Shown here piece after piece: positions 1 through 14,974 of a stretch of DNA of 14,974 nt; within the stretch, counting starts at the first letter, position 1, and the number at the start of each line of letters is the position of its first letter. The notes beneath the pieces are model-generated. The model did not search any database and had not been told where the DNA came from. It was given only the letters and a program-made list of their open reading frames with translations. This stretch comes from a virus. The position numbers were made by a program, and so were the translations under genes. The stretch lies in the UHGV virus genome UHGV-1728491. One strand, written 5' to 3'.

Positions 1-1130
1 CCTGAAGATGTAGATGAGAAAAATTTTGCTCCACATTCAATCGTTCTATTTATTGCTTGGTCTTTAATAATTTGCGGAAGCGCATCCCATATATCAGTAT
101 CCAATGATGTTGGTTGATACCCATCTCGTGACTGCTTAACATCTGATACTGTTGCATCCCATGTAGTAGTGTCACGCTTAATAACGTACGGAACACTGAT
201 TGTCTGGAAGGTGAGATCGGCAATAACTGAATTATTGGCGTCAGTAAATTCAAACATCTTGTCTGATTTAATAACCGCATTCCCAACCCCATACATCTGA
301 AAGCTGCCTGTATAGGTTATCTTCTTGTTTACAAACCATGTTCCTTCAGGGAAAAAGAATGGTAGGCCTGAGTGAAGGGCTGATATAAGGGCATCTGAAC
401 AATCCTGCCCTGACACACCACCGTACCAAGTAATTGGTTTAGCGATATCAGCAATGTAACCGGCACCACCAGGTCTGCCAAGAGCAAGCAGAACATCCGC
501 AGCAGATCCTGATGTTGGAACGAGCATGATTGGGTTACCATTAGCGTCAAACCCAACGATTTTATTCTTTCTTTGTTCGATACCTGGAAGCTGTGGTATT
601 GCTTCAGCAGTACGTAACGTTCTGTTCAGGTTTGTGGTTGAAACAACATCAACATAGTTTTTTGTAGCCGCATCCTGCGGCTCGCGTGGATCCTTCAAGT
701 TTCTAATGTAGTTGTTCAGCGCGTCATACCAGTTTGCGATACTCGATGGCTTACGTAGCGCCAGCCTGAATAAACTACTTACCTGCTGTATGAGCATAGT
801 CAGCTTATCAAACGCATCCTCGTGCACCTCAGCAAAAAACTTACCCTGGTTTCTAAGATCTGTTTCCTGAGTAACCGGCAGTTCTCGCGATATGGAAATC
901 TGATAACCATTAGCCAGTGCCTTCGACAGAATTACATTGCCGCCGTTATACCCTCCCGCACCAGTGACTGTGTAATCAGTATCAAGAGCCAGCACAGTGA
1001 TATTCTCGTCAGGGTCAATCACCTGCACTACTAGATCAGATTTATTGAAAACCCTAAAGGTATAAGGGAATGATGTCGTAACGCCGTTACCGGTGTATTC
1101 GTTGTGGTCAACTTCGGTTGAGACCGTCAT
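1..1130 (-). CDS. Tailspike / tail fibre protein, first 376 codons only (gene runs off the window start): N-terminal virion-attachment domain followed by the start of a beta-helix receptor-binding/depolymerase-type domain
   Basis: Absent from the ORF track because it has no in-window stop. I checked every minus-strand codon by hand from the ATG (rc of 1128-1130) to position 3: no stop. An in-frame TAG lies upstream at 1182-1184. SD GGAGA (rc of 1137-1141) is 6 nt before the ATG. Translation starts MTVSTEVDHNEYTGNGVTTSFPYTF; residues ~230-270 (WYGGVSGQDCSDALISALHSGLPFFFPEGTW) look like the start of a pectate-lyase-type beta-helix; VKQSRDGYQPT (nt 108-140) matches, from memory, a segment of the P22 gp9 tailspike (LKQSKTDGYQPT). 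The track ORFs 50-292 and 329-556 are other frames of this gene. Confidence 0.8.
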   Translation of the reverse strand, partial: MTVSTEVDHNEYTGNGVTTSFPYTFRVFNKSDLVVQVIDPDENITVLALDTDYTVTGAGGYNGGNVILSKALANGYQISISRELPVTQETDLRNQGKFFAEVHEDAFDKLTMLIQQVSSLFRLALRKPSSIANWYDALNNYIRNLKDPREPQDAATKNYVDVVSTTNLNRTLRTAEAIPQLPGIEQRKNKIVGFDANGNPIMLVPTSGSAADVLLALGRPGGAGYIADIAKPITWYGGVSGQDCSDALISALHSGLPFFFPEGTWFVNKKITYTGSFQMYGVGNAVIKSDKMFEFTDANNSVIADLTFQTISVPYVIKRDTTTWDATVSDVKQSRDGYQPTSLDTDIWDALPQIIKDQAINRTIECGAKFFSSTSS

Positions 1131-1324
1131 GTTAAATCTCCAGATAGTCGCAGCACCCGTTGCGCCGCATATCCGGTCATTCTATTACCTAAAAACCATA
1201 TATGGATAGAAAGCCCATAAATACGAACAGATATTACCTTTCAGGTGATTTGCAAAACGTGCTGGATAGCAAACAAATTATTTGCTACTGTATAAATATA
1301 CAGTTATTACATGGAGAAGATAAG
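1131..1324. promoter_or_regulatory. AT-rich divergent intergenic region, presumably holding promoters for the tailspike gene (minus) and the small plus-strand gene
   Basis: 194 bp non-coding gap between two divergently oriented start codons. Contains TGTATAAAT (1289-1297, extended -10-like) about 28 nt upstream of the plus-strand ATG, inverted repeat AGCAAA-N7-TTTGCT (1268-1286), and palindrome TTTGCAAA (1248-1255). No convincing -35 found; calls are by eye. Confidence 0.3.
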
Positions 1325-1582
1325 ATGCAGCAGTATCACTATCCACTGGAAGACGGATTTACCGAAAGGATTCACACGCCGGGAGGCGTCAGGTCACTGG
1401 TGGAGGGATCGCACTTGATGAAATTACTCCGGGATCTCGATAAGGATGGATTTAATGTCGATGGCCCACTTGCCGAACTGACTGCATTGATTAACTACGT
1501 CACCAGCTCACAGATGTCTATGCAGGATCTGCAAACACATCTCGACTATTGTGCCGAACAATTACGAAAACAAACCCGGTAA
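1325..1582 (+). CDS. Hypothetical small soluble protein (85 aa), orphan gene divergent from the late operon
   Basis: ATG at 1325 is preceded by SD GGAGAAG (1313-1319). Stop TAA at 1580-1582 is followed immediately by the 1590-1605 hairpin. The track's longer 126-aa version (from 1202) extends into the AT-rich promoter-like region with no SD, so I prefer the internal start. Product MQQYHYPLEDGFTERIHTPGG...; no family recognised. Confidence 0.6.
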   Translation: MQQYHYPLEDGFTERIHTPGGVRSLVEGSHLMKLLRDLDKDGFNVDGPLAELTALINYVTSSQMSMQDLQTHLDYCAEQLRKQTR

Positions 1583-1605
1583 ATTTAAAGGCCGCGAAAG
1601 CGGCC
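1581..1605 (-). terminator. Rho-independent terminator ending the minus-strand late operon; also the 3' hairpin for the convergent plus-strand gene
   Basis: Perfect stem GGCCGC (1590-1595) / GCGGCC (1600-1605) with a GAAA loop (UUUC on the minus transcript). On the minus-strand RNA the hairpin is followed by UUUAAAUUU (complement of 1581-1589). On the plus strand the downstream sequence is not U-rich. Confidence 0.7.
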
Positions 1606-1625
1606 TGTGACATGTCACGCTCACG

Positions 1626-1766
1626 TTATGACAAGCCTATGTACCCTGCTACACCAGATAATATCAAAATAACTGCAACAGCAAATTCGCCATCGTCAAT
1701 GATACATTTACGGTTCATAACGCCAAGTGCAACAAGCGCAAACACAACAAGAATAAAAGCAATCAT
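1626..1766 (-). CDS. Small hydrophobic protein, 46 aa, two predicted transmembrane segments; function unknown
   Basis: Hand-translated (below the 60-aa track cutoff): MIAFILVVFALVALGVMNRKCIIDDGEFAVAVILILSGVAGYIGLS, stop TAA at 1626-1628. SD AAGGA is 6 nt before the ATG (rc of 1764-1766) and overlaps the stop of the upstream 824-aa gene. Two hydrophobic stretches flank a charged loop (NRKCIIDDGE). Confidence 0.55.
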   Translation of the reverse strand: MIAFILVVFALVALGVMNRKCIIDDGEFAVAVILILSGVAGYIGLS

Positions 1767-1775
1767 TTCTCATCC

Positions 1776-4250
1776 TTATTGCGGAGTGACATCCTGTGGT
1801 CGCCACCAGTATGTCTGGTTAAACTCTTTCTTCGAACGTTGCTCCATTTTACGCAAATAACCTGGTGAAAAATACTCCTGCATCTGGTTAAAGATCATGT
1901 GATCGAGAGACGCCTTTAAGTACCAGAGATTCGCACCTGGCATCAGACCTTTCCCCAGCTTAACCAGATCACCACCAGTCTGCTCATTCTTCCCTTCCAC
2001 AGCATTTAACGGTATGCCCTGAGCAATCTTCACTACGTCATCAACCAGACCAGCTACCGGGCCAAGCATCGACGCCAGCGCGCCGCTTCCGTACCTAGTG
2101 TGATCTGACAATAAAAAGTCACCGTAAAGGCCAAGACCACCACCTTTCAGTAGAGCACCAAGCCAAAATTTAGCAGTATCTTCTCCTGTCATCTCGCGAG
2201 GATTACGACCAGACGCAAGGTCGTTAAGTTGCTGCGACAAAGCGCCAAGAATGGTCGTACTGGCAATAAACGTCGCAATATATGCCGCACGCCCACCAGC
2301 AGACGGCATACCCATAGCGCGTGACCAGTGACGCATAACCACCGAGATAGGGAACGATTTAAACAGGAAAACACTTCTCGTTAATTCACCTTTCCATGTT
2401 CCACGCTGAATACCAGAACCGGTTATCAGTTGCTCACGTGCTCCCGGTGTAATAACAGCCATATCAACTTCTTCAGTTACGGCACCGAGCAGTTTACGCA
2501 TTGCCTCAAATTTCACGCGTTCAGGCTCACCAAGATGTTTAACTGCTGAATCAGGGATACGCATAATGCTTTCCGGTGTCAGCATCGTATTATTACCGTT
2601 CCCCCAGTCCTCCTGTTGCGCCAGCTTCCATACACTCCAGTCTGTGTCAGTAATCCCTTTGCTTTTCAGGATACGAAAATCAGAGTCATCGAGGCTACGA
2701 AGGTCTGGCGTCCGTGACACTACTTCTCCCAGGCTTCCCATCATGGTTACGCCATAGGCGCGCTTGTGCGCATCTGACCATGCTGTAAGCCCACTGGCAC
2801 GCATTACGGCCGTTGCCGCCCAACGAGACACTGACGGCCCCATATTATCCATCGCCCAGCGGTTAACGCTGCCAAGTAGAGATTCCATCGCCAGACCAGC
2901 GCGGCGCGCCCGCACAAGTTCTGTACGGTTCGTTGGGTCCATAGCTTCAAGCTGGTTGCGGAATAACTGGTTCATTGGAAGGTTGGTAACCTTCGCCGAC
3001 AGATACATGGTTCCAAGATCAGAGAACGATGACAGCAACGCGGATCCGAGTCTGCTGGCAACCAGCCAGTTGCGGATATTGTCAGACCATCGCGCGATGT
3101 GCGGATTCGCTACAGGCTGTGTCTTTCCGGAAATAAAGTTGTACAGATTCTCTGTGTTGTTCGCCAGCCGCTCGACTTTACCGGTTTTACTCGGGTTAGC
3201 TGTTGCCGTTTCTGCCTTCACCTGATCAAGAAGAGAGCGGAAAACATGATCGGGGTTTGGGCCATATGTTTCCACCAGTGCAATATCTTTACTGATACCT
3301 TCCAGGTGACCGACCATGATTTCCCATAGAGAGCGATCGCCATAAAGTTGCTGATATTGCAGATAGGAATCTGCATCTTTGAAATGTATCTGTCGTGATG
3401 CATTACCACGGTTAGCACGTGCGCCGGAAATTCGCATTCCGGTATCAGTAAGCTTATTCAGCCCACCAGTAGCGATCGTGTTATAAGCCTCTCCAAGAAA
3501 TGCAGACAACTCAGCATCGTTCATCAGTTGTCCATCGGCTCGGGTATAATATTTGCGATCCAACTTACCTATAACATCGCTAACCCACTTATCCTTTGAT
3601 ACCGCCCCAACCTTTTCCATAGAATGATGTTGAGGGATCCCCCAGTTTTCGAGATAGCCAATGTCCCCACCAGCATCATTAAACCGGCGGCGCAGTAGCT
3701 CTGTCACTTCTCTCCACGCCTTAGCACCTTTTCTTGCTTTAGCATTGCCAGTATTTTGCCCCCGCATTTCATATACCAGGTCACGTACGCCCGCTTCATC
3801 TTCAAACAGACCAAAAAAGCGAGGATCAACTGCTTCGAATGCCTCCTGCAATTGACTCAATGCATAATCACGGGTGGCTTTTGTTCTGGATTCAACAGAG
3901 AGGAAATTCGATTTACCGTCTGCATTAAAAGCAATAGTACGGTTAAGAGCACCGAGTTTCCCATCAGCCCCTTGATAGCTATTGATAAATTTATCCAATC
4001 TCTGACGTGCGGCTATAGTGAGGGCCACACGACGTTTATTTAATGCCGCTTCTCGCTGTAATTCTTCAGATGCCAATTGTGCTGCTCGATATAGCCGCTC
4101 TGATTCGGAAAGTTGTCGCCACGACATCGGGTCATCACGAGCAATGGAGCGCATATTTCGATAAATGCGGTCTTCAATGTTCTGTATTTCTCGCGCCGTT
4201 AACGTGCGCTGCGCCGCCTGCTGGACCGCTTGTATACATTCCTGTCTCAT
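1776..4250 (-). CDS. Large internal virion / ejection protein (824 aa); C-terminal region resembles the C-terminal part of T7 gp16-type internal virion protein D
   Basis: Long ORF with own ATG (rc of 4248-4250) 5 nt after the stop of the preceding gene; a GAGG 9 nt upstream overlaps the end of the upstream gene. Last gene of the tail/ejection cassette. Gly/Ala-rich hydrophobic C-terminal third (…GGRAAYIATFIASTTILGALSQ…GGGLGLYGDFLL…) resembles what I recall of the T7 gp16 C-terminus. Unverified. Confidence 0.7.
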   Translation of the reverse strand: MRQECIQAVQQAAQRTLTAREIQNIEDRIYRNMRSIARDDPMSWRQLSESERLYRAAQLASEELQREAALNKRRVALTIAARQRLDKFINSYQGADGKLGALNRTIAFNADGKSNFLSVESRTKATRDYALSQLQEAFEAVDPRFFGLFEDEAGVRDLVYEMRGQNTGNAKARKGAKAWREVTELLRRRFNDAGGDIGYLENWGIPQHHSMEKVGAVSKDKWVSDVIGKLDRKYYTRADGQLMNDAELSAFLGEAYNTIATGGLNKLTDTGMRISGARANRGNASRQIHFKDADSYLQYQQLYGDRSLWEIMVGHLEGISKDIALVETYGPNPDHVFRSLLDQVKAETATANPSKTGKVERLANNTENLYNFISGKTQPVANPHIARWSDNIRNWLVASRLGSALLSSFSDLGTMYLSAKVTNLPMNQLFRNQLEAMDPTNRTELVRARRAGLAMESLLGSVNRWAMDNMGPSVSRWAATAVMRASGLTAWSDAHKRAYGVTMMGSLGEVVSRTPDLRSLDDSDFRILKSKGITDTDWSVWKLAQQEDWGNGNNTMLTPESIMRIPDSAVKHLGEPERVKFEAMRKLLGAVTEEVDMAVITPGAREQLITGSGIQRGTWKGELTRSVFLFKSFPISVVMRHWSRAMGMPSAGGRAAYIATFIASTTILGALSQQLNDLASGRNPREMTGEDTAKFWLGALLKGGGLGLYGDFLLSDHTRYGSGALASMLGPVAGLVDDVVKIAQGIPLNAVEGKNEQTGGDLVKLGKGLMPGANLWYLKASLDHMIFNQMQEYFSPGYLRKMEQRSKKEFNQTYWWRPQDVTPQ

Positions 4251-4255
4251 TTAAT

Positions 4256-6058
4256 TTAACCTCTCAAGAAACACGCCACAGCGACATCAAACAGGCTGGA
4301 ATCCTGTATTGCCTGCTCACTTTCCCTGTTCGCTTCATCCAGTACTTCACGCGCACTGCGCGATTGTGGATTACCATCATCATCCAGCACGGTGATTATC
4401 ATGTCAGGTGATTCAAGCAGCGAGTCTTCAGCTATGCGCAGATCAATATCTCCTGCCTGATCTGACATCATTTTTTGTTCTGCCTGTTGCAATATTTTAT
4501 CAGGCTCAAAAGGAGCTACTTCGTCTGGCGTCCTGACCTCTGCTGTTTTATAGAATGAAACAGCCTGAGCATTAAGTTCACTTTCTGCCTGCTGTCTCCG
4601 AGCCAGTTCTGCTCGAGCTTCAAAAAACTGACCGCCAGGCTCGTGCGGTGCCAACGCGTTACGGGAAAATTCCAGGCGTTCTTGTGCCTGCCGGATTCGT
4701 TGATCAATATCGCGAAGTCTGGCCTGTTTATCTGATCGAGCACGAGACAAAGCTTTACCGCTACCGGTTGGCTCTTCTGCAAGAATTTGTGCACGCTGTT
4801 CAGTGAGATTTTCAATAATTCGTTGGCTATTAGCGATTTCAGACTGGTAAACCTGTCTATCTCCACGCGGCAAAAGCTGCGCGGCCTGTTCTTCAAGCAA
4901 CCGATTTTCTATAGCGCGCGCCGTTACTCCATCATCTACAGATGACAGAGCCTCATTAACTTCCTGAGACAGCAGACTCTTGCGCCCAGGAATTTCACTG
5001 AAAGATGCAGACTCAACAATGCTCGCAACGTCTACAGGTCTCCCCTGGCTAACATCAGACATGGCTTTTCGCAGAGCCTGAATGTGCGAATTACGCGAAA
5101 GCACGTTGATCGGAACGCCGGGAGCAATATCAATTTCAGCATGATGAGCGGCATTCGCCGCCAGTGCAGCATCGATATCAACTGGTGAAAAATTTGGTGC
5201 GCTTGTAGGCTCGCCGCGAGAGTTAATAAATCTGCCGACACCACCAAACGCCACCCCAAGAACAGCATCAATAGCAATTGCCTGTCGATCCAACACATCA
5301 TACTGGTTAGCCATTTCGCTATAGCCACCATCACGAAGCGTTTTTGCAGTAAGCCCACGCTGTGCCATACCGAACGCAATATTTGTACCTGCGGCATAGG
5401 CAATATCTGGCGTTGCACGTACTGCTGTTGCTGCGGCGCGTCGCACTGAACTTTCCCCCGTCCGCGCAAGCTGAGCCGCCACACCTTCCGCCAGCGCACC
5501 GCCAGCACGTAACCCGAGGCTCATTGGGATCAGTGTTCCGGCACCAGCAGTAATACCATGCACTAATCCCGCTTCCTGCGCCGTCCTGAAATCAACACCC
5601 TGTGCTGTCAGCCGTTCAAACTCAGAAAAACCCTGTAGAGAAGTTACTGCCGCAGCACCTCCGACCGGACCACCGAGCGTTGTACCGACAACAGCCTGCC
5701 CGCCCATATCGAACAACCCATAAAGGACCTGCCCGGCGGTTCCGGTTGTCGCGGCATCAGGCGTCAGCCGCTTAACCTGCTGCTCTGCTAGTTTTCTCTG
5801 CTCAGCAATGTATGAAACTGAAGTGTCATTGAGCGAGGTGTTTTCGTTAACAAACTGAGCAATCGGGGATACGATTTTATCCATCCCTGCCCATAGCAAC
5901 TGATCTGGCTTTGCCACCAGCCCGGAGTACAAACCAGACAATGCCGCTCCTACAGCATTGTCGAAAAAACCAACATCGCTGTTAAAGCCAGCTGGATTTG
6001 ATGCTGCTTCGTCAAGCTGCTGATTCTGGTTTACTGGATTAAGGCCAAAGTAACTCAT
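4256..6058 (-). CDS. Internal virion / ejection protein (600 aa): Gly/Ala-rich hydrophobic N-terminal half, coiled-coil and acidic C-terminal half
   Basis: Long ORF in the ejection-protein position. ATG (rc of 6056-6058) has GGAG 9 nt upstream and overlaps the 3' end of the preceding gene by 20 nt. Composition is typical of membrane-inserting ejection proteins. No family-level match recognised. Confidence 0.65.
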   Translation of the reverse strand: MSYFGLNPVNQNQQLDEAASNPAGFNSDVGFFDNAVGAALSGLYSGLVAKPDQLLWAGMDKIVSPIAQFVNENTSLNDTSVSYIAEQRKLAEQQVKRLTPDAATTGTAGQVLYGLFDMGGQAVVGTTLGGPVGGAAAVTSLQGFSEFERLTAQGVDFRTAQEAGLVHGITAGAGTLIPMSLGLRAGGALAEGVAAQLARTGESSVRRAAATAVRATPDIAYAAGTNIAFGMAQRGLTAKTLRDGGYSEMANQYDVLDRQAIAIDAVLGVAFGGVGRFINSRGEPTSAPNFSPVDIDAALAANAAHHAEIDIAPGVPINVLSRNSHIQALRKAMSDVSQGRPVDVASIVESASFSEIPGRKSLLSQEVNEALSSVDDGVTARAIENRLLEEQAAQLLPRGDRQVYQSEIANSQRIIENLTEQRAQILAEEPTGSGKALSRARSDKQARLRDIDQRIRQAQERLEFSRNALAPHEPGGQFFEARAELARRQQAESELNAQAVSFYKTAEVRTPDEVAPFEPDKILQQAEQKMMSDQAGDIDLRIAEDSLLESPDMIITVLDDDGNPQSRSAREVLDEANRESEQAIQDSSLFDVAVACFLRG

Positions 6059-8567
6059 TCGGAATATCTCCGGAGAATCTCTGACGCTTCTGTGTCAGAT
6101 TAAGAACAACGGGAGAACCATCATCTTTCAGCAGATAACCAGTACCAAGTTTCACCAGGTACTGACTATCGCCGTAACTTTGCAAACCATACTGACCAGG
6201 CGGTGTTTTTATCCCGGAGCCGACAACTTGTTCATTCCAAGCCTGATTAACCTGCTTATCGAATTGCTCCGCAGACATTCCCCACGGCAAAAGGACATTC
6301 CCCATTCCGTTATAGTCATGCACGCCACCTGTAGCTACGTTAACAGCCTGTTTCCAGACATCATTGTCAATTTCGCCTGATACCACGCCTTTTTTCGCCA
6401 TCACACCAGCGTAATAATCCTTTGCGATCTCGTATGCCATTGATGCCCCCTGAGCGTCACCAGCAAATGCATCCTTCACCATGTCAGAAAACTCAAGGCG
6501 AAGATCAGCATCTTTAGGCATCGGAATACCTTTCGCATCATCAGTACCTTTACGAGCCGCCGCGCCAGCAAGAATTGTCTGCGCAGCGGTTTCAGGAGAC
6601 ACGGAAACATCCGGATTAAACCAGTTTTTTTCTGCCAAAATACCACCTGGCTTATCCATCAGTATCCCGGCAACGGCAGCAGATGGAGCGTTGGCACTGA
6701 TCTGCTGTAGTGCTGACATATACACCTGCCCACCACCAGTGCTCTGCCTGATGGTATCGAGATATGCTGCCTGTTGGGAAACTGGAGCATCACGAAAGAA
6801 AACACCGATCTGATTGGCCTCATCTTTGGAAAAGAACGTCAGTGGAGTGCCATATGACTTAGCAAGGTCACTGACCTGAGCGGCACGCAAGGCAACGCTC
6901 TGTCCAAAGTTATCCTTATTGCTCATGTCGATAGGCTTTGCCTGTCCGGCGGCAAGAGAGAACTGCACAGGATCCGATTGCCGCTGCTTTATCACCTGAT
7001 TTGCAGCCGAAACAACGTTGTCATAAAGAGCTGCGCGTGCCGCATACCCCTCCCCTGTCTCACCAGTATCCGGGCGTAATTGCTCAACATATGCTGTAAT
7101 GCTGCTTGTCGGCATGTTGCGGAAAGAGCCTATATACTGTCCGGCGATTTGCGTATTTCTGAACTCGGTATATCGCAGGTTTCCTTCTCTGACTCCATAA
7201 GCTGCAATAAAATCAGCCTCACCAGGTGGGTTAGGAAATTCAACGCCACGCATATACGCAGATGTCGCATCGCGAACTTGGCTGTCAATCATCGTTTTAT
7301 ATTCAGCCTGCTGCTGCCGACGCAGTTGATCCGCCTGTCGCATAAAACTTGCCTGCGCCTCAGGAGATGCCGCATCGAATGCTGCATTACCGGTATAGCG
7401 TTTGGTGTTGGTTGGAATTGTTGATAAACCAAGTGCTGCACTGACACCAGCAGTTAACTGCTGATCACTGTATGGCTGGCTACCGTTCTCATGATGGATA
7501 ATGGCTGCACAAAGCGCCTTCAGGGTATCAGGATTAGATGCATCGAGAGGCTCATCAGCAGAAACGCCAAGTTGTTCGCACACTGCTTTGATATACGACA
7601 TAGTGTCATTTTTATCAGTAGGCGGTGCCCAGCGATTAATTATCTCGCTGACGGTATCGATACCCTGCCGCTGATACGACATCAGGTTACGCCCTAATGC
7701 ACGAATCCCGTGCTCAGGTGTTTCGAATTTAGCAAATCGACCATCATCACCGGTCTGGCCTACCCACGGATTAGTTTTGCTGTATTCGAGATTTCCTGGG
7801 TTATTGTTGCGTATGCCACGGGCACGCTCGGAAGAGTCATTATCTGCTACAGCACGGCGAGCTCCAGCAGCAGTATCACTTAACTCGCCATTACTTTGGA
7901 TGAATGCGGTCGCATTGTTTGCCGACCACTGGGACAATGCGGCATCAGCAACCTTCTCTTTAAACTCGATTTTCTTGGCCTGTATTTGCTCGTCGCTCCA
8001 GCCATGCGCAACGCCGTAATCCTCAATTTGCTGGAAAGTTTGCTTATTAGCCAATACGTATGCGGCGTTGTCGCCATACAATGCTGCGGCATTTTTACCA
8101 TTGTTCAGCAGCGTCGCCTGAAACTGGCCTTCTTCGTAGGAATTTATTTGCCCTATCTCGTGCCGCCCGGCCTGCGTAGTGAACTGAATGCGCTGCTGCT
8201 GCGCCTGCTGCATGAAAGCATTACGAGCCTGTTCATCCGGCAGCGACATAGCCAGTTGCTCGACCTGGGCATCAAACTGCTGCGTATACTCCTGACCTTT
8301 TCCAATAGCATTTTTCCCTTTCAGGTTAAGCAATCCTGTTTCAGGATTATTCAGCAGATCACTGCTTATCTGACTGAGGTTAAGAGATGCCTCCTGAGCC
8401 AGAGCGATATTGGCACGCTGTTTTGCCTGCCCCAAAACATCAATTGCCTCTGTCCCTGCCCGAACAAAAGCATCACTAATACCTAGCTGAGAAAACGTCT
8501 GCAAGCCTGCTGACTGAACTCCACGACTCTCAACCTGACGTCCGGATACTGTTGGTACGACTGGCAT
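6039..8567 (-). CDS. Large internal virion / ejection protein (842 aa from the preferred start), gp15/gp16-class; contains a conserved hydrophilic NNNPGN block of possible enzymatic function
   Basis: The track gives 867 aa from 8642, but the ATG at rc 8565-8567 has a strong SD GGAGGA (rc of 8573-8578) and forms a TAATG stop/start overlap with the gp14-like gene, so I place the start at 8567. Follows the gp14-like gene as in T7-type cassettes. Conserved-looking block RGIRNNNPGNLEYSKTNPWVG…IINRWAPPTDKNDT at nt ~7443-7820. Confidence 0.65.
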   Translation of the reverse strand: MPVVPTVSGRQVESRGVQSAGLQTFSQLGISDAFVRAGTEAIDVLGQAKQRANIALAQEASLNLSQISSDLLNNPETGLLNLKGKNAIGKGQEYTQQFDAQVEQLAMSLPDEQARNAFMQQAQQQRIQFTTQAGRHEIGQINSYEEGQFQATLLNNGKNAAALYGDNAAYVLANKQTFQQIEDYGVAHGWSDEQIQAKKIEFKEKVADAALSQWSANNATAFIQSNGELSDTAAGARRAVADNDSSERARGIRNNNPGNLEYSKTNPWVGQTGDDGRFAKFETPEHGIRALGRNLMSYQRQGIDTVSEIINRWAPPTDKNDTMSYIKAVCEQLGVSADEPLDASNPDTLKALCAAIIHHENGSQPYSDQQLTAGVSAALGLSTIPTNTKRYTGNAAFDAASPEAQASFMRQADQLRRQQQAEYKTMIDSQVRDATSAYMRGVEFPNPPGEADFIAAYGVREGNLRYTEFRNTQIAGQYIGSFRNMPTSSITAYVEQLRPDTGETGEGYAARAALYDNVVSAANQVIKQRQSDPVQFSLAAGQAKPIDMSNKDNFGQSVALRAAQVSDLAKSYGTPLTFFSKDEANQIGVFFRDAPVSQQAAYLDTIRQSTGGGQVYMSALQQISANAPSAAVAGILMDKPGGILAEKNWFNPDVSVSPETAAQTILAGAAARKGTDDAKGIPMPKDADLRLEFSDMVKDAFAGDAQGASMAYEIAKDYYAGVMAKKGVVSGEIDNDVWKQAVNVATGGVHDYNGMGNVLLPWGMSAEQFDKQVNQAWNEQVVGSGIKTPPGQYGLQSYGDSQYLVKLGTGYLLKDDGSPVVLNLTQKRQRFSGDIPNELLWP

Positions 8568-9112
8568 TATAATCCTCCGGGTAATCTGGTTCCTGCTGCC
8601 GCCCCGATTGGCGCAGGGGTGCTTTGAGTAAACGGACTCCACGTCCCACCAAACATCTGGTACGCACCGTATGCCTTCAGAGGCGCAGTGAGCAATGTTG
8701 TTGCTGCTCCCACATTCCCCTGTTTACGGGCTGAACTGGCTTCTGCTTTATAGTTGGCAGCCTGAACCTGATAACCGTAAGCCTCGCGTTGCGCGTTATT
8801 CACCGTCGTTAGCGAATCAAGAGCGCCAAACTGAGCAGTGTCACCAAATATATCCAGCGCGTTACCTGTAGATAAATCAGCGCCGGTCGCCCCCATTGTC
8901 GCCGCCTGTGTACCAAGCCGCTGTCGGGTCTCTCTGCGCCGTTGCTCAGCTTCAGCGTTACCTCTGTTTATTGCATCATTTGCCTGAGCTGTGGCTATAT
9001 CTGCGTTCGCTTCTGCAACCTTCGAGGCATACTTTCCCTGTTGGTACTGGGTGTATGCCTGAATGCCACTCATGGCGAGCATTGCGCCACCAGCAATAAC
9101 CGGATCGCACAT
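8567..9112 (-). CDS. Internal virion protein B-like (T7 gp14-like), 181 aa
   Basis: ATG overlaps the upstream stop (TAATG at 9110-9114). N-terminus MCDPVIAGGAMLAMSGIQAY has a hydrophobic segment; Ala/Gln-rich middle; C-terminus …APIGAAAGTRLPGGL. Size, position after the gp13-like gene and N/C-terminal pattern match what I recall of T7 gp14 (196 aa). Memory-based. Confidence 0.6.
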   Translation of the reverse strand: MCDPVIAGGAMLAMSGIQAYTQYQQGKYASKVAEANADIATAQANDAINRGNAEAEQRRRETRQRLGTQAATMGATGADLSTGNALDIFGDTAQFGALDSLTTVNNAQREAYGYQVQAANYKAEASSARKQGNVGAATTLLTAPLKAYGAYQMFGGTWSPFTQSTPAPIGAAAGTRLPGGL

Positions 9113-9576
9113 TATTTTCTCTCCATGTGAAATCTGTGGAAATTAAGACCAAGAGCACCATAAGGCGCGGCTTCTTCAAGCCTGAATCCAAGCCAGTGCA
9201 GCCATGCTTTGGCAACATGGTTTCGCTCGTCGACGTAGTTTTCCAGGCGCGGATAAACTGCCAGCATCTGCTGCAATACAGGGCGGCAGTGGCGCAGAAA
9301 TGTCTTCTGATATTTTTCAATACGGCTGGTTCCGACCAGCCAGGGCGTACCATTGCCACCGATCATTGACGCCGGAGATACACCAAACATGGTTACCAGT
9401 TCTCCGTTCGCGAACCCTGACCAAGCCATAGTCGCAGTGCGAAGACCAACACGCAGCGCATCTTCGGTAGTCATCAGCGATACCGCATACAGTTCGTCAA
9501 TATCAGCCTGACGAACATCCGGCAAAATCATCTGAAGATGCTCTTCGGTAGCGGGAATAATTTGAACATCAATCAT
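9112..9576 (-). CDS. Internal virion protein A-like (T7 gp13-like position), 154 aa
   Basis: ATG overlaps the stop of the gp12-like gene (ATGA at 9574-9578). Size and position between gp12-like and gp14-like genes match the gp13 slot. Call is positional only. Confidence 0.45.
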   Translation of the reverse strand: MIDVQIIPATEEHLQMILPDVRQADIDELYAVSLMTTEDALRVGLRTATMAWSGFANGELVTMFGVSPASMIGGNGTPWLVGTSRIEKYQKTFLRHCRPVLQQMLAVYPRLENYVDERNHVAKAWLHWLGFRLEEAAPYGALGLNFHRFHMERK

Positions 9577-12038
9577 CAGAATCCCCCAACAGTAAGGCGA
9601 GGAATAACGGCAAGAACAGACAGCGGCAACGGGTCAAGCTGAAGGATTCTTACACGTCCGTTTTTGCCCCAGTTACTGTCCAGTTTCACTTCTACTTTTC
9701 CGGTAGCGTCATCAACAGGATCATCGTAGAACTCGAATTCACGCTGTGGATATTCGTACCATTTACCGCCGGGCGTAGTCGCCCAGATGCCGCGGCTGGC
9801 ATTCACAACCAGAGTAACGGATGGGATCACCTGTTTTTTGTCCAGCAGCGTTTCCTGTCCGTTAATGTTGATATCCAGTGTTTCGAATTCAGCAGTTATT
9901 GGCAGGCCGATGTGCACTACAGCCCCCGGTGATTCCAGCGTGACGGCACCTCCGGAAACTACTTTCTGTGGTTCCACGTTCGCATCAGAGAGGATGTTTA
10001 CGGTCTGACCTTCAAGATGAGACAAGCCGCCAAATGCCCGGCGCGCCATCTGCCAGTTCGTGGTGGCCACATTCCTGAGGGATGGCGGGACGTTCCTGTT
10101 AGCACGAACCACTACAGCGGTGTTGCTGGTTACAGAAATAATGTCGCAACGTAATTCTTTTGCGCCAGTATCAGGATCAGTTCCGGTATAAGGGAACTGT
10201 AGTTGCGCACCGACATCACTACTGGTGAAGTACGCACCACCAGAAATACTGATTGTATATTCCGCGCGGTAATCCCATTCGCCAGAACCACCAGTGATGG
10301 TCATCGTTCTGTCAGACGTATTTCTTCCATCATAGCTAAGGCCAGAATCAACAAAGAAAGCATCTTCATCGCTGGTAAATAAACGGCTGGACAGTCGCTC
10401 GATGTATCTCACTTTTTGCCCGTTAACGGTTCGGTTAACGACGAAATACACCGCATCTTCATTGCCTTCGCTGATACTGCATGTGCTTTCATATTTTCCG
10501 GTACTGGATTGTGGTGCCCATGCAAAAACCTGCTGATCACGCAAATAGGTCATCACCAGTAATTTACCGTCATCACGAATGCAGAAGGCGCTGGAGTAAG
10601 GGACAATCGAGAAGCACCAGTCAACAATGCTGTGCTTCTGAAAAAGATGATTGGCAAGGATAGTCAGGTCGTTCCCCTGATAGCCGTCAACATCGAATGA
10701 ATAGGCCAGATCACGGACAACACTGCCTTTCTCCTGGACGAACAGAGCAATATTCGCCACGGCAATTGGTGGGACGTTGCTTGAGCCATTTGATCCCTGA
10801 GAGCTGAATGCAAATGATGATGGGGTTAACACTTTGTTCTGGTCGCCGGTGATGACGTACTCACCTCCGGAAGTCAGTGCCACCAGCGAACCGACATCAA
10901 TCAGGTGGCGGATCTCATTAACCTGACGCCCGGCATAGGTGTAGATAATTCTGTCGTCATCCTGCGTAGGATTGCTTTTGCCAAAATCCTTATAATCCCC
11001 AGTACGGCTGGCCCAGATAGTCTGAGGGAACGCAGTCGATGCGGCGAAGTAAAGACGTTGTTGATAATAAACAACAGTGCCAGGATAACCATTAACACTG
11101 TTCCAGGCATATTTAGCCCATTTATAGCTGGCATTATCCTCGCCAACTATCTGCGAAGGGATATAGGAAATCACCTCGGCAGTTGCAGTAGTTCCATTTG
11201 CAGCAGTGATACGGGCAATGCCAAAACCACTGTGCAGATATTCCCACTCAATGCCAGTGTCATCATCACCGGATCCGCCCCAGCCATCCCATGATGTGCC
11301 TTCTGTATGCGAAGGGCGCAAAGTGCCTGTTTTGCCTGCTGTAACGGCGCGATAGTAGTTACTGTCTGCACGGCGAATATCGCCAATCGACGTACTCTTA
11401 CTGGTTTCCCATACCGGTACTGAATCCACTGCTGGCTGTTCCAGATAGAACAATTTTCCTACCTGCTCCGCGCCAAAAATAGAGGCGCTTGCCGTTAACG
11501 TAATTGTCCCGGTGCTGGCGCTGGCATAAACCGTCACTGACTCGTCAATATTGATATCTTCAAATGGCCCGTTCTTCGTTACTACATCAACCAGTTGCCA
11601 GTTGTCATGCGCATAGCGGCGCAACTCTTTCGGCGGGTATGCCGGATGAACCAGCGTAAGCACGTCTGCGCTTTGCGTGAATTTAATTCGGAACAGATCG
11701 GCTTCAGTATATGGCGTGGCAATTTCATAAATAACATTGCTGCTGTTCAGCACCAACGCACCATCTTTGATAACGCGCATGTACTGGTGTCCGAACTCCA
11801 GAGCATAGGTCTGAACCGTCGAGAACTGGAACGGGATCAGGCGGCATTTCCGATTTGGGTATTTGGCGGCACCGACAAAACGCGTACCAGGTCGATTCTC
11901 AACGCCGCCATACTGCCGCACGATAAAGTTATCGCACTTGCGCAATGCCACCTGGTACTTCGCCATGTCGATACGACCGTACAACGACGGTCCAATCTCA
12001 CCACCGGCAAAGCTGGGCTGTATCCAACTGATAGCCAT
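9576..12038 (-). CDS. Tail tubular protein B / nozzle protein (T7 gp12-like), 820 aa
   Basis: Long ORF. ATG (rc of 12036-12038) overlaps the upstream stop (TGATG), with GAGG 8 nt upstream. Several segments (N-terminal MAISWIQPSFAGGEIGPS…; central …WASRTGDYKDFGKSNPTQDDDRIIYTYAG…SGGEYVITGDQNKVLTPSSFAFS…) parallel the T7 gp12 sequence as I recall it. Follows a ~200-aa gp11-like gene. Confidence 0.7.
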   Translation of the reverse strand: MAISWIQPSFAGGEIGPSLYGRIDMAKYQVALRKCDNFIVRQYGGVENRPGTRFVGAAKYPNRKCRLIPFQFSTVQTYALEFGHQYMRVIKDGALVLNSSNVIYEIATPYTEADLFRIKFTQSADVLTLVHPAYPPKELRRYAHDNWQLVDVVTKNGPFEDINIDESVTVYASASTGTITLTASASIFGAEQVGKLFYLEQPAVDSVPVWETSKSTSIGDIRRADSNYYRAVTAGKTGTLRPSHTEGTSWDGWGGSGDDDTGIEWEYLHSGFGIARITAANGTTATAEVISYIPSQIVGEDNASYKWAKYAWNSVNGYPGTVVYYQQRLYFAASTAFPQTIWASRTGDYKDFGKSNPTQDDDRIIYTYAGRQVNEIRHLIDVGSLVALTSGGEYVITGDQNKVLTPSSFAFSSQGSNGSSNVPPIAVANIALFVQEKGSVVRDLAYSFDVDGYQGNDLTILANHLFQKHSIVDWCFSIVPYSSAFCIRDDGKLLVMTYLRDQQVFAWAPQSSTGKYESTCSISEGNEDAVYFVVNRTVNGQKVRYIERLSSRLFTSDEDAFFVDSGLSYDGRNTSDRTMTITGGSGEWDYRAEYTISISGGAYFTSSDVGAQLQFPYTGTDPDTGAKELRCDIISVTSNTAVVVRANRNVPPSLRNVATTNWQMARRAFGGLSHLEGQTVNILSDANVEPQKVVSGGAVTLESPGAVVHIGLPITAEFETLDININGQETLLDKKQVIPSVTLVVNASRGIWATTPGGKWYEYPQREFEFYDDPVDDATGKVEVKLDSNWGKNGRVRILQLDPLPLSVLAVIPRLTVGGF

Positions 12039-12643
12039 CAGGACAACCTCGCAATGGTAAACTCGTCAACCGGTGGCTGTGGTTCCTGTGATTCATTCTG
12101 GCTATGCGAGCCAGCACTAAGAATCACGCGATTGTACATATTGAGGGCAAACGTACCGAGGTCTGCATTCCCAGTCAGCGCCATGTTAATAGCTGCCGCA
12201 AGACGCCAGGCCAACGCCTCCATAAAAATGGCATCAAACATGTTCACATCTGTAACGCGAGAGACATACTTGAGCCATGCCTGAGGCTGGTCTGTGTAGA
12301 TCAACTTTCCTGTTCCGTTGGTGTCTGCACCAACTTCGTACTGAACGCGCATTGCTGCTGTTGGATTGCGTACACCAGGAAGCATAATTTCAGTAATGCG
12401 CAGACAATCGGACGGGTACTGGTATGCGTATTCCCAGTCTGGCGGCGGATTGTTCGTATCTGCAAGCGTCACGCGTTTGGTAGCAAAGTTCCAGTCAAAA
12501 TCAGAAAGCACAGCATCACGGCAGGCCTCAAAGTGCAGCGAACATTCCCCCGCTTCCTTGCTGGCTTCCGTCAGGCTGTTAATGCTGCGGCTGTTGCCAA
12601 TATTGGACAGCGCACGATTACAGATCTCTACTACAGAGGCCAT
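12038..12643 (-). CDS. Tail tubular protein A / adaptor (T7 gp11-like), 201 aa from the preferred ATG
   Basis: The track starts at a GTG (12646); the adjacent ATG (rc of 12641-12643) has SD GGAGGTG 5 nt upstream and overlaps the upstream TGA stop (TGATG). About 200 aa immediately upstream of the gp12-like gene, as in T7 (gp11 196 aa). N-terminal pattern (…VVEICNRALSNIGNSRSINSLTE…) loosely matches recalled gp11. Confidence 0.6.
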   Translation of the reverse strand: MASVVEICNRALSNIGNSRSINSLTEASKEAGECSLHFEACRDAVLSDFDWNFATKRVTLADTNNPPPDWEYAYQYPSDCLRITEIMLPGVRNPTAAMRVQYEVGADTNGTGKLIYTDQPQAWLKYVSRVTDVNMFDAIFMEALAWRLAAAINMALTGNADLGTFALNMYNRVILSAGSHSQNESQEPQPPVDEFTIARLS

Positions 12644-12966
12644 CACTCACCTCCGTTACCGTACAGAGTTTCAGCCGCTGATTTTTCTACATCCCCGGAA
12701 ACAGGAGCGATCGCCATATCAGTGATCTGCAGATCGGCGCTGCGATTAACGCCATCGTCAGTTTCTCTGGCAGACAGGCCTCGAATAACAGCCTTTGCAG
12801 TTATCATCACTTCTGTTCCGACGCCCTGAGGTTGCGCCTTCAACTTATTCAATGTGTCGTTATTAAGAGTGATGCACAGCCCCCACGGGTATTCATCGCG
12901 AGTTCTGGTTTCTCCGCTCTCATCCTGGTAGCTGTCAGTGCCGGTTTTGAGGTTTACGAGTTCCAT
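12643..12966 (-). CDS. Hypothetical virion-associated protein (107 aa from the preferred ATG); C-terminus carries the SAAETLYG motif shared with the scaffold-like ORF
   Basis: ATG at rc 12964-12966 has SD GCAGGAG 5 nt upstream. The GTG start used by the track (12972) has no usable spacing. First gene of the translationally coupled chain leading into the gp11-like gene. Confidence 0.55.
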   Translation of the reverse strand: MELVNLKTGTDSYQDESGETRTRDEYPWGLCITLNNDTLNKLKAQPQGVGTEVMITAKAVIRGLSARETDDGVNRSADLQITDMAIAPVSGDVEKSAAETLYGNGGE

Positions 12967-12978
12967 ATACACTCCTGC

Positions 12979-13000
12979 AATAAAGGGGCCGAAGCCCCTT
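12979..13000 (-). terminator. Intra-operon stem-loop with UUCG tetraloop followed by a U-rich tract; candidate partial terminator or attenuator
   Basis: Minus-strand RNA: AAGGGGC-UUCG-GCCCCUU (complement of 13000-12983), then UAUU, then the SD of the next gene. Lies in the 50-nt gap between the 111-aa and 107-aa genes. Confidence 0.45.
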
Positions 13001-13016
13001 GTCTGATCCGCGAGGC

Positions 13017-13352
13017 TTACACGCCCAGTTCTTTACGCTTATCTGCGATCTTCTCGCGGAGCGTTTCGGCTTTGGCGTTATGGTGTGGCTTCTCGTTAAA
13101 GAGCAATTCGTACTCTTCACGGAGCTTATCCAGTTCACCATCATCTGACACATCGTTGATGATTTTGGTGCTGGTTGCTGCCATTGACACCTTTCCTGCA
13201 ACTTTTGCTTTTGCCTGTCTGGCTGCATCGTTAACAGGTTCCAGTGCGCTACCAGGCTCACCTTCGTATTCGATTTCTGCCCCCTCCGGCCACAGAGTGT
13301 TATGGATATGAGAGAGGCGCAGAACGCGGTATCTTGGTTTCTCACCTGACAT
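13017..13352 (-). CDS. Hypothetical small acidic virion/assembly protein (111 aa from ATG; 114 aa if the GTG at 13361 is used)
   Basis: ORF between the 145-aa gene and the hairpin. ATG at rc 13350-13352 is preceded by AAGGTG. The alternative GTG start (13359-13361) lies 1 nt after the upstream stop. C-terminal half is charged and probably helical (…DDGELDKLREEYELLFNEKPHHNAKAETLREKIADKRKELGV). Confidence 0.5.
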   Translation of the reverse strand: MSGEKPRYRVLRLSHIHNTLWPEGAEIEYEGEPGSALEPVNDAARQAKAKVAGKVSMAATSTKIINDVSDDGELDKLREEYELLFNEKPHHNAKAETLREKIADKRKELGV

Positions 13353-13362
13353 CGATATCACC

Positions 13363-13800
13363 TTAACCAGTTACTTTTGAGCGGATCGGATACGGCGTAT
13401 TGGCATCAACATCAAGACTGATACCAGCAGTGAATTCGCCAGCCGTTAGTGGGCCAGTTGCGACGGAGTAGTTAACACGCAGATATCGCTGAACACCGGC
13501 AGGCACCTTTGCAGAAACAACTCGTTTACCTGCTGTCAGGGCGGTCTTTGCCAGTGCGCCACTATCATAAATAGTGGTCCATGAGCTGTTATTCTCACTC
13601 GTCTGCAACTGGATGTTTACAGTTGCATCACCGCTTGCCGCGGCGGCTGTGTTAACCAGCGCCCAAAACTCAAGCGGGTAACCCACGCCGATATCACGAC
13701 GTTTTCCGTCAATTGGACCGAGATCGATTACGTCAGTAGAAGCCGCGGTATTCGTAACCGCCTGAGCTTCGGAGAACATCAACAGTTTGTCGGTGATCAT
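13363..13800 (-). CDS. Hypothetical beta-rich protein (145 aa), candidate capsid decoration or minor head protein
   Basis: ATG at rc 13798-13800 with SD GGAG 9 nt upstream. Thr/Ser/Ala/Val/Gly-rich composition with no hydrophobic helices (Ig-like feel). Immediately downstream of the putative capsid gene. Function inferred from position only. Confidence 0.45.
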   Translation of the reverse strand: MITDKLLMFSEAQAVTNTAASTDVIDLGPIDGKRRDIGVGYPLEFWALVNTAAAASGDATVNIQLQTSENNSSWTTIYDSGALAKTALTAGKRVVSAKVPAGVQRYLRVNYSVATGPLTAGEFTAGISLDVDANTPYPIRSKVTG

Positions 13801-13815
13801 CTTCTTTCTCCATTA

Positions 13816-13835
13816 GTGGGTCTGTTACGACCCAC
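13816..13835 (-). promoter_or_regulatory. Stem-loop (7-bp perfect stem, 6-nt loop) directly after the capsid gene, no U-tract; candidate RNA processing or stability element
   Basis: GTGGGTC (13829-13835 complement) / GACCCAC (13816-13822 complement) on the minus transcript, with loop GUAACA. Located 16 nt after the capsid stop and followed by UAAUGGAGAAAGAAG-AUG (SD and start of the 145-aa gene). Confidence 0.35.
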
Positions 13836-13851
13836 AGGTTAATAACAGGCG

Positions 13852-14838
13852 TTACACCACGCGGGCTTCTGTTTCCAGAAGCGCATCAGTCTCACGGATT
13901 GGTACACCACGGAATGAAGTCCACCACTCGCCTTCTGTCTCTTTTACGCTGATCGCCAGAGATGTTTTCTCCAGAGATTGCAGATCAAGAGCCTGGCCTA
14001 CAGTGCGGTTCATGTAGAACACCGGGCGGCCCATGCCACGGTTTGGAATGCGATGCAGTGCTTTAACCATCAACTTCGCAATATTTGCTGCAGAGGAAGG
14101 TTCTGAAAGATTGCTGACATCGATGTTTGCAATGCGAACAACATAACGCCAGTCACGCAGAGCAAGCCCGTTGTCCCATTTGTAATGGGTACGGTAGCCT
14201 TCGTACTTGCCGCCATTCGCATCTTCCAGTGTCACCTGGCCTTTATCTTCCATCTGGATGCCAGCCTTCTGCCCTTTCGGGAAGATGCCATGCACGGTGT
14301 TTTCGCCCCACACCACTAACCAGATTGAGGTGTTATCTGTACCCGTGCCACCAGCATCAATGATGTTCTGAGCATTACCCGCAGACAGGCTGGAATAGCG
14401 GGAGGACAGTCCCATAAACTGCTGAGGGTTAACGCTGGAATCACCATAAAACAGTGTCTGCGCCATCTGCTGATTCATCGCTTCAATAAATGCGCGGTCT
14501 TCAGACAGGCGGAACTCGGCGGTATTGCCGTTCAGATCAGCCAGTGACTTATCGACTTCAGCATAGGTTTCCAGCATGCCAACGGAATCGGTTACCTGCA
14601 CTGTGGTTGATTTGCTTGGCTGTACGCCATAGTTCAGCAAACGCCAGGTAGCTGAAGGTAAACCAGAACGAATGGTGGTTCGGTGTCCGGTAGGAAGGTT
14701 CCCTTCGACAAAAGGCATATCCTGAAGGATCGGGTTAGTTTGACCGAGAAGCTCGATAATCTTATCGACTTTCCCGTTTGGATCGACGCGCTTACCCCAG
14801 TCAGCCAGCGTTAGCGCAGTTAAGCCTTTAACAGCCAT
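13852..14838 (-). CDS. Putative major capsid protein (328 aa from the second ATG; 330 aa if the ATG at 14844 is used)
   Basis: Complete ORF of typical HK97-fold capsid size, directly downstream of a scaffold-like ORF and upstream of the tail genes. SD GAGAGG sits 8 nt before the ATG at rc 14836-14838 but only 2 nt before the ATG at rc 14842-14844, so the second ATG is preferred. No diagnostic motif recognised; the call is from size and synteny. Confidence 0.55.
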   Translation of the reverse strand: MAVKGLTALTLADWGKRVDPNGKVDKIIELLGQTNPILQDMPFVEGNLPTGHRTTIRSGLPSATWRLLNYGVQPSKSTTVQVTDSVGMLETYAEVDKSLADLNGNTAEFRLSEDRAFIEAMNQQMAQTLFYGDSSVNPQQFMGLSSRYSSLSAGNAQNIIDAGGTGTDNTSIWLVVWGENTVHGIFPKGQKAGIQMEDKGQVTLEDANGGKYEGYRTHYKWDNGLALRDWRYVVRIANIDVSNLSEPSSAANIAKLMVKALHRIPNRGMGRPVFYMNRTVGQALDLQSLEKTSLAISVKETEGEWWTSFRGVPIRETDALLETEARVV

Positions 14839-14852
14839 TGTCATTTCCTCTC

Positions 14853-14974
14853 TTATTTGCCATAGAGCACTTCGGCCGCACTACGCTGGCCTTCATTACC
14901 ACCGGTGACCATGCCATCTTCAGACATCGCCTTTCCGATTTTCACGAACGTTTTGACCAGATCAGGGTGATTAC
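14853..14974 (-). CDS. 3' end (last 40 codons) of the gene upstream of the capsid gene; scaffold-like by position
   Basis: Only one minus-strand frame is open across 14856-14974 (the other two hit stops at once). It ends …KIGKAMSEDGMVTGGNEGQRSAAEVLYGK with TAA at 14853-14855, 8 nt before the capsid SD. The scaffold assignment is positional (portal-scaffold-capsid order in T7-like modules). Confidence 0.45.
   Translation of the reverse strand, partial: NHPDLVKTFVKIGKAMSEDGMVTGGNEGQRSAAEVLYGK

Follow-up and report, generated by a model that had tools for sequence, protein, structure and literature searches.

The window analysed here is the whole 14,974-nt stretch taken from the virus genome UHGV-1728491. 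The region discussed below shows 96-98% nucleotide identity to the epsilon15/phiV10-like temperate podophages (Uetakevirus), with PAS61 and phiV10 as the best matches, and all large virion genes of the window lie on the minus strand. The gene order is an 824-aa gene, a 46-aa gene, a palindrome with a terminator, the convergent ant gene and the tailspike gene. The first of these, a virion or injection-apparatus gene at 1776-4250 on the minus strand, matches phrog_684 and has an annotated counterpart in PhiV10p20. The 824-aa protein is a homolog of the product of the last large virion gene of epsilon15-like phages; its C-terminal region is hydrophobic and may be the membrane-inserting end of the injection conduit. 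The C-terminal part (window 1776-2300, minus strand) also contains the hydrophobic, glycine-rich stretches AAYIATFIASTTILGAL and FWLGALLKGGGLGLYGDFLL, and, at 27% identity, the C-terminal region is all of the protein that can still be aligned with the 1129-aa protein found in a distant podophage.

The 46-aa gene occupies 1626-1766 on the minus strand (ORF call, stop codon included) and encodes MIAFILVVFALVALGVMNRKCIIDDGEFAVAVILILSGVAGYIGLS. Direct reading of the sequence places its ATG start codon at 1766-1764, preceded on the minus strand by ...CAA TAA GGATGAGAA ATG, where the stop codon TAA (1778-1776) ends the 824-aa gene. The Shine-Dalgarno sequence AAGGA (1777-1773), whose last base lies 6 nt before the ATG, overlaps this stop codon in the hexamer TAAGGA (1773-1778, minus strand), and the spacer between the two genes is only 9 nt. 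The initial annotation had proposed an ATG-started frame of 46 codons at 1626-1766 with a well-placed Shine-Dalgarno sequence, and the same frame and signal were recovered here.

Past the stop codon of the 46-aa gene, at a distance of 20 nt on the minus strand, stands a GC-rich hairpin, AGGCCGC-TTTC-GCGGCCT, followed by TTTAAATTT. Together they form a terminator-like intrinsic signal at 1580-1606 (minus strand, stem 1606-1589), and a terminator is annotated at the equivalent place in phiV10. The location between the last ejection gene and a terminator, as first described, is borne out. A perfect 12-bp palindrome, GTGACATGTCAC, lies at 1607-1618 and abuts the terminator at 1589-1606. The convergent gene beyond it (1325-1582, plus strand) encodes 85 residues, 88% identical to a SPC32H product annotated as antirepressor Ant; the product also matches phrog_450 and, weakly, an anti-repressor PHROG. 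A perfect match to the LexA-box consensus, CTGTATAAATATACAG, is found at 1288-1303 on the plus strand, 21 nt upstream of the Ant start codon. The PAS61 record gives a 126-aa version of Ant, starting at 1202; since this version would contain the LexA box, the short 85-aa form is more plausible. The 5′ part of the tailspike gene, with its conserved N-terminal head-binding domain, fills positions 1-1130 on the minus strand, as judged from the sequence and from the tailspike annotations of relatives. The 46-aa gene had been described as the very end of the late operon. It does come last before the terminator, but the minus-strand tailspike gene lies further downstream, beyond the convergent antirepressor gene.

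As read from the gene arrangement, the 46-aa gene seems to be expressed solely along with the late genes, as the predicted last cistron after three large virion or injection-apparatus genes. No sigma-70-like promoter was found in the 334 nt upstream on the minus strand by either a standard or a relaxed scan (at least 8 of 12 positions), although a consensus scan of this kind could miss a weak or unconventional site. The sole promoter-like site on the minus strand, at 1726-1699, was dismissed, being inside the 46-aa frame itself. Because no promoter was detected and the gene starts only 9 nt from a late gene, its expression in a repressed prophage is unsupported.

A conserved and already catalogued gene

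The 46-aa frame is a genuine conserved gene of the Uetakevirus temperate podophages. It is also an already known one, catalogued for years as encoding a hypothetical or putative membrane protein. The initial annotation called it unlisted; it was right that a real small gene lies here, but that gene is annotated in phiV10 (PhiV10p21), SPN1S, SPC32H (SPC32H_019), 65FD and PAS61, as well as in SPN9TCW and 66FD, and has its own PHROG. The window protein is 100% identical to the PAS61 product (WMX19000.1) and 98% identical to PhiV10p21, from which it differs at one residue (D25 in the window, Y25 in phiV10). Altogether, 15 phage records encode proteins 85-100% identical to it. The proteins of phiV10, SPC32H and SPN1S, the last recorded as 'putative membrane protein', belong to the same family (phrog_7892), with the same length and position and two annotated transmembrane helices, and the window copy differs from them in nothing of substance.

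The database search that had been proposed as a check gave a full-length match to phrog_7892 (E=5.5e-33, residues 1-46 against profile positions 1-46). Among 5.8 billion proteins, 42 clusters at 90% identity were recovered, all at least 74% identical to the 46-aa protein, and their sources (Escherichia, Salmonella, Citrobacter and Hafnia) are all enterobacterial. A profile search of 1.84 billion representative proteins at 50% identity returned only 6 representatives, all of the same family. Since the profile search matched its own family alone, the 46-aa protein has no distant characterised relative there. No experiment on the family was found in the searchable literature, and the gene goes unmentioned in the papers on ZX5, on tailspike modularity and on the epsilon15 cryo-EM structure.

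Conservation of the reading frame, another proposed check, is supported by several observations. The sense frame is open in 22 of 22 distinct copies tested, a set that includes a four-locus variant with a shifted C-terminal end and excludes one copy with an early frameshift (L063). The frame is under purifying selection, with dN/dS of 0.08-0.32 (Nei-Gojobori). Against the Salmonella copy there are 10 synonymous and 7 non-synonymous differences, and against the Citrobacter copy 21 and 20, counts to be read against non-synonymous sites about three times as numerous as synonymous ones. Variable sites fall at the first, second and third codon positions in the ratio 16/9/35. Damage does occur: in the locus survey, frameshifts or truncations affect 5 of approximately 32 copies, which indicates that loss is tolerated. 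One frameshift is common to four loci and changes the last seven residues, while the L063 copy is truncated after residue 19.

On the plus strand, a 103-aa frame at 1549-1860 crosses the terminator and overlaps the 46-aa gene in antisense. Since the two frames share their third codon positions, the antisense frame was checked separately. It was rejected as an antisense shadow, which stays open because of this coincidence of third positions; stop codons interrupt it in phiV10, L075, L101 and L102.

Two loci with lesions nearby may be recorded here. A premature stop lies 21 codons ahead of the normal end of the 824-aa gene in L082 (viral contig IMGVR_UViG_2778261543_000004), where the 46-aa gene is intact. 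In L099, a Salmonella prophage, an ISL3-family transposase gene (6508-7728) stands between the antirepressor gene and the tailspike region, and despite this insertion the 46-aa gene and the injection genes are intact.

A predicted membrane hairpin

The 46-aa protein is predicted with high confidence to be a helical membrane hairpin, in which two hydrophobic helices make up nearly the whole chain. Two hydrophobic helices with a charged turn had been suggested for it, and this picture holds up. The mean Kyte-Doolittle hydropathy is 3.0 over residues 1-17 and 2.3 over residues 28-45, the second segment being rich in Gly, Ala and Ser and only moderately hydrophobic. The AlphaFold2 model, computed from a 32-sequence alignment, has helices at residues 2-19 and 25-45 joined by a five-residue turn, K20-D24, with a mean pLDDT of 92. 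In the family alignment the helices vary conservatively, and two segments are invariant or nearly so. The first is the turn, N18 R19 K20 x I22 I23 x D25 G26 E27 F28, with the family consensus N-R-K-x-I-I-[DE]-D-G-E-F. The second is a C-terminal motif, S37 G38 x A40 G41 Y42 I43 G44, which gives helix 2 its conserved small-residue pattern S-G-x-A-G-Y-x-G. The protein ends in ...GYIGLS at the close of helix 2, with nothing beyond and no charged C-terminal tail.

Comparisons with known proteins and domains were negative. A Foldseek search of viral structures with the hairpin model returned its own family as the sole significant match; as the other matches are generic helical hairpins, nothing can be inferred from the fold. 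Pfam gave only a sub-threshold match to DUF5367 (13.5 bits against a cut-off of 25) and NCBIfam no match for the 46-aa protein. PADLOC had no match for it or for six alternative cassette proteins of the kinds described below. For the 46-aa protein and the alternative cassette proteins alike, the Pfam, NCBIfam and PADLOC scans gave sub-threshold noise only.

The 46-aa protein, small, with two membrane helices and translated from a late transcript, could be a modulator of lysis timing of holin, antiholin or pinholin type, one of the candidate functions named in the initial annotation. The class II holins and pinholins, such as S68 of phage 21, are likewise small and made late, and of their two hydrophobic helices one is rich in glycine and only just hydrophobic. 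Helix 2 of the 46-aa protein is only marginally hydrophobic as well, and its motif, read as S37-G38-x-A40-G41-x-x-G44, resembles a glycine zipper. However, unlike those holins, the 46-aa protein has no charged C-terminal domain and no dual-start motif, its gene is not beside an endolysin gene, and it matches no holin family. Moreover, genes that fit such a role better lie elsewhere. The Salmonella prophage L097, which has the same 46-aa gene, carries Phage_holin_8 and Phage_holin_3_7 genes (PF16931, PF05449) beyond the tailspike and O-antigen-modification (gtr) genes, and TL-2011b has two small genes in the matching place directly before its annotated endolysin. The 46-aa gene can also be replaced by unrelated genes or be absent. 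A role in lysis timing is improbable on these grounds.

The same annotation also offered a small membrane toxin, and a type I toxin or another self-standing membrane-depolarising toxin could stabilise the prophage. The peptide is small and very hydrophobic, and the convergent antirepressor transcript could run antisense to its gene, the hairpin having no T-tract on the plus strand. This candidate finds no support in the gene's surroundings, however: the gene is coupled to the late structural operon with no promoter of its own detected, and no Rfam toxin or antitoxin RNA was found on either strand of 1100-2400, where the threshold of E<=1 gave one chance snoRNA match only. Two-helix hairpins are also atypical for type I toxins. 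Hence a toxin is a highly improbable identity for the 46-aa protein.

An exchanged slot behind the last injection gene

The new result of this analysis is the slot that the 46-aa gene occupies: relatives with a near-identical upstream gene carry non-homologous alternatives in its place. The survey covered 88 loci encoding the C-terminal 300 residues of the 824-aa protein, 80 of them on viral contigs (95-99% identity) and 8 from genomes of other genera. The 46-aa family fills the slot in 31 loci (about 160 bp). A larger group of 41 loci (about 491 bp) has an unrelated 57-aa two-helix protein together with a 98-aa multi-helix membrane protein (phrog_3075), whose gene follows the 57-aa gene in all but one of them. 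In 8 loci (about 599 bp) a 41-aa single-helix protein is accompanied by a 126-aa lipoprotein with an LVGC lipobox (phrog_3716). Single loci have a 102-aa signal-peptide protein (Citrobacter, about 322 bp) or a 159-aa lipoprotein (Pectobacterium), and in two loci, from Sodalis, the slot is empty. Four of the 88 loci were not scored (two contig ends, one premature stop in the upstream gene and one partial match). In addition, an epsilon15-like phage has a gene for a 64-aa hydrophobic protein overlapping the stop codon (phrog_29212), and in phage Tyrion the slot holds a 103-aa two-helix protein. The slot alternatives are all envelope proteins.

The 57-aa family is conserved as well: it has 13 protein clusters, with five enterobacterial genera named among their sources. 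Homology between the 46-aa (type A) and 57-aa (type B) cassettes was considered and rejected, as hhalign gave it a probability of 1.3%.

Both edges of the slot are sharp. On the left, the cassettes diverge abruptly at their 5′ ends exactly at the stop codon of the 824-aa gene; L003, L004 and L005 have the junction CAATAAGGA / CAATAAAAGGAG in common but continue with different genes. The first gene of the slot starts at most about 12 nt from the upstream stop codon in every case, and it has its own Shine-Dalgarno sequence wherever the junction sequence was read. On the right, the 12-bp palindrome and the terminator form the conserved 3′ boundary in every cassette type. The palindrome might be a protein-binding or recombination site. 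Among 5426 complete E. coli genomes, the 3′-boundary block (about 1587-1622, terminator hairpin and palindrome) is present in 456 and the full 46-aa cassette in 54.

Several small genes of the slot deserve separate mention. The 57-aa two-helix frame of phiv142-3 (L004 2838-3011, minus strand) and the 41-aa one-helix frame of ZX5 (L005, about 601-726, minus strand) both come directly behind the 824-aa gene and are conserved and hydrophobic, but are unannotated in the respective GenBank records and are without a PHROG; small-protein blind spots therefore remain in this region. Another slot family consists of proteins of 92-103 aa with two hydrophobic helices, represented by Tyrion gp19 (L095 6053-6364, minus strand) and by a 92-aa relative in L101 (5668-5946, plus strand). 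The two are 30% identical (E=2e-6), and both have a charged C-terminal tail, LWLKRKKLE...

The 46-aa family was found just downstream of the last injection-apparatus gene in every context examined. In most contexts no gene stands between the two; in L101 the 92-aa membrane-protein gene intervenes. Linkage of position is thus combined with rapid change of sequence, and the 46-aa family evolves faster than the injection module. The metagenomic contig L100 encodes an injection protein with 87% identity to that of the window, against just 49% for the small protein, and L102 encodes an injection protein at 92% identity. Over its last 200 residues, the 1129-aa protein encoded ahead of the family member in L101 has only 27% identity, and that member itself has 42%; it stands in tandem with the relative of Tyrion gp19, and a convergent Bro-N gene follows. 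The members at 42-49% identity, and one further member, are all found just downstream of the last injection gene; where the contig is long enough, they are followed by a convergent antirepressor or Bro-N gene.

Such constancy of position could point to a helper of the lytic cycle. In this view the membrane-active 824-aa protein and the 46-aa hairpin would be produced at the same time; the hairpin would either keep the 824-aa protein, or the cell membrane, quiescent in the producing cell or help to bring that protein into virions, and it could even be a minor virion or ejected component. The tight coupling to the last injection gene through the overlap of Shine-Dalgarno sequence and stop codon, with no promoter of its own detected, favours this explanation. 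So do the presence of a small hydrophobic frame as the first gene of the slot in five cassette types, including those of epsilon15 and Tyrion, and the retention of the position even beside a very divergent injection gene. However, non-homologous cassettes follow injection genes of 98-99% identity. A comparison of the 75 closest loci found no site in the final 900 nt of the upstream gene with a fixed difference between cassette types, which indicates free recombination of the cassettes onto a common injection-gene background. Such free exchange with unrelated genes, combined with the lack of co-variation, argues against an obligatory partnership with the injection protein. Furthermore, the slot of some relatives contains a lipoprotein or an exported protein alone, or is empty, and frameshifted 46-aa copies exist. 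A helper role in the lytic cycle is therefore unlikely.

The uniform envelope character of the alternatives is consistent with another explanation, in which the 46-aa protein would be a conversion factor that remodels the envelope. It would bind and inhibit a host inner-membrane enzyme of O-antigen or envelope synthesis, acting in the way of Iap from Pseudomonas phage D3 and the small 'Gnarl' proteins, and thereby change the receptor for related phages. These phages recognise the O-antigen, and O-antigen acetylase or gtr genes lie two genes away. Phage proteins of 40-90 aa that alter the O-antigen without being enzymes are documented, among them Gnarl1-3 (PMC12373910); Gnarl3 binds the cytoplasmic GalU, and D3 Iap is cited as a small blocker of the O-antigen polymerase (PMC12373910). 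Like the 46-aa protein, these are very small accessory phage proteins; their target is the envelope biosynthesis of the host, and they are able to keep out kin phages. However, the 46-aa protein has no sequence relationship to D3 Iap or the Gnarl proteins, nor similarity to any known conversion factor. Its family also occurs with tailspikes of differing specificity, in phiV10 (O157 host), in PAS61 (O146 host) and in the Salmonella phages SPN1S and SPC32H. The 46-aa gene is not adjacent to the conversion genes, and a conversion factor would share with an exclusion protein the problem of a missing promoter for lysogenic expression. Taken together, these points make envelope conversion quite unlikely as the function of the 46-aa protein.

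Superinfection exclusion as a candidate role

Superinfection exclusion, the last of the candidates in the initial annotation, is a plausible role and is ranked first here purely on positional and population-genetic grounds. The 46-aa protein may be an accessory (moron-type) protein of the cytoplasmic membrane, as opposed to a core protein of morphogenesis or lysis, and its most likely action would be interference with DNA entry of related phages, a reading that we hold tentatively. It is ranked first because a fast-evolving accessory hairpin, found among envelope alternatives and fixed to the DNA-entry module beside an antirepressor gene, parallels sieA of phage P22. P22 SieA blocks DNA injection, and escape mutations map to the ejection proteins gp16 and gp20 (PMC10883804). 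The sieA gene is present in only 22 of 66 P22-like phages, as three types about 25% identical to each other (PMC10883804).

There are three points of likeness. First, both are inner-membrane proteins (a prediction for the 46-aa protein) of temperate, O-antigen-specific podophages. Second, both genes stand between the last ejection or injection gene and the tailspike gene, beside an antirepressor module. Third, both occur in a fraction of the relatives only, as several very divergent or unrelated types. The differences are equally clear. SieA, with 162-164 residues and three predicted helices, carries FxRYPxEAxxFNK as a conserved motif on the cytoplasmic side, and its gene has a promoter of its own within 85 bp (PMC10883804). 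The 46-aa protein, in contrast, has two helices and does not contain this motif, no promoter was detected for its gene, and it shows no sequence similarity to SieA or Imm.

According to the proposed mechanism, the 46-aa protein would sit in the inner membrane and interfere there with DNA entry by related incoming phages, and so be a very small functional analogue and positional counterpart of P22 SieA. Judged solely by the positive-inside rule, from R19 and K20, the turn would face the cytoplasm and the two termini would lie in the periplasm. The face of glycine and small residues on helix 2 could mediate helix packing, either of the hairpin with itself or with a membrane partner from the host or the phage. 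Several considerations weigh against exclusion. The missing promoter is its main weakness, since classic exclusion needs expression from the prophage. The lack of similarity to SieA, Imm or any PADLOC, Pfam or NCBIfam family, the absence of the SieA motif and the tolerance of loss seen in the damaged copies also count against it. In addition, 46 residues leave almost no extramembrane surface for the recognition of a partner.

A bolder reading takes in the slot as a whole: in Uetakevirus prophages it could serve specifically as a hotspot for genes that block entry. At least five unrelated families of very small envelope proteins would then share it (the hairpins of 46 and 57 aa, the single-helix protein of 41 aa, the 64-aa protein of epsilon15 and the 103-aa protein of Tyrion), along with the lipoproteins. 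Among SieA-like proteins that block podophage DNA entry, the 46-aa hairpin would be the smallest known, and it would act purely by intramembrane helix-helix contacts. We regard this extension as decidedly doubtful.

The 46-aa frame itself adds nothing new. The possible importance of the locus lies in a slot for the exchange of tiny envelope proteins behind the DNA-injection genes, sharply bounded and often swapped, in a common family of E. coli and Salmonella prophages. Should the cassettes prove to block entry or modify the envelope, they would influence the set of phages able to infect the lysogens. If true, this would bear on phage typing, on phage therapy of O157 and Salmonella, and on the way in which injection conduits cross the inner membrane.

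What the first reader, a model, noticed from the sequence alone, without database searches (positions are those of the whole stretch)
1776..6058. Ejection-protein region as two adjacent genes (600 + 824 aa) where T7 has one large gp16
The two ORFs are separated by 5 nt, and the second has its own ATG and SD-like GAGG. Their combined length is close to a T7 gp16-sized protein. The N-terminal half of the 600-aa protein is the Gly/Ala-rich hydrophobic part and the 824-aa protein carries the gp16-like C-terminus. This is either a true gene fission or domain reshuffle, or my gp15/gp16 mapping is wrong.
Basis: inference. Interest (0 to 1): 0.4.

Follow-up and report, generated by a model that had tools for sequence, protein, structure and literature searches.

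The report
Two-piece phage DNA-injection protein pair
The two adjacent genes are the known, always-separate internal "ejection" proteins of a phiV10/epsilon15-type E. coli phage; together they cover the job of T7's single gp16, and a lone conserved cysteine at each facing end suggests they are tied together by a disulfide bond.

Summary
On the minus strand, a 600-aa ORF (Y, 6058..4256) and an 824-aa ORF (Z, 4250..1776) are separated by TAA + ATTAA + ATG, with a GAGAGG Shine-Dalgarno 9 nt upstream.

This is not a local fission. Ten phage genomes and 232 of 233 IMG/VR loci with a Z gene have a separate ORF immediately upstream of Z. The only hybrid is a deletion.

- **Y:** a weaker but reproducible, colinear match to the N-terminal third of SP6-type gp16. 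No match to T7-group gp16 or to gp15.
- **Y architecture:** conserved N module, variable middle (ADP-ribosyltransferase, ParB or transglycosylase in relatives), conserved C-terminal helix.
- **Cysteines:** Y has one cysteine, 5 residues from its end. Z has one, at residue 5. The pattern holds family-wide, and fused gp16s have none.

Cyanophage A4's solved pre-ejectosome shows exactly such a disulfide. The gene arrangement is already known; the disulfide-joined split is a testable inference.

The parts
4256..6058 (-). Gene Y, 600 aa: internal virion (ejection) protein. Homolog of PhiV10p19 and epsilon15 gp16 (phrog_1145).
1776..4250 (-). Gene Z, 824 aa: internal virion (ejection) protein. Homolog of PhiV10p20 and epsilon15 gp17 (phrog_684), and of the C-terminal two-thirds of T7 gp16 (IVP-D).
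   Evidence: Hardies et al. 2016
4251..4265 (-). Y/Z junction: Shine-Dalgarno GAGAGG (4265-4260, inside the end of Y), then the TAA stop of Y (4258-4256), then the 5-nt spacer ATTAA (4255-4251) before the ATG of Z. The arrangement fits translational coupling.
   Evidence: Junctions in relatives are 0-5 nt spacers or ATGA/TAATG overlaps, in all three relative frames.
5009..6058 (-). Y residues 1-350: conserved N-terminal module of the Y family. It is always at the N-terminus, in 1328 cluster representatives, and contains the Gly/Ala-rich stretch (aa 100-290, nt 5189-5761).
   Evidence: AF2 model is all-helical, pLDDT about 90 over residues 31-170 and 311-350 but 56-77 over 181-310.
4439..5008 (-). 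Y residues about 351-540: variable, charged helical spacer. This is the 'cargo slot'. Relatives carry ART-PolyVal, ddrB-ParB or lytic transglycosylase domains here.
   Evidence: P0308; KL4
4259..4438 (-). Y residues 541-600: conserved C-terminal module, a beta-hairpin plus a 31-residue terminal helix. It ends in the motif A-V-A-C596-F-L-R-G. Cys596 (codon 4273-4271) is the only cysteine in Y.
4236..4250 (-). Z residues 1-5, M-R-Q-E-C5: conserved N-terminus. Cys5 (codon 4238-4236) is the only cysteine in Z and is invariant in all Z alignments.
2109..3332 (-). Z residues 307-714: the region that aligns significantly with T7 gp16 residues 795-1199. It includes the shared motif L-F-K-S-F-P-I (aa 629-635, nt 2346-2366), which matches Q-F-K-S-F-T-I in T7.
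6039..8567 (-). Context. Gene X, 842 aa from the ATG at 8567 (epsilon15 gp15 / PhiV10p18): large internal protein with an inserted muralytic domain at about aa 270-420. It sits in the gp15 position.
8567..9576 (-). Context. Gene B (181 aa, 8567-9112; Pfam T7_gp14) and gene A (154 aa, 9112-9576; phrog_308, the same family as T7 gp13). They anchor the T7-type operon mapping.

Best explanation
Y and Z are two genuine, separately translated internal-virion (ejection) proteins of a phiV10/epsilon15-type temperate podophage. They are the last two genes of a T7-like operon: tube A, tube B, gp13-like A, gp14-like B, X, Y, Z, tailspike.

Inferred, about 45-50% likely: Y corresponds to the N-terminal third of gp16. 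The muralytic domain that T7 carries on gp16 sits on X instead, as it does in SP6 and phiKMV gp15 equivalents. On this reading Y+Z together do what single-chain gp16 does.

Inferred, about 60% likely: in the virion core the C-terminal helix of Y docks onto the N-terminal part of Z. A disulfide between the only cysteine of Y (C596) and the only cysteine of Z (C5) fixes it, giving a 1:1 end-to-end heterodimer. A disulfide in the same position is seen in the solved pre-ejectosome of cyanophage A4 (gp27 Cys1715 to gp26 Cys5).

By analogy with T7 and A4: after the tailspike engages O-antigen, B, X, Y and Z leave the capsid through the portal and tail. They then rebuild as the trans-envelope DNA conduit. 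X cuts peptidoglycan and Z provides the gp16-C inner-membrane and cytoplasmic part.

Y is the family's cargo slot: a conserved N module and C-terminal docking helix bracket a variable middle. Here the middle is a plain charged helical spacer. In relatives it holds an ADP-ribosyltransferase, a ParB-like domain or a transglycosylase, which implies delivery into the host. The tight junction (SD inside the end of Y, 5-nt spacer) suggests translational coupling and matched amounts.
For: **Identity.** 98% DNA identity to phiV10, with p19 and p20 annotated as separate CDSs. Full-length PHROG matches for both proteins.

**Operon mapping.** B hits Pfam T7_gp14. A and T7 gp13 share phrog_308.

**Conserved split.**
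- Separate A-B-X-Y-Z genes (B-X-Y-Z in SC1, where no A gene is annotated) in epsilon15, YeP4, Shamal, RpY1, SC1, Skadi-3, KL4 and BUCT709, and in metagenomic locus L285.
- Of 236 IMG/VR loci, 233 have a Z gene. Of those, 197 have a recognised Y ORF upstream. 34 more have a 392-526 aa (3 KL4-like loci: 188-288 aa) ORF abutting Z that falls below the HMM threshold. One is cut short. One is a deletion hybrid.

**Y roughly equals gp16-N.**
- Y against SP6-family gp37: E=9e-5 to 1.5e-4 over about 300 columns, colinear.
- Real score 45.0. Reversed decoy 14.0. Block-shuffled decoys 20.7 +/- 4.1. Locally shuffled decoys 18.3 +/- 3.1.
- Disjoint subsets, and Skadi-3 Y alone (E=5e-4), give the same register.
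- The SP6 N-part aligns to the T7 N-part at E=1e-4.

**Cargo slot.** In the 150 best of 1328 Y-family representatives (most 420-800 aa, some up to 1740 aa) the N module sits at the N-terminus; all 20 longest end in the C-[FA]-L-R-type motif. Long ones carry ART-PolyVal, ddrB-ParB or an LT domain but no Z-like part. The 1740-aa member sits between X and a bona fide Z.

**Cysteines.**
- In 8 diverse phages, Y has exactly one Cys, 5-8 residues from its end, and Z has exactly one Cys, at residue 5 (10 in Skadi-3).
- 128 Y representatives: mean 1.00 Cys, and 125 have it in the last 12 residues.
- 230 Z ORFs: mean 1.01 Cys, and 228 have it in the first 12 residues.
- Nine fused gp16 proteins have none.
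- Ejection proteins are otherwise cysteine-depleted (PMC11445570).

**A4 precedent.** The disulfide gp27 Cys1715 to gp26 Cys5 is seen by cryo-EM, with the gp27 C-terminal helix inserted into gp26 (PMC12002296). In the A-4L genome each protein has only that one Cys. The gene order is the same and the junction is also stop + 5 nt + ATG. The AF2 model of Y ends in a 31-residue helix at pLDDT above 90.
Against: - The Y-to-gp16-N link is weak. hhalign probability is only 51-59%. It is seen only against the SP6 family, not against T7-group, phiKMV or P-SSP7 gp16 (E 0.1-0.4).
- Most of that signal lies in the helical, coiled-coil-like half.
- Deeper Y alignments (95 and 134 sequences) give only a short hit in a different register (E 0.008-0.036).
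- A4 gp26 and gp27 show no detectable sequence similarity to Z and Y (E>0.1 in hhalign; the hmmsearch scan's only sub-0.1 hit is off-target, the Y-N profile on gp26 at E=0.002). The disulfide precedent could therefore be convergent.
- No structure or biochemistry exists for this phage. The host cytoplasm is reducing, so any disulfide would have to form after lysis.
- X, Y and Z show no similarity to gp15 families, so the gp15 assignment of X is positional only.
Confidence: 0.7

Rival explanations
1. Y is not the N-terminal part of gp16. X and Y together are the diverged equivalent of T7 gp15 (IVP-C), or Y is a lineage-specific extra core or adaptor protein. Z alone is gp16 minus its lytic domain. 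This phage group then simply has four ejection proteins instead of three.
For: Hardies et al. 2016 name epsilon15 gp15 and gp16 as IVP-C candidates by position, helicity and the lysozyme domain. Y shows no similarity to T7-group gp16 N-parts. Structure searches give no gp16 hit. A4 also has four core proteins at 10:10:5:5, unlike T7's three. Z starts where the strongly conserved gp16 block begins (T7 about 490-507, SP6 about 494), so gp16-C may be a self-contained unit.
Against: Y and X show no similarity at all to any gp15 family (E 0.15-0.74). Y does give a reproducible, colinear, decoy-beating match to the N-terminal third of SP6 gp37. In SP6 and phiKMV a single gp15-position protein of 900-980 aa with a lytic domain already matches X in size and architecture.
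Confidence: 0.3
2. The two ORFs are one gene, broken here by a recent mutation or sequencing error, or rejoined during translation by programmed frameshifting or stop-codon readthrough.
For: The spacer is only 5 nt and the combined length is gp16-like. 22 of 191 related junctions are in frame (gap 0 or 3 nt), so readthrough is formally possible there.
Against: The stop of Y and the ATG plus SD of Z are present in 324 E. coli genomes and all phage relatives. The end of Y (…C-F-L-R-x) and the start of Z (M-[KR]-x-E-C) are themselves among the most conserved motifs. Relative frames at the junction vary (0, +1 and +2) between lineages, so no single recoding mechanism fits. No full-length fusion appears among 233 loci or among 16 long Y-family proteins.
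Confidence: 0.02
3. The terminal cysteines do not form a Y-Z disulfide. They serve another purpose, such as metal binding, acylation, or links to other partners like the Cys2 of the gp14-like B protein.
For: No experimental data exist for this phage. B proteins, including T7 gp14, also start M-C. The A4 proteins are not detectably homologous to Y and Z.
Against: Each protein has exactly one Cys, at the mutually facing termini, and this holds family-wide. The same positional pair is seen as a disulfide in A4. Single-chain gp16s lack Cys altogether.
Confidence: 0.25

Closest known systems
Escherichia phage phiV10 p19/p20 and Salmonella phage epsilon15 gp16/gp17 (genus Uetakevirus)
   Same: Same genes. 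98% DNA identity to phiV10, with the same order, sizes and junction. Epsilon15 has the same five-gene A-B-X-Y-Z module.
   Different: Only 28-30% protein identity to the epsilon15 proteins themselves. X ends 16 nt later here than in phiV10, giving a 20-nt X/Y overlap instead of 4 nt.
T7 gp16 / IVP-D and its homologs in Autographiviridae (SP6 gp37, phiKMV gp37)
   Different: gp16 is one chain of 1245-1361 aa in the 18 sequences examined, with no cysteine in the nine checked. T7's N-terminal transglycosylase is absent from Y and Z and sits in X. The Y-to-gp16-N similarity is remote and unproven.
Cyanophage A4 pre-ejectosome pair gp27-gp26 (PDB 9k2v; PMC12002296)
   Same: Penultimate and last ejection-protein genes, separated by stop + 5 nt + ATG. 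The upstream protein has a single Cys at its extreme C-terminus and the downstream one a single Cys at residue 5. In A4 these form a disulfide that fixes the C-terminal helix of gp27 in gp26. There are four core proteins, with the lytic domains on the gp28 (X-position) protein.
   Different: No detectable sequence similarity. The A4 proteins are larger (1717 and 1114 aa). The disulfide and the 10:10:5:5 stoichiometry have not been shown for this phage.
Large polyvalent proteins of phages (ART-PolyVal and ddrB-ParB containing)
   Same: Many Y-family members are such proteins. They have the same N module and the same C-terminal Cys motif, with effector domains in between, and occupy the same operon slot.
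   Different: The window's Y carries no recognisable effector domain, only a charged helical spacer.

Membership tests
epsilon15 gp16 family (phrog_1145) | Full-length sequence match to the family profile | tested here: met
   Y residues 1-600 match profile positions 1-594 of 594, E=0. tblastn finds epsilon15 gp16 at 30% identity over residues 4-476.
epsilon15 gp17 family (phrog_684, virion structural protein) | Full-length sequence match to the family profile | tested here: met
   Z residues 1-824 match profile positions 1-831 of 840, E=0. Epsilon15 gp17 is 27.6% identical over 100% of Z.
T7 gp16 / IVP-D | Homology to the conserved C-terminal region of gp16 | tested here: met
   [not shown]
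T7 gp16 / IVP-D | Single polypeptide of about 1250-1360 aa covering the N-module plus the C-region | tested here: not met
   Two ORFs with their own stop and start. They are separate in all relatives.
T7 gp16 / IVP-D | Homology of the N-terminal third (T7 about 256-410; SP6 about 58-455) | tested here: inconclusive
   Y against the SP6 family gives E about 1e-4, probability 51-59%, and beats decoys. Y against T7-group, phiKMV and P-SSP7 is not significant.
T7 gp16 / IVP-D | N-terminal lytic transglycosylase domain (T7 subgroup only) | tested here: not met
   No such domain in Y or Z. A muralytic domain lies in X instead. SP6 gp37 also lacks it.
T7 gp16 / IVP-D | Position: last gene of the gp13-gp14-gp15-gp16 operon, before the tail fibre or tailspike gene | tested here: met
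   Order A (phrog_308), B (Pfam T7_gp14), X, Y, Z. In phiV10 a small membrane-protein gene and an oppositely oriented three-gene block (p22-p24) lie between Z and the tail fibre; in epsilon15 gp18 and gp19 lie between Z and the tailspike.
T7 gp16 / IVP-D | Packaged in the capsid core and ejected into the host before the DNA | not testable with these tools
   Only indirect support: phrog_684 is labelled 'virion structural protein' and phiV10 p20 is annotated as structural.
T7 gp15 / IVP-C | Sequence or profile similarity to gp15 families | tested here: not met
   X, Y and Z against T7-group, phiKMV, SP6 and P-SSP7 gp15 all give E>=0.047, with nothing significant. Hardies 2016 also failed to find it.
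A4-type disulfide-linked ejection-protein pair (gp27-gp26) | Adjacent genes, with a sole Cys at the extreme C-terminus of the upstream protein and a sole Cys at about residue 5 of the downstream protein | tested here: met
   Y has only C596 of 600 residues and Z has only C5. The pattern holds family-wide. A-4L gp27 has only C1715 of 1717 and gp26 has only C5.
A4-type disulfide-linked ejection-protein pair (gp27-gp26) | Sequence homology to A4 gp27 and gp26 | tested here: not met
   For the intended pairs (gp26 vs Z, gp27 vs Y) hhalign and hmmsearch give E>0.09. The Y-N profile hits gp26, not gp27, at whole-sequence E=0.0022 against the 5-protein set.
A4-type disulfide-linked ejection-protein pair (gp27-gp26) | A physical intermolecular disulfide in the virion | not testable with these tools
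   Needs virion biochemistry or cryo-EM.
Large polyvalent proteins | Effector or enzymatic domains (ART-PolyVal, ddrB-ParB and others) in one long virion-delivered protein | tested here: not met
   Pfam finds nothing in the window's Y. Relatives P0326 and P0367 do carry these domains.

The most novel reading that the evidence does not exclude
Y and Z are the two halves of a gp16-type ejection protein that the virion re-joins after translation. The join is a disulfide between the only cysteine of Y (C596) and the only cysteine of Z (C5). The split turns the middle of Y into a swappable cargo slot for toxin-like or DNA-binding effectors. It also makes a redox-sensitive joint that would be cut in the reducing host cytoplasm, releasing Y and its cargo from the membrane-bound Z. 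This would be a general, previously ungeneralised design. It would be shared by over a thousand protein clusters of podophages, from enterobacteria to SAR11, Liberibacter and (convergently or by very deep homology) cyanophage A4.
Probability: 0.3. Interest if true: 0.7.

Novelty: already known. Interest (0 to 1): 0.4.

Why it matters
The gene pair is an ordinary, already annotated part of phiV10/epsilon15-type phages, so the 'gene fission' flag adds no new biology.

The follow-up does sharpen an open question: how the three T7 ejection proteins map onto the four of epsilon15-like phages. It also yields a simple prediction that a wet lab can test in days: a C596-C5 disulfide tying Y to Z.

If confirmed, it would explain how these phages attach interchangeable effector cargo to the DNA-injection machinery. 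It would extend a bond seen once, in cyanophage A4, to a very large and medically relevant group. That group includes prophages found in about 6% of complete E. coli genomes, as well as Salmonella, Klebsiella and Pseudomonas phages.

Tried and rejected
- **Pairwise BLASTP.** X, Y and Z against T7 gp15 and gp16 gave nothing significant.
- **PDB sequence searches.** phmmer and hmmsearch with Y, Z and a Z profile gave no meaningful hits.
- **The search for homologous proteins.** All three searches, including one with a diverse profile, listed only relatives with at least 86% identity. They were useless for diversity or for detecting fusions.
- **Global MAFFT alignment.** Aligning T7-type and SP6-type gp16 together misaligned their N-modules, so subfamily profiles were used instead.
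- **First decoy script.** It timed out.
- **Structure prediction of Z.** The permitted shallow alignment gave an unusable model (pLDDT 37), so no fold search was run for Z.
- **Long Y-family proteins as natural Y-Z fusions.** Rejected. There is no Z-like or gp16-C-like region in any of 16.
- **Recent fission, sequencing error or recoding.** Rejected on conservation and on the variable junction frames.
- **Papers not held.** Guichard 2013 and Kropinski 2007 (epsilon15 genetics and proteomics) could not be read. I recall that Guichard et al. found gp17 attachment to depend on gp15 and gp16. That is unverified memory and carries no weight here.

Full report
**What is there.** All long ORFs of the window lie on the minus strand. 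The finding's span holds two of them. Y runs 6058..4256 (600 aa) and Z runs 4250..1776 (824 aa). On the minus strand the junction reads ...TTG AGA GGT TAA ATTAA ATG... That is a TAA stop, a 5-nt spacer and an ATG, with GAGAGG 9 nt upstream of the ATG. Residues 100-290 of Y are 34% Gly+Ala.

**Where it comes from.** The 4.3-kb span is 98% identical to Escherichia phage phiV10 and its relatives. It occurs as a prophage in 324 of 5426 complete E. coli genomes. In the phiV10 record:
- Y is PhiV10p19, 'similar to epsilon15p16'.
- The preceding 842-aa gene, X, is PhiV10p18.

PHROG profiles match both proteins end to end: phrog_1145 (unknown function) for Y and phrog_684 (virion structural protein) for Z. 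Pfam has nothing for either.

The neighbourhood is a T7-type structural operon:
- capsid;
- tube A (202 aa) and tube B (820 aa);
- a 154-aa protein in the same PHROG as T7 gp13;
- a 181-aa protein that hits Pfam T7_gp14;
- then X, Y and Z.

The question is how X, Y and Z relate to gp15 and gp16.

**Is the split local?** No. The same separate genes occur in all of the following:

|---|---|
| epsilon15 | 842 / 634 / 918 |
| Yersinia YeP4 | 708 / 430 / 841 |
| Pseudomonas Shamal | 678 / 640 / 847 |
| Ralstonia RpY1 | 879 / 491 / 1069 |
| Liberibacter SC1 | 707 / 478 / 864 |
| Pelagibacter Skadi-3 | 977 / 424 / 825 |
| Burkholderia KL4 | 706 / 749 / 864 |
| Stenotrophomonas BUCT709 | 904 / 568 / 974 |

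I fetched 236 IMG/VR loci around Z relatives from four sub-lineages and scanned their ORFs with family HMMs.
- 233 loci have a Z gene.
- 197 of those have a recognised, separate Y ORF upstream.
- 34 more have an ORF abutting Z that is too diverged for the HMM threshold: 392-526 aa in the Skadi- and VP5-type loci, 188-288 aa in three KL4-like loci.
- One locus is cut short.

Junctions are 0-5 nt spacers or 1-4 nt overlaps, and they fall in all three relative frames. This argues against frameshifting or readthrough as a general way of making one protein. The extreme C-terminus of Y and the extreme N-terminus of Z are themselves conserved motifs.

**Z and gp16.** BLASTP and HMM-versus-sequence searches see nothing. 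Profile-profile comparison does.
- A 32-sequence Z profile gives E=7.5e-7 over 371 columns. L-F-K-S-F-P-I of Z lies on Q-F-K-S-F-T-I of T7.

By extrapolation, residue 1 of Z falls at about T7 residue 490. That is where the strongly conserved block shared by T7-type and SP6-type gp16 begins (T7 507-1293 to SP6 494-1250, E=1e-14). This reproduces Hardies et al. 2016, who identified epsilon15 gp17 as the IVP-D homolog by HMM-HMM matching. Z shows nothing against gp15 families.

**Y and gp16.** Y gives no signal against gp15 families, T7-group gp16, phiKMV gp37 or P-SSP7 gp16 (E 0.1-0.7).

Against the SP6 family it gives a long colinear alignment. Y 168-587 aligns with SP6 gp37 129-455 over about 300 columns, with E=9e-5 to 1.5e-4 and probability 51-59%. 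Controls (real score 45.0):
- reversed target: 14.0;
- 15-column block shuffles: 20.7 +/- 4.1, maximum 31.5;
- shuffles confined to 20- or 40-column windows, which keep the large-scale composition layout: 18.3 +/- 3.1 and 17.2 +/- 2.6, maximum 27.7.

Disjoint subsets of Y sequences give the same register at E about 2e-3. Skadi-3 Y alone aligns its Gly/Ala-rich module (120-208) to SP6 128-210 at E=5e-4. That SP6 segment in turn aligns to T7 gp16 256-376 at E=1e-4. Concatenated Y+Z aligns colinearly to SP6 gp37 residues 4-1269.

Four points count against the link:
- Most of the score comes from the charged helical half.
- Deeper Y alignments reproduce only a short hit in a different register.
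- Foldseek against BFVD returns only Y-family and polyvalent proteins. One exception is a 1287-aa 'putative internal virion protein' that I could not inspect.

I rate 'Y is the N-terminal third of gp16' at about 45-50%. The published alternative places epsilon15 gp15 and gp16 together in the gp15 role by position. It remains open.

**What Y is like.** An exhaustive HMMER search of 1.84 billion cluster representatives found 1328 relatives.
- The first roughly 350 residues always lie at the N-terminus.
- Lengths are mostly 420-800 aa, but reach 1740 aa.
- The long members carry ART-PolyVal, ddrB-ParB or a transglycosylase domain. Some also match large uncharacterised PHROGs.
- None of the 16 longest has any Z-like or gp16-C-like region.
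- The 20 longest members all end in the same C-terminal C-[FA]-L-R-type motif...A-[AV]-x-C-[FA]-L-R.
- The 1740-aa member (ParB + ART) sits exactly between an X (674 aa, without the lytic insert) and a bona fide Z (833 aa, E=1e-240) in a complete operon.

Y is thus built as a conserved N module, a variable cargo slot and a conserved C-terminal module. In the AF2 model the C-terminal module is a hairpin plus a 31-residue terminal helix.

**The cysteine pair.**
- In all eight diverse phages, Y contains exactly one cysteine, 5-8 residues from its C-terminus. Z contains exactly one, at residue 5 (10 in Skadi-3).
- Among 128 Y-family representatives of at least 400 aa, the mean is 1.00 Cys per protein. 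125 have it in the last 12 residues.
- Among 230 Z ORFs, the mean is 1.01. 228 have it in the first 12 residues.
- The nine single-chain gp16 proteins examined have no cysteine at all.

Ejection proteins are known to be cysteine-depleted, presumably because they cross the oxidising periplasm (PMC11445570). That makes two invariant, mutually facing terminal cysteines conspicuous.

The cryo-EM structure of the cyanophage A4 pre-ejectosome shows four core proteins, gp29:gp28:gp27:gp26, at 10:10:5:5. [quoted passage not shown]

In the A-4L genome:
- gp27 (1717 aa) has only Cys1715 and gp26 (1114 aa) has only Cys5.
- The genes are separated by stop + 5 nt + ATG.
- The order is the same as here: tube A, tube B, a small ORF, gp29, gp28 (transglycosylase + M23), gp27, gp26.

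I found no sequence similarity between the A4 proteins and Y or Z. The parallel is therefore either very deep homology or convergence. The A4 paper's main text, searched by keyword, does not generalise the pair.

I infer, at about 60%, that Y C596 and Z C5 form the same kind of bond. That would effectively re-join the two chains end to end.

**Mechanism (inferred).** After O-antigen binding by the tailspike, B, X, Y and Z leave the capsid core through the portal and tail, and build the trans-envelope conduit as in T7.
- X supplies the peptidoglycan-cutting domain.
- Z supplies the gp16-C function at the inner membrane and cytoplasm.
- Y, tethered to Z, supplies the Gly/Ala-rich N module and, in relatives, effector cargo.

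A further idea is that the disulfide is reduced in the cytoplasm to release Y. That is speculation.

**Verdict.** The arrangement is already known: phiV10 and epsilon15 annotation, and Hardies 2016. What this analysis adds is the tentative Y-to-gp16-N link, the cargo-slot architecture of the Y family, and the family-wide single-cysteine pair with its A4 precedent.

Noticed in passing
[not shown]
   Followed up: partly
window 8567-9112 (-), gene B; also T7 gp14 (L002:5729-6319): The gp14-like proteins begin M-C: window MCDPV, epsilon15 MCSPA, YeP4 MCTGV, T7 MCWAA. In T7 gp14 this is the only cysteine. A conserved Cys2 in an otherwise cysteine-poor ejection protein is unexplained.
   Followed up: no
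window 6039-8567 (-), gene X, about aa 270-420; L285:4622-6646; L010:5251-7500: The muralytic domain moves around. It is an insert in the middle of X here and in epsilon15. It is absent from the 674-aa X of L285, where X-profile positions 217-357 are missing. It sits in Y, not X, in Burkholderia phage KL4 and in representative P0308.
   Followed up: partly
window 6039-6058: X and Y overlap by 20 nt here (X ends ...NELLWP*), whereas phiV10 annotates a 4-nt overlap. The C-terminus of X differs slightly from phiV10 despite 98% overall identity.
   Followed up: no
window 8567-8642: The mechanical 867-aa ORF starts at a GTG at 8642, inside gene B. The likely true start of X is the ATG at 8567, giving MPVVPTV..., which matches the conserved M-P-x-[IV]-P-T start of X proteins and the phiV10 annotation. 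It overlaps the stop of B by 1 nt.
   Followed up: partly
L285:6646-11868 (Logan SRR15327668 contig): A 1740-aa Y-family protein carries ddrB-ParB and ART-PolyVal domains between the conserved N module and the C-terminal Cys motif. It sits in the Y slot of a complete A-B-X-Y-Z operon. It is a candidate injected effector.
   Followed up: partly
BFVD entry A0A8S5MDJ8 (Caudovirales sp. ctTqA28), not in the window: The Y structure model hits a 1287-aa 'putative internal virion protein' at Foldseek E=4.5e-5 over 514 columns. Its gp16-like size makes it a candidate natural fusion or intermediate. The sequence could not be retrieved.
   Followed up: no
window 1-1775: By comparison with phiV10, the region downstream of Z should hold a small two-TM membrane protein gene, a terminator and an oppositely oriented Bro-N/antirepressor-like gene. 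The window's + strand ORF at 1202-1582 was not examined.
   Followed up: no

Follow-up and report, generated by a model that had tools for sequence, protein, structure and literature searches.

The stretch of viral DNA analyzed here (UHGV virus genome UHGV-1728491; the whole stretch of 14,974 nucleotides is referred to as the window) carries a series of consecutive genes whose stop and start codons overlap. The question raised by this locus is whether such a chain means that the genes are translated in relay, or whether it is just the way in which these phages pack their genes. The sequence-only reading of the window had taken the chain to imply tight translational coupling of the adaptor, nozzle and ejection proteins. 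Our analysis indicates that the overlap chain is an ordinary, tightly packed layout of the phage group, which probably lets ribosomes pass from gene to gene.

On the basis of nucleotide similarity, gene order and gene content, the window is assigned to an epsilon15-like podophage of the genus Uetakevirus, whose late structural operon it carries on the minus strand. The E. coli O157 phage phiV10 is 97.4% identical to it over 96% of the window, Tyrion and epsilon15 are 75-81% identical at the nucleotide level, and the order of the genes is the same as in phiV10 and epsilon15 (synteny comparison). Capsid genes of the epsilon15 type are present, for the major capsid protein gp7 (Pfam PF20911 GP7, E = 2e-149) and for the staple protein gp10 (PF21628, E = 1e-51). 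The members of the chain are seven consecutive capsid, tail and DNA-ejection genes, all on the minus strand, from gp10-like to gp16-like; they are given below together with the elements that flank them.

12979 to 13000, minus strand: hairpin resembling a terminator, AAGGGGC-TTCG-GCCCCTT, whose loop is a UUCG tetraloop; the T-rich TTTATT comes next (read directly).
12643 to 12966, minus strand: gp10-like, 107 aa, capsid 'staple' or decoration protein, first gene of the chain (PF21628; PDB 3J40_N, E = 2e-21).
12038 to 12643, minus strand: gp11-like, 201 aa, adaptor of the tail (tubular protein A), matched by the tail protein family phrog_394 (E = 7e-87) and by the 'Connector Protein' PDB 8CK1_E (E = 7.6e-27).
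9576 to 12038, minus strand: gp12-like, 820 aa, nozzle of the tail (tubular protein B), matched by the 'Tail Nozzle' PDB 8CK1_A (E = 1.5e-216) and by phrog_376.
9112 to 9576, minus strand: gp13-like, 154 aa, internal virion protein A, matched by the internal virion protein family phrog_308 (E = 9e-63).
8567 to 9112, minus strand: gp14-like, 181 aa, internal virion (ejection) protein B (Pfam PF24072 T7_gp14; phrog_418 internal virion protein).
6039 to 8567, minus strand: gp15-like, 842 aa, virion protein with a lytic transglycosylase/lysozyme-like domain (phrog_992; PDB 9VVP Gp29 and 7Q47).
4256 to 6058, minus strand: gp16-like, 600 aa, virion protein, last gene of the overlapping chain (phrog_1145; homologue of epsilon15 gp16).
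1776 to 4250, minus strand: gp17-like, 824 aa (homologue of epsilon15 gp17; T7 gp16/IVP-D class according to PMC4819975).
1766 to 1626, minus strand: 46-aa ORF with two TM segments (the phiV10 record has p21 at the same place).
1606 to 1589, minus strand: terminator-like hairpin, downstream end of the operon (the phiV10 record has a terminator at the same place).

The T7-style labels that had been proposed for these products were borne out, the nozzle and connector by PDB 8CK1, the 181-aa protein by the T7_gp14 family (31.2 bits where the cut-off is 27; E = 2.5e-7), and both the 154-aa and the 181-aa proteins by PHROGs. The adaptor and nozzle homologues adjoin, in that order, and the tail tubular protein family phrog_9239 was also matched. 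The gp13-like protein had no match in Pfam or among PDB sequences, and its tentative GNAT-like assignment comes from an HHpred note in the epsilon15 record and from PMC4819975. Residues 1-832 of the gp15-like protein align with positions 1-764 of the 764 in phrog_992, and its transglycosylase domain (residues ~249-398) matched 9VVP Gp29 (E = 4e-38), the 7Q47 endolysin and the tail injection transglycosylase phrog_7182. The gp16-like protein aligns over residues 1-600 with positions 1-594 of phrog_1145; a PDB search with it returned no match. The 107-aa product at the head of the chain belongs to neither the tail nor the ejection proteins; it is a capsid staple and aligns from residue 1 with chain N of PDB 3J40 (epsilon15 gp10).

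The hairpin at 12979 to 13000, between the gp9-like and gp10-like genes, forms the upstream edge of the chain's transcript segment, and a rho-independent terminator is annotated at the matching place in the epsilon15 record. Our terminator scan overlooked this hairpin because its stem extends into the T tract. The gp10-like gene has its own Shine-Dalgarno (SD) motif downstream of the hairpin (GGAG at 12975-12972, dG = -7.4). At the other end, the chain of overlaps stops at a 5-nt spacer between the gp16-like and gp17-like genes. The gp17-like gene has its own SD (dG = -7.0) and a ribosome-binding site (RBS) whose predicted accessibility reaches the 98th percentile; the gene thus shares the operon of the chain without overlapping it. 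A consensus scan inside the chain detected 14 promoter-like sites, versus a shuffle expectation of 17.1 (no excess), and 18 terminator-like sites, versus 13.2 +/- 3.6 in shuffles (not above expectation). A split of the chain by internal promoters or terminators was considered and is not favoured by these scan counts, which were not above those of the shuffles. In the epsilon15 and phiV10 records, annotated terminators occur only at the two flanks of the operon, one before gp10 and another after the operon, and none inside the chain.

Every junction was read directly from the minus-strand sequence, with the following results (-1 denotes a 1-nt overlap, -4 a 4-nt overlap).

12641 to 12645, minus strand: junction 1, gp10 to gp11, TGATG (GAG TGA/ATG GCC); the stop TGA 12645-12643 shares its A with ATG 12643-12641.
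12036 to 12040, minus strand: junction 2, gp11 to gp12, TGATG (TCC TGA/ATG GCT); SD GAGG, dG = -9.7; -1 in 86 loci.
9573 to 9578, minus strand: junction 3, gp12 to gp13, TGATGA (TTC TGA TGA TTG); SD GGGGGA, dG = -8.4; -1 in 85 loci.
9110 to 9114, minus strand: junction 4, gp13 to gp14, TAATG; SD GGAG, dG = -6.4; -1 in 83 loci.
8565 to 8569, minus strand: junction 5, gp14 to gp15, TAATG; SD GGAGGA, dG = -9.5; -1 in 59 loci and +12 in 21 loci.
6039 to 6058, minus strand: junction 6, gp15 to gp16, 20-nt overlap; one C missing between 6060 and 6059.

The chain of stop/start overlaps is real, and direct reading confirmed TGATG at gp10/gp11 and gp11/gp12 and TAATG at gp13/gp14 and gp14/gp15. The gp12/gp13 junction, previously described as a 4-nt ATGA overlap, is in fact TGATG(A), a 1-nt overlap. 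Here gp12 ends at TGA 9578-9576, its first stop in frame, whose last base is also the first of ATG 9576-9574, and a second in-frame TGA (9575-9573) completes a tandem stop, which is probably why the string ATGA was noticed. From gp10 to gp15, the genes are linked by five consecutive 1-nt overlaps (TGATG three times and TAATG twice).

The 20-nt overlap at gp15/gp16 is likewise present in the window sequence, but it is a private variant. The window has lost one C at 6060/6059, changing CCGCAATGA to CCGAATGA; the relatives keep CCGCAATGA, and those with the same gp16 allele carry the 4-nt ATGA overlap in 44 of 44 cases. Because of the 1-nt deletion, the last six residues of the gp15-like protein differ from those of the relatives. 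The variant string had no exact match in IMG/VR or the GTDB representative genomes, and the deletion was found in 0 of 314 complete E. coli genomes (best match 99.3%, with one gap). The 20-nt overlap was consequently rejected as a feature of the family, and the missing C appears to be either a 1-nt deletion or a sequencing error.

The run of overlaps exceeds chance. Six of the 45 co-directional junctions in phiV10 are -1, five of them consecutive (junction shuffle, P = 2e-4; Fisher test of the module versus the rest of the genome, P = 1e-4), and the corresponding Fisher test for epsilon15 gave P = 1e-5. The -1 junctions cluster in the tail/ejection module, while the rest of the genome favours -4. 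Comparison with homologous clusters, another point raised when the chain was first noticed, established that the -1 chain is common to the sampled Uetakeviruses and that its geometry is not kept in distant relatives. From gp10 to gp14 the -1 geometry is identical in all sampled Uetakevirus loci that have both genes of the pair, with the exception of Klebsiella phage Kp4865-1. This conservation spans nozzle identities down to 87% (epsilon15, SPN1S, BUCT554, 65FD and Tyrion), and the stop codon alternates between TGA and TAA among relatives with the geometry kept. The IMG/VR search for related loci yielded only 98-99% identical relatives, the divergent ones being obtained by tblastn against phage records. 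At gp14/gp15, the Salmonella-type (epsilon15) lineage has a 12-nt gap instead of an overlap. Moreover, 14 close relatives are without the gp10 gene, so translation of gp11 does not need the link to gp10.

The overlap layout was already known, being annotated in the GenBank/RefSeq records of phiV10 and epsilon15. The phiV10 record (NC_007804.2, PhiV10p13-p21) contains the same genes in the same order, with 1-nt overlaps annotated at p13/p14/p15/p16/p17/p18. The same is true of the epsilon15 record (NC_004775.2, gp10-gp18), in which 1-nt overlaps are annotated at gp10/11/12/13/14 and, beyond the gap at gp14/gp15, also occur at gp15/16 and gp16/17. The gp15/gp16 overlap is 20 nt in the window, 4 nt in phiV10 and 1 nt in epsilon15. 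Judged from the relatives, the chain is an inherited operon architecture of the phage group and is not special to the window.

Genes 10-16 of T7 encode homologous or analogous proteins in the same order (capsid, Tphi, adaptor gp11, nozzle gp12, internal gp13-gp16), and Tphi, after gene 10, occupies a position analogous to that of the hairpin at 12979 to 13000. The T7 cluster, however, has no overlaps; its spacers measure 23, 80 (holding promoter phi13), 4, 6 and 26 nt. T7 is also without a gp10-type staple gene between terminator and adaptor, and the transglycosylase domain resides in its gp16, as opposed to the gp15-like protein in the window. In Pseudomonas MPK9, Bordetella BPP-1 and Burkholderia KL4, the genes for adaptor, nozzle, GNAT-like IVP-A, IVP-B and large virion proteins are packed, with junctions of -20 to +12 nt. 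These junctions vary gene by gene (-4, -20, -16, -1, +8, +11, +5, 0), so that a uniform -1 relay characterizes the genus and not the epsilon15 group.

As to how the overlaps act, the most likely mechanism, and one that we hold to be reasonably probable, is SD-assisted termination-reinitiation on one polycistronic mRNA; the data establish the anatomy and conservation of the junctions, the start sites and the SD motifs, and from these we infer reinitiation, its efficiency and the single transcript. One long minus-strand mRNA would read through the hairpin after gp9, end at the terminator near 1600, and carry gp10, gp11, gp12, gp13, gp14, gp15, gp16, gp17 and the small membrane protein. A ribosome terminating at UGA or UAA would stay on the mRNA and restart at the overlapping AUG, not only where the overlap is 1 nt (five junctions) but also in the ancestral 4-nt arrangement of gp15/gp16, aided by an SD motif within the last few codons of the upstream gene. 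The same ribosome would melt local structure around the next RBS, the most plausible site being gp10/gp11. As a result, an mRNA of ~11 kb would be covered by ribosomes without interruption, avoiding Rho polarity, and the components of a single tail and ejection machine would be made in a coordinated, not equimolar, manner.

Each of the downstream starts has an SD-like match to the 3' end of the 16S, with dG values of -6.4 to -15.4 kcal/mol versus a background mean of -4.2. Three of the six SDs (gp11, gp12 and gp15) fall below the 5th percentile of the background, while gp14 and gp16 have only GGAG. The strong SD of gp11, GGAGGTGA, is situated just upstream of junction 1 (dG = -15.4) and is predicted to pair with gp11 codons 2-4. 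As each downstream gene has its own SD, de novo initiation is also possible. The predicted accessibility of the RBS is low for gp11 (3rd percentile), gp12 (19th), gp13 (37th) and gp16 (36th); for gp7 to gp10 and gp17, which are preceded by spacers, it lies at the 67th-98th percentile, and the sites of gp14 and gp15 are predicted to be accessible (66th and 90th percentile).

Experiments in E. coli revealed strict or strong coupling at overlapping pairs, which was lost by ~20 nt spacing, and short overlaps are enriched among subunits of heteromeric complexes (PMC6728339, PMC10666635, PMC12548453); the E. coli -4 pair bioBF displayed no coupling (PMC6728339). Tight translational coupling in the chain is a reasonable extrapolation from the -1/-4 overlaps in E. 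coli (PMC6728339, PMC10666635). The bacterial coupled pairs (Huber et al. 2019, PMC6728339; Huber et al. 2023, PMC10666635; review, PMC12548453) share with this operon the co-directional TGATG/TAATG/ATGA junctions and an SD in the upstream 3' end. In both, the products are subunits of one heteromeric assembly. Unlike the two-subunit enzyme pairs tested in bacteria, this operon would have five to six links and copy numbers of ~420 : 12 : 6 and so on.

In favour of reinitiation are the junctions as read, the SD motifs, a geometry that persists among Uetakeviruses with either stop codon, the non-random run, the annotated terminators at the flanks, the low predicted accessibility at gp11, gp12, gp13 and gp16, and the E. 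coli experiments. The separate SD of each gene, the accessible gp14 and gp15 sites, the gp10-less relatives that start gp11 de novo, the 12-nt gap of epsilon15, the variable distant relatives, the gaps of T7, the very unequal copy numbers, the lack of covariation at the gp10/gp11 hairpin and the uncoupled bioBF pair speak against it. The separate SDs, the accessible sites, the gp10-less relatives and the variation in distant relatives and T7 also fit a reading of genome compaction only. The overlaps would then be a neutral or space-saving outcome of deletion bias in a size-limited genome, each gene being initiated independently at its own SD and upstream translation having little effect on downstream yield. 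Such a reading is favoured by the SD at every start, by the failure of the geometry to persist beyond the genus (-20 to +12 in MPK9, BPP-1 and KL4, and none in T7), and by the evident tolerance of a 1-nt deletion that turned a 4-nt overlap into one of 20 nt, if that deletion is real. TGATG and TAATG, once formed, could be kept by selection on stop and start alone, so their conservation does not prove coupling. We nevertheless consider compaction alone unlikely. Most overlapping pairs tested in E. coli were coupled (PMC6728339, PMC10666635), and a ribosome that terminates 1 nt from an AUG physically covers the RBS, so that independent initiation would have to alternate with termination and some interaction is unavoidable. 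The concentration of -1 junctions in the tail/ejection module, with -4 preferred elsewhere in the genome, and the predicted burial of the gp11 and gp12 sites also argue against it.

What coupling could mean at gp10/gp11 is constrained by copy numbers, which derive from chain counts in PDB entries. The gp10 protein is present in ~420 copies per capsid (7 chains per asymmetric unit in 3J40), versus 12 subunits of the adaptor (12 chains of 9EFK orf17) and 6 of the nozzle (6 chains of 9EFK orf18); coupling of gp10 and gp11 therefore cannot be equimolar. A hairpin is predicted at this junction, CGGAGGUG...GCCUCUG, whose loop contains the gp10 stop and the gp11 start (-16.8 kcal/mol, z = -2.6; 3 of 200 shuffles fold as well). 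Covariation analysis of 13 distinct sequences detected no compensatory changes and did not surpass its shuffle control (55/500), so that the hairpin is kept only as a thermodynamic prediction. On a more speculative note, the -1 relay might be a tuned translational cascade, in which the gp10/gp11 hairpin would serve as a valve with a ~35-fold step-down (from the 420-copy staple to the 12-copy adaptor) and the later links would hand ribosomes on at an almost constant rate, giving tail and ejection parts in the ratio 12:6:~10. We regard this as quite unlikely; if true, the gp10-less relatives would be natural rewirings of the gp10/gp11 valve.

Coupling might also act mainly through unfolding of the RNA for fresh 30S subunits instead of restart by the same ribosome, with a step-down valve at gp10/gp11, a reading to which we assign little probability. 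Here RNA structure masking the next SD and AUG, most clearly at gp10/gp11, would be opened by ribosomes completing the preceding gene. It draws on the same hairpin around the gp10 stop and gp11 start, on the position of the gp11 RBS at the 3rd percentile of accessibility despite the strongest SD, on pairing that most relatives could form (86.5% of the cells of the inner helix are paired), and on a model established for other operons (PMC12548453). Against this stand the covariation result, the derivation of the structure from the window itself, and a different minimum-energy fold in the epsilon15 lineage. Furthermore, at a 1-nt overlap the terminating ribosome occludes the very RBS that is to be unmasked (argument in PMC12548453).

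It is hardly probable that the junction strings serve chiefly as short homology 'linkers' for module exchange between related prophages, the overlap being a by-product. Among prophages whose nozzles are at least 98% identical, identity breaks do occur at gp13|gp14, gp14|gp15 and gp15|gp16 and in the presence or absence of gp10, and two divergent gp14 alleles share the gp13/gp14 junction string. Selection for intact proteins, however, predicts breakpoints at gene borders whatever the junction sequence, the breaks were placed at the level of genes, which is coarser than nucleotide resolution, and the specific -1 geometry is left unexplained.

The internal starts that the sequence-only reading had preferred over the longer ones of the ORF track were upheld by the stops and polymorphism of the relatives, independently of the overlap argument. 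ATG 8567 is the sole possible start of gp15 in more than 20 relatives, which have an in-frame stop 3-36 nt upstream and no start between; GTG 8642 was found, among the relatives compared, only in the window's own lineage. Over the 75 nt between GTG 8642 and ATG 8567, 7 polymorphisms are synonymous and 2 non-synonymous when read in the gp14 frame, versus 2 and 7 when read as the long gp15, and another gp14 allele interrupts the extension frame with three stops. Initiation of gp15 at 8642 was rejected on account of the stops in the relatives and of a polymorphism pattern that fits the gp14 frame. Some relatives lack the GTG that lies 3 nt before the gp11 ATG, and some lack the one 6 nt before the gp10 ATG; the PHROG profiles and PDB 3J40 gp10 match the short forms from residue 1. 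Against these data, the idea that the chain is partly an artefact of start choice, with GTG 8642 (gp15), GTG 12972 (gp10) and GTG 12646 (gp11) being real and some junctions being long overlaps, can practically be dismissed, despite a moderate SD-like match at GTG 8642 (dG = -6.3) and an extension frame that is open in the window's own lineage.

The value of these results lies mainly in annotation: comparative evidence fixes where gp10, gp11 and gp15 start in this prophage family, and a 1-nt deletion or sequencing error is flagged at the gp15/gp16 junction. In addition, a 420-copy capsid protein and a 12-copy tail adaptor encoded across a 1-nt overlap would provide a convenient natural test of how far output can diverge in 'coupled' genes.

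The window is 97.4% identical to Escherichia phage phiV10, with 96% of its 14,974 nt covered. Identity to two further phages, Enterobacter phage Tyrion and Salmonella phage epsilon15, is 75-81%; like phiV10, both are temperate podophages in the genus Uetakevirus. The genes concerned and two hairpins are located as follows.

14844..13852, minus, gp7-like: major capsid protein (Pfam GP7, E = 2e-149)
13800..13363, minus, gp8-like: Bbp16-like protein (Pfam PF21190, E = 5e-47)
13352..13017, minus, gp9-like
12979-13000, minus, hairpin with UUCG tetraloop between gp9 and gp10 (GGGGC-UUCG-GCCCC, then TTTATT)
12966..12643, minus, gp10-like: capsid staple, 107 aa
12643..12038, minus, gp11-like: adaptor
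12038..9576, minus, gp12-like: nozzle
9576..9112, minus, gp13-like: PHROG internal virion protein family
9112..8567, minus, gp14-like: Pfam T7_gp14, PHROG internal virion protein family
8567..6039, minus, gp15-like: 842 aa, with a transglycosylase/lysozyme-like domain (residues 249-398)
6058..4256, minus, gp16-like: 600 aa
4250..1776, minus, gp17-like: 824 aa
1766..1626, minus, small ORF of 46 aa with two TM helices
1606..1589, minus, terminator-like hairpin

The left end (1-1600) appears to differ from phiV10. Both of its strands carry small ORFs, similarity to phiV10 starts only at 554, and the phiV10 record has an anti-repressor/Bro-N gene in the counterpart of window 1-1600. With window 5990-6130 as query, the prophage region was found in 314 of 5,426 complete E. 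coli genomes, where it is chromosomal and nearly always present once per genome.

Read directly on the minus strand, six overlapping junctions join the seven genes from gp10-like to gp16-like, as the sequence-only reading had claimed for 6039-12966. The sequence TGATG joins gp10 to gp11 (GGT GAG TGA and ATG GCC) and gp11 to gp12 (TCC TGA and ATG GCT), while TAATG joins gp13 to gp14 (AAA TAA and ATG TGC) and gp14 to gp15 (TTA TAA and ATG CCA); gp15 and gp16 overlap by 20 nt, and a 5-nt spacer separates gp16 from gp17. One junction type had been misread: gp12/gp13, described as a 4-nt ATGA overlap, is TGATG (TTC TGA TGA and ATG ATT), in which the first stop and the ATG share one base. The nozzle gene ends in tandem in-frame stops, TGA TGA (9573-9578, minus), and the second stop forms an ATGA overlap with the gp13 start codon.

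The chain of one-base overlaps (-1 junctions) exceeds chance. In the annotated phiV10 genome, 6 of the 45 co-directional junctions are -1, five of them consecutive, and a run of at least five has P = 2e-4 by junction shuffling. Within the gp10-gp17 module the -1 geometry accounts for 5 of 7 junctions in phiV10, versus 1 of 38 elsewhere (Fisher P = 1e-4), and for 6 of 7 in epsilon15, versus 1 of 34 (P = 1e-5). Outside the module, both genomes favour -4 overlaps. Overlaps occur in ~15% of co-directional pairs in most prokaryote groups (PMC6728339).

Orthologues were called by blastp in 90 loci. The four junctions from gp10 to gp14 are -1 in almost every Uetakevirus locus carrying both genes, including epsilon15, SPN1S, BUCT554, 65FD and Tyrion (nozzle identity 87% to 91%), and GenBank annotations of the relatives concur. 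Within the genus, Klebsiella phage Kp4865-1 (nozzle identity 57%) departs from this pattern, with -1 at gp11/gp12, a 1-nt spacer (+1) at gp12/gp13 and -8 at gp13/gp14. At gp14/gp15, 59 loci have -1 and 21 have +12, and gp15/gp16 is -4 in 42, -1 in two and -20 in the window only. TGA and TAA stops are swapped among relatives with the geometry unchanged. In contrast, distant members of the epsilon15 group are tightly packed in other geometries (MPK9: -4, -20, -16, -1, -4, -1; BPP-1: -1, +11, +5, -4; KL4: +8, -11, -1, +7, -1, 0), and the homologous cluster of T7, in the same gene order, functions without overlaps, with spacers of 23, 80 (containing promoter phi13), 4, 6 and 26 nt. The uniform -1 relay is thus inherited at the genus level, and the protein machine itself does not require it. 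Among prophages with near-identical gp7-gp13 (loci L003-L082, compared with window 4256-9576), gp14, gp15 and gp16-gp17 come in divergent allelic forms that are combined in several ways; the breaks in the mosaic coincide with the gene junctions of the chain, and the gp13/gp14 junction string CACATGGAGAGAAAATAATGTG is common to both gp14 alleles.

The 20-nt overlap is not a family feature but a singleton 1-nt deletion. At gp15/gp16, phiV10 reads ATATTCCGCAATGAGT, in which CAA TGA overlaps the ATG by 4 nt, whereas the window reads ATATTCCGAATGAGT, with one C absent between 6060 and 6059. The missing C pushes the gp15 end beyond the TGA (DIPQ* becomes DIPNELLWP*) and extends the overlap from 4 to 20 nt. 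All 44 fetched relatives with the window's gp16 allele have the ATGA form, no exact match to the variant string was found in IMG/VR or GTDB representative genomes, and the closest of the 314 E. coli genomes is 99.3% identical, the difference being the one gap. This private variant reflects either a mutation of very recent date or an error in sequencing or assembly.

The internal starts preferred by the sequence-only reading over longer ORFs were right. In epsilon15, BUCT554, 65FD, Tyrion and the lineage carrying the other gp14 allele, the homologous gp15 ATG (MPVV...) is preceded at 3-36 nt by an in-frame stop, and the interval contains no other start. The GTG at -75 of gp15 (window 8642) is present in the window's lineage only, and a third gp14 C-terminal allele interrupts the extension frame with three stops. 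Of nine polymorphisms in the 75-nt extension, 7 are synonymous and 2 non-synonymous in the gp14 frame, versus 2 and 7 in the extension frame. The GTG at -3 of gp11 is lost in every TAATG variant, that at -6 of gp10 is missing in BUCT554 and 65FD, and PHROG profile alignments begin at residue 1 of the short forms.

The identities of the nozzle (PDB 8CK1_A 'Tail Nozzle', E = 1.5e-216) and the adaptor (8CK1_E 'Connector Protein', E = 7.6e-27) are firm; PDB 9EFK contains 6 chains of orf18 and 12 of orf17. The gp14-like protein passed the Pfam T7_gp14 threshold. The first gene of the chain encodes not a tail protein but the epsilon15 gp10 capsid staple (Pfam PF21628; PDB 3J40 chain N, aligned from residue 1), whose seven chains in 3J40 correspond to about 420 per T=7 capsid (PMC12391199).

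A Shine-Dalgarno (SD)-like motif precedes each downstream start within the last codons of the upstream gene, often Gly-Gly or Gly-Glu codons: GGAGGTGAG for gp11, GCGAGG for gp12, GGGGGA for gp13, GGAG for gp14, GGAGGA for gp15 and GGAG for gp16. Duplexes of these motifs with the 16S 3' end have energies between -6.4 and -15.4 kcal/mol; the background mean is -4.2. Because consensus scans revealed no excess of promoter-like or terminator-like sites inside the chain over shuffle expectation, and terminators annotated in phiV10 and epsilon15 are at the flanks only, the module is consistent with a single mRNA roughly 11 kb long. In E. coli, coupling was observed in 4 of 5 tested overlapping pairs and is gone by ~20 nt spacing, and short overlaps are over-represented among genes for the subunits of heteromeric complexes (PMC6728339, PMC10666635). 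Given the SD motifs, the scans and this precedent, SD-assisted termination-reinitiation is the most likely mechanism: a ribosome terminating at the overlap would reinitiate at the next start, melting of local structure may contribute, and the resulting continuous ribosome cover would guard against Rho polarity (PMC12548453). Predicted accessibility of the ribosome-binding sites fits loosely, being at the 3rd-37th percentile for the overlapped gp11, gp12, gp13 and gp16 and the 67th-98th for the spacer-preceded gp7-gp10 and gp17; gp14 and gp15 are predicted to be accessible (66th and 90th) despite their overlaps.

The 'tight' coupling originally proposed has its limits. The first link cannot be equimolar, since gp10 is present in about 420 copies, the adaptor in 12 and the nozzle in 6. 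A predicted hairpin at gp10/gp11, pairing the gp11 SD with gp11 codons 2-4 and placing stop and start in the loop (-16.8 kcal/mol, z = -2.6), could supply the step-down. Thirteen distinct relatives yielded no compensatory changes, the shuffle control was not exceeded, and the epsilon15 lineage has another minimum-energy fold. The link is also dispensable, because gp10 is absent from about 14 IMG/VR relatives whose nozzles are at least 98% identical (loci listed: L006, L010, L014, L015, L028, L044, L045, L048, L049, L051, L064, L068 and L078). In these, gp11 lies 56 nt after gp9, and the interval from the gp9 stop to the gp11 ATG holds the same UUCG hairpin and GGAG. Even very close relatives thus do not all have the staple.

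The mechanism invoked is the textbook one, and the public phiV10 and epsilon15 annotations already contain the junctions; the chain was read correctly and is an ordinary feature. Along the way, the analysis usefully confirmed the start codons, corrected the gp12/gp13 junction, identified the 107-aa gene as the capsid staple and exposed the 1-nt deletion.

Two candidate capsid-stabilising proteins occur in one operon, the gp10 staple (12643-12966) and the Bbp16-like protein (13363-13800), which resembles Bbp16, the fold of the cement protein in Bordetella phage BPP-1. The hairpin at 12979-13000 was overlooked by the consensus terminator scan; epsilon15 has an annotated terminator at its place, between gp9 and gp10, and in T7 the capsid gene is followed by Tphi. 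The position of the staple gene downstream of a putative terminator is odd for a 420-copy protein.

Follow-up and report, generated by a model that had tools for sequence, protein, structure and literature searches.

The stretch analysed here (the window, 14,974 nt) carries a minus-strand gene for an 842-aa protein, and within it lies a hydrophilic block at 7443 to 7820 whose identity and function were in question. In a sequence-only reading, the block had been described as a compact, conserved globular domain, possibly a cell-wall-degrading one. The gene was 97.8–98.4% identical at the nucleotide level to its counterparts in phiV10-type (Uetakevirus, epsilon15-like) podophages (window ~98%), and the source virus is, judging by this identity, a phiV10/epsilon15-like temperate podophage of E. 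coli.

The gene and its product

The gene and the parts of its product were placed as follows:
6039 to 8567, minus strand: gene for the 842-aa putative virion protein (ATG at 8567, with a GGAGG Shine-Dalgarno sequence 5' of the start; TAA at 6039 to 6041)
7824 to 8567, minus strand: N-terminal region, residues 1–248, with predicted long helices, common to PHROG families with other C-terminal parts
7413 to 7823, minus strand: predicted peptidoglycan hydrolase domain of the Enc34/PM2-P5/PHA02564 type, residues ~249–385
6039 to 7412, minus strand: C-terminal region, residues 386–842, mostly helical and poorly conserved, without a transmembrane segment

The 842-aa protein is the equivalent of phiV10 p18 and epsilon15 gp15, and the match to phrog_992 covered its full length. 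Proteins of this type are publicly labelled 'head protein', 'capsid and scaffold' or 'hypothetical', and the phiV10 record for the equivalent reads 'head protein, similar to structural protein P5 of PM2'. We take epsilon15 gp15 to be a virion protein; Guichard et al. reportedly placed it in 2013 in the central tail tube and not in the internal core. The complete 842-aa sequence was scanned against Pfam-A and NCBIfam and matched no family, even at E values up to 1, and no transmembrane segment was found in the protein.

Read on the minus strand, the block at 7443 to 7820 corresponds to residues 250–375 of the 842-aa protein (RGIRNNNPGNLEYSK...HHENGSQPYSDQQLTAGV); the plus-strand reading of the same interval contains many stops. 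The block had been placed at residues ~275–400, which is the numbering of a longer, 867-aa ORF starting at GTG; the position on the DNA was real, and the domain extends further, to about residue 385 (window 7413), some 10 residues beyond the end previously given. Its surroundings, described as low-complexity and Gln/Ala-rich, did not really prove so: Ala makes up 12.8% and Gln 8.8% of the protein, and the flanks of the domain were predicted as long helices, in the low-confidence full-length model only. This AlphaFold2 (AF2) model, built on a 14-sequence alignment, was poor overall (pLDDT 58, pTM 0.32); the helices at residues 32–226 reached a pLDDT of ~80–90 within it. Matches to phrog_19141, phrog_36437 and phrog_10475 were confined to residues 1 to ~248, and phrog_35810 matched residues 637–836.

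Limits, conservation and fold of the domain

The domain is by far the best-conserved portion of the protein. About 800 of the 831 phage records matching the 842-aa protein matched residues ~245–385 only, and in an alignment of 14 full-length sequences all 42 invariant columns fell within residues 250–379. Identity to distant relatives was 0.57 in the domain, compared with 0.21 in the N-terminal and 0.15 in the C-terminal part. The AF2 model of the domain had a pLDDT of 88.1 and a pTM of 0.80, with pLDDT >90 across residues ~255–384, so that conservation and model together bear out the compact globular domain that had been proposed.

[quoted passage not shown] Foldseek with the domain model returned 7q47 at E 1.8e-11, with no second PDB match below E 1, and the all-helical fold of the Enc34 catalytic domain was present in the model; structure prediction had been named as a check on the block, and this match to a hydrolase speaks against a non-enzymatic fold. 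Pae87 lysozyme (Pfam Muramidase, PF11860) was considered as the identity of 7q47 and rejected: the Pae87 entries are 7q4s and 7q4t, and 7q47 is the Enc34 endolysin.

The domain thus belongs, by sequence match, fold and Trp/Tyr/Glu signature, to the Enc34/PM2-P5/PHA02564 family. The proposal of a cell-wall-degrading domain, whose family could not then be named, is thereby supported at the level of the sequence match to 7q47 and the retained signature, and a family name can now be given. At E values up to 1e-3, the family comprised 18,002 representatives of 50%-identity clusters. The scans of the 842-aa protein yielded no Pfam-A or NCBIfam model for this very large family, and the domain is therefore systematically missed.

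Signature residues

The signature residues of the Enc34 endolysin have been defined (PMC8943055), and W313, Y325 and E360 of the 842-aa protein paired with Enc34 W79, Y95 and E131 in the phmmer alignment. Conservation was assessed in two alignments, one of 38 domain homologues and one of 14 diverged full-length relatives:
7791 to 7820, minus strand: RGIRNNNPGN motif, residues 250–259, the N-terminal family signature; invariant or at least 90% conserved in both alignments
7629 to 7631, minus strand: codon TGG, Trp313, corresponding to Enc34 Trp79 (substrate positioning); at least 90% conserved among the domain homologues and invariant among the full-length relatives
7593 to 7595, minus strand: codon TAT, Tyr325, corresponding to Enc34 Tyr95; invariant in both alignments
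7488 to 7490, minus strand: codon GAG, Glu360 in an HHENG motif, corresponding to Enc34 Glu131, the proposed catalytic residue; invariant in both alignments

Conservation of catalytic residues among homologues, which had been suggested as a check, was therefore found, with all three residues invariant or at least 90% conserved in the 38 and 14 sequences. The N-terminal loop of the family (L1) has been placed at the substrate groove (PMC9502842, PMC8943055).

These data also bear on whether the domain is enzymatic at all. It might be inert or merely bind peptidoglycan, either as a structural module or anchor that ties the ejected tube to the sacculus or as a core around which the protein folds or assembles; its location in the middle of the protein, between predicted long helical regions, would suit such a role, as would the dispensability of the T7 gp16 transglycosylase under standard conditions, as cited in PMC8954989. 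Set against this, neither the putative catalytic Glu nor the Trp/Tyr pair varies among relatives that share just 20–25% overall identity, and the best-conserved part of the protein is the one that has 44% identity and a 1.5 Å rmsd to an active enzyme. An inert domain is accordingly regarded as highly improbable.

Gene neighbourhood

The gene lies in a block of co-oriented genes, neighbours overlapping or abutting, in the order adaptor-like gene, nozzle, phrog_308 internal virion protein, T7_gp14 family, 842-aa gene and two further large structural genes. The members bearing on the present question were:
9576 to 12038, minus strand: tail nozzle gene, 820 aa (PDB 8ck1_A, 'Tail Nozzle', E 1.5e-216; phrog_376, 'tail protein')
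8567 to 9112, minus strand: gene for a T7 gp14-family internal virion protein, 181 aa, upstream of the 842-aa gene (PF24072 T7_gp14, 31.2 bits, cutoff 27; phrog_418, 'internal virion protein')
4256 to 6058, minus strand: epsilon15 gp16-like gene, 600 aa, downstream, sharing 20 nt with the 3' end of the 842-aa gene
1776 to 4250, minus strand: epsilon15 gp17-like gene, 824 aa, 'virion structural protein', downstream, the last of the presumed ejection cassette

The position of the nozzle gene fixes the T7-like order of nozzle followed by internal proteins, and the 842-aa gene was found directly downstream of the nozzle and gp14-family genes in this single co-oriented block. The 181-aa gene ends in a stop codon that runs into the ATG start codon of the 842-aa gene (TAATG), and the two genes appear to be translationally coupled. 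The label 'ejection protein' for the 842-aa product is suggested by this synteny, and the 600-aa product is presumed, from its position, to be a further internal or ejection protein. PDB sequence searches gave no match for the 181-aa product, Pfam and PDB sequence searches gave none for the 600-aa and 824-aa products, and no similarity of the non-enzymatic flanks of the 842-aa protein to T7 gp15 or gp16 was detected in Pfam and PDB sequence searches, which matched no part of the protein beyond the hydrolase domain.

The same neighbourhood was used to weigh entry against lysis. The first members of the family to be characterised were true endolysins (Enc34 ORF39 and M4Lys), and phrog_1044, phrog_873 and phrog_10475, which match parts of the 842-aa protein, carry the label 'endolysin', so that an endolysin or auxiliary lysin acting at the end of infection had to be considered. 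The gene, however, is situated in the tail and internal-protein operon, coupled to the gp14-family gene, and its product is large (842 aa) and is devoid of the C-terminal transmembrane domain needed by Enc34-type endolysins for lysis. The near-identical phiV10 moreover has a complete, separate cassette of holin, GH19-type endolysin and Rz/Rz1 spanins elsewhere in its genome, and the epsilon15 endolysin is a GH19 enzyme (PMC12391199). A role in lysis is scarcely credible on this evidence. Given the separate phiV10 lysis cassette and the gp14/nozzle context, the domain is therefore read as part of a virion-associated entry hydrolase and not of a lysis enzyme: it is very probably the catalytic domain of a virion-associated Enc34/PM2-P5/PHA02564 peptidoglycan hydrolase, set between helical regions of an internal virion protein and used at entry.

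Related proteins in other viruses

The endolysin ORF39 of Hafnia phage Enc34 (7Q47, CDD PHA02564) and M4Lys of Salmonella phage BSPM4 share with the present domain the RNNNPGN motif and the Trp/Tyr/Glu signature. They are lysis-cassette enzymes of ~26 kDa with a C-terminal two-helix membrane domain, whereas here the domain is internal to an 842-aa structural protein without a membrane segment, encoded in the tail and internal-protein operon.

The closest solved relative of the domain (~55% identity) is in the gp16-like internal virion protein D of Kayfunavirus (K1F-like Autographiviridae; 9vvp Gp29), which was identified as such indirectly, by tblastn of the aligned segment. It is likewise an internal or ejection protein of a podophage virion, and LM33_P1 gp43 is named 'internal virion protein with endolysin domain'; an internal virion protein D of a Providencia phage also begins with the hydrolase domain. 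In Kayfunavirus a 1295-aa gp16 homologue, encoded by the last gene of the gp14-15-16 cassette, has the domain at its extreme N-terminus, whereas here the domain lies in mid-protein and the gene directly follows the gp14 homologue; the flanks are unrelated, the matches spanning residues 250–399 only. Literature searches found no publications on PDB entries 9vvp and 8ck1.

The N-terminal place of the domain in the Kayfunavirus proteins is that of the lytic transglycosylase in T7 gp16, and the analogy to T7 gp16 that had been drawn for the block is strengthened by it. T7 gp16, with its N-terminal GH23/SLT lytic transglycosylase, works on the same principle: an internal protein that is ejected brings a wall-cleaving module with it, and the DNA conduit can thereby get through the sacculus (PMC8954989). 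The domain family also includes P5 of corticovirus PM2 and P5 homologues ('structural protein P5') from Vinavirales, Microviridae and D3112-like phages, and PM2 P5 itself has been reassigned as an Enc34-like lysin that keeps the triad (PMC9502842); these are small stand-alone proteins (~130–220 aa), some with a C-terminal membrane anchor, of tailless or unrelated viruses. A wall hydrolase in an internal virion protein is thus an ordinary, already known arrangement, and no new biology is involved. The C-terminal lysozyme domain of phiKMV gp36 presumably follows the same entry logic.

Chemistry of the domain

Muralytic activity on Gram-negative peptidoglycan has been reported in the family for Enc34 ORF39deltaC and M4LysdeltaTMD only (PMC8943055, PMC7143992): ORF39deltaC lyses permeabilised Gram-negative cells (PMC8943055), and M4Lys degrades purified peptidoglycan, LC-MS indicating N-acetylglucosaminidase activity (PMC7143992). 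The M4Lys data also hint at endopeptidase activity, and one figure legend says muramidase (PMC7143992). In the literature covered, which for epsilon15 was secondary, no experiment was found that gives muralytic activity for the 842-aa protein, epsilon15 gp15 or phiV10 p18, and searches found no paper that connects a virion peptidoglycan hydrolase with Uetakevirus, epsilon15 or phiV10.

With the entry role unchanged, the domain could instead be a lytic transglycosylase or a muramidase cleaving MurNAc-beta-1,4-GlcNAc, as in T7 gp16. In many phage records the homologous domain at the gp16 N-terminus is called 'peptidoglycan lytic exotransglycosylase' or 'transglycosylase', and phrog_7182 is a 'tail injection transglycosylase'. 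A lone catalytic Glu also fits the transglycosylase mechanism (GH23). These database names, however, were transferred by position; the whole-protein Pfam-A scan gave no SLT/GH23 profile match at E values up to 1, and the GH23 fold, in which the helix before the core helices bears the catalytic Glu, was not found. The sole muropeptide analysis in the family, that of M4Lys, showed loss of GlcNAc and was read as glucosaminidase activity (PMC7143992), and, beyond the family, the structure that comes nearest is that of TM0633, a GH73 glucosaminidase; the Enc34 authors likewise concluded in favour of a glucosaminidase (PMC8943055). Transglycosylase or muramidase chemistry is therefore considered rather unlikely, and by analogy with M4Lys the bond cut would most likely be GlcNAc-beta-1,4-MurNAc.

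Proposed role in entry

We infer that the 842-aa protein is present in the virion, is ejected and is active as a hydrolase of this bond specificity at the time of entry. On infection, the internal proteins would leave the capsid through the nozzle, the gp14-like protein passing to the outer membrane and the 842-aa protein to the periplasm. There the hydrolase domain would cut glycan strands locally, Glu360 serving as catalytic acid while Trp313 and Tyr325 hold the sugar in position. This would open a way across the sacculus for the trans-envelope DNA conduit that the ejected proteins build. For epsilon15, earlier work reviewed in PMC5850374 and PMC12391199 describes a periplasm-spanning tube made of the core proteins. 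Very unlikely elaborations are that the domain is bifunctional (glucosaminidase and D-Glu-mDAP endopeptidase, compare the M4Lys muropeptide data), or that it is inactive in the capsid, is switched on by refolding during ejection and then anchors the trans-periplasmic tube on the cut sacculus.

The value of these results lies mainly in annotation, the only gaps being the poor label ('head protein') and the absence of a Pfam/NCBIfam model. Proteins of the phiV10 p18/epsilon15 gp15 type can be relabelled as internal virion proteins that carry a peptidoglycan hydrolase domain of the Enc34 type, and epsilon15-like phages thereby gain a predicted wall-opening activity that is unassigned to them in a review of ejection proteins (PMC8954989). 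Table 1 of that review has a row for 'Epsilon 15' (gp11, 229 aa; gp12, 499 aa; gp13, 708 aa), which was set aside, as it does not match the gene cassette described here.

Reading frame and closest relatives

On the plus strand, the reading of 7443-7820 was broken by stop codons. The stretch is enclosed by a minus-strand ORF, whose likely start for an 842-aa product is the ATG at 8567, preceded by GGAGG and overlapping the upstream gene's stop (TAATG). In this form 7443-7820 (minus strand) encodes residues 250-375 (RGIRNNNPGN...HHENGSQPYSDQQLTAGV); the residues ~275-400 of the sequence-only reading are the same block, numbered on the 867-aa form. Within this gene, the Escherichia phages phiv142-3, ZX5 and phiV10 (Uetakevirus, epsilon15-like temperate podophages) were 97.8-98.4% identical to the window. 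The phiV10 counterpart, p18, is labelled 'head protein; similar to structural protein P5 from PM2'.

Features of the window
Minus strand, first in order: 202-aa tail protein, phrog_394
9576-12038, minus strand: 820-aa 'tail protein', matching the solved 'Tail Nozzle' PDB 8ck1 over its full length (E 1.5e-216)
Minus strand, between the nozzle gene and the 181-aa gene: 154-aa 'internal virion protein', phrog_308
8567-9112, minus strand: 181-aa protein, T7_gp14 PF24072 (31.2 bits, gathering score 27)
6039..8642, minus strand: ORF enclosing 7443-7820, 867 aa from an upstream GTG
Minus strand, directly after the 181-aa gene: 842-aa protein carrying the hydrolase domain
Residues 242-249, about 7821-7841, minus strand: insertion site of a ~104-aa module, itself absent from the window
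Minus strand, after the 842-aa gene: 600-aa and 824-aa structural proteins
1626-1766, minus strand: 46-aa ORF immediately following the 824-aa gene; two of its stretches are hydrophobic
1202-1582, plus strand: 126-aa ORF

Delimitation of the domain

Whole-protein tblastn against 50,697 phage records matched 831 of them. At least 80% of the protein was covered in only 28, and residues ~245-385 alone were matched in about 800, from unrelated phages (Kayfunavirus, chi-like siphophages, D3112-like Pseudomonas phages, PM2-like corticoviruses and Microviridae). In an alignment of the protein and 13 relatives of the full-length type (20-95% identity), each of the 42 invariant columns fell within residues 250-379. 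The 11 distant relatives shared 0.57 identity over residues 245-385, but 0.21 N-terminal and 0.15 C-terminal of this stretch. A model predicted from 38 homologues for residues 235-396 had a mean pLDDT of 88.1, exceeding 90 over residues ~255-384. The matches, invariant columns and model therefore delimit a distinct conserved domain of about residues 249-385 (window 7413..7823, minus strand). The compact globular domain proposed earlier was thus borne out and is conserved apart from its flanks, running slightly past the proposed end point, to ~385. The flanks, described as Gln/Ala-rich and low-complexity, are indeed Ala/Gln-rich (12.8% Ala and 8.8% Gln) but are predicted to form long helices, in a weak full-length model (pLDDT 58).

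In E. coli prophages the protein most often has 935 aa (e.g. the database relative P0123). This form is 95-99% identical to the window protein either side of an extra ~104-aa module (…GNINLFNRPSVKNEDGTISTV…EVLIPTV…LYEKTGKHLGIF…), which sits precisely at the N-terminal boundary of the hydrolase domain; that boundary is hence a module junction. Neither Pfam nor the PDB gave a match to the module, which is also found in 'IVP-C-like' and 'DNA transfer' proteins of further podophages.

Family, fold and catalytic signature

Pfam-A and NCBIfam scans returned no model for the domain. A PDB sequence search with the 842-aa protein gave two relatives, 9vvp chain L ('Gp29', 1295 aa; residues 3-146, E 4e-38) and 7q47 ('Endolysin', E 2.8e-17). 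Foldseek matched the predicted domain structure to 7q47 (E 1.8e-11) and to no other PDB entry below E 1. The domain, suspected earlier to be an enzyme of a family that could not be named, belongs to the Enc34/PM2-P5/PHA02564 family, all of whose computable defining features it has, and lies outside GH23/SLT. This family is very large and mobile: a profile search of 1.84 billion cluster representatives (50% identity) gave 18,002 members at E <=1e-3 and 12,662 at E <=1e-10, in proteins of 134 to 1739 aa, with the domain N-terminal, internal or C-terminal. The top representative, P0241 (762 aa), had four matched stretches and so may carry tandem copies.

The Enc34 study proposed Trp79, Tyr95 and the catalytic Glu131 as a conserved signature, common to GH73 and GH23 enzymes (PMC8943055). 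By HMMER alignment these correspond to W313 (NRWAPP), Y325 (MSYIKA) and E360 (HHENG). E360 and Y325 were invariant and W313 at least 90% conserved among the 38 domain homologues, and all three were invariant in the full-length set, so that the catalytic-residue check proposed with the sequence-only reading came out in its favour. An inert structural or binding module is unlikely, because the signature is invariant in relatives only 20-25% identical overall.

Among relatives, Enc34 ORF39deltaC cleared permeabilised Gram-negative cells (PMC8943055), and M4LysdeltaTMD of phage BSPM4 degraded purified peptidoglycan, with LC-MS indicating N-acetylglucosaminidase activity and a hint of endopeptidase activity (PMC7143992). 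PM2 protein P5, the origin of the old label 'structural protein P5', has the same triad and has since been read as an Enc34-like lysin (PMC9502842). Lytic transglycosylase or muramidase chemistry, although named on many records, is rather doubtful for the domain, as the only chemical data (M4Lys, PMC7143992) favour a glucosaminidase.

Gene neighbourhood and probable role at entry

In the minus-strand gene series listed above, neighbouring starts and stops overlap or abut, and the order is T7-like, with the nozzle gene ahead of those for internal/ejection proteins. The PF24072 match of the 181-aa protein is a sequence link between the T7 ejectosome and the epsilon15-like cassette. As the 820-aa protein is close to 8ck1, a structure of an epsilon15-like nozzle exists; our literature search did not find its paper. 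An ejection-protein review gives other, apparently mis-assigned, genes for 'Epsilon 15' (PMC8954989).

The best-supported role for the 842-aa protein is that of a peptidoglycan hydrolase associated with the virion and brought into the periplasm during infection. The analysis showed the family, fold, signature and modularity of the domain and the synteny of its gene, which favour the earlier proposal of a wall-degrading domain in an ejection protein; that the domain is active, which bond it cuts, and that the protein sits in the virion and is ejected are inferred. Once in the periplasm, the hydrolase domain would locally open the sacculus to let the DNA conduit through, with Glu360 as the putative catalytic acid and Trp313 and Tyr325 positioning the substrate. 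By analogy with T7 gp16, the hydrolase may be needed only where the wall is highly cross-linked. For epsilon15, reviews describe an internal core and a tube seen across the periplasm during infection (PMC5850374, PMC12391199).

A role in lysis is unlikely, because phiV10 has a separate lysis set elsewhere in its genome (holin, GH19/chitinase-like endolysin and Rz/Rz1), the gene sits in a structural operon, and the C-terminal membrane domain required by Enc34-type endolysins is missing; no hydrophobic segment fit for a membrane anchor was found in the 842-aa protein. The epsilon15 endolysin is likewise GH19 (PMC12391199).

Comparison with known systems

The 9vvp Gp29 segment was 98-99% identical to the N-terminus of the Kayfunavirus gp16-like 'internal virion protein D / with endolysin domain', in which the domain occupies the position held by the lytic transglycosylase in T7 gp16. 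The role of that transglycosylase has been described, and such hydrolase modules move between ejection proteins (PMC8954989); the domain may work in a similar way but is not GH23/SLT. Neither the Enc34-type family, whose structure came out in 2022, nor its occurrence in internal virion proteins of podophages, seen in database names and 9vvp, is new; the arrangement is ordinary, and a phage gene 98% identical to the 842-aa gene was deposited in 2005. Epsilon15 gp15 and phiV10 p18 are labelled 'head protein', 'capsid and scaffold' or 'hypothetical' in public records, and no paper explicitly assigning them a hydrolase was found in the literature. The useful yield is a corrected annotation and a very large family that lacks a Pfam/NCBIfam model.

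Left end of the window

A minus-strand tailspike gene runs off the left end (window 1-~650). The leftmost ~550 nt had no megablast match in phage records, and the distal part of the tailspike appears to differ from the phiV10 type. From ~554 on, phiV10-type phages were only ~89-92% identical, and the match fell into two pieces that span 2.2 kb on phiV10; the window is therefore short of ~1 kb, the Bro-N anti-repressor region. The 46-aa ORF, which closes the structural block as its last small gene, is the counterpart of phiV10 p21, a 'putative integral membrane protein'.

Follow-up and report, generated by a model that had tools for sequence, protein, structure and literature searches.

Three small genes lie between the major capsid gene and the tail adaptor gene of the virus genome UHGV-1728491. 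Are they genes of a foreign lineage, inserted into a T7-type head module and creating a mosaic head-tail junction, as an earlier note on this sequence proposed, or are they ordinary members of a head module of another kind? And what do their products do? The stretch analysed, hereafter the window, is 14,974 nucleotides long, and the region considered covers the downstream half of a head module, transcribed from the minus strand. The phage belongs to the temperate podoviruses of the ε15 group and is a Uetakevirus of the φV10/TL-2011b type. The features of the region are listed below, with ε15 gene names.

14853..14974, minus strand: gp6-like gene, of which the window includes the 3' end only; its translation ends in ...GQRSAAEVLYGK, encoded at 14856-14882
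13852..14844, minus strand: major capsid protein (MCP) of the ε15 gp7 / BPP-1 Bbp17 type (Pfam PF20911, 2.1e-149; NCBIfam MCP_gp7_epsi_15)
13816..13835, minus strand: stem-loop GTGGGTC-GTAACA-GACCCAC, lacking a U-tract, in the gap that separates the capsid gene from the cement gene
13363..13800, minus strand: 145-aa putative cement (decoration) protein of the Bbp16 family, ATG start (PF21190, 4.7e-47)
13017..13352, minus strand: 111-aa gp9-like protein from the ATG, with a GTG upstream at 13361 that would give 114 aa (phrog_590, 3.5e-61)
12977..13000, minus strand: intrinsic-terminator-like hairpin, AAGGGGC-TTCG-GCCCCTT (12983-13000), then TATTG and a T-rich tail
12643..12966, minus strand: 107-aa protein of the ε15 gp10 family from the ATG, with a GTG at 12972 that would give 109 aa (PF21628, 1.1e-51)
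12038..12643, minus strand: 201-aa tail adaptor, corresponding to ε15 gp11 and probably a remote relative of T7 gp11 (phrog_394 'tail protein', 6.6e-87; phrog_9239 'tail tubular protein')
9576..12038, minus strand: 820-aa nozzle protein, counterpart of ε15 gp12 (88% identity) and related to T7 gp12 (phrog_376)

Gene order and its conservation

The open reading frames (ORFs) of 145, 111 and 107 aa are present where the earlier note placed them, flanked on the minus strand by the genes for the major capsid protein (13852-14844) and the adaptor (12038-12643), and the hairpin that it saw between the second and the third is real (12983-13000). They are genuine genes and not chance ORFs: PHROGs 427, 590 and 825 match them at 1e-58 to 1e-64, and the 145-aa and 107-aa products match the Pfam families Bbp16 (4.7e-47) and Gp10-like (1.1e-51), respectively. 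The window DNA is 98.6% identical to φV10 and 99.1% identical to TL-2011b (2975 bases), and 84% identical to Tyrion. φV10, ε15 and Tyrion are placed in the genus Uetakevirus by the taxonomy lines of their records, and the window is thus close in nucleotide sequence to recognised members of this genus. It also has the Uetakevirus structural gene order (MCP, gp8, gp9, gp10, gp11, gp12, internal virion proteins), as seen from annotated tables and tblastn mapping.

The succession of capsid gene, 145-aa gene, 111-aa gene, hairpin, 107-aa gene and adaptor gene is identical in ε15, φV10 and Tyrion, is matched by the annotation of TL-2011b, and recurs in distant prophages; in φV10, TL-2011b and ε15, the identical order runs from MCP, gp8 and gp9 through the terminator to gp10, gp11 and gp12. 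The same gene set was found in 25 prophages from further species, which show two arrangements and keep all three small genes as ORFs. It extends through the ε15/BPP-1 structural group at large, whose distant members range from Burkholderiales to Clostridia and Planctomycetota MAGs. This diversity of loci was obtained from a species-level genome scan, single-protein scans of viral contigs having returned near-identical loci only. The synteny comparison with related phages and prophages therefore shows a conserved core order in a described genus: the genes once taken as inserted are core genes of Uetakevirus (ε15, φV10, TL-2011b, Tyrion), and T7 was the wrong reference. It is just such a conserved order in a known genus that the earlier note had named as refuting its idea. 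This head-gene layout is standard for the genus, and the finding is in that respect ordinary, the more so as published phages share 99% of the sequence. The gene identities, the conserved order and the cement role of the 145-aa protein can be held, as a whole, with high confidence.

A capsid cassette exchanged as a unit

The comparison with ε15 brings a point that is new. The block from the gp6 tail to gp10 shows about 35-43% protein identity to ε15 (MCP 43%, gp8 35%, gp9 40%, gp10 42%), vs 73-94% in the flanking genes, namely TerL (94%), portal (81%) and gp6 (73%) upstream, and gp11 (85%) and gp12 (88%) downstream, with gp5, also upstream, at 65%. DNA identity to ε15 drops within approximately the last 20 codons of gp6 and returns at codon 1 of gp11. 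The MCP, gp8 and gp10 of the window are nearer to those of BPP-1, with 62%, 43% and 49% identity, respectively. The gp6 tail, MCP, gp8, gp9 and gp10 are thus a swapped cassette that ends exactly at gp11, and since the swapped unit includes the capsid gene, the small genes travel with it and are not inserted beside it.

How does the proposed insertion fare in this light? To our knowledge, nothing separates genes 10 and 11 in T7 itself, and there is indeed a recombination boundary relative to ε15 exactly at the gp10/gp11 junction, so that the junction is mosaic in this sense, as the earlier note had supposed. The foreign origin that it attributed to the small genes did not survive: every Uetakevirus examined has the same genes in the same order, the distant members of the ε15/BPP-1 group have the same set, and the exchanged unit contains the capsid gene itself. 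That foreign genes were inserted into a T7-type module is now scarcely credible.

Tail genes, T7 and the probable terminator before gp10

The likely relationship to T7 lies in the genes downstream of the cassette, and is a remote one. The 201-aa adaptor matches PDB 8CK1_E, 'Connector Protein' (7.6e-27), and gave no direct match to T7 gp11 by phmmer; its link to T7 rests on the ε15 RefSeq record, which notes an HHpred match of gp11 to the T7 tail tubular protein A, and on published work (PMC4819975). The start of the nozzle gene overlaps the stop of the gp11-like gene, and its ε15 counterpart, gp12, is homologous to T7 gp12 (PMC4819975). As in T7, a terminator-like hairpin stands between capsid genes of high expression and the genes for adaptor and nozzle, whose products are probably remotely homologous to T7 gp11 and gp12, but it comes here after two extra genes (cement and gp9) and before gp10, and the capsid protein is of BPP-type and not of T7-type topology.

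The hairpin at 12977-13000 is located just upstream of the ribosome-binding site of the gp10-like gene and has the sequence of an intrinsic terminator, its stem of 7 bp closing on a UUCG loop and leading into a UAUUG/UUUAUU tail. It is kept in nine lineages, one of them a Clostridia MAG, whose stems differ and show changes on both sides in 3/7 pairs, and the equivalent site of the ε15 record is annotated as a rho-independent terminator. A simple consensus terminator scan did not call it, and its fold energy is unexceptional in its 71-nt context (z = -0.47). We consider it probably a conserved, partial intrinsic terminator, past which less transcription would reach gp10 and the tail genes, as with Tφ after T7 gene 10. 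The stem-loop between the capsid and cement genes has a fold energy of -18.2 kcal/mol (z = -2.35), and its position, with differing stem sequences, is conserved in relatives including BPP-1.

The probable cement protein

The window MCP matches PDB chains 3J4U_A (9.5e-129), 8CJZ_Y (1.2e-87) and 3J40_A (2e-85), and the gene of the 145-aa protein, counterpart of ε15 gp8 and φV10 p11, is found directly downstream of this BPP/ε15-type capsid gene. The protein scores 159.5 bits against the PF21190 profile (cut-off 27.1), over profile positions 1-115/115, and its residues 1-141 match PDB 3J4U_H, 'cementing protein' (1.5e-25), and 8CJZ_B, 'Capsid Decoration Protein' (1.6e-22). No papers describing 8CJZ or 8CK1 (a homologous capsid and connector, respectively) were found in the literature. 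The likeness to BPP-1 Bbp16 (3J4U chain H; PF21190) is one of full-length homology, with 43% identity, and in BPP-1 as well the cement gene comes directly behind the MCP gene of the same family. This adjacency holds across the diverse loci in which both genes were identified, with the exception of L086, where the cement gene was undetected. BPP-1 differs from the window phage in host and tail fibres, and in the location of its gp10 homologue, bbp20, which is found upstream, with the portal gene on one side and gp5/gp6 on the other.

Bbp16 is essential in BPP-1, where its side chains were modelled at 3.5 Å (PMC3863775). Judging from such solved relatives, the 145-aa protein can be taken as the cement of this capsid and, by analogy with Bbp16, it would form jellyroll dimers across capsomer interfaces on the shell exterior, in a 1:1 ratio with the MCP. 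The location of its gene, next in line to that of the MCP and ahead of the terminator, fits high expression. The earlier description of this protein as beta-rich agrees with its full-length homology to a solved jellyroll, and the suggestion that the small genes encode decoration or head-completion proteins holds for one cement protein. Nothing was found to support head-completion; in its variation the third gene follows the capsid gene, and not the adaptor.

The gp10 family and the 'capsid staple'

By sequence, the 107-aa protein belongs to the family of ε15 gp10 (3J40 chain N), PF21628 or 'capsid staple protein', with 173.6 bits (cut-off 27), and it matches 3J40_N at E 2.1e-21. It is the truly acidic one of the three, with a pI of 4.4. 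Its C-terminal tail, ...EKSAAETLYGNGGE, is encoded at 12646-12681, and its stop codon overlaps the start of the gp11-like gene (TGATG), to which it is translationally coupled. Structure prediction, suggested by the earlier note for each small protein, yielded here an AF2 model (pLDDT 78) with a long β-hairpin, whose fold neighbours are within its own family only, and for the 111-aa protein an unusable one (pLDDT 62). Profile searches with gp9 and gp10 against PDB sequences returned nothing except 3J40_N.

Does the 107-aa protein staple the capsid from the outside, as 3J40, PF21628 and NCBI naming would have it, the 145-aa protein then having another role? The two sequences, the window protein and that deposited for chain N, are 43% identical, NCBI and UniRef call its homologues 'capsid staple protein', and gp10 was found in virions by the original ε15 proteomics. 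However, the predicted fold of the 107-aa protein departs from the deposited one: the model is no jellyroll and does not match 3J40_N, and a 3J40-type staple fold and role were not recovered. In a 2022 re-analysis, the AlphaFold model of ε15 gp10 misfitted the 'staple' density (CC 0.10) while that of gp8 (130 aa) gave a CC of 0.61, and 0.81 after refinement, so that the density was moved from gp10 to gp8 (PMC9207676). Both gp8 and the 145-aa protein are homologous to the BPP-1 cement protein, and the asymmetric unit of the BPP-1 capsid was modelled as 7 MCP and 7 Bbp16, in a phage that does carry a gp10 homologue (bbp20). About 415 copies of a staple would be needed, which does not fit a gene placed after a terminator, as here, or adjoining the portal gene, as in BPP-1-type genomes, both being low-copy neighbourhoods. 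An external staple role for the 107-aa protein is hence highly improbable. The protein is probably not the staple, and the fold deposited in 3J40, along with the staple function, was probably attributed to the wrong protein (PMC9207676). Annotation has yet to follow: despite the 2022 re-analysis, gp10 as 'capsid staple protein' and the true cement family (gp8/Bbp16) as 'hypothetical protein' are still spreading.

Its neighbourhood might instead point to a head-completion or portal-vertex factor acting with the adaptor gp11. The overlap with the gp11 start, the grouping of gp10 with the tail genes after the terminator, the adjacent portal gene of BPP-1-type genomes and the long β-hairpin, which could help to form a ring or barrel, would all suit such a factor. 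Nevertheless, gp10 follows the capsid cassette (42% identity to ε15) and not the portal (81%) or gp11 (85%), and its tail matches that of gp6, which is encoded directly upstream of the capsid gene. A portal-adaptor-nozzle model of the related phage ΦXacm4-11 contains neither product of the two small genes that follow the cement gene and precede the adaptor gene, and no chain of 8CK1, with its homologous connector, matches gp10 in sequence. We regard a portal-vertex role as unlikely. Fusions of gp10 with ClpP (P0141 and P0237) were also encountered; both are chimeras, reciprocal to each other, with their join at 'QITDMAI'. They come from metagenome assemblies and were treated as assembly artefacts.

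A C-terminal tail shared by gp6 and gp10

The proteins gp10 and gp6 share a C-terminal motif, …SAAExLYG in the window, that co-varies between them, as can be seen from the tails of four types:

Window and φV10: gp6 ...QRSAAEVLYGK; gp10 ...EKSAAETLYGNGGE
ε15: gp6 ...LISAFYPKK; gp10 ...LKDAFYPDGEDD
BPP-1: gp6 ...ARRLYAASNMNP; gp10 ...AQRLYGASSMSA
L134: gp6 ...DPAKKLFPNMN; gp10 ...DPAKAMYPSMLG

The motif was found in 20/26 gp6 tails and 21/29 gp10 tails, against a six-frame ORF background of 2.9%, and elsewhere in portal 0/28, gp5 0/26, MCP 0/24, cement 1/23, gp9 0/15, gp11 0/23 and gp12 0/24 tails. Similarity between gp6 and gp10 tails scores 15.6 within a locus vs 6.9 between loci, with a permutation p < 5e-5 that ignores relatedness: many of these loci are enterobacterial with the common LYG tail, and the co-variation represents some 4-5 independent tail types only. 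Some loci (L086 and L087) have a minimal Φ-Y motif only, and their own gp6/gp10 partners rank poorly. Two proteins hence carry the same C-terminal motif, which co-varies with the capsid type.

What kind of protein is gp6? Its relatives are labelled 'protease' or 'peptidase', a label that stands without domain support. No peptidase domain was detected in full-length φV10 gp6 with Pfam, NCBIfam or PDB, NCBIfam found nothing in the ε15 and BPP-1 orthologues, and none of the 120 best gp6 relatives has a precomputed Pfam domain, though they are named 'peptidase'; neither the domain nor the catalytic residues of a prohead maturation protease were thus recovered. The N-terminal half of gp6 is acidic and of low complexity. 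These sequence features suggest that gp6 is probably a scaffolding protein, though it might yet be a protease too divergent for profile methods.

Because the gp6 and gp10 tails change together, and because the tails, MCP, gp8, gp9 and gp10 were exchanged as a single cassette, we propose that the common tail is a docking peptide for the procapsid interior, a proposal to which we give about an even chance or slightly less. Both tails, that of gp10 being disordered, would dock at one MCP site inside the procapsid, and gp10 would be a co-assembled interior protein, either an auxiliary scaffold or a cargo kept in the virion. A mostly β 107-aa protein would nevertheless be an unusual scaffold, and the detection of gp10 in mature virions by ε15 proteomics fits a retained cargo and not a departing scaffold. 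The full picture, in which gp10 is a procapsid-interior protein by virtue of its gp6-like tail, gp6 is the scaffold of the lineage, and the recombination unit is the MCP with all that has to match it, namely the gp6 tail, the cement protein, gp9 and gp10, is advanced tentatively, as somewhat less probable than not.

Could the motif instead be a maturation-protease site, at which gp6 cuts both itself and gp10? The annotation of gp6 would agree with this, and prohead proteases such as T4 gp21 and that of HK97 commonly process themselves and internal proteins. Against it stand the lack of a detected peptidase domain in gp6 and the MCP of BPP-1, which is not cleaved (PMC3863775). Moreover, the gp6 bodies of φV10 and ε15 are 73% identical and the tail alone switches with the capsid cassette, which argues for a partner inside the cassette rather than for a specificity of the gp6 body. 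We find a cleavage site quite improbable.

A docking peptide would have parallels elsewhere. Capsid-binding C-terminal ends are common to procapsid-interior proteins, such as λ gpC/Nu3 and herpesvirus UL26/UL26.5, and further cases are the HK97 protease tail, the 80α scaffold vs SaPI1 CpmB, and encapsulin cargo-loading peptides. The likeness would be that of two procapsid proteins with the same short end peptide, tracking the capsid protein type. In contrast, gp6 and gp10 come from separate, otherwise unrelated genes and not from nested frames. The matching tails and the sharp edges of the cassette suggest a procapsid recruitment route in the ε15/BPP-1 lineage, and also which parts to exchange together in capsid engineering; BPP-1 has been proposed as a display platform.

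The gp9-like protein

The 111-aa protein belongs to the co-inherited capsid cassette, and it gave no match to Pfam or the PDB. The earlier description of it as acidic and helical was approximate: its pI of 5.8 makes it only mildly acidic, and its AF2 model is mostly helical at low confidence and too poor for a fold search. A cement-gp9 fusion by frameshifting, in the style of T7 10A/10B, was rejected, as a stop in the gp9 frame lies four codons upstream of the first start, a slippery site is absent and the overlap differs in ε15.

Its architecture comprises a widespread N-terminal module of about 45 residues, a linker that varies among homologues through tandem repeats, and a conserved C-terminal helical pair. 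Our best guess, made with low confidence and held less firmly than the docking proposal, is that of a capsid-assembly or capsid-associated accessory without icosahedral order, in which the N-terminal module would bind and a flexible tether would be attached to it. The N-terminal module is present in 284 protein clusters, of which the long proteins showed no domains in a Pfam scan; in BPP-1, by way of difference, the gene after the cement gene (bbp15, 68 aa) carries the N-terminal module only.

Gene content and order of the capsid module

Every gene of the window is carried by the minus strand, and the region between the capsid and tail adaptor genes is laid out as follows (gp numbers after Salmonella phage ε15).

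Features between the capsid and adaptor genes
13852-14844, minus strand: major capsid protein gene (MCP, gp7-like)
13363-13800, minus strand: 145-aa ORF (gp8-like); Pfam Bbp16, 4.7e-47
13017-13352, minus strand: 111-aa ORF (gp9-like; length from ATG)
12983-13000, minus strand: G+C-rich hairpin between the 111-aa and 107-aa ORFs, AAGGGGC-TTCG-GCCCCTT
12643-12966, minus strand: 107-aa ORF (gp10-like; length from ATG); Pfam Gp10-like, 1.1e-51
12038-12643, minus strand: 201-aa tail adaptor gene (gp11-like)

The three small ORFs are real genes, since, besides the Pfam matches, they match PHROGs 427, 590 and 825 (1e-58 to 1e-64) and all three are kept open in prophages of 25 other species. The earlier note had located and sized them correctly, together with the hairpin between the second and third, and suggested that they were foreign genes inserted into a T7-type module; this idea is refuted, because their order is conserved in the genus Uetakevirus, which includes φV10, Enterobacter phage Tyrion and ε15. 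Over positions 12000-14974 of the window, DNA identity is 99.1% to Escherichia phage TL-2011b, 98.6% to φV10 and 84% to Tyrion, and the annotated order in these phages and ε15 is also that of the window: portal, gp5, gp6 ("protease"), MCP, gp8, gp9, terminator, gp10, gp11, gp12 (nozzle), internal virion proteins. The small genes belong to an already known feature: together they make up the usual head-accessory set of an established genus, and the sequence itself differs little from those of published phages. T7 was also the wrong reference: gp11 and gp12 are remote homologues of T7 tail genes, whereas the head is of the ε15/BPP-1 type.

A species-level genome scan using a gp10 alignment returned 25 loci, from Enterobacterales, Burkholderiales and Stenotrophomonas as well as Clostridia, Planctomycetota and other MAGs, with two arrangements: portal, gp5, gp6, MCP, cement, gp9/bbp15, gp10, gp11, gp12 (window, ε15, a Clostridia MAG, Stenotrophomonas), or portal, gp10, gp5, gp6, MCP, cement, bbp15, gp11, gp12 (BPP-1, Limnohabitans, Castellaniella, Sterolibacterium). 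This makes gp10 a core gene that can sit at either of two places, each among low-copy genes. As in the window, the recently described ΦXacm4-11 has two small genes between its cement (gp26) and adaptor (gp29) genes, and its capsid and portal-adaptor-nozzle maps were modelled without either product.

Outside the window, a small protein whose gene immediately precedes that of the portal (φV10 p06, ε15 gp3, BPP-1 bbp22; genome loci L002:11539-11745, L003:3037-3243, L004:22762-23169) ends in …LLTG.QG…GK[ST]LLGQ, nearly identical in all three, the remainder being divergent. At the left end of the window, past the gp17-like gene, positions 1-1800 are less conserved (64-69% covered at ~90% identity in φV10-type phages), and TL-2011b has different accessory genes in the matching region (Arc-like repressor, antirepressor, YafO-family toxin).

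Conserved hairpins and predicted translational coupling

On the minus strand, the conserved hairpin at 12983-13000 is followed by a T-rich tail and then by the AGGAG ribosome-binding site of the 107-aa gene. Lying 3' of gp9, it would attenuate transcription, which would make MCP, cement protein and gp9 more abundant than gp10 and the tail proteins. The reading frames of gp10, gp11 and gp12 are joined by TGATG overlaps, a sequence arrangement predicting their translational coupling.

A second stem-loop (13816-13835, minus strand, GTGGGTC-GTAACA-GACCCAC; -18.2 kcal/mol, z = -2.35), lacking a U-tract, lies between the capsid stop and the cement start; stem-loops with other stem sequences occupy this gap in φV10-type relatives and BPP-1, and none is found there in ε15. 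One possible role for it is in stabilising or processing the mRNA. Elsewhere, the longest ORF of the gp15-like gene (6039-8642; 867 aa from a GTG) shares 76 bases with the gp14-like gene (8567-9112); its translation probably starts further downstream, because the φV10 product is annotated as 837 aa.

The cement protein and the "staple" label

Along its entire length, the 145-aa protein aligns with the BPP-1 "cementing protein" (PDB 3J4U chain H; 1.5e-25); it also matches the "Capsid Decoration Protein" of 8CJZ (1.6e-22) and shares 36% identity with ε15 gp8 (130 aa). These matches identify it by homology as the cement protein, bearing out for this one ORF the decoration role that the earlier note had offered as one option for all three. 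Its BPP-1 counterpart Bbp16 is an essential jellyroll protein, present 1:1 with MCP, whose side chains were modelled at 3.5 Å (PMC3863775); by analogy, the window protein would bind the shell exterior.

By sequence, the 107-aa protein is a member of the ε15 gp10 family; the deposited sequence of 3J40 chain N is a match (2.1e-21), and its relatives go under the name "capsid staple protein" at NCBI, a doubtful label. Hryc and Baker, re-examining the ε15 staple assignment, found that an AlphaFold model of the 111-aa ε15 gp10 does not fit the density (map-model CC 0.10), whereas a 130-aa protein does (CC 0.61; 0.81 once refined) (PMC9207676); the supplementary sequence of the latter, starting MLLDQQALFS…, is that of ε15 gp8. 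This gp8/gp10 reassignment is likewise already published. Our results for the 107-aa protein agree with it: the AF2 model (pLDDT 78) combines a helix and two short strands with a long β-hairpin (17+17 residues), and its tail is disordered; 3J40_N is absent from its best 50 Foldseek matches; a BFVD search returned only uncharacterised family members; and the BPP-1 homologue is bbp20 (49% identity to the window protein), while the BPP-1 shell was modelled as 7 MCP and 7 Bbp16 per asymmetric unit, both being the most abundant virion proteins (PMC3863775). A true staple role for gp10 is thus contradicted by the cement homology of gp8, by the poor fit of gp10 to the density, and by its gene position among low-copy genes in both arrangements.

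Two metagenome proteins from ENA assemblies, P0141 and P0237, are reciprocal chimeras of gp10-like and bacterial ClpP sequences joined at QITDMAI; they were rejected as real fusions, since mis-assembly across a k-mer common to both sequences most likely produced them.

A swapped cassette and a shared C-terminal tail

Protein identity, φV10 type vs ε15
TerL: 94%
Portal: 81%
gp5: 65%
gp6: 73%
MCP: 43%
gp8: 35%
gp9: 40%
gp10: 42%
gp11: 85%
gp12: 88%
gp13: 63%
gp14: 78%

In the corresponding DNA alignment, identity falls from ~75% to ~50% within approximately the last 20 codons of gp6, and is back to ~80% with the start codon of gp11. The mosaic head-tail junction proposed in the earlier note thus has a boundary at gp11, but the exchanged unit is the capsid gene with its three followers and the gp6 tail. 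Window MCP, gp8 and gp10 (62%, 43% and 49% identity to BPP-1) are all nearer to BPP-1 than to ε15. For MCP (13852-14844), the match is 62% (E 9.5e-129) to BPP-1, of the genus Rauchvirus, vs 43% (E 2e-85) to the genus type ε15, a much closer relationship to the former, so that the capsid cassette crosses genus boundaries.

Over their final ~10 residues (encoded in the window at 14856-14882 and 12646-12681, respectively), gp6 and gp10 are alike within a phage and different between phage types.

C-terminal tails of gp6 and gp10 (L133, L134 and L140 are further loci compared)
Window / φV10 / Tyrion: gp6 …GQRSAAEVLYGK; gp10 …EKSAAETLYGNGGE
ε15: gp6 …DLISAFYPKK; gp10 …ELKDAFYPDGEDD
BPP-1: gp6 …DARRLYAASNMNP; gp10 …AAQRLYGASSMSA
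L133: gp6 …ARRLYAASNMNP; gp10 …AQRMYANSGMNA
L134: gp6 …DPAKKLFPNMN; gp10 …DPAKAMYPSMLG
L140: gp6 …AEVLYPGQS; gp10 …FQVMYPGSG…

Within 14 residues of the C-terminus, the strict motif [AST]xx[LMFIV][YF][GPADSR] is present in 20/26 gp6 and 21/29 gp10 proteins, compared with portal 0/28, gp5 0/26, MCP 0/24, cement 1/23, gp9 0/15, gp11 0/23, gp12 0/24 and a background of 2.9% when every six-frame ORF of these loci is counted. With anchor residues excluded, gp6/gp10 tail similarity averages 15.6 BLOSUM units within a locus vs 6.9 between loci (permutation p < 5e-5, uncorrected for relatedness, the signal coming from ~5 independent tail types). The cassette boundaries and the shared tail are additions over known facts, no description of either having been found in the searchable literature (open-access papers).

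Possible roles of gp6 and gp10

φV10 gp6 matched none of the peptidase models of Pfam and NCBIfam, nor any solved structure; its ε15 and BPP-1 orthologues have no NCBIfam match, and a Pfam domain is present in 0/120 of the best gp6 relatives, despite the NCBI name "peptidase". The N-terminal half is acidic and of low complexity, the gene immediately precedes that of the capsid protein, and MCP is not cleaved in BPP-1 (PMC3863775). Overall, gp6 is probably not a protease and looks like a scaffolding protein. The "protease/peptidase" label persists in RefSeq and NCBI (window 14853-14974; L002:8854-9549), and looks propagated from an old similarity note.

We tentatively propose, at even odds or slightly less, a model in which the gp6 and gp10 tails would dock on one common site of the MCP inner face; gp10 would then either assist scaffolding or stay inside the particle as cargo. 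Only the tails would then need to match a given MCP, which would explain why the gp6 tail travels with the cassette and its body does not; retention as cargo would account for the detection of gp10 in ε15 virions (PMC9207676). Translational coupling and its gene neighbours might instead suggest gp10 as a partner of the portal vertex or adaptor, but this is unlikely, gp10 being co-inherited with MCP and not with portal or gp11. It is quite improbable that the shared tail marks a site of proteolysis, as gp6 has no detectable peptidase domain and, within it, the tail alone switches.

Modular architecture of gp9

The 111-aa protein has no match in Pfam, NCBIfam or PDB. The first ~45 residues (…YRVLxxSxIxxxLxxxGxExEYDGxPGxxLEPLNDAA…) constitute a module that no Pfam family covers, found in 284 clusters at 50% identity and nearly always at the extreme N-terminus (homologues P0238-P0386, e.g. 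P0324), followed by unrelated, variable, low-complexity or coiled-coil C-terminal parts; one protein carries three tandem copies, and BPP-1 bbp15 shares with gp9 this module only. Conservation is highest in the last 40 residues of gp9 (…LDKLREEYELLFNEKPHHNAKAETLREKIADKRKELGV), which occur on other proteins too. The linker consists of a ~27-residue unit (…LEPLNDAA[KR]xAKAKAKHK…VVA) present in 0 to ~5 tandem copies among close relatives; among homologues P0001, P0033, P0036, P0045 and P0101, length ranges from 86 aa without the unit to 192 aa with about five copies, and the E. coli variant P0001 has a duplicated 16-residue stretch.

Follow-up and report, generated by a model that had tools for sequence, protein, structure and literature searches.

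The C-terminal tail of what we read as the scaffolding protein of an epsilon15-like phage recurs at the end of a second, otherwise unrelated protein of 107 aa, and the two tails change together from one phage lineage to the next, in step with the coat gene and its neighbours. We studied this pair in a stretch of viral DNA of 14,974 nt (UHGV virus genome UHGV-1728491, referred to here as the window). We think it probable that the tail is the peptide by which the scaffold would dock on the coat protein, and that the small protein, a relative of epsilon15 gp10, has copied this peptide and would enter the procapsid or compete there.

The shared tail and its surroundings

Read on its minus strand, the window is 98–99% identical to the structural module of the Escherichia phages TL-2011b and phiV10, and by sequence it belongs to a podophage of the phiV10/TL-2011b type (epsilon15-like), genus Uetakevirus. 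Gene order was assigned from the annotations of TL-2011b and epsilon15, and all the features given here lie on the minus strand. The 3' end of a gp6-type scaffolding gene, annotated as 'protease' by legacy, is cut by the window end (14856..14974) and is followed by genes for the major capsid protein, of the GP7 family and HK97 fold (13852..14844; Pfam PF20911, E = 2e-149), for a Bbp16-family cement protein homologous to epsilon15 gp8 (13363..13800; Pfam PF21190, E = 5e-47; PMC9207676, PMC3863775) and for a gp9-like protein (13017..13352; PHROG match, phrog_590), which lies within the coat cassette that is exchanged between phages. The accessory gene for the 107-aa gp10-like protein (12643..12966) comes next, and its stop is overlapped by the start of the gene for a gp11-like adaptor of the tail tubular protein A type (12038..12643; phrog_394 and the epsilon15 annotation); the nozzle and internal virion protein genes come after the adaptor in the gene order.

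Directly upstream of the gp10-like gene, RNA folding gave a GC-rich hairpin, AAGGGGC-UUCG-GCCCCUU, with a U-rich run (12979..13000), which is kept where that gene is missing. The hairpin is probably an intrinsic terminator between the coat and cement genes and the gp10 and tail genes; the equivalent site in epsilon15 is an annotated rho-independent terminator, and a consensus terminator scan of our sequence did not list the hairpin.

The translation of window:12643-12972(-) ends ...GDVEKSAAETLYGNGGE*, that of window:14856-14972(-) ends ...NEGQRSAAEVLYGK, and the C-terminal ends of the two proteins are thus ...EKSAAETLYGNGGE for the 107-aa protein and ...QRSAAEVLYGK for the upstream ORF. A regex scan located the motif where the sequence-only reading had placed it, as SAAETLYG reading from 12681 to 12658 (12658..12681) and as SAAEVLYG reading from 14882 to 14859 (14859..14882), both on the minus strand. 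That reading had described the upstream gene as a scaffold-like ORF ending in the motif; the ending is as described, although the ORF is incomplete in the window, where it runs off the end, and is 231 aa long in TL-2011b. Six-frame translation of the window, and of the phiV10 genome in full (39 kb), gave the pattern [ST]AA[EDQ].[LMF][YF]G at only these two sites, and 200 shuffles of the window gave none. The core of the peptide, judged from the sequences of the family, is A-x-x-[L/M/F]-[Y/F]-[G/P/A/D], here SAAE[V/T]LYG, and Tyr102 of the 107-aa protein, which falls in this core, is invariant in the family alignments. In its phiV10-type form the candidate tail tag reads SAAETLYGNGGE.

The last four codons of the gp10-like gene (NGGE), together with its stop and the overlapping adaptor start, occupy 12641..12657. 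The adaptor ribosome-binding site, GGAGGTGA, lies within this end of the gene, and the constraint on the NGGE residues therefore probably comes from the next gene and not from the motif.

The two genes encode the motif differently, as had been claimed from the sequence: the same codon is used at only two of the seven identical residues, the two Ser codons being AGT and TCA, and 14 of the 24 bases of the eight motif codons are in common (a hand count), as are 17 of 33 over the 11-codon tail windows. BLASTP between the two proteins found a 10-residue segment, with seven identities, as their sole similarity (E = 0.019 for this single comparison), and in a profile-profile comparison (hhalign) the alignment was limited to the last 13 columns. 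Simple paralogy, which would have undone the interpretation of the tail as a shared peptide on different proteins, is ruled out by these two comparisons, the likeness being confined to the tail.

Identity of the two carriers

The 107-aa protein matched Pfam PF21628 over residues 5–101 (E = 1e-51; 173.6 bits against a cut-off of 27) and phrog_825 (E = 5e-58), and it is a true homologue of epsilon15 gp10, the 'capsid staple' modelled as PDB 3J40 chain N (E = 2e-21). Relatives are named 'capsid staple protein' by NCBI and 'Major coat protein-like' by Pfam. This structural role was a mis-assignment: the staple density of epsilon15 had been wrongly given to the 111-aa gp10 and fits a 130-aa protein (PMC9207676). 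The staple proper belongs to the Bbp16/gp8 family, encoded in the window at 13363–13800, and with the reassignment the gp10 family lost the only function that had been assigned to it. The mature BPP-1 capsid, at 3.5 Å, was modelled with coat and Bbp16-type cement only (PMC3863775), and the published model of the mature PhiXacm4-11 capsid, at 3.16 Å, likewise comprises only coat and Bbp16-type cement; both phages encode gp10-like proteins, namely Bbp20 in BPP-1 and gp18, the homologue of CP2 ORF12, in PhiXacm4-11.

An AlphaFold2 model of the gp10-like protein (pLDDT 78) has a long β-hairpin, short helices and a low-confidence tail, but no jellyroll. It had no structural neighbour in the PDB, and in BFVD it matched uncharacterised members of its own family only. 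When 1.84 billion cluster representatives (at 50% identity) were searched with a profile, 3,564 family members were recovered. The possibility that homologues would prove to lack the motif was not borne out: of 143 diverse representatives, the full-length proteins among the top matches, 135 have the core, counted as a hydrophobic–aromatic dipeptide in the last 16 residues. ORFs that join ClpP to gp10 (P0021 and P0117) were judged to be assembly chimeras rather than real fusions. We did not count as evidence a remark that places gp10 on the inner capsid surface, because it rests on a map at about 7 Å and on citation of the old model (PMC12391199). The gp10-like protein is acidic (pI 4.4), a charge that suggests expulsion by the DNA; this is hard to square with proteomic data in which gp10 was putatively detected in virions of epsilon15 (PMC9207676).

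The upstream ORF we read, from its sequence and position, as a gp6-type scaffolding protein mislabelled 'protease'. Its gene has the portal/gp5 genes on one side and the coat gene on the other, and the protein is acidic (pI 4.6). We found no protease domain or signature in it, with no Pfam family, no relevant NCBIfam family and, in the PDB, only weak matches to helical proteins; the label could be traced to the phrase 'similar to S. typhimurium putative endoprotease STM2005'. Identification as a prohead protease (S78/U35, S49/ClpP-like, S80 etc.) was consequently rejected for want of a recognisable peptidase domain. In addition, the coat and cement proteins of BPP-1 are reported to be uncleaved (PMC3863775), and the suggestion that the tail might be a shared protease recognition site is, on these two grounds, not supported. 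In every scaffold homologue that we recovered, A-x-x-[LMF]-[YF] stands a few residues before the stop.

Matching tails across phage lineages

The sample comprised 89 loci, nine of them phage records and 80 collected from IMG/VR with the coat protein as anchor. To locate the scaffold and gp10-like genes we used HMMs from which the last 18 residues had been left out. Over at least 14 lineages the tails of the two proteins co-vary, the gp10-like tail resembling the scaffold tail of its own genome. The phiV10 type pairs QRSAAEVLYGK on the scaffold with KSAAETLYGNGGE on the gp10-like protein, epsilon15 pairs DLISAFYPKK with ELKDAFYPDG, BPP-1 DARRLYAASNMNP with AAQRLYGASSMSA, BcepC6B ARAAKLYDKS with QRAAKFYANT, and CP2 WNRMYPDM with YARMYADD. 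Among the environmental loci, given in the same order, L051 has QRSAADILYG and QRSAADTLYG; L085 has DARSLYPNSDLK and DARSLYPNSTLI, with the core DARSLYPNS in both; and the additional contigs L092 and L097 have AEKLYPTMNK and AGKLFPSMKS, and VDAFYPTKS and TSAFYPKGE, respectively. In L061/L066, which pair KSAADVLFG with K[ST][AT]ADVLFDGGE, the otherwise invariant Tyr is replaced by Phe in both proteins. Between 0 and 13 residues follow the motif across the family.

The correspondence was assessed by permutation over 14 lineages, with the aromatic residue left out of the comparison. The BLOSUM62 sum for own-genome pairs was 268, compared with 116 ± 30 for shuffled pairs, and none of 100,000 shuffles reached 268; a subset of 11 lineages gave the same result. 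A few lineages pair poorly, Jess A ranking 12 of 14 in the permutation set. Only 41 of 112 identical tail residues share a codon, which argues for selection on the peptide rather than gene conversion, and this, together with the co-variation across lineages, upholds the sequence-only reading in describing the likeness as conservation at the protein level and not a recent DNA repeat.

Tail type and the coat-gene cassette

Natural mosaics separate the genes that the tail follows from those that it does not. The Salmonella phages epsilon15 and PAT1 are nearly identical in the portal (99%), the scaffold body (92–97%), the gp11 adaptor (99%) and the gp12 nozzle (98%), whereas the last 25 aa of the scaffold (48%), the coat (44%), the gp8 cement protein (40%), gp9 (41%) and gp10 (46%) have diverged. 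In their DNA, identity collapses about 55 nt ahead of the scaffold stop, just before the tail, and is back just after the gp10 motif, within the last 15 nt or so, where the adaptor ribosome-binding site belongs to the gp11-side block. The reverse arrangement is seen between phiV10 and the loci L039-L049, which share coats that are 83–88% identical and nine of 10 tail residues, with scaffold bodies only 52–63% and portals about 68% identical. In L097, an epsilon15-type coat (74%) accompanies AFYP tails, and the scaffold body is only 48% identical to that of epsilon15.

A regression over 1,218 locus pairs gave standardised β values for tail identity of 0.59 for the coat, 0.05 for the scaffold body, 0.12 for the portal and 0.18 for the adaptor; the pairs are not phylogenetically independent, and the β values are given without P value. 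The host does not sort the tails either: SAAEVLYGK is common to phages of E. coli, Enterobacter, Klebsiella and Salmonella, while epsilon15 and PAT1, both from Salmonella, differ. Across the sequences compared, then, tail type goes with the coat-gene cassette, whereas scaffold body, portal, adaptor and host do not account for it.

From these comparisons, the partner of the tail is most likely encoded in the coat cassette, with the coat protein favoured. The C-termini of scaffolding proteins bind the coat protein in other phages, and this makes it the obvious candidate; gp8 and gp9, encoded in the same cassette, are alternative candidates. The 3' end of the scaffold gene adjoins the coat gene, and in epsilon15-type genomes the far end of the cassette is formed by the gp10 gene, so that linkage could explain part of the co-segregation. 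In genomes of the BPP-1, BcepC6B and CP2 types the gp10-like gene is upstream, adjoining the portal gene, and the tails match nevertheless. A common docking partner, for which coat and portal had both been suggested from the sequence, gains strong support from the co-variation, the conservation of the core in the family and the lack of paralogy. Between the two candidates the mosaics favour the coat and disfavour the portal, because portals that are 95–99% identical occur with tails that differ.

Loss of the gp10-like gene and a third carrier

Escherichia phage EC.W1-9, isolated from sewage, lacks exactly the gp10-like gene, its adaptor gene coming straight after the gp9-like gene. The gp10-like gene is also absent from nine UViGs of two lineages, five of them of the phiV10 type and four of a 'VLFG' lineage in which siblings carry the gene, and it is present in 43 of the 59 loci that span portal to gp12 (nozzle). 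By this distribution of the gene, the gp10-like protein is a dispensable accessory. Its absence from EC.W1-9 and the nine UViGs led us to reject a constant capsid component present 1:1 with the coat. In all of the gp10-less genomes (EC.W1-9, L015, L018, L025, L028, L042 and L055-L060) the scaffold tail is intact, which argues that the tail is not there to bind gp10 and that the small protein copies the tail of the scaffold, rather than the reverse.

One locus, L064, encodes a third, unrelated carrier: a basic protein of 79 aa (L064:4177-4416), with a weak match to DUF6582 and assigned to phrog_16160, ends in ...KSAAETIYPKQGKK, like the scaffold and gp10-like tails of the same locus. Most genomes have two tail carriers, and a third was seen in L064 only, but it hints that the peptide is portable.

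Discussion

[quoted passage not shown] The gp10-like protein, acidic like the scaffold and carrying the same peptide, would use the same site on the coat, and might then, as had plausibly been suggested from the sequence, enter the procapsid in the role of accessory or cargo; alternatively, it might compete with the scaffold or modulate it, as an auxiliary scaffold.

The closest documented system, as an analogue, is that of the 80alpha scaffold and SaPI1 CpmB, in which a common C-terminal helix-and-hook (the RIIK motif) binds one and the same coat site and either tail can functionally replace the other (PMC5644958). In both systems a short C-terminal peptide is common to the scaffold and to another, small protein, which is otherwise unrelated to it and which the phage can do without. 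For 80alpha and SaPI1 the binding site is on the HK97-fold coat inside the procapsid, whereas for the present phages coat binding, a location inside the procapsid and a role there for the small protein are inferred from sequence. The motif also differs, being A-x-x-[LMF]-[YF]-[GPAD] with no RIIK and no homology, and the likeness is therefore one of analogy and not of descent. In addition, the mimic is encoded in the late operon of the phage itself, unlike CpmB, which belongs to a satellite, and the parallel carries with it no known effect on capsid size in the present group of phages.

Other systems offer looser analogies. The cargo-loading peptides of encapsulins likewise place one C-terminal peptide on different proteins, as with the three carriers of L064, and guide those proteins to the inside of a shell with the HK97 fold, where the present carriers are only proposed to go; the encapsulin consensus is another one, and encapsulins have neither scaffold nor DNA packaging. 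[quoted passage not shown] The present group differs from HK97 and T4 in having no detectable protease and, in BPP-1, a coat reported to be uncleaved (PMC3863775).

Several other explanations have to be weighed against docking on the coat. It is unlikely, in our judgement, that the tails bind each other, or that the gp10-like protein holds the scaffold tail with its globular part and serves as a scaffold chaperone, cap or release factor. Such direct interaction would likewise produce co-variation within genomes, and the predicted long β-hairpin suggests an oligomerising or peptide-binding surface, but the conserved scaffold tails of gp10-less phages indicate that the main partner of the tail is not gp10, the co-variation is towards identity and not complementarity, and the third carrier in L064 is unrelated to either protein. 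Binding to the portal or adaptor, which would bring both proteins to the unique vertex, is distinctly improbable. Scaffolding proteins of other phages also bring in portals, and the gp10-like gene adjoins the portal gene in BPP-1, BcepC6B, Jess A and CP2 or overlaps the adaptor start in the epsilon15 type; the epsilon15 and PAT1-type phages, however, combine portals that are 95–99% and adaptors that are 99% identical with unrelated tails, and phiV10 and L039-L049 share a tail despite portals that are only about 68% identical.

We regard it as very improbable that the gp10-like protein is a staple or decoration on the outer face of the capsid, held there by the tail as a general coat-binding hook. 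The 3J40 model, the legacy names and the putative detection of gp10 in epsilon15 virions (PMC9207676) point that way. Against them stand the better fit of the 130-aa Bbp16-family protein to the density (PMC9207676), the BPP-1 and PhiXacm4-11 capsids built of coat and Bbp16-type cement despite a gp10-like protein in each genome, the lack of a jellyroll in the AlphaFold2 model, the absence of the gene from a viable phage, and the position of the gene downstream of the terminator-like hairpin, grouped with the tail genes. Scarcely credible, too, is a degron or cleavage site through which a host or phage protease or chaperone would remove both proteins at maturation: the peptide is C-terminal, rich in Ala and ends in a hydrophobic–aromatic pair, and the upstream gene is annotated 'protease', but that protein has no protease domain, the BPP-1 coat and cement are reported to be uncleaved (PMC3863775), tail type tracks the coat type and not the host, and with 0 to 13 residues after the motif recognition of a free C-terminus is unlikely. 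Finally, we put at practically nil the probability that the resemblance is due to chance, to recent DNA duplication or gene conversion, or to translation signals at the gene ends. The E value of the single BLASTP comparison is only 0.019, and both motifs adjoin the start region of the next gene; these readings were nevertheless tested and rejected, by the permutation result and the conservation in a family of thousands of clusters (135 of 143 representatives) in the case of chance, by the low codon sharing (41 of 112) in that of gene conversion, and in that of translation signals by the position of the motif upstream of ribosome-binding sites that differ between the two genes.

If the tail is the coat-docking peptide of the scaffold, the last eight or so residues of the scaffold are the likely element of coat specificity, in a group of phages without a procapsid structure, and epsilon15 with PAT1, and phiV10 with EC.W1-9, supply ready-made natural swaps. 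Databases still use 'capsid staple protein' or 'major coat protein-like' for the gp10 family and 'protease' for the scaffold, and our literature search found no paper on the shared tail, on the phage protein Bbp20, on a 'capsid staple protein' or on the epsilon15 scaffold tail. The docking proposal offers a testable role to the large orphan family PF21628, with its 3,564 cluster representatives.

A broader reading, which we put forward only tentatively, is that the tail is a portable capsid-targeting tag in a very large group of HK97-fold podophages, comprising the epsilon15, phiV10, BPP-1, BcepC6B and CP2 types, and that the gp10-like family consists of phage-encoded accessory cargo proteins or co-scaffolds, which would be loaded into the procapsid through their mimicry of the scaffold peptide. 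On this reading further small proteins, as perhaps the 79-aa one of L064, could gain the tag, and these tailed phages would possess a natural and evolvable way of loading cargo into their capsids, much as encapsulins do. Were the tail a portable encapsidation tag, it could also serve to bring chosen proteins into the capsids of this group, among which BPP-1 already attracts interest for display (PMC3863775).

A third carrier of the C-terminal tail and the naming of the proteins

Besides the gp6-type scaffold and the gp10-like protein, a third protein was found to carry the common C-terminal tail. This is a basic protein of 79 residues (phrog_16160, with a weak match to DUF6582), the gene for which lies between those for portal and scaffold in one of the compared loci (L064:4177-4416, plus strand). 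It is unrelated to the scaffold and to the gp10-like protein, and its C-terminus, KSAAETIYPKQGKK, is of the same tail type as those of the two L064 proteins.

Nearly all records label the gp6-type protein (window 14856-14974; L001:8854-9549 in another compared record) as ‘protease’, ‘peptidase’ or ‘putative endoprotease’. No protease domain was detectable in it, the label appears to be derived from similarity to Salmonella STM2005, and a scaffolding protein is the more likely assignment. The 107-residue gp10-like family (window 12643-12966, minus strand) is called ‘capsid staple protein’ by NCBI and ‘Major coat protein-like’ by Pfam (PF21628); both names are outdated, because they are based on the 3J40 model, which has been shown to be a mis-assignment for this family (PMC9207676). 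The protein in the window that is truly homologous to the staple/cement is a different one, of the Bbp16 family (13363-13800, minus strand). Among the internal virion protein genes downstream (9112-9576 and 6039-8642, minus strand) are those for a 154-residue protein, the epsilon15 homologue of which is annotated as GNAT-acetyltransferase-like, and for an 867-residue protein, annotated ‘endolysin’ in TL-2011b.

Position and exchange of the gp10-like gene

The place of the gp10-like gene within the head module varies: it lies directly after the portal gene in BPP-1 (L006), BcepC6B (L007) and Jess A (L009), directly before it in CP2 (L008), and between the gp9 and adaptor genes in epsilon15-type genomes. 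The start of the BcepC6B protein, annotated as 192 residues, appears to have been placed too far upstream.

In each of two distinct lineages, phages that hardly differ elsewhere either have the whole gene (about 325 bp) or cleanly lack it. It is missing from EC.W1-9 (L090, at 2144-2201), from the compared loci L015, L018, L025, L028 and L042 (near 8826-8885), and from L055, L056, L058 and L060; these genomes still have the hairpin upstream of its site and the start of the adaptor gene. Between the Salmonella phages epsilon15 (L002) and PAT1 (L004), a mosaic cassette comprising the scaffold tail and the coat, cement, gp9 and gp10 genes (locus coordinates about 2180-4320) has been swapped as one unit, the flanking genes being 93-99% identical.

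Two reciprocal hybrid ORFs, P0021 and P0117, join ClpP protease to the gp10-like protein at the common peptide QITDMAI. The contigs that carry them, from ENA metagenomes, are 2.3 and 1.1 kb long, and the hybrids are probably assembly chimeras formed via a short common DNA word rather than real fusions.

Flanks and expression of the gp10-like gene

Directly upstream of the gene lies a GC-rich UUCG hairpin followed by a U-run (window 12979-13000, minus strand), and the epsilon15 annotation places a terminator at the equivalent site. At the other end (12641-12657, minus strand), the last codons (NGGE) encode the ribosome-binding site of the adaptor gene, the start of which is overlapped by the gp10-like stop. 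Together, the hairpin and this overlap with the adaptor signals suggest that expression of the gp10-like gene is tied to that of the low-copy tail genes and not to that of the genes for coat and cement.

Follow-up and report, generated by a model that had tools for sequence, protein, structure and literature searches.

The 50-nt gap ahead of the gene for a Gp10-like capsid staple protein in this phage DNA contains a GC-rich RNA hairpin with a U-rich tail, oriented in the sense of the surrounding genes and placed just before a ribosome-binding site. We infer from the sequence and from its conservation that this hairpin is most probably (probability about 0.6) an ordinary intrinsic terminator used by the host RNA polymerase on the late minus-strand transcript, and that it is partly leaky and thereby sets the ratio of head to tail message. 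The orthologous site in phage epsilon15 is already annotated as a terminator. The window, i.e., the whole stretch of DNA that was analyzed, comprises 14,974 nt of the virus genome UHGV-1728491.

Two temperate podoviruses, Escherichia phage TL-2011b and phiV10, match the capsid-to-tail segment of the window at 98-99% identity, and Enterobacter phage Tyrion matches it at ~84%. Judged by sequence identity, the window belongs to a prophage of the phiV10/TL-2011b type (epsilon15-like), in the genus Uetakevirus, of which epsilon15 is the type phage. The 200 bases around the hairpin are present in 516 of 5426 complete E. coli genomes (~10%), nearly always on the chromosome, and the prophage is therefore a common one. 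The complete annotations of TL-2011b and epsilon15 contain no RNA polymerase gene, so the late genes should be transcribed by the host enzyme. The candidate late regulator of TL-2011b, gp20, has no match in Pfam, and PHROGs gives only "transcriptional regulator" for it.

All structural genes of the window lie on the minus strand (Table 1), and the gap with the hairpin is one of only two sizeable gaps in an otherwise overlapping gene chain. The earlier note had placed the hairpin between the capsid-proximal small genes and the tail/ejection genes. The gap does lie ahead of that chain, but the first gene downstream of it encodes the Gp10-like product, which the RefSeq annotation pipeline labels "capsid staple protein". 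The start of the 201-aa tail gene overlaps the stop codon of the Gp10-like gene, and it is this tail gene that heads the overlapping tail/ejection chain. Its product is homologous to Bbp14 of BPP-1 (E 5e-27) and to ORF18 of CP2 (E 1e-19), and the epsilon15 record notes a similarity of its counterpart to the T7 tail tubular protein A.

The gene set of the phage includes a Bbp16-like cement protein as well as a Gp10-like staple. Epsilon15 also combines two such proteins, gp8 (Bbp16-like, labelled "structural protein") and gp10. Which protein of the pair decorates the capsid surface in such phages may merit a second look.

Table 1. Genes and RNA features of the structural region, listed in the direction of transcription (coordinates of the window).
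Feature	Position	Strand	Remarks
Major capsid gene	13852..14844	minus	
Second conserved hairpin, GUGGGUC-GUAACA-GACCCAC	13835..13816	minus	Gap between capsid and cement genes; without U-tract
Cement-like gene, 145 aa	13363..13800	minus	Homologue of BPP-1 Bbp16 (PDB 3J4U, E 1.5e-25; PF21190)
gp9 equivalent of epsilon15, 111 aa	13017..13352	minus	phrog_590, function unknown; stop UAA at 13019..13017
Gap with hairpin, 50 nt		minus	Between the 111-aa and 107-aa genes
GCCUC motif	13016..13012	minus	Directly after the stop codon of the gp9-like gene; can pair with 5' arm GGGGC
Stem-loop AAGGGGC-UUCG-GCCCCUU	13000..12983	minus	7 bp: 5 G-C and 2 A-U
5' arm AAGGGGC	13000..12994	minus	
Loop UUCG	12993..12990	minus	
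3' arm GCCCCUU	12989..12983	minus	
U-rich tail UUUAUUGC	12984..12977	minus	Counted from the last G-C pair; overlaps the two A-U stem pairs; transcripts would be released here
UAUUGC after the hairpin	12982..12977	minus	
Shine-Dalgarno sequence AGGAG of Gp10-like gene	12976..12972	minus	5 nt before the AUG
AUG of Gp10-like gene	12966..12964	minus	Start agrees with TL-2011b and Tyrion annotation
Gp10-like capsid staple gene, 107 aa	12643..12966	minus	PDB 3J40 chain N, E 2.1e-21; PF21628, E 1e-51
Tail-tubular-A-like (gp11-like) tail gene, 201 aa	12038..12643	minus	phrog_394, tail protein
820-aa gene	9576..12038	minus	Further genes beyond it; stop and start codons share a base
Terminator-like hairpin AGGCCGC-UUUC-GCGGCCU, then UUAAAUUU	1606..1589	minus	End of structural operon; z -4.0

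On the minus strand the whole gap reads UAA-GCCUCGCGGAUCAGAC-AAGGGGC-UUCG-GCCCCUU-UAUUGC-AGGAG-UGUAU-AUG, with the upstream stop codon 16 nt before the stem and the stem itself in non-coding sequence. The loop is a canonical c(UUCG)g tetraloop. The stable UUCG hairpin and U-rich sequence claimed in the earlier note are borne out on this coding strand, with a U-tract that is interrupted and a folding energy of -12.1 kcal/mol as an isolated perfect stem or -12.7 kcal/mol in its 32-nt context. Two details of position have to be corrected. Position 12979, which had been given as one end of the hairpin, takes in four bases of the tail, as the stem ends at 12983, and the stem ends 6 nt rather than 5 nt before the Shine-Dalgarno (SD) sequence. 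The folding-energy calculation suggested there as a check has been run; it gave z = -2.68 for the 32-nt context, a stability reached by 2 of 200 dinucleotide shuffles. A wider context of 76 nt is no more stable than its shuffles (z -0.40), and only the local hairpin stands out. By stability it ranks eighth among the perfect-stem hairpins of the coding strand, in a list that repeats some sites with alternative loops, and several equally stable hairpins lie inside genes, so that energy alone does not single it out. Three of the top hairpins of the coding strand (13835..13816, 13000..12983, and 1606..1589) lie in non-coding sequence, one in each of the strand's three small gaps.

The tail, taken from the end of the G-C core, has five U in its first six positions and five in all eight. 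It is a short tract with interruptions, whose first two U are able to pair with the AA at the base of the stem. The hairpin is not listed in a scan for consensus promoters and terminators, because there the stem was extended into these two U. A TransTermHP-style score, in which the ViennaRNA stem energy was combined with the TransTermHP tail formula (core dG <= -8, tail score <= -3.5), picked out only two sites on the coding strand, namely this hairpin (tail score -3.6 to -4.2) and 1605..1590. Both are intergenic, and shuffled sequences gave 0.8 +/- 1.0 sites. The two sites match terminators annotated in epsilon15, after gp9 and after gp18, respectively, which supports the reading as a terminator. 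The stem-loop is GC-rich, has a short loop, lies on the sense strand and follows a stop codon. It fits the class of intrinsic terminators on every feature tested except a clean U-tract, and termination itself is a prediction. A terminator acting on the plus strand at this place was rejected, as the tail in that direction is weak and there are no plus-strand genes nearby. Rfam 15 gave no family at gathering score anywhere in the window.

The hairpin at the end of the structural operon comes after a 46-aa hydrophobic, unannotated-looking ORF (1626..1766, minus strand), which itself follows an 824-aa gene. The ORF and the hairpin match gp18 of epsilon15 and its annotated terminator in position.

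Gap sequences were collected from annotated phages, from species-representative genomes and from assemblies with Gp10-like proteins of 60-90% identity. The conservation set consists of 28 distinct gap sequences of the same type (here called lineages), with Gp10 identities down to ~60%. Across these, GGGGC/GCCCC is essentially invariant and 27 of the 28 have a UUCG loop, while the spacer of 8-12 nt between GCCUC and the stem occurs in 21 variants. The tail is U-rich in every lineage (e.g., UUUCUUGC, UUUUUUGC, CUUCUUGC, and UUCUUUUU), and more canonical tails are seen in epsilon15 (CUUUUCUAU), Scandinavium (UUUUUU), and E. albertii (UUCUUUUU). The AGGAG sequence is invariant in nearly all relatives, so hairpin, U-stretch and SD are kept as a block. 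The same pattern is found over short distances; in 80 near-identical IMG/VR loci the polymorphisms are all in the spacer, except for one change of UUCG to UUCA. In the distant relative L118 the Gp10-like gene is not preceded by a hairpin.

The stem changes that do occur leave the pairing intact. An A-U base pair has become G-C in five lineages, and in Buttiauxella the closing C-G has become U-G. The E. albertii prophage has AGGGCC-GCAA-GGCCCU followed by UUCUUUUU, i.e., a swap of G-C to C-G together with a loop changed from UUCG to GCAA. MAFFT, applied to the whole gap, failed to line up the E. albertii and epsilon15 hairpins correctly; pairs were therefore counted on loop-centred 22-mers, with epsilon15 left out of the formal count. 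In this count 92% of the cells are paired, and two pairs have changes on both sides, in addition to wobble changes. A score this high is reached by 8 of 500 shuffles and by none of the slid controls. The covariation support for the hairpin thus appears real, though only modest given how little the stem varies. The G-U wobbles fit an RNA read from the coding strand and would not fit a DNA palindrome.

The closest comparison is with epsilon15 itself. The GenBank record (AY150271.2) lists eight "rho-independent terminator" features, and one of them is a stem_loop at 7664..7686 in the gp9/gp10 gap, an annotation that is itself a prediction. Terminators of this phage were taken from the features of that record. 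Order and gap are the same as in the window, with the gp9 equivalent, the hairpin, the Gp10-like gene and the gp11-like tail gene following one another, and the GGGGC/GCCCC core, the U-rich tail and the position just before the SD are also shared. The epsilon15 version (AAAAGC-CGGGGCC-AUUC-GGCCCCG-CUUUUCUAU, -19 kcal/mol) is longer and more canonical; it has an AUUC loop and seven G-C pairs that are extended by pairing between an A-tract and the U-tract. The hairpin is unmarked in the records of phiV10, TL-2011b, and Tyrion.

A GC-rich hairpin with a U-run is also found directly before the homologous tail gene in three more distant phages, BPP-1 (bbp15/bbp14 gap), Xanthomonas phage CP2 (ORF17/ORF18), and Caulobacter phage RapA (gp045c/gp044c). 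The tails are GCUUUUUCUU (UUUUU), UCUUUUUAGG (UUUUU), and UUUCGUUAU, respectively, and the hairpin sequences are unrelated to that of the window. Unlike in the window, no Gp10-like gene separates hairpin and tail gene in these three phages, because that gene adjoins the portal gene there. The BPP-1 and RapA records carry no regulatory feature at the hairpin before the tail gene, and BcepC6B has no gap at this position. Comparison of these sequences thus points to a recurring theme in distant relatives, in which a hairpin with a U-run stands just upstream of a tail-tubular-A-like gene.

In the epsilon15-like clade the Gp10-like gene sits between gp9 and the tail gene; in BPP-1, BcepC6B, CP2, RapA, and two Manatee Spring phages it adjoins the portal gene instead. 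The gene is movable and also dispensable, being absent from phage EC.W1-9. In at least one E. coli prophage (match H111) the alignment reaches over positions 12968-13100 of the window only, so that the Gp10-like gene may be missing there too. Phage EC.W1-9 keeps the hairpin and the SD directly before its tail gene. The hairpin was also considered as the terminator of a moron-type cassette, which was rejected as it lies upstream rather than downstream of the movable gene and stays when the gene is absent.

Phage T7 has a leaky terminator, T-phi, after its capsid gene 10 and before its tail gene 11. T-phi directly follows the capsid gene and acts on the single-subunit RNA polymerase that T7 itself encodes. 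The earlier note had likened the hairpin to this terminator, and the likeness holds in part. The hairpin and U-run lie in the late structural region upstream of a tail-tubular-A gene (here the 201-aa gene), which fits a terminator for head and tail dosage, and the supposed role, i.e., more head than tail message, would be common to both. Here, however, there is no phage RNA polymerase gene, and the capsid and tail genes are separated by three others (cement, gp9-like and Gp10-like), of which the second immediately precedes the hairpin. The capsid gene is thus separated from it by the 145-aa and 111-aa genes, and the position of T-phi is held by a hairpin without U-tract (13835..13816), which is the closer positional analogue. 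By analogy the hairpin may work like T-phi, but for want of a phage polymerase, and given the genes between it and the capsid gene, it would not be a member of the T7-type class I terminators. The early terminator Te of T7 (GGCUCACC-UUCG-GGUGGGCC-UUUCUGCG) is an E. coli-type intrinsic terminator read by the host polymerase. The hairpin of the window resembles Te in its UUCG tetraloop, its GC-rich stem and its interrupted U-tract (of the type UUUCUGCG, UUUCUUGC, or UUUAUUGC); it differs in its shorter stem (5 G-C plus 2 A-U) and in a site inside the operon rather than at its end.

If the hairpin is a leaky intrinsic terminator, it would form in the exit channel, closed by its c(UUCG)g loop, as the polymerase transcribes the U-rich stretch, and part of the transcripts would be released. 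The polymerases that continue would transcribe the Gp10-like gene and the overlapping tail/ejection genes. The genes for terminase, portal, protease, capsid, cement and gp9 would consequently have more mRNA than the tail genes. Head mRNAs that stop here would carry a stable 3' hairpin and should therefore decay more slowly by 3'-exonucleases. With essential tail genes downstream and, by the consensus promoter scan, no promoter-like site between them and the hairpin, termination should be incomplete or in part suppressed. Complete suppression during lytic growth would leave no ratio set. Leaky terminators are common in phage operons, and T7 uses inefficient terminators to balance expression (PMC9163698).

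The partial terminator that the earlier note had proposed, one that sets a ratio of capsid to tail expression, is in part supported by the sense-strand hairpin with its U-tail, by its conservation in 28 lineages, by the epsilon15 annotation and by the analogues in BPP-1, CP2, and RapA. The short, broken U-tract, the mere five G-C pairs of the stem and the lack of a hairpin in L118 speak against a terminator. The first gene downstream encodes a capsid component (as gp10 does in epsilon15), which does not fit a simple split of capsid versus tail. In the literature on phiV10, TL-2011b, epsilon15 and other Uetakevirus phages we found no data on transcript 3' ends or read-through and none from reporters.

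The hairpin in the gap between the capsid and cement genes bears on the strongest alternative. Its energy is -12.4 to -13.6 kcal/mol (z -3.19), and 5 nt separate it from the GGAG of the following gene. Its stems differ widely among relatives and are still paired (UGGGCC/GGCCCA, GGCGGGC/GCCCGCC, AGCGGCCCGG/CGGGCUGCU, and AGCUGCCCGG/CGGGCGGCU), with far greater covariation than at the hairpin before the Gp10-like gene. A U-tract is never present there among the relatives compared, and the short gaps of epsilon15 and E. albertii lack the hairpin. BPP-1, BcepC6B, and RapA likewise have GC-rich hairpins without U-tract after the capsid gene. A hairpin of this kind may be a decay barrier that raises the level of capsid mRNA.

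Non-terminator hairpins are therefore used in such operons, as these U-less hairpins after capsid genes indicate, and the hairpin before the Gp10-like gene could likewise be an RNA stability or processing element, with mRNA levels set by decay. It might block 3'-to-5' exonucleases after an endonuclease has cut downstream, or, once the A-rich spacer has been cut, it may cap the Gp10/tail mRNA at its 5' end. Both hairpins end 5-6 nt before an SD, and c(UUCG)g and GCAA are both extra-stable tetraloops. Such a role leaves unexplained, however, why a U-rich tail is constant here and before the tail gene in BPP-1, CP2, and RapA and never occurs at the capsid-gene hairpin. It is from this difference between the two hairpins that the U-run looks selected rather than a by-product. 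A terminator hairpin also stabilizes 3' ends, so that this explanation partly overlaps with the preferred one; as a non-terminating element we consider the hairpin possible but unlikely. Processing by RNase III was rejected at this site, since the enzyme needs a stem far longer than 7 bp.

The block could also serve translation of the Gp10-like gene. The hairpin would then shield the ribosome-binding site from upstream structure, and the U-stretch would be a standby site or a binding site for S1, giving a high output of capsid protein. The U-rich stretch abuts a strong AGGAG at ideal spacing, the downstream product is a capsid staple homologue, and hairpin, U-stretch and SD are conserved together, all as one would expect. 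The equivalent element in BPP-1, CP2, RapA, and EC.W1-9 precedes a tail gene and not a capsid protein, however, and the cement-protein gene, whose product is a capsid component by Bbp16 homology, has a hairpin but an A-rich leader. On balance a dedicated initiation module seems improbable.

The GCCUC motif raises the idea of a switch that senses the ribosome. GCCUC would pair with the nascent GGGGC arm and compete with the terminator stem; a ribosome on the stop codon would cover the motif and so allow termination, and read-through into the Gp10-like and tail genes would track the coupling of translation to transcription late in infection. The motif is kept in 27 of the 28 lineages, next to the spacer that varies so freely. 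When the nascent RNA is folded to minimum energy, AAGCCUC pairs with GGGGCUU in most lineages, and the full-length fold keeps this pairing in about half of them. Covariation offers no help, as both partners are invariant, and the pairing is extended in only 2 of ~8 variant lineages. Dickeya, E. albertii, and epsilon15 keep the terminator without the GCCUC pairing, and in epsilon15, where the similar GCGCUC stands at this site, there is no GCCUC:GGGGC alternative. The competing helix is also much weaker than the local hairpin of -12 kcal/mol and should be displaced quickly. We regard such an attenuator as very doubtful.

An inverted repeat that arose by chance, or a palindrome that acts in the DNA (for instance to bind a protein or in recombination), in either case with no role in RNA, is hardly credible: the unremarkable 76-nt context, the equally stable hairpins inside genes and the adjoining breakpoint in gene content (presence or absence of the Gp10-like gene) would suit it, but the local fold is unusual (z -2.68), the stem is invariant while its flanks vary, the compensated changes include G-U pairs that are valid only on the sense RNA, and non-homologous hairpins stand at the same place in distant phages.

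The scientific weight of the preferred reading, a leaky intrinsic terminator, is small, as this would be a routine operon-internal terminator whose orthologue is annotated in the type phage of the genus. It is a candidate addition to the annotation of a prophage found in about one in ten complete E. coli genomes. For the engineering of phiV10 reporter phages, inserts placed upstream and downstream of the hairpin may differ in expression. A putative terminator before the tail-tubular-A-like gene recurs in podoviruses of the epsilon15, BPP-1, CP2, and RapA types, which depend on the host polymerase, and parallels the layout of T7. A measured value for read-through would quantify how such phages set the ratio of head to tail message.
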